From a virus (taxonomy: Duplodnaviria; Caudoviricetes): a stretch of 35,693 nucleotides of DNA. The position numbers were made by a program, and so were the translations under genes. Below the pieces are notes generated by a model, which did not search any database, was not told the DNA's origin, and saw nothing but the letters and a program-made list of their open reading frames with translations. Where the stretch lies: IMG/VR virus record IMGVR_UViG_3300032247_000044, positions 1-35,693 of that record. One strand, given 5' to 3'. Below are positions 1-35,693 of the stretch, piece after piece (the first letter of the stretch is position 1; every line of letters begins with the position of its first letter).

Positions 1-1
1 C

Positions 2-2887
2 AAAATTGCTGCCCAAATGCAACAGCTGCAAGGCAATTTCGCAGAATTCGGAAAGACTGTTGAAAAGCAGGGCGGGTTCCTAGAGAAGTTTAAGGCTACG
101 GCTTCCGGCGTATTCGCAGGAAATCTGATGGTAACTGGACTCAACGCCATTAAAAGCGCCATTGGCGGAGCAATTCAAGACGCGCAAGAGTACGAAAAAC
201 TATTAAATCAAACCGCAGCTGTAATTGCCTCGACGGGAAATGTCGCGGGTATCAGCGTAAAGAGCCTCAAAGACCACGCCAGCCAATTAGAAAGTATCGC
301 GGCGGTTGATGAAAATGTAATCCTGCATGGCGAAAATGTGATTGCGACATTCACAAATATCCGCAATGTGGCAGGAAAAGGCAACGATGTATTCGACCAA
401 ACAACAAAGGCAGCGCTAGACCTCTCAGCGGCGCTCGGCCAAGACATGCAATCGTCGGCTATTCAATTAGGTAAAGCACTTAACGACCCGATTAAGGGAG
501 TATCTGCGCTGACCCGCGTGGGCGTAACATTCAGCGAAGAGCAAAAGAAAATGATTGCACAGCTGCAAAACAGCGGCGATACATTAGGCGCTCAAAAGAT
601 AATTCTCGCGGAAGTAAATAGAGAATTCGGCGGAGCTGCAAAAGCGGCCGGAGATACATTCGCTGGAGCAATATTCCGGGCTAAAGACAAGGCGCAAGAT
701 TTCGCTAGAGACCTAATAACAAACCTCCAACCTATTCTGCTCGGCATAGGAAAGACGATTGGCGATATTTACAACAACACTTTGAAGCCGCTATTTACTT
801 GGATTGGTAAAAACAAAGAAGCAGTAGGACTATTTGTTGGAATCCTCGGAACTGCTTACGCATTATTCAAAGCCTACGAAATTATTTTAGGAATAGTAGA
901 AGGAGCAACGGCTCTCTACACAGTAGCGGTAGCGTTGATGGCGGGAGCGCAATTAGAAGATGTCGTAGCAACGGAAGCGCAAACAGGAGCAATGGCGCTA
1001 CTTAACGCGGTAATGAACGCTAACCCGATTGGCCTCGTCGTACTTGCATTAGCGGCACTCGCGGCAGGATTTGTGTTTGCATGGAATCATTCAGAGACTT
1101 TCCGCAAAGTAGTTATTAACGCATTCCAAGCAGTAATGAGCGCGGTTAGTTGGGCGCTAAGAGCGCTAAGCGAATTCATTGACTTCGCAGGAAAGTATTT
1201 AATGCTGCCTTTCAAGGCATTACTAGGAGCGCTCTCACATCTACCCGGCGTCGGCAAATACGCAAAAGAAGCATTGTCGTTTATTGACAAACTACCAAAT
1301 ACGCTTAATGACGCAGCGGATAAAGTAGACTCGTTCTCTAAAAACCTAGATAAATTACAAAATAAAAAAATAAGTATTCCGGGATTCGGCGGAACAAAGA
1401 CTACTGACAAAGAAAAAATTAAAAAAGTAGAAGACCCAAACGCCGGACTAAGCGCGGCAGCTGCAAAAGCAGCGGCAGCTGCAGCGGCAAAAGCGGCAAA
1501 AGAAAACGCAAAAGCGATTGAAGCGGCAAACAAAGAAGTCACTAGCATTTACAAAAAAATGAATACCGCGATTGACGAAAGCAACAAGAAAGCAGCTGAC
1601 GCACTCAAAACCCGCGATGCAGATATTGTGGCGACAAAGGCTAAATACGCGGCTAAAGAAATAGAAATTACAAAGAAGAAAAACGACGAATTAGCCAAGA
1701 ATGAAGCGGACTGGACTAAGGCGTATACAAAGGCTAGAGAAGAAGCAGCCAAGCGCAACGCTAAAATTGAAGAAGAATACACAAAGAAGCAAACAGAATT
1801 ACATAAATCGGCTAACGACAAAATTGCTGCAGCGGAACAATCAGCGGCCGACAAACGCACATCTATTATCATGGCCTCGATTGACCGGTTACGCAACGCA
1901 TTCGCAAGCGGAACTGCGGCAAGCATTACAGATATTTTTAAGAGCGGTGCTACTACTGCCGACGCAATGATTGAGCAATTAAAAAACAAATTAAACGGCG
2001 CAAAAGAGCTGCAAAAAAATGCAGCGGCTCTACAAGCGGCCGGCTATTCACAAGTCTTTATTGAAGAAGTCGTTAAGAATGGTCCGGAAGTCGGAAATCA
2101 AATGGCTCAGGCGTTACTTAACGCTAATGCCGATACACAAACTCAACTGCAAAATCTTTACGGCCAAGTCAATGACACATCGGCGCATGGACTAGATGCA
2201 TTAGCCTCAACAATGAACTCCGGAGGAAAACTGGCAACGGAGGAATTGCTCAAACAATTCAGTCAAGTAACAGTAGACCTCAACGACACGCTCAGCACAA
2301 TTAACAAAGATTTATTAGATAACCTAGCAACAGCAAACGACGACTACAAGGCTAAATTGGCTGACTCAAAAGCCACATTAGACGATGCACTCGCGGCGGC
2401 TGACGAAGCATTGGCAGCTGCAAATACCGCTACGCTAAAAGATTTCAACGAAGCGCTCAAACAAAACTCGGCAGACCTCGCTGACGCATTGGCTACAATT
2501 CAATCAGATTACGAAGATAAGATTACTCAAATAGCAGCGGATACAAAAGACAAACTAGACGCGCTCAGCAAAGACCTCGACGCAACGGCTCAAAAACTCA
2601 AAGACCTCGGGGCAGCAAAAGACGCAGCGAATGCAATTACAAACTCGCCGGCTGCTAATTACTCACTAGTGCGAGTAGATTCTTCCGGTAATACAGAATC
2701 ATTCGACGCTGCAAAGGCAAAAGCATTAAACGGAAATAGAAATTATGTTTACAATTACAATGTAACGGGCGTAAACATGGCCGACCCGGCGGCAGCTGCA
2801 AAGCAAATCGACAATGCAGTAAAATTCGGAACACCGCAAGCGGTATCTAGCGTGGCCGATTGGCGACTTTGGGAGAGTACTCACTAA
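2..2887 (+). CDS. Tail tape measure protein (5' truncated; frame open to window edge)
   Basis: Long Ala/Lys-rich helical protein with TMP core motif (AIQLGKALNDPIKGVSALTRVGV), hydrophobic ANPIGLVV...AWNHSETFR segment and coiled-coil C-terminus; directly upstream of distal tail gene. Confidence 0.93.
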   Translation, partial: KIAAQMQQLQGNFAEFGKTVEKQGGFLEKFKATASGVFAGNLMVTGLNAIKSAIGGAIQDAQEYEKLLNQTAAVIASTGNVAGISVKSLKDHASQLESIAAVDENVILHGENVIATFTNIRNVAGKGNDVFDQTTKAALDLSAALGQDMQSSAIQLGKALNDPIKGVSALTRVGVTFSEEQKKMIAQLQNSGDTLGAQKIILAEVNREFGGAAKAAGDTFAGAIFRAKDKAQDFARDLITNLQPILLGIGKTIGDIYNNTLKPLFTWIGKNKEAVGLFVGILGTAYALFKAYEIILGIVEGATALYTVAVALMAGAQLEDVVATEAQTGAMALLNAVMNANPIGLVVLALAALAAGFVFAWNHSETFRKVVINAFQAVMSAVSWALRALSEFIDFAGKYLMLPFKALLGALSHLPGVGKYAKEALSFIDKLPNTLNDAADKVDSFSKNLDKLQNKKISIPGFGGTKTTDKEKIKKVEDPNAGLSAAAAKAAAAAAAKAAKENAKAIEAANKEVTSIYKKMNTAIDESNKKAADALKTRDADIVATKAKYAAKEIEITKKKNDELAKNEADWTKAYTKAREEAAKRNAKIEEEYTKKQTELHKSANDKIAAAEQSAADKRTSIIMASIDRLRNAFASGTAASITDIFKSGATTADAMIEQLKNKLNGAKELQKNAAALQAAGYSQVFIEEVVKNGPEVGNQMAQALLNANADTQTQLQNLYGQVNDTSAHGLDALASTMNSGGKLATEELLKQFSQVTVDLNDTLSTINKDLLDNLATANDDYKAKLADSKATLDDALAAADEALAAANTATLKDFNEALKQNSADLADALATIQSDYEDKITQIAADTKDKLDALSKDLDATAQKLKDLGAAKDAANAITNSPAANYSLVRVDSSGNTESFDAAKAKALNGNRNYVYNYNVTGVNMADPAAAAKQIDNAVKFGTPQAVSSVADWRLWESTH

Positions 2888-4005
2888 TGCCTACAGTATC
2901 TTCGCTTGCTAACTATTCATTTGCATTTAACGGGTATGTGTTCGGCGGCTCTAATTCAATGCATCAAATCCTCGCAGTAGACGGATTAGAAGCACTACCG
3001 GGAATTAGAAATCAAGACGACAACCGAGGCTACGCTGACGGAATGTTTACGGGTAACGATTTCTTATCCGGAAGAGACATTACTATAACTGTATTGACGC
3101 TGGGCAATTCCAGCACAGCTGCAATCTCGGCAGCAACAGCAACGGGAACCGGCGTTATTACCTATACCACCGCAACCGCGCATAATTTAGTCAGTAATCA
3201 AATAGTTACAATAACCGGCGTAATTTCTACGGGAAATCCAAGCGGAACAGCGGGAACCGGATTTAATCAGACATCGCAAGTAGCAACAGTCCTTAGCACT
3301 ACGCAATTCACAATACCCGTCACGCTAACCGATACCCGGACAAGCGGCGGAACTATGAACATGTCGTCAAGCGCACAATTTAATTACAATTTATTGCAGC
3401 AAAATCTATTGCCACAGACCAGCGGAACTACAGTAATGCAATTCCAAATGTCTACGGCAGGAGGCCTACAAAGAGTAAATGCTCGCGTGCGTCAAAACCG
3501 AACATTAGTAGACCCGGATTACACATACGGATTCATTAAAAGCCAATACACATTCTTCTGCGCTGACCCACGCTATTACGACGACACATTACAAACGGCC
3601 TCAATGACTGTAGGAAATCCACTAGGCCGTACATACAATCGCGTGTATCCATTGGTCTACGGCGGAGGCTCAACGGCTATTACCACTTCGGTAACAAATA
3701 ACGGCTGGGCAACGACTTACCCAACAATTACGCTCAATGGTCCTATAACTAACCCAATTCTAGGCAATACGACGCAGGGCTATTACATTACGATACAAGG
3801 CACTTATGCAAATACAGATACCATCGTTATAGATTTAGACAGCAAACTAATTACGCTTAACGGAGCAGCTGCAAGAAATCTAATTAGCGGAGGCTCAAAT
3901 TGGTTCAGCGCTCCTCCGGGAACATCTCAATTTTATTTAACTGGTACGGGTACACTTGCGGGTACGACGACAGCAACAGTATCATGGCGCTCGGCATACA
4001 TCTAG
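2887..4005 (+). CDS. Distal tail (Dit)-like protein with an inserted Thr-rich beta domain
   Basis: ATG overlaps TMP stop (TAATG); follows TMP; FFCADPRYY and NNGWATTYPTITLNGP motifs; ends WRSAYI as siphophage Dit proteins typically do. Confidence 0.8.
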   Translation: MPTVSSLANYSFAFNGYVFGGSNSMHQILAVDGLEALPGIRNQDDNRGYADGMFTGNDFLSGRDITITVLTLGNSSTAAISAATATGTGVITYTTATAHNLVSNQIVTITGVISTGNPSGTAGTGFNQTSQVATVLSTTQFTIPVTLTDTRTSGGTMNMSSSAQFNYNLLQQNLLPQTSGTTVMQFQMSTAGGLQRVNARVRQNRTLVDPDYTYGFIKSQYTFFCADPRYYDDTLQTASMTVGNPLGRTYNRVYPLVYGGGSTAITTSVTNNGWATTYPTITLNGPITNPILGNTTQGYYITIQGTYANTDTIVIDLDSKLITLNGAAARNLISGGSNWFSAPPGTSQFYLTGTGTLAGTTTATVSWRSAYI

Positions 4006-4015
4006 GAGAGAAAAA

Positions 4016-5146
4016 ATGGCATTAAGAACACCACCAAGCTGGCTACAGAATGGCTCTCACCCTGCCGAAAACGACCGCCTAACCGAGCAAGCGCTCTTTA
4101 ATACTACGGGCGTTATTGGATTAAGCGCCGTTTCAACCTCTTTACAAGTAACACAAAATAGCCCTGCCGGAATGAGCGTAATTGTAAAATCCGGTTACGC
4201 GGCAATCGTGGGCAACTATCAAAGCAACATGGGCGTATACACAGCATTTAACGACGCAGACGCGGTTGCAACTATTACAACGGCAAACGCTTCTAACCCA
4301 CGAATTGACCGAATTTGCATTACAGTCTCAGATGCTTATTACACCGGCTCACTCAATACTGTAAGCATAAATGTGGTCGCTGGAACGCCAGCTGCTTCAC
4401 CAACAGCACCAACAACGCCTACAAACTCAATTTCACTCGCTACTGTTGCAGTCGGAGCCGGCGTAACATCTATTTTAACGGCTAACATTACAGATACACG
4501 AACAGAGACAACTACATTACTTCCCGGCTTAACAGCAAGCGGAACAGCAACGCTAACAAATAAATCTCTCTCAGATTCAACTACCTACATTATTGACGCA
4601 ACTGACGCAACAAAAAGACTCAACATAGATGTAACTGGAACTACGGGTATTACCGGAGTATTGCAATCAGCATTTACTACAGCCAAAACATTAGTGCTAC
4701 CTGACGCGGCAGATACATTAGTAGCGCGTACTACCACCGACACATTAACAAACAAGTATTTACAAGCGCCAAACGAAGTAGTCAATATCGTTGGAACAGG
4801 ATTCGCTGGCTATACATTCGATGTTTTAAGCGGCGGAGTAGTTTACATAACCGCCAGCGCAACGGCTAACGGAACAGTTAATTTCCGAGGCAATTCCGGA
4901 ACAACATTAAATACAGTATTAAGTACAGGGCAATCGGTCAGTTGCGTATTACTCATTACAAACGGATCTACAGCGTATTACCCTACGGCTTACCAAGTAG
5001 ACGGCACATCAGTAACTCCAAAATGGGCTGGCGGAACAGCACCAAGCGCAGGAAACGCAAGCAGCGTAGATTGCTATTCTTTTACCATTATCAAAACAGC
5101 GTCAGCTACTTACACAGTAGTTGCGGCTCAAACTAAGTTCGCATAA
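4016..5146 (+). CDS. Minor tail / tail-fibre-like protein
   Basis: AGGAG RBS; actinophage minor tail motif (TANASNPRIDRI...VVAGTPAASP...ISLATV...ITDTR), LTNK repeats, C-terminal KWAGGTAPS...DCYSF fibre-tip-like domain. Confidence 0.75.
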   Translation: MALRTPPSWLQNGSHPAENDRLTEQALFNTTGVIGLSAVSTSLQVTQNSPAGMSVIVKSGYAAIVGNYQSNMGVYTAFNDADAVATITTANASNPRIDRICITVSDAYYTGSLNTVSINVVAGTPAASPTAPTTPTNSISLATVAVGAGVTSILTANITDTRTETTTLLPGLTASGTATLTNKSLSDSTTYIIDATDATKRLNIDVTGTTGITGVLQSAFTTAKTLVLPDAADTLVARTTTDTLTNKYLQAPNEVVNIVGTGFAGYTFDVLSGGVVYITASATANGTVNFRGNSGTTLNTVLSTGQSVSCVLLITNGSTAYYPTAYQVDGTSVTPKWAGGTAPSAGNASSVDCYSFTIIKTASATYTVVAAQTKFA

Positions 5147-5155
5147 GGAGGCACA

Positions 5156-5974
5156 ATGAGTCCATTACTAGCAGGATTTGCATTTGGCGGCGGCGCAGGA
5201 GTTCCCGGCGGCTCGCCGGTTGGTTTAGCACTTCAACAAACTATTACTAGTGGTACCTCAGTAACTATACCTGCGGGTATTAGTTGGGCTTATGCAATCC
5301 TTGTTGGCGGAGGAGGAGGTGGTAATTCATCTTCAACTCTTGGTTCGGGCGGAGGCGGAGGCGGCGTCACAGCTGGATGGATAAAAGTTTCAACTACTAC
5401 TCCTTGTGTTATTGGAGCGGGTGGTTCAGTTGGTGGTGCTGGGGGCATAACTTACATTGGTGGATTAGCAGCGGGAGGCGGAAGCGGCGGACAATCTGCC
5501 TCTACGGGAGTTTTAGGCGGAGCAGGAGGAGGTAATGGAAACTCTAACGGATACGCCGGAGGTATTAGTTTTTATGGAGGTCCACCCGGAGACAATACTC
5601 AATTTACCCCCGCTCATGGAGTAGGTGCCGGAGGCGCTGGTGCGTCTTCTATAGCCGGTAAAGGCGTTTCGGGCGGCGGAGGCGGCGCAAGCGGAGTAAA
5701 TGGTCAAGGCGCTGGCGGTACTGGCGGAATTACTGGCGGTGGCGGAGGAGTCGCAACTGCGGCATTTGGCGGAGCCGGTGGAGCAGGATTTTTTGCTGGC
5801 GGTTCGGCATCAACTGGCTCAGGTAACGGCGGTGGTGGAGGAGGAGGCCTACTAGCAGTGGGATCTAACTACTCAGGAACTACTGGCGGAGCAGGCGGCT
5901 CAGGCGGTGGCGGTGGTGGTGGTGGAACTACTGGCGCAGTTGGTGGCGGCGGTTGTATTCTTCTGTTTTACTAA
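5156..5974 (+). CDS. Glycine-rich virion/adhesin-like protein (paralog 1)
   Basis: GGAGG RBS; LQQTITSGTSVTIPAGISWAYAILVGGGGG N-terminus, poly-Gly body, GCILLFY C-terminus. Confidence 0.75.
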   Translation: MSPLLAGFAFGGGAGVPGGSPVGLALQQTITSGTSVTIPAGISWAYAILVGGGGGGNSSSTLGSGGGGGGVTAGWIKVSTTTPCVIGAGGSVGGAGGITYIGGLAAGGGSGGQSASTGVLGGAGGGNGNSNGYAGGISFYGGPPGDNTQFTPAHGVGAGGAGASSIAGKGVSGGGGGASGVNGQGAGGTGGITGGGGGVATAAFGGAGGAGFFAGGSASTGSGNGGGGGGGLLAVGSNYSGTTGGAGGSGGGGGGGGTTGAVGGGGCILLFY

Positions 5975-5991
5975 TGGACAAGGATATTTAA

Positions 5992-6750
5992 ATGGGTCTC
6001 AATACTGCAACGCCTTACGGGCTAACGCTTCAACAGACAATTACTTCGGGAACATCGGTTACTTTCCCAGCCGGTACTACTTGGGTTTATGCAATTCTTG
6101 TTGGTGGCGGAGGAAATGGAAGCGGTAACACTTATTTCACCGGTGGCGGTGGCGGTGGCGTTACTGCCGGCTTTGCGTATGTAAAAACTTCAACTCCTTG
6201 CGTAATTGGTGGAGCTGCAGGAGTAACTGTATTTAGTAATCTTGTTGCGGGGTTTGGCGGTACCTACAGCGCCACACAAATAGGAACTATCGGTGGCGGC
6301 GGTGCAGGAAATCAGGCTACTTCCGGAGGCGGTTTTAACGGCGGTACAGGTTTTTATGGTCAAGTTCCCGGCAAAGCAAGCACAACAATTTATGGCTATG
6401 GCGCTGCCGGTGCTGACTCTTCAACGCCGGGCGGTAGTGGAACTTCAGGTGGCGGAGGCGGCGCTAACGGCAGTTCGCCACCTACCGCTGGGTCTGCAGG
6501 TGGTGCTGGTTGGGTAGGCGGCGGAGGCGGTTGCGGTACTACTGGCGCAGCTGGCGGAAATAGTGTGTGGGGATTTACTGGCGGAGCTGGTACCAGTTAC
6601 TCAGGAGGCGGAGGAGCGGGAGTATTAGCCAATGGCAGCGTCGGTACCAGTTTTAATGGCGGTGCTGGCGGTTCTGGCGGCGGTGGCGGCGGCGGCGGCA
6701 GTTCTACCGGTGGCGCTGGCGGCAACGGCTGTATTCTTATTTACTACTAA
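5992..6750 (+). CDS. Glycine-rich virion/adhesin-like protein (paralog 2)
   Basis: YGLTLQQTITSGTSVTFPAGTTWVYAILVGGGG...GNGCILIYY; clear paralog of preceding gene. Confidence 0.75.
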   Translation: MGLNTATPYGLTLQQTITSGTSVTFPAGTTWVYAILVGGGGNGSGNTYFTGGGGGGVTAGFAYVKTSTPCVIGGAAGVTVFSNLVAGFGGTYSATQIGTIGGGGAGNQATSGGGFNGGTGFYGQVPGKASTTIYGYGAAGADSSTPGGSGTSGGGGGANGSSPPTAGSAGGAGWVGGGGGCGTTGAAGGNSVWGFTGGAGTSYSGGGGAGVLANGSVGTSFNGGAGGSGGGGGGGGSSTGGAGGNGCILIYY

Positions 6751-6766
6751 TAACTAAGGAGTTAAA

Positions 6767-6976
6767 ATGACAGTTCGATACGAATACAAATGCTCAAATT
6801 GCGGTCACGAATACGCCGAGCAACGCGGCGCAAACGAAGCACAATTCTTTGCAGAATGCAACAAAGGCGACGGCGGTACTTATGAATTAGTCAATGAAAT
6901 TAAATTGGCTGACAAAATTGAAGTACAAGCTGCGATCGAAAACACAAATCAAGAAATCGAAGCGCCTAAAAAATAA
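6767..6976 (+). CDS. Small Cys-containing (zinc-ribbon-like) protein
   Basis: AAGGAG RBS; YEYKCSNCGHEY motif. Confidence 0.65.
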   Translation: MTVRYEYKCSNCGHEYAEQRGANEAQFFAECNKGDGGTYELVNEIKLADKIEVQAAIENTNQEIEAPKK

Positions 6977-6992
6977 TTAGAAAGGTTGGCAA

Positions 6993-8102
6993 ATGGCTAC
7001 CACGCAATACCGGTATTTATTTGCCGACCTACGCACCAATACTATTCTCGCAGAGCTGCCAATTACCGGCGTTAATTTTACTCAGCAACTCAACAGCGCC
7101 GGAACATTATCAGGCCACTTGCTGCTCTCCGGAGTCAATGCGGCAGGATTAAATGTGGCTAACGGAACAATCCCCGGCCGAACTGCAATCTATGTAGACA
7201 GGAATGGGCAACTGGTTTGGGGCGGAGTGCTGTGGGGAAGAGAATACAACTCTACTTCTCAAACACTTACATTTACGGCTAGAGAATTCTTATCGTATTT
7301 TGAGCGTCGAAGAATCACTACAACTACGGCGTACACAAGTACAGACCAGCTGCAAATCGCGCAAGCACTTATTAGCAACGCGCAAGGAGTTACCGGCGGC
7401 AATATCGGGCTGCTCTACAATCAAGATTCAGGCTCTAGCAATACATCGGGCGTTCTAGTTTCACGCACTTATTACAATTACGAATACAAGCAAGTGCTAT
7501 CAGCGGTACAAGATTTAGCAACACAGACTAACGGATTCGATTTCGAAATTAGCGTGTATTACGACGGCGACGGAAACCCGGCAAAATCATTTAATACTTA
7601 TTACCCTAAAAATGGCAAAACTTATTCCAGCACATCTGCAACGGCTCCTGTATTTCAATTCCCCGGCAACATGGTGGAATACATTTATCCGGAAGACGGC
7701 ATTACAGCTGCAAACACAATTTACGCGCTGGGAGCAGGAAGCAACGAAGGCAAACTAATCCAAACGGCTACAGACTCGACAAAGCTGGCAGCGGGCTGGC
7801 CATTACTAGAAGACCAAGCAAACTATTCAGATATTACAGATAGCACGCTCTTGGCCGGATTAGCCTCATCTCAAATTACAGCGGTAAGTTACCCACCAAC
7901 TACGCTAAAAATAGTAGCGCCGCCAAGCCAAGTACCTACATACGGCTCATACGAAGTAAGCGACGAAGTGCGCGTTATTATCAACGACAACCGATTCCCG
8001 ACAGGATTAGACGCTATCTATAGAATTGTCGCATTAAGCGTTACACCCGGAGAAGATGGTCCGGAAAGAGTGACGCTAACTCTGACGACGGGAACATACT
8101 AA
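6993..8102 (+). CDS. Minor tail protein (baseplate hub/Tal-like, actinophage ReqiPepy6 gp37-like)
   Basis: YRYLFADL...ILAELP...LNSAG, IYVDRNGQLVWGG, GWPLLE motifs typical of actinophage minor tail proteins. Confidence 0.75.
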   Translation: MATTQYRYLFADLRTNTILAELPITGVNFTQQLNSAGTLSGHLLLSGVNAAGLNVANGTIPGRTAIYVDRNGQLVWGGVLWGREYNSTSQTLTFTAREFLSYFERRRITTTTAYTSTDQLQIAQALISNAQGVTGGNIGLLYNQDSGSSNTSGVLVSRTYYNYEYKQVLSAVQDLATQTNGFDFEISVYYDGDGNPAKSFNTYYPKNGKTYSSTSATAPVFQFPGNMVEYIYPEDGITAANTIYALGAGSNEGKLIQTATDSTKLAAGWPLLEDQANYSDITDSTLLAGLASSQITAVSYPPTTLKIVAPPSQVPTYGSYEVSDEVRVIINDNRFPTGLDAIYRIVALSVTPGEDGPERVTLTLTTGTY

Positions 8103-8317
8103 TGGGCTACATAAATCAGCCATTTCAATTAAAACCTTATTTCGACGACATACTCGCAAGAGTACGCAAGCTGGAAACGGCACAGCGATTCACAGTACCG
8201 ATTGTAACTACAGACCCTACGAATCCACGCAACGGAGACATGTGGTACAACTCGACTAGCAGCACATTAAAATTTGTAAACAGCGCTGGTACAATTAAGA
8301 CCATAACTCTTACATAA
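8102..8317 (+). CDS. Small tail-associated protein
   Basis: Coupled start (TAATG); RVRKLET coiled segment and DPTNPRNGDMWYN motif seen in tail proteins. Confidence 0.6.
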   Translation: MGYINQPFQLKPYFDDILARVRKLETAQRFTVPIVTTDPTNPRNGDMWYNSTSSTLKFVNSAGTIKTITLT

Positions 8318-8333
8318 CCCGAAAGGGCGCTGA

Positions 8334-8564
8334 ATGTCCACTGCCGACAAAATTAACGCTGCACGCTCATTATTAGAAATCATTGTAATTATAGGCGGGG
8401 GATTTCGGGTATTCTACAAACTCAACAAGCGGCTAGACAAGATTGAGTACCAGCTGTACGAAAACGGCGGAGGCAGCATGAAAGACCAAATGAATCGGCA
8501 AGACGAAACTCTGCATACATTGATGCTAGATTTAGCAGTCTTAAAGGCTAAATTAGGAGAATAA
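8334..8564 (+). CDS. Membrane protein of lysis cassette
   Basis: One N-terminal TM segment, ENGGGSMKD motif and coiled coil; directly before endolysin. Confidence 0.6.
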   Translation: MSTADKINAARSLLEIIVIIGGGFRVFYKLNKRLDKIEYQLYENGGGSMKDQMNRQDETLHTLMLDLAVLKAKLGE

Positions 8565-8565
8565 A

Positions 8566-9042
8566 ATGCCGGACATTCAGAAGGTATTAGCAGGAGCGGC
8601 AAGCCATGTCGGATACAAAGAAGGCGCTAATAACGATACGCCATTTGGGATTTGGTACGGCTTAAATCATCAACCTTGGTGCGCGATAAGCGCGTCTAAA
8701 ATCTTCTTTGACGCAGGGGCAATCTTAAGCGTAGCGCCTAAATCCAAGCCAAAAGGATTCGCCAGCTGCGACGAATGGATGAAGTACCTAGCCAAGAATA
8801 ATCAACTCGTGCCGGTCGGCCAAGCGCAAGCCGGAGACATCGTGTTCTACCAATTCGACGCTGACGCGGAGCCTGACCATGTAGGAATCGTAAAAGGCAA
8901 TAACTCGTTGCTCAAATACATTTATGCTTACGAAGGCAATACGGGTCCGGACAACAGCGGTAGTCAATCCAACGGAGACGGCTATTACATCAAGAAGCGT
9001 TCTTACTCGCTAATTATGGCAGTAGGAAGACCAAAGGAGTAA
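8566..9042 (+). CDS. Endolysin, CHAP/NlpC-P60-type peptidase
   Basis: GYKEG...WYG..QPWCA (catalytic Cys), GDIVFY, DHVGIV (His), EGNT; no obvious cell-wall-binding domain. Confidence 0.88.
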   Translation: MPDIQKVLAGAASHVGYKEGANNDTPFGIWYGLNHQPWCAISASKIFFDAGAILSVAPKSKPKGFASCDEWMKYLAKNNQLVPVGQAQAGDIVFYQFDADAEPDHVGIVKGNNSLLKYIYAYEGNTGPDNSGSQSNGDGYYIKKRSYSLIMAVGRPKE

Positions 9043-9044
9043 AG

Positions 9045-9293
9045 ATGAATAAAGCACTACAGGCAGCCCTAGCCTCATACGGCCGGGCAGCGATTGTGGC
9101 AATCGGCGTGGCAATTTCTACCGGCAAAACACAGCCTAAAGAATTGCTCGCAGCTGCGGCTATCGCCGTAATTGCACCGGCTATCCGGGCAATGAACCCT
9201 AAAGACGCAGCGTTCGGCATGGTGGCTGATGAAGCAACAGTCGAAATTAACAAGCTGGTCAAGGCAGATGCAAAGAAGTCCGCAAAAGGATAA
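9045..9293 (+). CDS. Holin
   Basis: Two hydrophobic helices, SYGR and RAMNPKDAAFG motifs, basic C-terminus; follows endolysin. Confidence 0.75.
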   Translation: MNKALQAALASYGRAAIVAIGVAISTGKTQPKELLAAAAIAVIAPAIRAMNPKDAAFGMVADEATVEINKLVKADAKKSAKG

Positions 9294-9306
9294 AAACTAA
9301 ATAGCG

Positions 9307-9354
9307 AAGAACCTCTATTCTGCCGGGGAAGCAGAGTGGAGGTTCTTGCATTTT
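9307..9354 (+). terminator. Probable intrinsic terminator closing the late/lysis operon
   Basis: AAGAACCTC-TATTCTGC-cggggaa-GCAGAGTG-GAGGTTCTT long stem followed by GCATTTT. Confidence 0.65.
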
Positions 9355-9382
9355 GTGGATAAGATGTGCATAAGGAGGCAAA

Positions 9383-9622
9383 ATGGGATTAGCAGACAAC
9401 CTCAGCGAAATTGCAATAAAGAAGAAAAACAAAAAAGAGTGCGCGTACATGGCAATGTACAACTCCTTAACGCCGGCAGACCAAAAGGCATTAGACGATG
9501 CATGGACTAAAGGGTATTCGGCAAACGAAGTGTTGATGGCGCTAAGAAAAGAAGGCGTCAAAAGCAGTAACGAAGCAATACGACGACACAGAATTGGCGG
9601 CTGCAAATGTCCGAAAAAATAA
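9383..9622 (+). CDS. Small HTH-like protein with C-terminal Cys
   Basis: GGAGG RBS; helical SANEVLMALRKEG..SNEAIRRHR..CKC pattern. Confidence 0.55.
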   Translation: MGLADNLSEIAIKKKNKKECAYMAMYNSLTPADQKALDDAWTKGYSANEVLMALRKEGVKSSNEAIRRHRIGGCKCPKK

Positions 9623-9870
9623 ACGAAATCCTAGAAGAGCGCCAAATAATTTACGGAGACGCGCATACCAATTTTGCAATTACCGGAAGAGTTTGGGGAG
9701 CGCTGCTCTCAACAGACGATATTCCGGCGTGGCAAGTCGCGCTAATGCTTGACGCTTACAAGAGCGTGCGGTGCATAGCAAATCCTATGCACGAAGATTC
9801 TTGGCAAGACAAATTAGGCTACACAATTCACGGCCGAGAGATTGCGATGACTGATGAGCCTACAGGATAA
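9607..9870 (+). CDS. DUF6378-like phage protein
   Basis: ERQIIYGDAHTNF...W...VALML...K..R......HEDSWQDKLGY pattern. Confidence 0.65.
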   Translation: MSEKINEILEERQIIYGDAHTNFAITGRVWGALLSTDDIPAWQVALMLDAYKSVRCIANPMHEDSWQDKLGYTIHGREIAMTDEPTG

Positions 9871-10888
9871 ATTCGACGAGCTGCCGGAAGGAATCGAAAG
9901 CAGCGATGTAATTGAATTGCGTAAAGCGCTTATGCGCACGCAAAAGAAACTAATGGAGACTAAACAAAAGGTAGATGACCTAGTTGCGGCTACGCACACA
10001 GCTGCATACGACGCTACATTAGCCGCCGGCAAAATTGCCAATGTTCCGGAGCCAAAATTACATAAAAATAAAAAGAAGCCGGAAGTAGCATTGTGGCATT
10101 TAACAGATTGGCAAGGAGCTAAAAAAACTACCTCCTACAACAGCGAAATAATGCGCGATAGGGTATTGGCATTCGCTGAAAAGGCAGTACGAATTACAGA
10201 CATTCACCGAGCTGACCACCCAGTAGACGAAGTATTTATCTTATTCGGCGGAGACATGATTGAAGGCCTCTTCAATTTCCCTAGCCAAGCGTTTGAAATC
10301 GACTCGACATTATTCGAGCAGTATGTGAATGTAAGCCGGTTATGCGTAGATGTAGTTAGATACGCGCTGGCAAACTACAAGAAGGTAACAGTCGTTCCGG
10401 AATGGGGAAATCATGGCCGGATTGGTTCTAAACGCGATAATGTTCCTCGCTCCGACAATTTTGACCGGATGTGCTATGAGTTGGCAAAGCAACTCCTACA
10501 AGGAGAAAAGCGACTCACATGGCAAGACTGCCCGGAAGACATACAGAGAGTGGAAATCGGAACCTATCGAGCGCTCTTGATACATGGAGACGAAGTAGGG
10601 CGCAATGGATTCGCCTCACCCGGCGCGATTGTGCAACACGCTAACCGCTGGCGAAGCGGCTCATACCCTTGGGAATTCAGAGATGTGTACATCGGCCATT
10701 ACCATACGCACGCAGAGTGGGCGATGGCTAACGGACAAGGCTCGGTCTATCAAACGGGCAGCACCGAAAGCGACAACAGATACGCCGGAGTAATGCTGGC
10801 AGCGAGCGCAACGCCATCACAGCGACTACATTTTATTGACCCGGTAAAAGGCCGCGTCACAGCTGGATACAAAGTGTGGTTAGACTAA
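9854..10888 (+). CDS. Calcineurin-like metallophosphoesterase with N-terminal coiled coil
   Basis: TDWQ, GGDMIEG, GNHGR, HGD and GHYH metal-binding motifs. Confidence 0.85.
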   Translation: MSLQDKFDELPEGIESSDVIELRKALMRTQKKLMETKQKVDDLVAATHTAAYDATLAAGKIANVPEPKLHKNKKKPEVALWHLTDWQGAKKTTSYNSEIMRDRVLAFAEKAVRITDIHRADHPVDEVFILFGGDMIEGLFNFPSQAFEIDSTLFEQYVNVSRLCVDVVRYALANYKKVTVVPEWGNHGRIGSKRDNVPRSDNFDRMCYELAKQLLQGEKRLTWQDCPEDIQRVEIGTYRALLIHGDEVGRNGFASPGAIVQHANRWRSGSYPWEFRDVYIGHYHTHAEWAMANGQGSVYQTGSTESDNRYAGVMLAASATPSQRLHFIDPVKGRVTAGYKVWLD

Positions 10889-11043
10889 TGGAAAAAACGC
10901 TCGAAATGCACCTAGCCGAACAGCGCGACGCGATTTACACAGCGGTATTAGATTTACAACCGCCGGAGCCGCTCGACTGGATGGGTAAATTATTTTTTGA
11001 ACAGGCTAGAATTCGATTTGCTAAAGCGGTATTGGAGGCGTAG
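10888..11043 (+). CDS. Hypothetical 51-aa protein (not in ORF track)
   Basis: TAATG coupling; MEKTLEMHLAEQRDAI...KAVLEA; fills the gap exactly. Confidence 0.65.
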   Translation: MEKTLEMHLAEQRDAIYTAVLDLQPPEPLDWMGKLFFEQARIRFAKAVLEA

Positions 11044-11217
11044 ATGTCACCTTTTTACGAATTTAAGTGCGAAAAATGCTTGCGGCTAGAAGAGCATTAT
11101 TTCAGTTTCCAGGAGGAGCATAAAGTGGATTGCCCGAACTGCAAAGAGGGAATGAACAAAGTCATTCAGGCTACGCCGGCTATTTTTACAGGAGGTGGCT
11201 GGGGCGGAAAACCCTAG
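11044..11217 (+). CDS. FmdB-family zinc-ribbon protein, 57 aa (not in ORF track)
   Basis: MSPFYEFKCEKC...CPNC...MNKV...PAIFTGGGWGG; GGAGG RBS. Confidence 0.8.
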   Translation: MSPFYEFKCEKCLRLEEHYFSFQEEHKVDCPNCKEGMNKVIQATPAIFTGGGWGGKP

Positions 11218-11804
11218 CCATTAGTAATCCAAGACTTACCATGAGTATTTTGCAAAGCGAACTGGACAGCGCCGCCGGAGTAAATGTCGTATTTGATTGC
11301 TGTGTTTACAGCTGCTTCAACAATCTCTACAGCCTCTTCCCACTCATCAACATCAGCAACGCCAAGAGCGTCGGCAGCACCGAGGGCTAACTCCATACCT
11401 GTACCGGTTACATAAACGCGATTAGAAGTGCGCTCAATTCCGTAGGCCTCGTCAATTAAATACAAAACGCCATTAACGGCAATAATGAACTCGTTATCGT
11501 GCTGCGCAACATCGCCGTCGTCTTTCATGTCGTAACCGGCTGCTTGAAAACACTTACGCAAGGCCGGAACAAATTGCGTGACCATAAATTTATCAAGGTT
11601 GGAACGGGGCGGAGGAGGAGGAGTAAAAGAATGCTGAATCAGATTCATTCCGCGAACAAGACCCGCAGCTGCAACAAGGTATTTACCATTCTGAGCAATC
11701 TTGCCCATTGGAGAACAGTCGGCAGACAAATGGTAAGAAGTGGTTTGAGAATCCCCGGCAATTAGACACCAGTCTTCATGTTGAACGGCTATTAGTGTGG
11801 TCAT
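11214..11804 (-). CDS. Ntn-hydrolase, HslV/proteasome beta-subunit-like peptidase
   Basis: N-terminal M-T-T nucleophile, GDSQ, GKI, GTG (GSG equivalent) and DIYSGG motifs. Confidence 0.8.
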   Translation of the reverse strand: MTTLIAVQHEDWCLIAGDSQTTSYHLSADCSPMGKIAQNGKYLVAAAGLVRGMNLIQHSFTPPPPPRSNLDKFMVTQFVPALRKCFQAAGYDMKDDGDVAQHDNEFIIAVNGVLYLIDEAYGIERTSNRVYVTGTGMELALGAADALGVADVDEWEEAVEIVEAAVNTAIKYDIYSGGAVQFALQNTHGKSWITNG

Positions 11805-11869
11805 AAGGCAATCCTCTCATACGACACGCACCAAAATAAGATTACACAAAGAGACCATAATCCGAGAAA

Positions 11870-11933
11870 GTAAGGCACAATTAGCCGCAACAGGTTCCAA
11901 CACCGGAACCCAAAACGCAGGAAGGCATAGAAA
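11870..11933 (+). promoter_or_regulatory. Putative early promoter/leader, copy 1
   Basis: GTAAGGCACAATT-N6-AACAG, hairpin GGTTCC/GGAACC, AGGAAGG RBS; same layout at 16320. Confidence 0.5.
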
Positions 11934-12494
11934 ATGGCTGGAAAGTTTAACCTCGAAGAGTACGAGACAGTTGAAAGCAGATTGGCAAAGTTTTGGGCAG
12001 ACCACCCAAACGGCCGAACTTGGACAGATAAAGTGTTCCAAGATGAACGCAGTTTTATTGTCAAGGCAGAGATTTATTTTGACAAAGATGACATCAATCC
12101 AACAGCGACAGGTTACGCGGAAGAGATTATTAACGCTTCTCCTGTTAATAGAACATCAGCATTAGAAAACTGTGAGACCTCGGCTCTAGGCCGCGCATTA
12201 GCGAATTGCAATTACGCTTCTCAGGGCAAGCGAGCAAGCCGCGAAGAAATGGAAAAGGTCGAACGCTACCAAGCTGAACCGCGTAAGCCGATTAAAAGCA
12301 AGGAGCCGAAAGTCTACGCGCCGGAAGAAATCACAGCTGCAAAAATGGCGCTAGAAGAATTGCCTATCCTACAAAGCAAACAGGAAGCAACGGCATTTTG
12401 GAATAACCGGAAAGATATTTTAGATGTACCAGTAGACGGAACAACCTTAAAAGACGCGCTAGTAAAATTAGCCGGAGAAAAGGGTTGGATGTAA
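11934..12494 (+). CDS. Probable single-strand annealing (Rad52/Sak-like) recombination protein
   Basis: YETVESR...ATGYAEE...TSALENCETSALGRAL...ASREEM motif; upstream of exonuclease. Confidence 0.55.
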   Translation: MAGKFNLEEYETVESRLAKFWADHPNGRTWTDKVFQDERSFIVKAEIYFDKDDINPTATGYAEEIINASPVNRTSALENCETSALGRALANCNYASQGKRASREEMEKVERYQAEPRKPIKSKEPKVYAPEEITAAKMALEELPILQSKQEATAFWNNRKDILDVPVDGTTLKDALVKLAGEKGWM

Positions 12495-12868
12495 TGGGAG
12501 AGTTGGTATTGCCTCTCACTCCCTACGCGGGTACAAGCGGCTGGCAGGGAAGCGATGCCAGCCGCGACCGGGTATTGGAAGACGACAAGAGCGGATTAAC
12601 GGCACATTGTCAGCGCATAAGCCTGTACCGCGTACAAACGCAGGGCGAGCGCGGCCTCACATGGAAAGAATTAGGCGAAATTGAGAATTGGCACGCCGGA
12701 CAATCCAGCGGCTCGTTATCTGTGCTACATAAAGAAGGCTACATTTACCGCTTGAAAGAAAAGCGTAACCGCTGTTCAGTTTATGTAACGGAAGAATTCA
12801 TAAACGGAAGAGAAATATCAGAGCGCAAGGTACAAGACACTTGCAAACATTGTGGAGGAAAACTATGA
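12494..12868 (+). CDS. Putative winged-helix DNA-binding protein with C-terminal CxxC
   Basis: GLTWKEL...HAGQSSGSLSVLHKEG...L...RNRCSVYV; CKHCG; coupled start. Confidence 0.55.
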   Translation: MGELVLPLTPYAGTSGWQGSDASRDRVLEDDKSGLTAHCQRISLYRVQTQGERGLTWKELGEIENWHAGQSSGSLSVLHKEGYIYRLKEKRNRCSVYVTEEFINGREISERKVQDTCKHCGGKL

Positions 12869-13170
12869 GCGACAAGACTAAGAAATTCGAACCGACTACG
12901 GGTTGGCTCGTTGCAATCAATCATCAGCAAGTCAGTATCCATCGGTTAGCCGAAGCGCTAAAAATGGACGCGGTAGAAGTCGGAAAAGGCCTCGACGCAG
13001 CTGGCTACCAATTAACTCCCGACCCATTCGGCTATGCCTCAGACTCATGGAAAGTATTGGAGATTGAGAAGCGCAAGGCAAAGGAGCATTTGTCTGTCGT
13101 ACAAGATAAAGCAGACATAGCCGAAAGCGTCAGCGAATTGGATGAGGAGGAAATGGAGAATGAGCAGTAA
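12865..13170 (+). CDS. Hypothetical protein
   Basis: GGAGG RBS; ATGA overlap. Confidence 0.6.
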   Translation: MSDKTKKFEPTTGWLVAINHQQVSIHRLAEALKMDAVEVGKGLDAAGYQLTPDPFGYASDSWKVLEIEKRKAKEHLSVVQDKADIAESVSELDEEEMENEQ

Positions 13171-13516
13171 TGTAGTTACGCCGGCGCAAGTCGAAAAACG
13201 ACTCTACGACCTCAGCAAACTAGTAGACGAAGCGCATGACTATTTCGCCTCTACGGAACATAAATACCAAACGACAAAAGCCGAATACGAAATTGCGATG
13301 GCTAAGTCAAAGATTAAAAACTCGCACCCGGATTTGAAGATGACTGTTGCGCTCGGAGAAGCGACAGCGGTAGTTGAGAATCAGGATTTACGCCGGGCGC
13401 TGGCTATTGCAGAAGCGGAAGTCAAAGCTGCAAAAGAAAACAGCAACAGAATTCGCACTCAGGTAGACATAGCACGCAGTATTTCGGTATCGGTGAGAGC
13501 GAGCATGGAAGTATGA
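13160..13516 (+). CDS. Coiled-coil hypothetical protein
   Basis: GAGGAGG upstream; all-helical heptad sequence. Confidence 0.6.
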   Translation: MSSNVVTPAQVEKRLYDLSKLVDEAHDYFASTEHKYQTTKAEYEIAMAKSKIKNSHPDLKMTVALGEATAVVENQDLRRALAIAEAEVKAAKENSNRIRTQVDIARSISVSVRASMEV

Positions 13517-13650
13517 GCGAAGGAGTAGAAGACAAACTCACGCACACAGCTGAGCAAGCGTTCATTGACGCATACAAGAAGAAGCACCCGGAATTAGATG
13601 ACTCAGCAATTAGGGCAGCACTCAAACTATTCGGACAAATGCATGATTGA
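13513..13650 (+). CDS. Hypothetical 45-aa protein (not in ORF track)
   Basis: ATGA overlap; MSEGVEDKLTHTAEQAF...GQMHD. Confidence 0.55.
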   Translation: MSEGVEDKLTHTAEQAFIDAYKKKHPELDDSAIRAALKLFGQMHD

Positions 13651-13903
13651 GCGAATCGCGTTATACGACCAAGCGCTCGCATTTATTCGCCAAGACGCAA
13701 GAGACCTAGTAGTACACGATTCAGGATTACGCAATCTCGACGGCGGAACAGGAGTCAATGCGTGGGAAATAATTGCGCACGAATTCGAGCATTATTGGCG
13801 GCAAGTGATCGGCGAAGAGATTGCAAAAGTATTTGGAATAGACCCTCTAAACCCTGATGTATTACTACTAACGATTTGGAAGAGCGATGACAGACCTAAA
13901 TGA
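13643..13903 (+). CDS. Hypothetical protein
   Basis: Overlaps both neighbours; MIERIALYDQ... Confidence 0.55.
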   Translation: MIERIALYDQALAFIRQDARDLVVHDSGLRNLDGGTGVNAWEIIAHEFEHYWRQVIGEEIAKVFGIDPLNPDVLLLTIWKSDDRPK

Positions 13904-14555
13904 ATTATTGGCTAAAAGCCTGAATGCATACGATAAAAACCGAGACCGAAGCAAGCAAGTAGAAGTCGGTCCATCTAGTGTCGGAGGCTGCCGTCGGCAG
14001 GTGTTCTACCAGCTGCAAGAAGCACCGAAGACAAACCCGGATACCGAAAGCCTAGCCGCAATTCTCGGTACTTTCATACACTCAGGAATTGCCGAAGCAA
14101 TTAAACGCGAAGACCCGTTCGGAGAAAATTTCTTAATCGAACAAGAGTTCGAATACGACGGGCTAAAAGGGCATTGTGATTTATTTATTAAAGACATTGG
14201 ACTAGTCGTAGATTGGAAGACGACAAAGAAGAAAAGCCTACGCTACTTTCCTAGCGAGCAGCAAAGGTGGCAAGTGCAACTGTATGGCTGGTTGCTCAGT
14301 AAAAATGGCTATACAGTAAATGATGTATCACTCGTCGCTGTTGCAAGAGACGGCGACATGGCAGACATTAGAAGTCACCGGGAACCTTATGACGAAGCAG
14401 CTGCATTAGCAGCTATCGCATGGTTAGACGAAGTAAAAGAAATGGCGGCTAAAAACGAAGCACCGGCTCCGGAGAAGTGGTCAGGATTTTGCGCTAACTA
14501 TTGCAATTACTATGATGCGAGCGGAGAAGTCGGATGTCCGGGTACGACAAAGTAA
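13887..14555 (+). CDS. Cas4-like PD-(D/E)XK exonuclease
   Basis: GPSSVGGCRR, GTFIH, E..GHCD...VDWKT, QVQLY and C-terminal C..YC...C (Fe-S-type Cys). Confidence 0.85.
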   Translation: MTDLNELLAKSLNAYDKNRDRSKQVEVGPSSVGGCRRQVFYQLQEAPKTNPDTESLAAILGTFIHSGIAEAIKREDPFGENFLIEQEFEYDGLKGHCDLFIKDIGLVVDWKTTKKKSLRYFPSEQQRWQVQLYGWLLSKNGYTVNDVSLVAVARDGDMADIRSHREPYDEAAALAAIAWLDEVKEMAAKNEAPAPEKWSGFCANYCNYYDASGEVGCPGTTK

Positions 14556-14935
14556 ATTGGAGTAAGGGAGCGTGTGACGGCGCTCCCGTAAGTCTCTTTT
14601 ACATACTAGAAGAAAACAGAGCTGCAAGTAATTGGCTCGATACGGAAGCGATTAGAAGAGTATGCGGCGGCTGCCCGATTTGGAAAGAGTGCCTGAATTA
14701 CGCAATGGGCAGCGAAGATTATGGAATGTGGGGCGGGTTGCTAACGAAGGAGCGGAGCGCATTGAAAAAACGCGATGGCTCACAGCTGCGCGAAAACGCG
14801 ATACGAGCATTGACCCAATACGGCATTTCAAGAGAAGAAATAGAGGCTATTGCAGATGAGCATTCGAGTGATGAGCGAAGTGTGGAGAACGAATCTACCG
14901 ACAACAGAGAAGATGATTCTCCTAGTAATCGCTGA
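14534..14935 (+). CDS. whiB: WhiB-family Fe-S transcription regulator
   Basis: W..GAC...CGGCPIWKEC...YGMWGGL...ER four-Cys WhiB signature. Confidence 0.9.
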   Translation: MSGYDKVNWSKGACDGAPVSLFYILEENRAASNWLDTEAIRRVCGGCPIWKECLNYAMGSEDYGMWGGLLTKERSALKKRDGSQLRENAIRALTQYGISREEIEAIADEHSSDERSVENESTDNREDDSPSNR

Positions 14936-15656
14936 CCACGCAACAGACGAAGGAGACAATGCATGGCCAAGCCAACTGACGATTGCGACGCGAGCAAGCT
15001 GCAATGTCCGAACAGTACAAAGGAGCATTAACGAGCTGGTGGCAAAAGGTTACCTTTGGGTCGAGAAGCGAGGAGGCGGCTCGGCTAATTGCAGAGATGA
15101 CCGCCGGCCTCACCGATACACGATAGTCCTAAAAAAACTACGAGACGACAAATTGCCGCCGCGTAAAGAAAACCGGGGCGACATTGACGACGCTAACGAG
15201 GCGACAATGACGACGGGAACGGGGCGACTTTCACGACCCATGAAACACCCTATAGAAACACCCATAGAAACACCCGGAGAATTCGATAATTTTTGGAAAG
15301 CATTTCCAAGGAAAACGGCGAAGGGCGCGGCAAGAAAAGCATGGGAGAAATTGACGGCTGACGACCAGCTGGCAGCAATCGCCGGGGCGCAGCGATTTGC
15401 GGCTGACCCGAACCGAGATGAAACATTCACTCCTCACCCGGCTACATGGCTTAACGGAGAGCGGTGGCTAGATGAGCCTCTACCACCCCGTAAACTCACT
15501 CAGGAGGAGATTAGAGACAGGGAAAAGGCTGAGGCTAGGGAAAGGGCTACAAAGGAGCGAGAAGCGGCTCAGAGGCTCGTAGAACTGGATAATGCGGCAA
15601 AGGCAAAAGCGGTGCCTATGCCCGAAAGTCTCAAAGAATTATTGAAGCGTGTTTAG
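14856..15656 (+). CDS. Replication initiator (N-terminal HTH, replisome-organiser-like)
   Basis: EKMILLVIADHA...AWPSQLTIA...RTVQRSINEL wHTH; FDNFWKAFPRK..K..A.KAW...PHPATWLNGERW C-terminal domain. Confidence 0.82.
   Translation: MSIRVMSEVWRTNLPTTEKMILLVIADHATDEGDNAWPSQLTIATRASCNVRTVQRSINELVAKGYLWVEKRGGGSANCRDDRRPHRYTIVLKKLRDDKLPPRKENRGDIDDANEATMTTGTGRLSRPMKHPIETPIETPGEFDNFWKAFPRKTAKGAARKAWEKLTADDQLAAIAGAQRFAADPNRDETFTPHPATWLNGERWLDEPLPPRKLTQEEIRDREKAEARERATKEREAAQRLVELDNAAKAKAVPMPESLKELLKRV
15242..15275 (+). repeat. Three direct GAAACACCC repeats (candidate origin iterons)
   Basis: GAAACACCC at 15242, 15255 and 15267, within the initiator linker. Confidence 0.55.
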
Positions 15657-15685
15657 TTGCTCAGATTATCCGTAAGGGTTACACT
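15657..15685 (+). promoter_or_regulatory. Putative sigma70/SigA-type promoter
   Basis: TTGCTC-17 nt-TACACT in the intergenic gap, followed by GGGAGG RBS. Confidence 0.5.
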
Positions 15686-15718
15686 AATGCGTAACCTAAC
15701 TCACAAAGGGAGGTGAGC

Positions 15719-15913
15719 ATGGGCAAGCAATTAGTACCCACCGACGCAGCCAAGCTGCAATTCGGCGACACAATTATCCTTAATTCTAAGGAATTGACAA
15801 TCAAAGGAATTATGGGTCCGGACAACATCGGAACCTACGATTTATTCCTCTACGATAACGAATTCAATTCCTCAACAGCGATTGTAAATGGCATAGTTAC
15901 ACTTGCTGTGTGA
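15719..15913 (+). CDS. Hypothetical small beta-rich protein
   Basis: GGAGG RBS; LQFGDTI motif; overlaps RusA start. Confidence 0.6.
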   Translation: MGKQLVPTDAAKLQFGDTIILNSKELTIKGIMGPDNIGTYDLFLYDNEFNSSTAIVNGIVTLAV

Positions 15914-16284
15914 TTGAATTCAGGGTAAATGGATTACCGGTTCCGCAAGGAAGCATGAAGGTAATTAACGGAAGAGTGCTGCACTCGCAAGGTAGCGCAC
16001 TCGCGGTTTGGCGTTCCACTATCGGCTGGGAAGCAACATTAGCCGGCTGCAAACCCGAAGAAGGCGCAATGAAAGTAACGCTGCTATTCATCATGCCGAG
16101 ACCAAAAACAATTAAACGGCCATCACCATCTGTTGCGCCGGATTTAGACAAGCTGACGAGAGCTGCACTCGACGCACTAACGGCGGTGGCTTACAAAGAC
16201 GACGGACAAGTAACTGAAATACATGCAATGAAAATCTACGGCGGTATGCCCGGATTAGAAGTGCGCGTAGAAAAAATAAATTAA
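15910..16284 (+). CDS. rusA: RusA-like Holliday junction resolvase
   Basis: GLPVPQGS, PDLDKL.RA.LDALT...YKDDGQV catalytic Asp motifs. Confidence 0.9.
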   Translation: MIEFRVNGLPVPQGSMKVINGRVLHSQGSALAVWRSTIGWEATLAGCKPEEGAMKVTLLFIMPRPKTIKRPSPSVAPDLDKLTRAALDALTAVAYKDDGQVTEIHAMKIYGGMPGLEVRVEKIN

Positions 16285-16319
16285 AAAAACTTTCCAAAAG
16301 AGCAGACAAATTACAAAAT

Positions 16320-16378
16320 GTAAGGCAGAATTCAACCTAACAGAGACAAACAAAGTCTCCCAACAGTTAGGAAAGCAA
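16320..16378 (+). promoter_or_regulatory. Putative early promoter/leader, copy 2
   Basis: GTAAGGCAGAATT-N6-AACAG, hairpin GAGAC/GTCTC, AGGAAAG RBS. Confidence 0.5.
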
Positions 16379-16645
16379 ATGCCATCAACAAAGAAAAACA
16401 TAGAAACAATAGAAAAAAAAGAAACTTATTACGACAAATACTATAAAAGTTTAGTCGGCGCAACAATTTTATCTTTTGATGGAATCAAAACAGATAATTT
16501 AGATGAAGAAGATTATCAAAGTGGATTCCCTACTTTTACAGTGCAGTTTGCCGATAAAACTATAAGTCAAATCGAAATCAGTCAAGACCCGGAAGGTAAC
16601 GGAGGAGGATTTATTTTCGGTTTAGCAATACCGGAAATAAAATAA
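16379..16645 (+). CDS. Hypothetical protein (AT-rich)
   Basis: RBS present; LVGATI...FP...SQDPEGNGGGFIF motif. Confidence 0.65.
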   Translation: MPSTKKNIETIEKKETYYDKYYKSLVGATILSFDGIKTDNLDEEDYQSGFPTFTVQFADKTISQIEISQDPEGNGGGFIFGLAIPEIK

Positions 16646-16652
16646 AATCATT

Positions 16653-17321
16653 ATGAAAACATTAAAATTATTAGATTTATACTGCAAAGCAGGAGGAGCA
16701 AGTCAAGGGTATCAAGAAGCAGGTTTCGAAGTTACGGGCGTGGACATAAAAAAACAAAAACGATACCCATTTGAATTTATTCAAGCAAACGCATTAGAAG
16801 TATTGGCAGATAAAAATTATTTATCTAATTTCGATGTTATCAGCGCCAGTCCTCCATGCCAGACTCATAGTATTACAAAACATTTACGAAACGCGCAAGG
16901 AAAAAATACACAAAAAATAGATTTAATTCCTCAAACTCGAACAGGTTTACAAGAATGGGGAGGTGTATACATTATTGAAAATGTACCCGGAGCTCCACTA
17001 ATTAACCCCGTAACATTATGTGGTTCTTCATTTAATTTGAAAGTGCGGCGACACAGGAATTTTGAATCAAACATTTCATTAAAAGGTTCTTTATGCAAAC
17101 ACAAAGAACAGGGAAAACCTATTGGTATTTATGGTTCGATGAAAGATGAAATTCCTAATGGAGGTCATACGGCAAAAACAATAGAAGAAGCAAGAATAGC
17201 CATGGGAATTCATTGGATGTTATGGAGTGAATTAGTAGAAGCAATACCGCCAATTTATACAAAAAATTTAGGAGAACAAATAATACAACAATACAAACCT
17301 CAAAATAGGGATACAAACTAA
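16653..17321 (+). CDS. Short C5 DNA cytosine methyltransferase
   Basis: Motif I LDLYCKAGG, GVDI, catalytic SPPCQ, ENV, RHRNFE, EAIPP. Confidence 0.85.
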   Translation: MKTLKLLDLYCKAGGASQGYQEAGFEVTGVDIKKQKRYPFEFIQANALEVLADKNYLSNFDVISASPPCQTHSITKHLRNAQGKNTQKIDLIPQTRTGLQEWGGVYIIENVPGAPLINPVTLCGSSFNLKVRRHRNFESNISLKGSLCKHKEQGKPIGIYGSMKDEIPNGGHTAKTIEEARIAMGIHWMLWSELVEAIPPIYTKNLGEQIIQQYKPQNRDTN

Positions 17322-17518
17322 TGAGTAGATTCATTGACGACGGAGCGGGAATTACATTCCTCACATCAGCAACATTGGAAGGCAGAATTGCTTCATTAGT
17401 ACGCAAGCTGCAGCCGGATACCGGCGTGGAATTCCTCGTTGGAGCAATAGCCTCAATCTGCACTAACGACCAATTAGAAGCGTTCGCTATGCACCTAGAA
17501 GAAATGAGTGCAAAATGA
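17321..17518 (+). CDS. Hypothetical protein
   Basis: TAATG coupling. Confidence 0.55.
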   Translation: MSRFIDDGAGITFLTSATLEGRIASLVRKLQPDTGVEFLVGAIASICTNDQLEAFAMHLEEMSAK

Positions 17519-17673
17519 GAATGGAACGCAAGTATGTAAAGCGACGCAGAGTATTAGCGGCAATCGTATTCCTCAGCCTGATTTGGGCTGGAAGCGAATT
17601 GACGACACCCAAGCAATGCAAAGTACCCGTATCCGAGATGAGCCAATTCTGTAAGGAGTTGTTATACCCATGA
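17515..17673 (+). CDS. Small membrane protein, 52 aa (not in ORF track)
   Basis: MRMERKYVKRRR-hydrophobic helix-TTPKQCKV...MSQFCKELLYP; ATGA overlaps at both ends. Confidence 0.65.
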   Translation: MRMERKYVKRRRVLAAIVFLSLIWAGSELTTPKQCKVPVSEMSQFCKELLYP

Positions 17674-18128
17674 GCCAATTAACACGCAAAGAAATCGACC
17701 TCATTGAAAAGATGGCAGCGGAAATTGAGAAGGCAGCCGCCGGAGACTCTGCCATGCTAAGAGCAATAGGAGTGATACGCGCTCCACTTAATCATAATTC
17801 GATTTGCCCATGCTCACTATGCACCAAATGGGAAATCCAAAGCTGCACAGACGAATGCGACAGGAATCGCAAAATTACACTACAAGAAGCCACGCAATTC
17901 GCAGAAATTCAGTATGTAGACCCTACTGACGAATTCGAGTGCGGCTGGTGCAATCAAGGCCGGAACACATGGAAGATAACGGAATTGTTATACGACGCGA
18001 AAAACGAATTCCCGGTTACTCCTTGCTGCCATACAGAGGCTACCGAGGCGTTCACATTCCCGGAAGACGAGAATGACCAGCAATTCGAAGACCGAGCAAG
18101 TTACATCTACTCAGTAACGGGGCGATAA
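17670..18128 (+). CDS. Cys-rich hypothetical protein
   Basis: AAGGAG RBS; CPCSLC, CTDEC, CGWC, PCC. Confidence 0.6.
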   Translation: MSQLTRKEIDLIEKMAAEIEKAAAGDSAMLRAIGVIRAPLNHNSICPCSLCTKWEIQSCTDECDRNRKITLQEATQFAEIQYVDPTDEFECGWCNQGRNTWKITELLYDAKNEFPVTPCCHTEATEAFTFPEDENDQQFEDRASYIYSVTGR

Positions 18129-18129
18129 A

Positions 18130-18423
18130 ATGGCGCTACGAGAGACAAGCAACGAAGACCGGGAATACTCAGGCTGGAAAAATTACGCCAGCTGGAATGT
18201 AATGTTGTGGATAGATAACGACTATTCAACCTACCAAGCGGCCGTCTCGTTTATGAAAGATTACAAAGGCAAGCGACCTTACATAGATTTCTGCCGGGAT
18301 TCAGGATTAGACACGCAAGCAACGCCTGACCGCATTAAATGGATTTCTGCTAAATTGGATTATGAAGCGCTAAACTCGGCAATGTGGGAAATGGCACCCG
18401 AAGGAGCAAGGAAAATCCAATGA
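18130..18423 (+). CDS. Conserved phage hypothetical protein
   Basis: YSGWKNYASWNVMLWIDND...TPD..KW motif. Confidence 0.6.
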   Translation: MALRETSNEDREYSGWKNYASWNVMLWIDNDYSTYQAAVSFMKDYKGKRPYIDFCRDSGLDTQATPDRIKWISAKLDYEALNSAMWEMAPEGARKIQ

Positions 18424-18653
18424 CCGAGTACGACCCGCAAGTAAGAGATTTTATGAAGACGGCAGCGCAGCTGCTACGCAAAGGCGCAAGGAAAAAAGAC
18501 CCGGCGCTAATGTGGGCTATCTTGGTAAATCTCGACGGGGTCATGGAATCATTTATTGCGGCAGCTGAGGAGCAATACCTCGTCACAAAACTAAATAAAG
18601 AAATCGAACAGCGCGAAAAACAAGAAACCCGATTTACTCGAATCGAGCGTTAA
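18420..18653 (+). CDS. Hypothetical protein
   Basis: AAGGA RBS; ATGA overlap. Confidence 0.55.
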   Translation: MTEYDPQVRDFMKTAAQLLRKGARKKDPALMWAILVNLDGVMESFIAAAEEQYLVTKLNKEIEQREKQETRFTRIER

Positions 18654-18766
18654 AGAGGCCGCATACCTCTAAGTTTGGTCATGATGGCTGTCCTAACCTC
18701 AGCCTAGCCAATACTGCGCTCCCGGTTAGCCTCCGGGTCTTTCACCTTTCTACCGGAGGCAAAACC
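18654..18766. ncRNA. Structured intergenic element (candidate small RNA or terminator complex)
   Basis: Three hairpins: AGAGG/CCTCT, GGCTG/CAGCC, GCCTCCGG/CCGGAGGC; two have pyrimidine-rich loops. Confidence 0.35.
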
Positions 18767-18823
18767 CTAATTACGGATACAATTAACTCACTATTCGCTA
18801 TCACCAATCAAAGGGGAACGAAA

Positions 18824-18934
18824 ATGAATAGCAACGACAAAATGATTAGCCGAAAGAATTGCGCCTACGGCGCTTGGCATTACGGAGAGCAACTCTGCGG
18901 AGTCTGCGCGAAAGAGGCAAAGGCCTCCGTATAA
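18824..18934 (+). CDS. 36-aa Cys/His peptide (not in ORF track)
   Basis: AAAGGGG RBS; MNSNDKMISRKNCAYGAWHYGEQLCGVCAKEAKASV. Confidence 0.5.
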   Translation: MNSNDKMISRKNCAYGAWHYGEQLCGVCAKEAKASV

Positions 18935-19356
18935 GCGTTAAACGCGGAATCCTTGTAACAGCCATCTTGGTAGGATTTTGCAACACCATCTCAGTACCAG
19001 CTGCAACGCCGCTTATGATGACTATTGAGATGAAAGCGCAAGTGCACCCAAAACTCTACGCCTACTCTAAAGTAATGCGTCAATGGGGAAGCAAACGCGA
19101 ATACAACTGCCTAGTGCAACTGTGGGAACACGAAAGCCATTGGAACCCAAAAGCACATAACAAAGGCTCCGGCGCATTCGGGATTGCTCAATTCCTGCCT
19201 CAGACATGGTCTAATTACAATTACCCATACAAGCCAAAAGAGGCTACTATTCAGATTACGGCCGGATTGCGTTACATTACTAAGCGCTACGGCTCTCCAT
19301 GTAAGGCTTGGGGATTTTGGCAAAGAAATGCCAAAAGGGGAAATGCTTGGTATTAG
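18859..19356 (+). CDS. Lytic transglycosylase (SLT-like) with signal/anchor; start uncertain
   Basis: LWEHESHWNP (catalytic Glu), SGAFGIAQ, QI.AGLRYI..RYGSPC.AW...WY. Confidence 0.85.
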   Translation: MRLRRLALRRATLRSLRERGKGLRISVKRGILVTAILVGFCNTISVPAATPLMMTIEMKAQVHPKLYAYSKVMRQWGSKREYNCLVQLWEHESHWNPKAHNKGSGAFGIAQFLPQTWSNYNYPYKPKEATIQITAGLRYITKRYGSPCKAWGFWQRNAKRGNAWY

Positions 19357-19368
19357 CAAGGAGCAGCA

Positions 19369-19701
19369 ATGGACAAAGCGTTGGTCAAGATTGTCCAAGA
19401 GAGAGCTGCAAATTATTGCGAAGTATGCGGCGGCGCGGCCGAAGATAGCATGGCGCTACACCATAGAAAATTAAAATCAAGAGGAGGCAAAGACACAGCT
19501 GCAAACCTAATCAGCGTTCACCATAAGTGCCATAACCTCGGCACGAAAAGTATCCACCTGAACCCGGAATGGGCTGAAAACAAAGGCTACATGGTCGCAA
19601 GCTGGCAAGAGCCGCAGGAAGTACCTATAAGTTTGCCTGACGGCGGATTCGCATTACTATTAGACGACGGAACAAAGAAAAGACTAGGAGAAGGCAAATG
19701 A
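19369..19701 (+). CDS. HNH endonuclease
   Basis: CEVCG...LHHRK.KSRGG....NL...H..CH. Confidence 0.85.
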   Translation: MDKALVKIVQERAANYCEVCGGAAEDSMALHHRKLKSRGGKDTAANLISVHHKCHNLGTKSIHLNPEWAENKGYMVASWQEPQEVPISLPDGGFALLLDDGTKKRLGEGK

Positions 19702-20063
19702 GCATAAATCAAATCACCATCGAAGGTAATGTGGGAAGCGAACCGGAGCGTAAATTCACGCAAGATGAAACTCTAGTTACATTCTCACTCGCACATACAC
19801 CTTGGTCAAAGGCTAAAGGAGAAGGCGAAACAATTTGGTTCCGCGTTACATTTTGGGAGCGCAAAGCAGATTCCGTTATGGATAATGTGAATAAAGGCGA
19901 CAAGATATTGGTACAGGGAACATTAAAACAATCAACCTACACAAACAAAGAAGGCGAGACTAAAACATCGCTTGACATTACGGGTAGCCATTTCTCAATT
20001 ATGCCGCGCACCGGCAAGAGCCAAGCTGCGGTAGCGTCAGTAACGGAGGCAGCACCTTGGTAA
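19698..20063 (+). CDS. ssb: Single-stranded DNA-binding protein
   Basis: NQITIEGNVGSEPE...FSLA...WFRVTFW...KGDKILVQG.L; C-terminal APW. Confidence 0.92.
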   Translation: MSINQITIEGNVGSEPERKFTQDETLVTFSLAHTPWSKAKGEGETIWFRVTFWERKADSVMDNVNKGDKILVQGTLKQSTYTNKEGETKTSLDITGSHFSIMPRTGKSQAAVASVTEAAPW

Positions 20064-20257
20064 TACAAGAGTTTGTATTAACGGAAATGTCCTCGCAAGA
20101 AGTCGCGGATTACCTCGGAATTACTATTAACAATCTCCGACAGATTCAGCACCGAAAAACGCTGGCATGGAAGAGACGAGAATGGCGTAATGTGTATTAC
20201 GACCGAGCCGAAGTAGAGGCGTACAAAATCAAGCGCGAGGAGCGCAAGCACCGCTAA
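20057..20257 (+). CDS. Excisionase/MerR-like HTH DNA-binding protein
   Basis: GGAGG 7 nt before TTG; MSSQEVADYLGITINNLRQ...YYDRAEVEAY. Confidence 0.75.
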   Translation: MVIQEFVLTEMSSQEVADYLGITINNLRQIQHRKTLAWKRREWRNVYYDRAEVEAYKIKREERKHR

Positions 20258-20267
20258 TCTATGGGGC

Positions 20268-20516
20268 ATGGCTCTCAATACCGAAGAGGCCTCCGTCACC
20301 GACATCGACGAGGCCATGCGCCACATACAAAGTATGCTGGCGATACCCGGCATTGAAAAAACCCGGCGCAACTTGTTACTCGAAAGCCTAGATGATTTAT
20401 TAGACGCGCGTCTTGAAATTACGCAGCACGAACAATTCTTGCTAGAATTACAAACGGAGGCCGATAATGGAAATCAAAGAAGTAGCGTTGATAACGCTAA
20501 AGCCATACCCGAATAA
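20268..20516 (+). CDS. Hypothetical protein
   Basis: DIDEA.......LLESLDDLLDARL helical motif. Confidence 0.55.
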   Translation: MALNTEEASVTDIDEAMRHIQSMLAIPGIEKTRRNLLLESLDDLLDARLEITQHEQFLLELQTEADNGNQRSSVDNAKAIPE

Positions 20517-21078
20517 TCCGCGCAAAGGCAACATTGACTTAATTGCCAAAAGCCTAGAAACCTATGGGCAATACAAGCCAATTACAATCAACAAGCGGAC
20601 AAATGAAATCCTAGCCGGTAATCATACTTACGAAGCGGCTAAGAAATTAGGCTGGACAACAATACAAGCGACATACATTGACGCTGACGAAAACACAGCT
20701 GCAAAAATTGTGTTGATGGACAATAAGACCAGCGACGCAGGAGGATACGACGACGCTCAACTGCTCGGATTATTAGATTCATTGGGCGACCTAGACGCAA
20801 CCGGATACACAGACAAAGATTTACAAGAGCTGCAAGAATTATACGATTCACCGGAACCGGAATTAAAAAATACAGTAATGGGTAAAACGCTGGCGGATTG
20901 GCAAGAGACATTAGGGCAGCGCACTACAAGAATTATTATGTTCGATTACGACAAGCCTAGATACATGTGGGTGGCGGAAAAACTCGAACAATTTAGGAAT
21001 GAAAACGACATCGGCACAAACACCGAAGCGCTAATACGGCTTATTGAAAAGATTTCAGGAGAAGGAGCGCCGGCATGA
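20467..21078 (+). CDS. ParB/Srx-fold protein 1
   Basis: LKPYPNNPRKGNI..IAKSL..YGQYKPI...ILAGNHT..AA..LGW...DN motifs. Confidence 0.85.
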   Translation: MEIKEVALITLKPYPNNPRKGNIDLIAKSLETYGQYKPITINKRTNEILAGNHTYEAAKKLGWTTIQATYIDADENTAAKIVLMDNKTSDAGGYDDAQLLGLLDSLGDLDATGYTDKDLQELQELYDSPEPELKNTVMGKTLADWQETLGQRTTRIIMFDYDKPRYMWVAEKLEQFRNENDIGTNTEALIRLIEKISGEGAPA

Positions 21079-21710
21079 ATGCAATATCAGTAGCGATTGA
21101 CGAATTAAAGCCATACCCAAACAACCCACGCAGGGGAAATATTAAACTCATAGCAGAGTCATTAGCGGAATACGGCCAATACAAGCCAATAATTGTCAAT
21201 AAGTACAATAATCAAATACTAGTTGGTAATCACACGCACGCAGCTGCAAAATCTTTAGGCTGGAAAGAAATCGAAGTCTCTTACATCGAAATAGACGAAG
21301 AAACCGCAGCAAAGATTGTGTTAGTAGACAATAGAACCGGCGACCTAAGCGCATACGACAATAACGCGCTATTAAAATTACTCGAACGACTCAACGACCT
21401 TGAACATACGGGCTACGGCGATGATGAATACGATGATGTGTTGGCTAGAATTGAAGAAGAGAAAACGCCAAAAGTAATTGACGAATTGGCTAAAAACGGG
21501 CAGCAAGAGATTGCCTCACAAATAGCCGGATTAGCAGAGCGGTACAAGGCAGTAGACACAAAAGTATTTATGGTGGAATTAGAAAACGCAACATACATTT
21601 GGACTATTGAGCAATTAGGTAAATACCGGCTCAAAACAGGAGCGCTTAGCAACTCTGACGCGCTGGTAAAATTACTGGAAGAAAACTACGGCGAAAAGGC
21701 TCCGGAATGA
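21075..21710 (+). CDS. ParB/Srx-fold protein 2 (paralog)
   Basis: LKPYPNNPRRGNI..IAESL..YGQYKPI...ILVGNHT; full-length similarity to protein 1. Confidence 0.85.
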   Translation: MNAISVAIDELKPYPNNPRRGNIKLIAESLAEYGQYKPIIVNKYNNQILVGNHTHAAAKSLGWKEIEVSYIEIDEETAAKIVLVDNRTGDLSAYDNNALLKLLERLNDLEHTGYGDDEYDDVLARIEEEKTPKVIDELAKNGQQEIASQIAGLAERYKAVDTKVFMVELENATYIWTIEQLGKYRLKTGALSNSDALVKLLEENYGEKAPE

Positions 21711-22570
21711 AACTATCAGAATTACCTGTAATTAGAGTTAAGCGCGTAATCGGCGCAGAGGAAGCAACGGAATTAGTCGGCAAAACTGTACCTGACCTCG
21801 AACCGAATTGCCGCACAGCTGCATTGTTCATTGACGACGAAACCGAAGAGCCAATCCTCGCGTACATGCCAATGGAAGACGAAGTAAATCTATTGCGCGC
21901 GTCGGTACTCTCTATTAAATACGGAACTACAAAACGAGCAAGCACAGGAATGGAAAATCAATCCCGGACTTTCGGCATGGCTCCGCGCAAAGTATTTCAA
22001 CGCCGGGAGAGCTGCCGAACTACAACGCTGGCTAATGAACAACCCGAAGAGCATGCAGTATTAGTAGCGTTCGCAAAGAAATTCGGAGAAATGTTTAAGG
22101 AATTCGCACCGCACTTATTCGAGGCCGATGCGGAAGTATTAGAAAAAAGCGGAATCAGCAACGAATGGAAAATGACCGACGACGCATTATGGACAAGCGG
22201 AGTCATTAACCGAGCGTCTACGCTGCCATACCATCGAGACGGATTTAATTTCGCAACATGGAGCGCGATGCCGGTAGTCCGACGAGACATGAGAGGCGGA
22301 TACCTTAATTTCCCGGAATACGACCTCACTTGCGCGTGCAGAGATGGATGGGTCTTATTCTTCCCCGGCTACAAGTATGTACATGGAGTAACACCAATGC
22401 ACACTACGGCAAAAGACGGATACCGCTATTCAATCGTGTATTACGCACTACGCGGAATGAAAGACTGTTTCACATTCGCAGTAGAGACGGCAAAGGGAGC
22501 AGAAAACCGCACCAAGCGCGAAGAAAAAATGGCGGAAGACCTCAAAAGACCAATGAGCGCATGGGAGTAG
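21707..22570 (+). CDS. TET/JBP-family 2OG-Fe(II) dioxygenase
   Basis: YHRDGFN (HxD), GGYLNFPEY, HGVTP (distal His), RYSIVYY (2OG-binding RxS). Confidence 0.85.
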   Translation: MKLSELPVIRVKRVIGAEEATELVGKTVPDLEPNCRTAALFIDDETEEPILAYMPMEDEVNLLRASVLSIKYGTTKRASTGMENQSRTFGMAPRKVFQRRESCRTTTLANEQPEEHAVLVAFAKKFGEMFKEFAPHLFEADAEVLEKSGISNEWKMTDDALWTSGVINRASTLPYHRDGFNFATWSAMPVVRRDMRGGYLNFPEYDLTCACRDGWVLFFPGYKYVHGVTPMHTTAKDGYRYSIVYYALRGMKDCFTFAVETAKGAENRTKREEKMAEDLKRPMSAWE

Positions 22571-23619
22571 ATTACCGGAAGCCGGAATACAGAGAACAAG
22601 TATTCCAAGATTTCTACGAATTTCACTTGCGCTATCGCTCTCACCCCGGCTGTGTTTATTACCTAATGCCTTACCTGCGCGAAAAACTAAATTGGAACGA
22701 CGAAGAGGCGCTGTGGTTCGCATTCCTAAACGGCAATACACAAAACCCGGTGACCAGCTACATTCTGCATAAGCGATTCCCTAGGCCGGAGCAGCACAAA
22801 GAGTTAATTGCCTTCTACCGAGAGCATTACGCACGCCTAGAATTCGATACTGACCGCAGATACCATAAGAAATCGCTAGAAGACGCGATACAGAGTTACC
22901 TCGGCATGGTGGGAGATTCGCAAAAGGATTTTTGGTACGCGACAGCTGAACAGGGATTTACAATAATGTGGCACACAGCGAGACGAATTGCTACATTCGG
23001 CCGGCTCAGCGCGTTCTCTTACCTCGAATACCTACGAATCATGGGCGTACCATTCGACTGCGACACGCTATTTATCGAGGACATAAGCGGTTCACGCTCG
23101 CATCGCAACGGCCTATGCATAGTGGCTGGGCTAGATAAACACGATTGGCACAAATCTAACCCGGACTTTGACGGGAGATACAGCAACGAATTATTGCAAG
23201 GGCTGATTGTTAAAGGCGAAGAATTGCTAATACAGGCTAAAAACAGAGCAAAAGGAAAAGCATGGGAATACGATGTCTCATACTTCACTCTAGAATCTAC
23301 ACTCTGCACATACAAGAGCTGGCACAGACCAAACCGGCGCTACCCAAATGTGTATAACGACATGCTGGCCGGAAGAATTAAGAAAAACGAAGAAAATTGG
23401 CCGGAGGAAGATTTAAGTATCTTTTGGGAAGCAAGGCGCGATTGCCTACCGGAACACCTGCGTATTGAAGATAACCCTAACGACCTAGGGCTGCACCCAA
23501 TTAAACAAAATCATTATCGCTCAACCGGCCAAGTCATTATGATGGACAAGGAATACCCGGAGTACGCTAACGATTACAATGACGCAGTAGACGAAGGCAC
23601 AATTAAGGAATGGCTATGA
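22561..23619 (+). CDS. Amino acid:DNA transferase (aGPT-Pplase2/AADT, HhH-glycosylase-like fold)
   Basis: W.AFLNG.TQN, FDTDRRY.K, FGRLSAFSYLEY, SRSHRNGL, FTLESTLCTYK, RRYPNVY.D motifs; start moved to ATG 22561. Confidence 0.8.
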   Translation: MGVDYRKPEYREQVFQDFYEFHLRYRSHPGCVYYLMPYLREKLNWNDEEALWFAFLNGNTQNPVTSYILHKRFPRPEQHKELIAFYREHYARLEFDTDRRYHKKSLEDAIQSYLGMVGDSQKDFWYATAEQGFTIMWHTARRIATFGRLSAFSYLEYLRIMGVPFDCDTLFIEDISGSRSHRNGLCIVAGLDKHDWHKSNPDFDGRYSNELLQGLIVKGEELLIQAKNRAKGKAWEYDVSYFTLESTLCTYKSWHRPNRRYPNVYNDMLAGRIKKNEENWPEEDLSIFWEARRDCLPEHLRIEDNPNDLGLHPIKQNHYRSTGQVIMMDKEYPEYANDYNDAVDEGTIKEWL

Positions 23620-24653
23620 CTAACTCAATCTTTCCAGTATTGGGAATTAACCGAGACAAGGTCAAGTGGGAAGACCACATGTACGACCTAACGCCGGTGG
23701 AATTACGCGACGGAATACATTGGAAGAGAGAAGACTATTTCGCACCTCTAGGCTACGGCGGAATCAACGGAAGCAAGCTGCGCCAGTTGCTACACCTGAT
23801 TAGCAAACTAGACGCACCGGGAATTATTACGGGAGCAAGCGTGCTTAGTCCTCAACTCAGCATGGGAGCGCTAGTGGCCAAGCATTACGGCCTACCGATT
23901 ACCTGCGTATTGGGCGGAACAAAACCGGAAAGCGCAATTAAGCACGAAAATGTCGCTATCGCTCAGGAAGCCGGAGCAGAGTTTGTATTCGGCAAAGTGG
24001 CATACAATCCCGGCATACAAAGTAATGTAACGAAATTGTTATCATTCCCGGAGTACGAAGGCTACTACCGATTGAATTACGGAATTACAGTTCCGGATAA
24101 CGCGGAAGACGACGAAGTACGGGCATTCCACGAAGTAGGCGCGTATCAGGTACAAAACATTCCCGACGAAGTAACGCACCTAGCCATGACCGCAGGAAGC
24201 TGCAACAGCTGCGTAAGCGTTCTATACGGCCTCGCCAAATACAAAACAAACATTAAGAAGGTAACGCTATTCGGGATTGGTCCTACACGCCTAAGAATGA
24301 TTGAAGAGCGCTTAGCAAAGATTGAACGGGCAACGGGATTAGTAATCCGAGACAAGTATCGCCGGCGCTACATGCACCATAAAGACCTAGAGGCGGAACA
24401 TCAGACTGACGGGCAGATAGTCCTAATGCATTACGACCTACACGCGACTAAATTCAGCGCGTACACAGACAAAATGCCATTCAAGAAAAGCGGAATTGAC
24501 TTTCACCCTACATACGAAGGCAAAGCGCTCAATTACATGGAGAAGAATGCAGGGGCATTTGACTGGTATCACAATCCTGACGGCAAGACATTATTTTGGA
24601 TAGTTGGAAGCGAACCTAAACGGGAGGCAATGAAATGGACACTATCTACCTAA
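23616..24653 (+). CDS. PLP-dependent enzyme (fold type II), putative DNA-amino acid decarboxylase
   Basis: LTPVE....WKREDY......NGSKLRQ (PLP Lys), SPQ, QVQNIP, GSCNS, HPTYEGK, LFWIVG. Confidence 0.8.
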   Translation: MTNSIFPVLGINRDKVKWEDHMYDLTPVELRDGIHWKREDYFAPLGYGGINGSKLRQLLHLISKLDAPGIITGASVLSPQLSMGALVAKHYGLPITCVLGGTKPESAIKHENVAIAQEAGAEFVFGKVAYNPGIQSNVTKLLSFPEYEGYYRLNYGITVPDNAEDDEVRAFHEVGAYQVQNIPDEVTHLAMTAGSCNSCVSVLYGLAKYKTNIKKVTLFGIGPTRLRMIEERLAKIERATGLVIRDKYRRRYMHHKDLEAEHQTDGQIVLMHYDLHATKFSAYTDKMPFKKSGIDFHPTYEGKALNYMEKNAGAFDWYHNPDGKTLFWIVGSEPKREAMKWTLST

Positions 24654-25186
24654 TAGGGCAGCCGGGAAGCGGCAAAACAACCTTGACTAGGGAGTTCCAA
24701 AAGGATTGGGCGAAGATTAACCTCTACGACAAGCCATTTAAGTACCAAGAGTACGAAGCGCCTATGCTCGGAAAGGTCTACTCATTAGGCTGGGATAGAG
24801 AACACTTCGGAGGAACCGACACGCTAGGCAATACTGTAATTACACACATGAGCGGGTTCTACAAAAGCGCACATGAAGACGGAGCGACAATTTACGGAGA
24901 AGGCGACAGATTAGCGAGCGCAAGATTCTTCGACCTAGCCCGGCTATACGGAAAGTTGCACCTGTTCTACCTAACGACCAGCGACGAAGAAGCAGAGCGC
25001 CGGAGAGCTGCACGAAGCCAAGAAACCGGGAAAGCACAAAACCCATCATGGGCTAAAGGAAGAGCAACGAAGCACCGCAACCTCGCTAACGAATTCAACG
25101 CAATTCACTTACCCGGAGATAAGTCACCTAGCCAAATTACAGAGATTATGGCAGACTACTTATCTAAAGGAAAAGGAAACGCATGA
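24635..25186 (+). CDS. P-loop nucleotide/DNA kinase
   Basis: Walker A GQPGSGKT; FGGTDTL, EGDRL, RRAAR lid; context of base-modification operon. Confidence 0.78.
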   Translation: MDTIYLIGQPGSGKTTLTREFQKDWAKINLYDKPFKYQEYEAPMLGKVYSLGWDREHFGGTDTLGNTVITHMSGFYKSAHEDGATIYGEGDRLASARFFDLARLYGKLHLFYLTTSDEEAERRRAARSQETGKAQNPSWAKGRATKHRNLANEFNAIHLPGDKSPSQITEIMADYLSKGKGNA

Positions 25187-25653
25187 GCAGGAAAAAAGCA
25201 CCATCACCGGCGGTCTTGGATAAGGAAATCAAGATTATTGAACTACGCAGAGCCGGCGTAACATGGGAAAAGATTGCGCAGGAAGTCGGGTTCCGGAACG
25301 CTAGTGGCGCTTACAAGATGTATCAGAGGGCGGCAGAGCGCATGGTACGGCCGCACCTAGAGGAATACCGCGACATGCAGTTAGACCGGCTAGAGCGTAT
25401 GCACATGGCTGTTTGGCCTAGAGCGAAAGACGGCGACCTACGGGCGATCGATACAGCGCTGAGGATTGCAGACAGAGAAGCGAACCTATTAAATCTAAAC
25501 GCACCAATTAAGGTACAAGCGGAGGTAACAGTCTATGAGGGTCAGCAACTCGTTGAACACACAGCCCGAATTATTGAACTCATTAGACAATCTCGCGGCG
25601 AGACGGGCAACATGGGAGGCAATACTAGCGAGACCAGAGCAATTACCGACTAA
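25183..25653 (+). CDS. terS: Terminase small subunit
   Basis: HTH ELRRAGVTWEKIAQEVG; LDRLE...W......D..AI...L.I..R...L; precedes TerL. Confidence 0.78.
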   Translation: MSRKKAPSPAVLDKEIKIIELRRAGVTWEKIAQEVGFRNASGAYKMYQRAAERMVRPHLEEYRDMQLDRLERMHMAVWPRAKDGDLRAIDTALRIADREANLLNLNAPIKVQAEVTVYEGQQLVEHTARIIELIRQSRGETGNMGGNTSETRAITD

Positions 25654-26902
25654 CACTAACGATTGGTCAGTATGGCTATACCTAGCCGGGCGCGGAGCAG
25701 GAAAGACGCGCACAGCTGCAGAATGGATAGTGTGGCAAGCGCTTACACAGAATTGGACACGCTGGGCTGTAATTGCACCGACATTTGGCGATGTGAGAGA
25801 TACATGCGCGGAAGGCGAGAGCGGGCTAATACCAATTCTGCACCAATACGGAGCGCTAGATTATTACAACCGCTCAACAGGAGACATACGACTGACTAAC
25901 GGAAGCCGAATAAAGTTATTCTCGGCTGACGAACCTGACCGATTGCGTGGTCCGCAACATCATGGTGCTTGGTGCGACGAACTCGCGGCGTGGCGCTACC
26001 CGGATACATACGACCAGCTGCAATTCGGATTACGATTGGGCGAACACCCGAAGACGATTATTACGACGACTCCAAGGCCGGTGGCGCTAATCCGTCAGTT
26101 GGTAGCGAAGACAGATGGCTCCGTGAAAGTGATTAGAGGAAGCACATTTGATAACGCTAAAAACCTAGCGCCATCAGCCCTAGTGGAATTACAAGCGCGT
26201 TACAACGGAACAAGACTCGGCCGGCAGGAGTTATACGGCGAGATACTAGACGATGTAGAAGGCGCACTATGGACTAAGGGAGTAATTGACCGGAACAGAA
26301 TTGAACAAGTGCCACCGCTAGCACGCATTACAGTAAGTATTGACCCGGCAGTAACAAACACAAAAGACAGCGACGAGACAGGAATTATGGTCTGCGGAAG
26401 CGACGCAGCTGGCAACGGGTATGTGATTGCTGACTACTCATTTAAGGGTTCACCTTACGAATGGGCGCAAAAGGCGGTAGATGTATTCCGGGAACATAAA
26501 GCAGACTCAATCCTCGTTGAAGTAAATCAGGGAGGCGACATGGTGAGCGCGGTGCTACGACAAGTAGACATGAGCCTACCTATTCAAGAAATTAGGGCGC
26601 ACATCGGAAAGAAGCTGAGAGCGGAACCGGTAGCGGCGATGTACGAACAGGGCAGAATCCACCATGTAGGGCAATTCGACAAACTAGAAGAGCAAATGAC
26701 GACATGGACACCGGAAAGTCCGGACTCACCTGACCGGCTAGACGCGATGGTACAAGCGTTCAGTAGCCTAATTGGAACGAGCAGCGCGGCAACATACTTC
26801 TCTGCGCTCGCTAACTTCTGTACCGGTTGCGGATTACCAATGCCGAAGAGCGCATCGCGTTGTTTTAAGTGCGGAACAGCGATGACCAGTAATTCAGCAT
26901 AA
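25535..26902 (+). CDS. terL: Terminase large subunit
   Basis: AGRGAGKT Walker A, LRGPQ..GAWCDE Walker B, TTTP, RQELYGE, IDPA/DETG/EVNQGG/DRLDA nuclease motifs. Confidence 0.95.
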   Translation: MRVSNSLNTQPELLNSLDNLAARRATWEAILARPEQLPTNTNDWSVWLYLAGRGAGKTRTAAEWIVWQALTQNWTRWAVIAPTFGDVRDTCAEGESGLIPILHQYGALDYYNRSTGDIRLTNGSRIKLFSADEPDRLRGPQHHGAWCDELAAWRYPDTYDQLQFGLRLGEHPKTIITTTPRPVALIRQLVAKTDGSVKVIRGSTFDNAKNLAPSALVELQARYNGTRLGRQELYGEILDDVEGALWTKGVIDRNRIEQVPPLARITVSIDPAVTNTKDSDETGIMVCGSDAAGNGYVIADYSFKGSPYEWAQKAVDVFREHKADSILVEVNQGGDMVSAVLRQVDMSLPIQEIRAHIGKKLRAEPVAAMYEQGRIHHVGQFDKLEEQMTTWTPESPDSPDRLDAMVQAFSSLIGTSSAATYFSALANFCTGCGLPMPKSASRCFKCGTAMTSNSA

Positions 26903-26991
26903 TTGCGCATAACCGAAATAAGTCTGCATAATTCGCGCAGATTGTCGCTAATTGTCAGTAATTCGCATAATTGTGCATAAGGAAAATAAGA
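26888..26991. repeat. Degenerate ~10-bp-period (GCA)TAATT array
   Basis: TAA(TT) cores at 26890, 26900, 26910, 26919, 26929, 26949, 26959, 26968, 26978, 26987, plus a CAGATT variant near 26939. Confidence 0.7.
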
Positions 26992-27030
26992 AAAATATCG
27001 GTATGCTTAGCACCGAACAAAGGAGTCCTA

Positions 27031-27381
27031 GTGGCGGTTGAATACGATACCTCGATAAATCAGGGCGCTGATTGGTACATCAATTTTGTATACCAAGATA
27101 CAAGCACAAATACGCCTATTAACATCACCGGCTACACAGCTGCACTCCAATTACGCTCATTACCAAGCGACAATACGGCAGTATTGAGCCTAACAAGTCC
27201 GTCGGGCGGAATTACTATTACTGGAACGCAAGGCCTCGTAGCGGTACACGCCACAGCTGCACAAACCGGCGCGATTGTGGCTGGATATTATTATTACGAT
27301 TTAGAAATCACTTCCCCGGCAAGCATTGTGACGAGATTGGTACAAGGTCAGATACTCGTTAGCGCTCAGGTAACGCGATGA
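27031..27381 (+). CDS. Ig-like virion adaptor protein (BppU/LtfC-like)
   Basis: AAGGAG RBS before GTG 27031; INQGAD...PINITGYTA..QLR...YYYDLEI...RLVQG.......VTR. Confidence 0.65.
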   Translation: MAVEYDTSINQGADWYINFVYQDTSTNTPINITGYTAALQLRSLPSDNTAVLSLTSPSGGITITGTQGLVAVHATAAQTGAIVAGYYYYDLEITSPASIVTRLVQGQILVSAQVTR

Positions 27382-28376
27382 CGGAGACTGTAATTGTTCA
27401 ACTCGTAGACCCTACGACGCTGGTAGTAACGCCGCAAGAAGCGACGATTGTAGTAAGCAGTCCGGGTCCGCAAGGCGCTAACGGCTCGGCTACTGTATCT
27501 ATTGGAACGACTACTACATTAGCCGGAGGCAGTTCGGCTACAGTAACAAACACCGGCAGCGGTACAGCGGCAATACTTAATTTCGGCATACCGCAGGGCA
27601 TACAAGGCACTACGGGCGCTACGGGTGCAACGGGCGCAACAGGAGCAAAAGGCGACACCGGCACAGCTGCAACAATTACCGCCGGAAGTACGACAACACT
27701 TAGTCCGGGAACATCTGCAACTGTAACAAATAGTGGTACAAGCAGCGCAGCGGTATTTGATTTCGGTATTCCACAGGGCGCTAAAGGCGACACCGGCGCA
27801 ACAGGAGCAGCGGGTACAAACGGAACAAACGGCACAGCTGCAACTATCGCTGTAGGAACAACAACAACATTAACACCGGGTACATCGGCAACAGTAAGCA
27901 ATTCAGGTACCAGCGGAGCGGCTGTATTTAACTTCGGAATCCCGCAGGGTACAGCCGGCACAAATGGCACCAATGGAACTAACGGAACAGCGGCTACTGT
28001 CGCAGTAGGTACTACAACTACCCTAGCGGCCGGCTCATCAGCGACAGTAACGAATAGCGGAACATCGGGCGCGGCCGTATTTAACTTCGGCATACCGCAA
28101 GGAGCGCAAGGAGCAACGGGAGCGACCGGCGCAGCTGGAACTAACGGCACAAATGGTACGGCTGCTACGATTGCAGTAGGTACGACAACTACCGGAGCAG
28201 CGGGAAGCGCAGCCTCAGTAACAAACAGCGGTACATCGAGTGCGGCAACATTTAATTTCACTATTCCGCAAGGAGTAGCGGGTACTAACGGCACGAACGG
28301 AACAAACGGCACTAACGGAACAAACGCAGTCTACGATACAGACCAAGCGGTTATCTCAATGCAAGTATTCGGATAG
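27378..28376 (+). CDS. Collagen-like repeat fibre protein
   Basis: Five copies of AT(V/I)xxGxTTT...ATVTNSGTS.AAVFNFGIPQG separated by Gly-X-Y tracts. Confidence 0.8.
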   Translation: MTETVIVQLVDPTTLVVTPQEATIVVSSPGPQGANGSATVSIGTTTTLAGGSSATVTNTGSGTAAILNFGIPQGIQGTTGATGATGATGAKGDTGTAATITAGSTTTLSPGTSATVTNSGTSSAAVFDFGIPQGAKGDTGATGAAGTNGTNGTAATIAVGTTTTLTPGTSATVSNSGTSGAAVFNFGIPQGTAGTNGTNGTNGTAATVAVGTTTTLAAGSSATVTNSGTSGAAVFNFGIPQGAQGATGATGAAGTNGTNGTAATIAVGTTTTGAAGSAASVTNSGTSSAATFNFTIPQGVAGTNGTNGTNGTNGTNAVYDTDQAVISMQVFG

Positions 28377-28384
28377 GAAGATAA

Positions 28385-28747
28385 ATGGCTACTTATACAA
28401 AGGTACTTCTCTCAGGCTCAACGCAAGGTCAGCCGATTACAGTAGTAGCAACGGCTTCTACCGGTACGACTATTCACGCTACCGGCACATCATCAGCAAC
28501 TATTGACGAAGTATGGCTATACGCTAACAACACTTCTACATCGCCGGTCTTGCTTACAGTTCAATTCGGCGGTACTGCATCTCCTCAAAACGCCAAACCT
28601 ATTACGCTCGCTCCTCAATCGGGCGATGTATTGGTAGTAGCGGGATTACCATTAACCGGAACCGGAGCAGCTGCAAATACAATTTACGCATTCGCTGGAA
28701 CTGCCTCAGTAATTACCATTTCGGGCTATGTGAATCGAATAGCGTAA
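28385..28747 (+). CDS. Small beta-rich virion protein
   Basis: DEVWLYANN...LTVQFGG...YAFA....VITISGYVNRI. Confidence 0.65.
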   Translation: MATYTKVLLSGSTQGQPITVVATASTGTTIHATGTSSATIDEVWLYANNTSTSPVLLTVQFGGTASPQNAKPITLAPQSGDVLVVAGLPLTGTGAAANTIYAFAGTASVITISGYVNRIA

Positions 28748-29695
28748 ATGGCTAATCCAAACCGAAGAAGCCAAGCCGGTTCTCCCGTCTCAACGGGAAT
28801 GCAAAGTGCGGCGGTCACTCCATTCGCAAATACATCATGGATATTGCCTTATGGATTACAGCTGCGTCAAACAATTAACGCCGGAACAACATCAGTAACT
28901 ATCCCTGCGGGAATTACTTGGGTCTATGCCATTTGCGTAGGCGGCGGAGGAGGCGGCGGAGCGGGTTGCGCTGGCGGAGCGGGTGGCCTCGCATGGGGTT
29001 GGACTCTCGCTAACAGCACTTGCATAGTGGGAACGGGTGGCGCTGCCTCAACAACCGGCAACTACACACGATACGGCCACATAGTTGCAGGAGGCGGAGG
29101 CGCTTCTAGCGGAGTAGGCGGCAATACGGGCGGAGCTGGATTTCTCGGTGGTGGCGGCGGCGGTTCTACGGGCGGTACTGGTGGTGCTGGCTCACTTAAC
29201 TATTACGGAATACCGGGAGGATTTGGTATTACTGGAAATGTGGCCGGAACAACTGGCGCTGGCGGCGGAGGAGGCGGCGGAATATTGGTAACAAGCGGCG
29301 CAGATAGCGTGGCGTCAAATGGGGGTAACGGAATTTCAGGCGGCGGAGGTGGCTCAATAAACCGAACTACTATTCTCACCGGTTCTACTACTGGCGGTAA
29401 CGGCGGGTCAGGAATAATTGGTGGAGGTGGCGGCGCTGTGGGTACTACCTATACCGGTATTCGCATAGGCGGTACTGGCGGCAACGGAATCAATATCCTT
29501 ACGGGCGTTACAACTACTGGTGGTGCCGGAACTACCGGAACAAACGCAAATGGCGCTGGTGGTGGCGGAGGAGGCGTAGCGGGCAATGGTTCAGCTGCAG
29601 TAACAACTACAGGAGGTACTGGCGGCCTCGGTGGAGGTGGTGGCGGCGGCAATAGCGGAACTGGCGGCGCTGGAATCCTCTACATCTTTTACTAG
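28748..29695 (+). CDS. Glycine-rich virion/adhesin-like protein (paralog 3)
   Basis: PYGLQLRQTI..GTTSVTIPAGITWVYAICVGGGG...GILYIFY. Confidence 0.75.
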   Translation: MANPNRRSQAGSPVSTGMQSAAVTPFANTSWILPYGLQLRQTINAGTTSVTIPAGITWVYAICVGGGGGGGAGCAGGAGGLAWGWTLANSTCIVGTGGAASTTGNYTRYGHIVAGGGGASSGVGGNTGGAGFLGGGGGGSTGGTGGAGSLNYYGIPGGFGITGNVAGTTGAGGGGGGGILVTSGADSVASNGGNGISGGGGGSINRTTILTGSTTGGNGGSGIIGGGGGAVGTTYTGIRIGGTGGNGINILTGVTTTGGAGTTGTNANGAGGGGGGVAGNGSAAVTTTGGTGGLGGGGGGGNSGTGGAGILYIFY

Positions 29696-29704
29696 GAGCA
29701 AACA

Positions 29705-30775
29705 ATGACAGTATCTATTTACAGCAATTCATCATTTGCCGATGTACCTTATGGATTAAAGCTGCAACAAACCTTTAGCACTCCGGGAACATTCTCGGTC
29801 ACCATTCCAACTGGAATCCAGCGAGTCTATGCAGTCTGTATTGGCGGAGGCGGTGCCGGTGCTTCTATTTCTGCGCCAATGACCATTACAAACGCAAGCG
29901 GCAGCGGTACAACTGTTACCTATACGGCTAACAACACGCTCGTTGCAGGGCAGTATGTAAATATTTCAGGAGTAACTCCTTCTGCTTACAATATAGTTAC
30001 ACAACAAGTTCTTTCTGCTGGTCTTTCTTCTACTCAATTCGCGGTTACAAATACTGCAACGGGAGTTTATGTATCAGGCGGCACTGCCAATTTTGGATAC
30101 TTTGCGGGCGGCGGTGGGGCTGGTGGCTATTCTGCGGGTTGGACTTGGGCTACAAATACAGTCACAGTCGGAACTGGTGCTACCGGTTCAAGCACGAACG
30201 GCGCGGGCGCTCTAGGAACAGGCTCGCAATACGGACTGGTCTTTGCCGGCGGTGGTTCGGGTGCAACTATTACCGGTGGTGGCGGAGCTGCCGGAGCAAC
30301 AACTAACACAGCACCTTCTACCAGCGCAACTGCAAGTTATACAGGAGCGCCGGCCGGCGGTAGCGGTTTGGCTGCTTATGCAAGCGCCGGAGGTAATGGA
30401 AACGCGGCCAGTCTTGCCGGAGTTTCAACGGGCGGCGGTGGTCCTTCTTTTACTTCTATCAATAGTGGAACTCTAACTGGTTACGCTGGCGCTCGCGGTC
30501 TAATCTGCGGTGGCGGTAGTGCCACAATGACTTCTGGACTTGCAACAGGTGGTGCAGGTGGCACAGGCGATTTCTATGCTGGCGGTACTGGCTCAACTGG
30601 AACTGGATTTACATTCGGAGCAGGTGGCGGTGGCGCAGGATATACAAGCGCAGGTTCTAACGCTTCAGGAAATAACGGAGGCAACGGCGGTTCGGGTGGC
30701 GGCGGTGGAGGCGGTGCAAATAACGGCGGAACAGCTGGCAGCGGTGGTAACGGCGTCGTTTATCTTTATTATTAA
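29705..30775 (+). CDS. Glycine-rich virion/adhesin-like protein (paralog 4) with inserted beta domain
   Basis: PYGLKLQQT...VTIPTGIQRVYAVCIGGGG...GNGVVYLYY. Confidence 0.75.
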   Translation: MTVSIYSNSSFADVPYGLKLQQTFSTPGTFSVTIPTGIQRVYAVCIGGGGAGASISAPMTITNASGSGTTVTYTANNTLVAGQYVNISGVTPSAYNIVTQQVLSAGLSSTQFAVTNTATGVYVSGGTANFGYFAGGGGAGGYSAGWTWATNTVTVGTGATGSSTNGAGALGTGSQYGLVFAGGGSGATITGGGGAAGATTNTAPSTSATASYTGAPAGGSGLAAYASAGGNGNAASLAGVSTGGGGPSFTSINSGTLTGYAGARGLICGGGSATMTSGLATGGAGGTGDFYAGGTGSTGTGFTFGAGGGGAGYTSAGSNASGNNGGNGGSGGGGGGGANNGGTAGSGGNGVVYLYY

Positions 30776-30833
30776 ATCAACTGATACCATTACCAAGCCT
30801 GATTAACAAGGGGCATTAACTAGGGAGATTCAC

Positions 30834-32708
30834 ATGGGTCTACGCGACCGAATCGCAAAAACAATAGCAGGTACAAATGTAGAGAAGGCTCCAAATCTTC
30901 CAGCCGGTTCGGTAACGATGACCGAACAACAGATGCGTAACGCAGTACCGGGCGCTATTGGCCAAAACTACGGAACAGTAGAACCTCTCCCACGAAATCC
31001 CCTATTAGCAGGAGTTCCATTCGGTCCCGGAATCCCAATTACTCCCGGAGCGATTAACCCGGTAGACCCATTAACCGGAAGACCAGCACCGCGCCGCTAC
31101 GAATACCAAGTAGCGCAAAACATCAACATCACCGAGACAAAATTAGTTCCATTTAAGACTCTACGCGCCGCAGCTGACCAAATCGATATCCTGCGACGCT
31201 GCGTAGAAGTAATTAAAGGCAAGATTAGCGGCCTAGAGTGGGATATTGTTCTAGGGCAAGACGCTAGCGAAAAAATTATGAGCGACAGCGGCGGAGACCA
31301 TGTCCGCGCAATGGTAAAAGCACGCGAAGATTTTAACGACGACATTTACCGGCTCAAAACATTTTGGGAAAACCCGGACAAGAGCAACGGCCTCACATTC
31401 ACAGATTGGCTCAACATCGCGCTAGAGGAATTGCTCGTAATTGACGCGCTTGCAATTTGGCCACAGAAAACTGTAGGCGGAGACCTATACGGCTTGCAGA
31501 TTCTAGACGGAGCAACGATTAAGCCAATGCTCGACGACCGGGGAATGCGGCCGCAAGCACCGCAAGCTGCATACCAGCAAATCCTATACGGCTTCCCACG
31601 CGCAGAATTCAGCGCTAATCAGGATGACCCTAAAGCTGACGGCGAATTCACATCTGACGACCTTGCATACCTAGTTAAAAACCGCCGGACAACAAGCGTC
31701 TACGGCTATTCACCGGTAGAGCGCTCATTACCACTAGCGGACATTTACCTACGCAGACAACAATGGATTAGAGCGGAATACACCGACGGAGTATTGCCGG
31801 AACTAATGTTCTCAACTGACGCAACATGGGGAACAAACCCTGACCTATTGCGGGCATGGGAAAATATCCTTAACGACGACTTAGCCGGACAAACAGAGCA
31901 ACGCAAACGCGCACGCTTATTGCCAACGGGCATTACACCAATTACAAACGACTCATACGGCGAGAAGTTTAAAGATACGCTCGACGATTTCCTTATTGCG
32001 TCAATCTGCGGTCATTTCGGCGTACAACCTACTGAAATTGGATACTCTCCAAAAGGCGGAGGCCTCGGCGGTAAAGGATTTGAAGAAGGAAAGCAGACAA
32101 GCGCGGAAGTAGTCGGTATTCAACCGATTGTAAATTGGCTTAACAAGATGATTAGTAACCTTTCATACGCTTACCTCGGAATGCCACGCGAATTGGAATT
32201 CAAGTTGATGGTAAGCAAGAGTCAAGAAGACGAAGCGAGCGCACGCAAGGCGCAGATTGAAGTTACCAGCGCAGGAAAGACTGTAAACGAGCGCCGGAGC
32301 GAATTGGGATTACCACTACTCGATACGCCGCAAGCAGACATGCCAATTCTCGTAAGCGGAAGCAGCGTGTACCTGTTCTCACCTGACGGAATGATTAACC
32401 CGGCAACGCAGGGAAGCGCACCGCAATTAGAAGAAGACGGGGAGACGGCAATACCCGGAACCGAAGCACCGAACACAGCTGCACCGGAAGCCAAGCCAAA
32501 AGAAGGAGAAATCCCGGAAGGGAAAGACACCTCTAACGAAGTAGCGGCCGAAGTCAAGGCATTTATGAAATGGGCGGCTAAAGGTCAGCGCAAGCGGGAA
32601 TTCGAATTCAAGATGATTGACCCTATTGTGGGGGAAGCGCTTAACCGGTGCGCAGTAGAAGGCGACCTCGATACGGCTAGGTCATTGGCAAAGGCTTACC
32701 TAGCATGA
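30834..32708 (+). CDS. Portal protein
   Basis: GGGAG RBS; LDGATIKP..D, YGYSPVE, ICGHFGVQPTEIG, TVNERRSELGLP portal motifs. Confidence 0.9.
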   Translation: MGLRDRIAKTIAGTNVEKAPNLPAGSVTMTEQQMRNAVPGAIGQNYGTVEPLPRNPLLAGVPFGPGIPITPGAINPVDPLTGRPAPRRYEYQVAQNINITETKLVPFKTLRAAADQIDILRRCVEVIKGKISGLEWDIVLGQDASEKIMSDSGGDHVRAMVKAREDFNDDIYRLKTFWENPDKSNGLTFTDWLNIALEELLVIDALAIWPQKTVGGDLYGLQILDGATIKPMLDDRGMRPQAPQAAYQQILYGFPRAEFSANQDDPKADGEFTSDDLAYLVKNRRTTSVYGYSPVERSLPLADIYLRRQQWIRAEYTDGVLPELMFSTDATWGTNPDLLRAWENILNDDLAGQTEQRKRARLLPTGITPITNDSYGEKFKDTLDDFLIASICGHFGVQPTEIGYSPKGGGLGGKGFEEGKQTSAEVVGIQPIVNWLNKMISNLSYAYLGMPRELEFKLMVSKSQEDEASARKAQIEVTSAGKTVNERRSELGLPLLDTPQADMPILVSGSSVYLFSPDGMINPATQGSAPQLEEDGETAIPGTEAPNTAAPEAKPKEGEIPEGKDTSNEVAAEVKAFMKWAAKGQRKREFEFKMIDPIVGEALNRCAVEGDLDTARSLAKAYLA

Positions 32709-34201
32709 ATTGGGGCGCACACAAAACTGATGTGCGCATAGCGGCTAAGAATTCAGTATCCGTCAGAGCGGCATTACGAACAAGTATCAACGCGGCTAAC
32801 ATTTGGGCTGCGTACCAAGATACTCACCCATACGCTAGCGATAACATTACGCAAGACCGCGCACGCGCTCGCGCTTGGGCGATAATGCATGTAAAGATAA
32901 ATACGGAACCGATTGAGGCTGCGCTAAAGAAGGTCTATACCGACGGCTTCCTGATTGGACTAGACGCAAGCAAAGAAGCGATTGGTCAAGCAGTACGGGA
33001 GCAGCAAGCTGGCAACAAGGCAGCCAAGAAGCCGCCGGCAATTAAAGATGAATTACTCAACATGGCTAAAGGTGACGGCTCAGATTATGTTGATTGGGCT
33101 AACTGGAAGCCGGGCAACAGAGCAGCTGCACTCTTATACCGGCCTACAGGGGCGTTTAAGACGATATTGGATAACGCGGGGATAGTTAGCAAGACGATTG
33201 CGAAAGCCGGTTACGACCGGATTGGAACGGCGCTAGCGGACTCTGTAGCGGCGGGGTTCAGCCCGGCAAGAGCTGCAAAAGTGCTTACCGAGAAAATAGG
33301 CGACCCGGCAAGAGCGCTGACTATCGCTATTACCGAACAAAACCGCGCCATGAGCCTAGCGAGCATGGAGAATTACGCTAACTACGGCGTAGAAAAAGTC
33401 GAATGGAGCGGGGCTAACCCATGCGACATCTGCGCTCCAAACGAAGGGCAAGTGGTCGAAACGGGGCAAGAATTTAACAGCGGAGATACCGAACCGCCGG
33501 TACACCCAAACTGCCGCTGTGCAATTCTGCCTGTAATTGACGAAGCGTTCTACGCGGAGCCAAGTGCTACTGATGGGTTAGACCTATTGCCAAACGAAGA
33601 AGCTGCACCGGTTGAAACAGCCGTACAAAAGGAAATGCCTCCATCTAACCTGTACGACGGAACTACAGCCGCTAAAGATTTAAAGGGTTCACCAATCACC
33701 GCAAAAGAAATAAACGCGGTTTACTCATCTTACAAACCTACAGAGCAAGCAAAAGAAGCATTTGCAGACTACCAAGAATCGGGATTCTTCAAACTCAATA
33801 CAGCATTAAGAGCCGGCGAAAATCCTCCGCCATTAGCCCTAGAAATGGATAAAGCATTTGCCGACGCTCCAAAAGTACCCGGATTTGCACGCGAGTATTA
33901 CCGCACCTCAGATTCCAGCGTATTTGCAGACATTAAAAAAGGACAATTATTTGTAGACAAAGGCTACACCTCAACAAGTATTAGTAAATCCGAAGCGCTA
34001 ACATTCGGAGAAGATGCAATGTATGACGCTAAGATTCGAATTATAGATGTGGGTAATCAACCTAAAATTTGGATAGACGCGGTAACGGGAGCAGAGGGGC
34101 GCTCTCAGCAAGAAGTAGTATTTCAACGGGGTACGCCATTTACTTATGTAGGCGTAGATAATCAAGGGTTCCATGTTTTAATCACCGGAAGAAGGAATTA
34201 A
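32705..34201 (+). CDS. MuF/gp7-like minor head protein fused to a C-terminal ADP-ribosyltransferase domain
   Basis: RALTIAITE..RA, CDIC, PPVHPNCRC (MuF); then Y...GFFKLNTALR, YYR, GYTSTS, QQEVVF.RG (R-S-E ART). Confidence 0.85.
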   Translation: MNWGAHKTDVRIAAKNSVSVRAALRTSINAANIWAAYQDTHPYASDNITQDRARARAWAIMHVKINTEPIEAALKKVYTDGFLIGLDASKEAIGQAVREQQAGNKAAKKPPAIKDELLNMAKGDGSDYVDWANWKPGNRAAALLYRPTGAFKTILDNAGIVSKTIAKAGYDRIGTALADSVAAGFSPARAAKVLTEKIGDPARALTIAITEQNRAMSLASMENYANYGVEKVEWSGANPCDICAPNEGQVVETGQEFNSGDTEPPVHPNCRCAILPVIDEAFYAEPSATDGLDLLPNEEAAPVETAVQKEMPPSNLYDGTTAAKDLKGSPITAKEINAVYSSYKPTEQAKEAFADYQESGFFKLNTALRAGENPPPLALEMDKAFADAPKVPGFAREYYRTSDSSVFADIKKGQLFVDKGYTSTSISKSEALTFGEDAMYDAKIRIIDVGNQPKIWIDAVTGAEGRSQQEVVFQRGTPFTYVGVDNQGFHVLITGRRN

Positions 34202-34330
34202 ATGCCAAGCCAAGCTGCTAAATACGGGTGGAAAAAAGGCGATTTGCAAATGATTGACGCACCGGAACCGACCCCGCACGAAAAGCCGGAGACTCAGGGT
34301 ACAATTACTGAACACACAGAGGAGAAATAA
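34202..34330 (+). CDS. 42-aa peptide after MuF-ART (not in ORF track)
   Basis: AAGGA RBS; MPSQAAKYGWKKGDLQMIDAPEPTPHEKPETQGTITEHTEEK; abuts both neighbours exactly. Confidence 0.6.
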   Translation: MPSQAAKYGWKKGDLQMIDAPEPTPHEKPETQGTITEHTEEK

Positions 34331-34612
34331 ATGGCGCTAGTCCACTCAAATAACACAGTACAGACAACTGCAACCCTTATTGCAGCAATTCCAGTAGGCG
34401 TCGGTCCATCACGCGCCGTACAGATTTACAATGGACACTCTGCGGCTATTTTTATTGGCGATACATCTATTGCAACAAGCGGAGCAACGATTGGTCGCAC
34501 GATTGCCGCTGGCGCTTCATTCCAATTATGGTGCAATGGCGGAGACAAGATTTACGCAATCGCAGCTGCACAAACAGCGGCCGGCGCAGTAGTAGTTACA
34601 TACTCAGCATAA
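34331..34612 (+). CDS. Small beta-rich virion (head-associated) protein
   Basis: GAGGAG RBS; VQIYN....IFIG...G..I.AG......GDKIYAI jelly-roll-like pattern. Confidence 0.6.
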   Translation: MALVHSNNTVQTTATLIAAIPVGVGPSRAVQIYNGHSAAIFIGDTSIATSGATIGRTIAAGASFQLWCNGGDKIYAIAAAQTAAGAVVVTYSA

Positions 34613-34631
34613 AAAAACTAAGGAGCAAGCG

Positions 34632-35693
34632 GTGAAAGATTTAACTACAGCGTTCTTCGAAATTGTAAAGTCAGACCGACGCGAAGACGGAACAATGATG
34701 GTCTACGGCAAGGCTACCGACGACTCCCTAGACATTGACCAGCAAATCTGCGACCCGGTATGGCTAGACCGCGCAATGCCGGAATGGTTTAAGAGCGGCG
34801 GCAACATTAGAGAGCAGCATTCATCTATCGCTGCCGGCGTCGCTAAGGAATACGAAAAGAAAACTGACGGCCATTACATTCACGCGCTAGTAGTAGACCC
34901 GATTAGCGTCAAGAAGGTAGAGACCGGCGTACTCAAAGGATTTAGTATCGGGATTAAATCACCTCGCGTAGTACGCGATGAGAAGGCGGTAAATGGTCGA
35001 ATTATTGACGGCCAAATCGTAGAAGTCTCAATCGTAGACCGACCTGCTAACCCTAATTGCCAGCTGCTATTGGCCAAAAGCGTAGCCGGGGAAAGCGGCA
35101 TGTGGAAGGTAGAAGAGTTAATTGAGACCGGAGAAAATTCACTCGAAAAGGCCGTAGAATCTGAGCGTAACCTAACAGAAAGCGGAATTGTGAAGACAGC
35201 CTCCGAAATCATCGCTACTGCTAAGTCACTTACAACTGGAGACATTAAGAAGTTTGACCAAAAGTTGTATGACGACGCACGCAGAGCCTTGGCTCAACTC
35301 ATTGTAGTTGAAGCGCAAGAAATGAATACCGAAGGTAGTAACGAAGAAATGTCTCTCAGTTACCTCCTTGCTGCGGTACATAATCTATTCGCTTGGTATG
35401 CCGGCGAAGAAGCAGAGGGAGAAACAATGGAAAACGAGTCAATCGAAATGGCTGCTAAAAAAGACGCAGACGAAGAAATGTGTGCTAAGTGCAATAAAGT
35501 CGAAAAGGAATGCAAGTGCGCCGGCGGATTCAAGACAGCTGAAGATAAAGCAAAGAGCGCCGAAGGCAAGTGCCTCGAATGCGGTTGCGATACTCCGGGA
35601 GAATCACATGGCCGCAGCGATGTAAGTACCGCTGAAATGGTTGCACCGGGCGAGACACCTAAGAGCGCCGAAGCGACCGAAGAAGTCAGAGAA
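34632..35693 (+). CDS. Prohead protease with scaffold-like C-terminal extension (3' truncated; not in ORF track)
   Basis: AAGGAG RBS, GTG start; VYGKATDDSLDIDQQ, NIREQH, LKGFSIG (Ser), EVSIVDRPANP; frame open to window end. Confidence 0.85.
   Translation, partial: MKDLTTAFFEIVKSDRREDGTMMVYGKATDDSLDIDQQICDPVWLDRAMPEWFKSGGNIREQHSSIAAGVAKEYEKKTDGHYIHALVVDPISVKKVETGVLKGFSIGIKSPRVVRDEKAVNGRIIDGQIVEVSIVDRPANPNCQLLLAKSVAGESGMWKVEELIETGENSLEKAVESERNLTESGIVKTASEIIATAKSLTTGDIKKFDQKLYDDARRALAQLIVVEAQEMNTEGSNEEMSLSYLLAAVHNLFAWYAGEEAEGETMENESIEMAAKKDADEEMCAKCNKVEKECKCAGGFKTAEDKAKSAEGKCLECGCDTPGESHGRSDVSTAEMVAPGETPKSAEATEEVRE

Follow-up and report, generated by a model that had tools for sequence, protein, structure and literature searches.

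Six overlapping genes that lead into the terminase genes of an uncultured bacterial virus probably encode (we estimate roughly 0.75) a fully post-replicative hypermodification of thymine, which would be started by a TET/JBP dioxygenase and in which an amino acid would be linked to the base through its side chain and then decarboxylated. The window, i.e., the whole stretch of 35,693 nucleotides that was analyzed, is the entire virus record, which is 93% complete. In a complete relative, the missing part is a head-to-tail structural block with connector, tail-tube, and neck genes besides unassigned ones, in agreement with the original prediction, made from this DNA alone, that capsid-to-tail-tube genes are missing. 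A second assembly, which may derive from the same sample, has the region 19300-27000 in a single contig with 4 differences.

The four genes on which that prediction was based (TET/JBP, AADT, fold-II PLP enzyme, and P-loop kinase) are real and intact, lie on the + strand, and each overlaps the next, but the unit is actually of six genes, with two ParB-like genes directly upstream overlapping into TET (Table 1); this ParB_N pair and a C5-methyltransferase-like gene had been overlooked. Every gene in the order ParB-ParB-TET-AADT-PLP-kinase overlaps the following one, and the end of the cassette overlaps the terminase genes through an ATGA junction between the kinase and the terminase small subunit, the terminase position being the same in relatives. 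The GC3 of the cassette genes is 0.42-0.53, and a promoter scan of 18400-27100 gave 8 sites versus 10.7 by chance. A TTG start for AADT at 22330 was rejected, as it lies 240 bases inside TET and homologs begin at the ATG at 22561; the PLP enzyme has a second possible ATG at 23616. A GP88 gene found in two relatives was also discarded as a pathway component, because neither the window nor one complete relative has it and it is thus not needed.

Table 1. Cassette genes, terminase genes, and the methyltransferase-like gene in the window
Feature	Coordinates	Strand	Remarks
ParB1, ParB-like protein	20467..21078	+	203 aa; Pfam ParB_N E 1.5e-6, above cut-off
ParB2, ParB-like protein	21075..21710	+	211 aa; Pfam ParB_N E 1.6e-6
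TET/JBP Fe(II)/2OG dioxygenase, actinophage lineage	21707..22570	+	287 aa; Pfam Tet_JBP (PF12851)
AADT/aGPT-Pplase2 amino acid:DNA transferase	22561..23619	+	352 aa; Pfam ADDT (PF18724)
Fold-II PLP enzyme, predicted adduct decarboxylase	23610..24653	+	347 aa; likeness to ViI gp226
P-loop kinase clade 3 (PF18751), predicted 5hmU-DNA kinase	24635..25186	+	183 aa; Pfam
Probable terminase small subunit	25183-25653	+	assigned by position
Terminase large subunit	ends 26902	+	Pfam Terminase_6N/6C
C5-cytosine methyltransferase-like, compact, outside cassette	16653..17321	+	Pfam DNA_methylase E 1.1e-6

Enzymes of the cassette and their putative activators

The TET protein matched Pfam Tet_JBP (E 6.8e-9, 35.6 bits versus a cut-off of 34.9), and its fold matched those of CcTet, NgTET1, and TET2, with CcTet and NgTET1 as the best Foldseek hits (E 4e-10 to 1e-8), so that the original assignment held in both profile and structure searches. 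The iron triad H176, D178, and H226 and the 2OG-binding R240 are invariant in 15/15 aligned sequences; the fold, this triad, and Pfam contradict the PHROGs label 'queuine tRNA-ribosyltransferase'. The closest named proteins are Tonitrus gp3 (51% identity) and Nigel gp2 (45%). Clade C1-type relatives, matched in 45/56 loci, reach 22-26% identity at best, and 5mYOX182 gave no match at E 1e-3. The variable-insert region, essential in the tested enzymes (PMC13229309), is about 25-45 residues shorter than in clade C1 relatives, and the 33-residue tail past C254, the last conserved Cys, was aligned with clade C1-type proteins (predicted helix 252-280). The lineage motifs occur in none of the 12 supplementary files of that paper, and, judged by these identities and matches rather than by the authors' own network, TET does not group with the tested clade C1 enzymes. 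TET is predicted to convert T to 5hmU on DNA.

ParB1 and ParB2 are paralogs (44% identity), and ParB2 overlaps both ParB1 and TET by ATGA. As judged from a 20-sequence alignment and protein length rather than from a model, both consist of an N-terminal ParB domain, a linker, and a short C-terminal domain, with no central DNA-binding domain seen. A ParB gene lies directly upstream of TET in 42/47 related loci, the remaining 5/47 ending at a contig edge. Related phage T-dioxygenases are activated by a ParB-like gene product on dsDNA, as described by O'Toole et al. 2026 (PMC13229309), and by analogy the ParB-like proteins are likely TET activators. Since those enzymes require ParB on dsDNA, a reconstitution with only the four genes first proposed would probably fail. 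Several of the tested ParB/5mYOX pairs yielded 0% 5hmU.

The AADT protein scored well above the Pfam ADDT cut-off (E 2.1e-19, 70.6 versus 26.2 bits), and its E245 and C249 align with E243 and C247 of PaMx11 gp46, a metal-binding Glu and the catalytic Cys, respectively, in line with the initial ADDT assignment. A sequence search of the PDB gave no match at E 1. The nearest characterized enzyme is ViI gp247 (27.6% identity, E 6e-26, with a concordant tree), and the cassette AADT belongs to a subfamily that forms its own supported clade. The positions C+1 and C+4, reported to set the donor (PMC13458397), are Thr and Ser, whereas ViI and Bue1 have Trp and Lys, a comparison made somewhat doubtful by a one-residue insertion in the ViI alignment at this motif. 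Among the matches listed, 120/120 homologs have the C+1 Thr, a position taken by Lys in glycine enzymes, by Gly in diamine enzymes, and by Trp in those of the ViI type, and 120/120 AADT homologs carry the Tyr indicative of an amino-acid donor in place of the Asp that goes with diamines. The donor-selecting positions match no characterized enzyme.

The PLP enzyme is 39.4% identical to ViI gp226 (E 8e-76), whereas M6 gp52 gave no significant similarity; PALP matched below the cut-off (E 8e-4). Its K56 aligns with K92 of gp226, the proposed aldimine lysine, in a motif present in 120/120 homologs among the matches listed. The ViI-like link foreseen for AADT and the PLP enzyme thus stands, gp247 and gp226 being their nearest characterized relatives, and catalytic residues are intact in TET, AADT, and the PLP enzyme. 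Decarboxylation by a PLP enzyme requires that the alpha-amine be free, so that, with no radical SAM isomerase found, the donor would have to be side-chain-linked. The kinase was confirmed as a P-loop kinase (Pfam Ploopntkinase3, E 1e-22) with PF18751 as its best family; it is weakly like characterized kinases (PaMx11 gp49, E 0.009) and lies outside the families of M6 gp54 (PF18748) and ViI gp243 (PF18747). By analogy, this clade 3 kinase is predicted to act on 5hmU-DNA. PHROGs labels it 'terminase small subunit', but Pfam disagrees and a separate gene fills that position.

Tailoring sets in related loci

Across 47 related loci, which are kin rather than independent, five different tailoring sets occupy the position that follows TET: AADT, PLP, and kinase of the present type (10/47, one cut short), another AADT with an FAD enzyme and a kinase (19/47), a kinase alone (7/47), GT-B plus HAD-like (7/47), and a second GT-like protein (4/47). 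AADT and PLP genes co-occur in all 10 loci of the first type. The kinase is missing in 11/11 glycosyltransferase versions and was seen in 35/36 of the others (one is cut), a pattern that would be expected if all sets act on one hydroxymethyl handle. Neither GT-like slot protein was named by sequence and PHROGs searches; the first is GT-B by fold (model pLDDT 67), and the second, with a weak Pfam match (E 0.064), carries what we take to be a GT-B-type motif. Natural fusions join TET to AADT in four cases, one of them 60% identical to the cassette AADT, and to a glycosyltransferase in two.

Origin of the hydroxymethyl handle and predicted product

Pfam (54 main ORFs) and PHROGs (53) scans found no thymidylate synthase (TS), deaminase, radical SAM enzyme, or DNA polymerase, as had been noticed at the outset, and family searches of the record found no TS, ThyX, or radical SAM. 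A dUMP hydroxymethylase elsewhere, the point on which the original prediction could fall, was not found in the record, and three complete relatives that carry this cassette likewise yielded no TS, ThyX, or radical SAM gene. TS occurred in 0/20 related records (8 of which are 100% complete), and the same search detected the hydroxymethylase in 4/4 TS-type control phages; radical SAM and ThyX were absent from 5/5 records. The post-replicative, dioxygenase-started route is well supported. It is extremely improbable that 5hmdU comes instead from the nucleotide pool through an unseen hydroxymethylase, TET being incidental: although the record is not full length, the complete relatives, the control, the lack of a phage DNA polymerase in the window, and the existence of TET-AADT fusions speak against it. 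The prediction had allowed T or 5-methylcytosine as substrate, of which only T fared well. A handle placed on 5-methylcytosine made by a phage or host methyltransferase, leading to cytosine hypermodification, could draw on the C5-methyltransferase-like gene in the window and on 5mYOX176, which oxidizes 5mC and T comparably in vitro (PMC13229309). Nevertheless, that gene is 4.4 kb from TET and has a low GC (0.34, GC3 0.21), and 4/4 close relatives lack it, including three complete ones that share the cassette; a C5-methyltransferase was present in 1/20 related records, and the characterized AADTs and kinases in the literature surveyed act on uracil derivatives, all of which makes 5mC quite improbable as the main route. 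Because the C5-methyltransferase is absent from relatives with the same cassette, thymine is the likely TET substrate, beside which a minor 5hmC side product may arise.

Within the thymine route, a serine donor giving the 5-NeOmdU of ViI via O-seryl-T would be the single most likely product, an assignment we hold tentatively. Of the aminoethoxymethyl-type base first proposed, the ViI-like enzymes remain, but the product is less certain, as the AADT donor positions differ from those of ViI. Use of another donor (threonine, homoserine, cysteine, or a diamino acid), decarboxylated to an undescribed base, appears somewhat unlikely; the C+1 Thr, the separate AADT clade, and the distance from gp247 (two enzymes 35% alike use different donors) favor it, whereas gp247 is still the nearest characterized AADT, the insertion blurs the motif, and the closeness of the PLP enzyme to gp226 rather than to M6 gp52 suggests a similar adduct. 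It is improbable that the pathway halts before completion or has idle parts, leaving virions with 5hmU, 5-PmdU, or a carboxylated adduct and another role by the terminase for the kinase or PLP enzyme. Kinase-only versions at 88-89% TET identity, phage Vincenzo, which keeps a clade 3 kinase and a PLP homolog while TET and AADT were not found there, and the continued purging of T-containing restriction-type sites from the window (ACGT 0 versus 83 expected, GATC 5 versus 68) would fit such an arrest, but the constant, overlapping AADT-PLP pair with its catalytic residues kept, and phage Montesquieu, in which the AADT, PLP, and clade 3 kinase genes again occur together close to a hydroxymethylase gene, argue for a complete pathway. 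The complete thymine route itself has against it the divergence of TET from clade C1, its shorter variable insert, the tested ParB/5mYOX pairs that yielded 0% 5hmU, the differing C+1 and C+4 positions, and the Vincenzo gene set, as well as Zemanar, which has the same AADT subfamily (46%) and no PLP gene in its cassette.

According to the complete thymine route, the six gene products would act on freshly replicated phage DNA, shortly before it is packaged. TET, activated by one or both ParBs, would oxidize a sequence-limited subset of T to 5hmU, a step shown for distant clade C1 homologs and predicted for the cassette TET. The kinase would then form 5-phosphomethyl-U (shown with kinases of clades 1 and 2 and presumed for clade 3), C249 of AADT would attack C6, expel the phosphate, and install the amino acid via its side chain (shown for ViI, M6, and PaMx11), and the PLP enzyme would strip the carboxyl group to leave a primary amine, as has been shown for ViI gp226. 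Such a route would need no more than the thymine and the polymerase of the host. A joint reading is unlikely to hold in all its parts. In it, an actinophage-type TET with a very short insert, switched by ParB1/ParB2, would work with an own-pocket AADT and the PLP enzyme to make an undescribed amine base; the slot would be swapped rapidly between closely related phages of freshwater type, providing an amino acid, a phosphate alone, or a sugar as in base J; and the genome of the window may carry 5mC or 5hmC too.

Relation to known systems

The design itself is already in print, so that its novelty is lower than first thought. Lee et al. (PMC8989533) describe, as a prediction, clusters in which a TET_JBP protein stands in for the dUMP hydroxymethylase next to genes of T hypermodification (Fig. 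2, sequences 22-25), which is, going by the text, the same proposal as for the cassette. O'Toole et al. (PMC13229309) show the first step, the oxidation of T by phage enzymes that depend on ParB and whose genes are linked to those for AADT and kinase, and report no downstream step in the passages covered. No biochemical characterization of the full combination was found in the literature searched, as had been stated. If the thymine route is true, a complete amino-acid-type hypermodification would be built on ordinary DNA with the nucleotide pool unchanged, for which no full reconstitution was found in that literature, and a small phage on host polymerase could carry a modification known from large phages. 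The principle would not surprise specialists; the large AADT subfamily may use a donor of its own, so that a new base is possible.

Clade C1 5mYOX systems such as 5mYOX176/ParB176 (PMC13229309) share with the cassette an upstream ParB without a DNA-binding domain, the HxD..H..R center, a C-terminus extended beyond the last conserved Cys, linked genes for AADT, a PF18751 kinase, and terminase, and the lack of an adjacent C5-MT. In contrast, the cassette has a TET of a separate, distant actinophage lineage with a much shorter insert, two ParBs, and a PLP gene, which was found in 0/56 clade C1-type loci and is not mentioned in the text of that paper. The phage C5-MT/TET 5mC systems (Burke et al. 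2021, clades A/B) differ in that a cognate C5-methyltransferase co-occurs. The ViI 5-NeOmdU pathway (gp67/gp243 kinases, gp247 serine transferase, and gp226 decarboxylase; PMC8989533) likewise has no radical SAM isomerase, but there 5hmdU is supplied by a hydroxymethylase of the TS family together with the phage's own polymerase, the genes lie scattered, gp243 belongs to another kinase family, and gp247 has a different donor-selecting pocket. The M6 5-NedU pathway follows the same kinase, AADT, and PLP decarboxylase logic, but it needs the radical SAM gp53, has the glycine-type Lys at C+1, and its gp51 and gp52 are not significantly similar.

The actinobacteriophages Tonitrus (PMC11955845), Zemanar, Nigel, Kharcho, Wooper, MO526, Acadian, and Altadena have the same TET lineage (42-51% identity), with ParB upstream in 10/12 cassettes examined and kinase and terminase downstream in most. 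Unlike the present cassette, 12/12 neighborhoods examined, of 103 records with this lineage, showed no PLP gene. No nucleoside data were found for cultured members. Zemanar (TET and the AADT subfamily, with the same pocket signature), Kharcho (two ParBs, kinase only), and Montesquieu (AADT, PLP, and clade 3 kinase) offer cultured stand-ins for the cassette.

Gene layout and integrity of the cassette

The original prediction of overlapping genes for a TET/JBP dioxygenase (TET), an amino acid:DNA transferase (AADT), a fold-II PLP enzyme and a P-loop kinase was confirmed by coordinates and profile searches in the record analysed, a virus record of 35,693 bases that is rated 93% complete and that the window covers in full. 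The PLP enzyme scored under a profile cut-off that ViI gp226 itself also misses. Although the four genes are present, they do not form a unit by themselves, as two ParB_N genes precede TET, and all junctions from ParB1 through the small terminase gene overlap by 4 to 19 bases. A coupling of modification to DNA packaging might be inferred, the evidence being the gene order. The cassette stretch is carried unbroken by a second assembly, possibly from the same sample as the window, and the genes missing from the window form a structural block in one complete relative. The host may be actinobacterial, judging by a WhiB gene and by the TET lineage, whose hits are actinobacteriophages in 95 of 103 records. 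One contig of run X2 departs after TET (window 22566-22570) into a different gene start and another reaches AADT from different sequence, so that this TET/AADT junction is not uniform even in a single sample.

Features of the window and of related loci
Feature	Location	Strand	Evidence or remark
ParB_N genes (two), ahead of TET	20467-21078, 21075-21710	+	Pfam
Tet_JBP dioxygenase	21707-22570	+	Pfam profile
AADT (ADDT)	22561-23619	+	Pfam profile
Fold-II PLP enzyme	23610-24653	+	profile score under cut-off
Ploopntkinase3 kinase	24635-25186	+	Pfam profile
Terminase genes	directly after kinase		
Peptidase gene	11214-11804	-	proteasome/HslV-type domain
Low-GC patch	16379-17321		GC 0.32-0.34
Collagen-like and glycine-rich genes	26971-30775		between terminase and portal
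MuF-like minor head protein	32705-34201		
TET, AADT (Asp at C+1), FAD oxidoreductase, kinase	L019:6401-8687, L026:2741-4995, L146:5861-8180		
GT-B and HAD-like genes, or second GT-like gene, after TET, without kinase	L013:2117-3486, L015:10472-11841; L038:917-1897, L020, L025, L042		
LilMcDreamy: TET, AADT, Asp/Arg beta-hydroxylase-domain protein, kinase	L154:1784-3759		
Vincenzo: ParB-like N-terminus fused to SAM-dependent methyltransferase-like domain, PLP homolog, clade 3 kinase, terminase	L155:1-3152		

Judged from their sequences, TET, AADT and the PLP enzyme look intact. TET residues H176, D178, H226 and R240 are invariant in 15/15 aligned relatives, and its structure model (mean pLDDT 73) matches CcTet, NgTET1 and TET2. 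AADT residues C249 and E245 align with C247, described as the catalytic cysteine, and E243 of PaMx11 gp46, and K56 of the PLP enzyme aligns with ViI gp226 K92, the proposed aldimine lysine (Lee et al., PMC8989533). The nearest characterised proteins are ViI gp247 for AADT (27.6%, E 6e-26; a shared 100/99 clade in a 17-row tree that carries a long-branch warning) and ViI gp226 for the PLP enzyme (39.4%, E 8e-76); AADT gave no significant match to M6 gp51 or PaMx11 gp46, nor did the PLP enzyme to M6 gp52. The cassette kinase belongs to PF18751, whereas M6 gp54 and ViI gp243 fall in other families.

Origin of the hydroxymethyl group and proposed pathway

A search for thymidylate synthase was negative for the window record and for 20 related records, of which 8 are 100% complete; it recovered the hydroxymethylase of M6, ViI, PaMx11 and Montesquieu as positive control and detected none in Zemanar. 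Searches for ThyX and radical SAM enzymes were negative in 5/5 records, three of these being complete genomes that carry all six genes; the lack of thymidylate synthase and radical SAM genes noted at first was borne out in the record and holds in the relatives searched. The base to be oxidised had been given as T or 5mC. A compact C5-methyltransferase-like gene lies 4.4 kb upstream of TET, with a GC3 of 0.21 versus 0.42-0.53 in the cassette, and its homolog is missing from 4/4 close relatives; a family search, which may overlook a gene as compact as this one, gave a C5-methyltransferase in 1/20 related records. Because the gene is distant, low in GC3 and missing from close relatives, thymine is the likely substrate, and of the two bases proposed the 5mC option lost ground. 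The low-GC patch that holds this gene (222 aa) and an uncharacterised ORF is probably a recent gain, since the methyltransferase is missing from close relatives.

That similar neighbourhoods had been predicted computationally proved correct, as some contigs without a hydroxymethylase are reported to encode TET_JBP in its stead (Lee et al., PMC8989533). For phage dioxygenases, oxidation of T (in vivo as well as in vitro), dependence on ParB and linkage to AADT and kinases have been described (O'Toole et al. 2026, PMC13229309), PLP enzymes being unmentioned in the greater part of that text. In Tonitrus, ParB, TET, AADT and kinase are annotated as a thymidine hypermodification system (PMC11955845), and further sources deal with related enzymes (Burke et al. 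2021, PMC8256090; PMC11472151; PMC6449724). The dioxygenase-started principle is therefore already published, its first step demonstrated for related enzymes; in agreement with the original prediction, we found no reconstitution of TET, kinase, AADT and PLP enzyme in the literature searched.

By analogy, the cassette is predicted to work like a ParB-dependent T-dioxygenase joined to ViI tailoring steps. In the most likely pathway, ParB-activated TET would oxidise some thymines to 5hmU, the kinase would phosphorylate 5hmU, AADT would transfer an amino acid via C249, and the PLP enzyme would decarboxylate the adduct. Against the analogy, the cassette TET lies by sequence outside clade C1, the tested T-dioxygenases: even its best matches among 56 loci retrieved by a clade C1 motif (5mYOX182 is on one of these contigs) reach 22-26% identity, and the variable-insert region of the cassette TET is ~25-45 residues shorter than in those loci, the insert being essential in tested enzymes (O'Toole et al. 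2026, PMC13229309). In the material available from that study, three motifs of the window TET lineage occur in 0/12 supplementary files, and in the single two-ParB case there the second ParB alone gave 0% 5hmU. The cassette also differs from the ViI pathway in its start and in the AADT pocket.

The decarboxylase requires a free alpha-amine, obtained in M6 via a radical SAM isomerase and in ViI via O-linked serine (Lee et al., PMC8989533); because the cassette lacks an isomerase, one expects a donor linked through its side chain. Serine, which would give the ViI base 5-NeOmdU, is the best single guess, held tentatively at about 0.45. The donor is reportedly set by AADT positions C+1 and C+4 from the catalytic cysteine and a downstream Tyr/Asp (Li et al. 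2026, PMC13458397). Among the best 120 of 1,943 homologs, Thr occupies C+1 in 120/120, 101 have Ser and 19 have Gly at C+4, and the downstream Tyr never varies. The window carries Thr/Ser at C+1/C+4, whereas ViI AADT has Trp/Lys and glycine AADTs have Lys at C+1. These three states point to an amino acid as the likely donor, perhaps one other than serine, a reading somewhat less probable than serine itself. The predicted aminoethoxymethyl-type base is thus favoured by the nearest AADT and PLP relatives, ViI gp247 and gp226, but not by C+1/C+4.

Palindromes were strongly depleted in the window, with ACGT at 0 versus 83 and GATC at 5 versus 68 expected under a Markov model, and several 6-mers missing. 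GATC is lacking from the stretches counted in three relatives with the same cassette, ACGT is retained in close relatives with it, and other cassette types purge AGCT, CCGG and GCGC. This pattern suggests recent host-specific restriction pressure, and since ACGT and GATC were purged, the modification may leave some sites unshielded, which is consistent with the sequence-context limits reported for these dioxygenases (O'Toole et al., PMC13229309).

Variation after TET in related loci

In 47 viral loci with the same TET lineage (55-95% identity), ParB lies directly upstream of TET in 42, the remaining 5 ending at a contig edge, and two ParBs occur in 15. Five gene sets occur between TET and terminase: AADT, PLP enzyme and kinase, as in the window, in 10 loci (one incomplete); another AADT, an FAD oxidoreductase and kinase in 19; kinase alone in 7, of which five have a TET 88-90% identical to that of the window; a GT-B protein and a HAD-like gene in 7; and a second GT-like gene, its GT assignment weakly supported, in 4. 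The kinase is missing in 11/11 GT versions and present in 35/36 others, which fits known chemistry because a sugar joins the hydroxyl directly and AADT requires a phosphate leaving group. As the loci are kin, some near-identical, these counts reflect a few events, not 47.

Fold hits of the GT-B protein include T4 beta-glucosyltransferase, and neither Pfam nor PHROGs gave an above-threshold family for the GT slot proteins; these loci are candidates for a base-J-like sugar modification of thymine. The FAD oxidoreductase loci share the logic of PaMx11 but differ in the AADT pocket; Microbacterium phage MO526 is a cultured example, and LilMcDreamy carries another putative tailoring set. Fusion proteins, most known from one contig each, comprise four TET-AADT (P0178, P0244, P0245, P0246) and two TET-glycosyltransferase (P0243, P0247) forms, one TET-AADT fusion being 36% identical to the window TET and 60% to its AADT.

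No PLP gene was annotated in 12 cultured-phage neighbourhoods examined (of 103 records with the TET lineage), and Pfam scans of most of their unannotated slot genes likewise gave none. Mycobacterium phage Vincenzo keeps a PLP homolog together with a kinase of clade 3, the type found in the window; TET and AADT were not detected there, by searches of which that for ADDT was imperfect, since Montesquieu's known AADT escaped it. Speculatively, a SAM-derived amino-acid adduct is possibly made and then decarboxylated in Vincenzo.

Elsewhere in the window, the collagen-like and glycine-rich block is missing from 2/3 complete relatives, the peptidase gene, alone on the minus strand, is kept in complete relatives, and the MuF-like protein bears a C-terminal ADP-ribosyltransferase-like domain.
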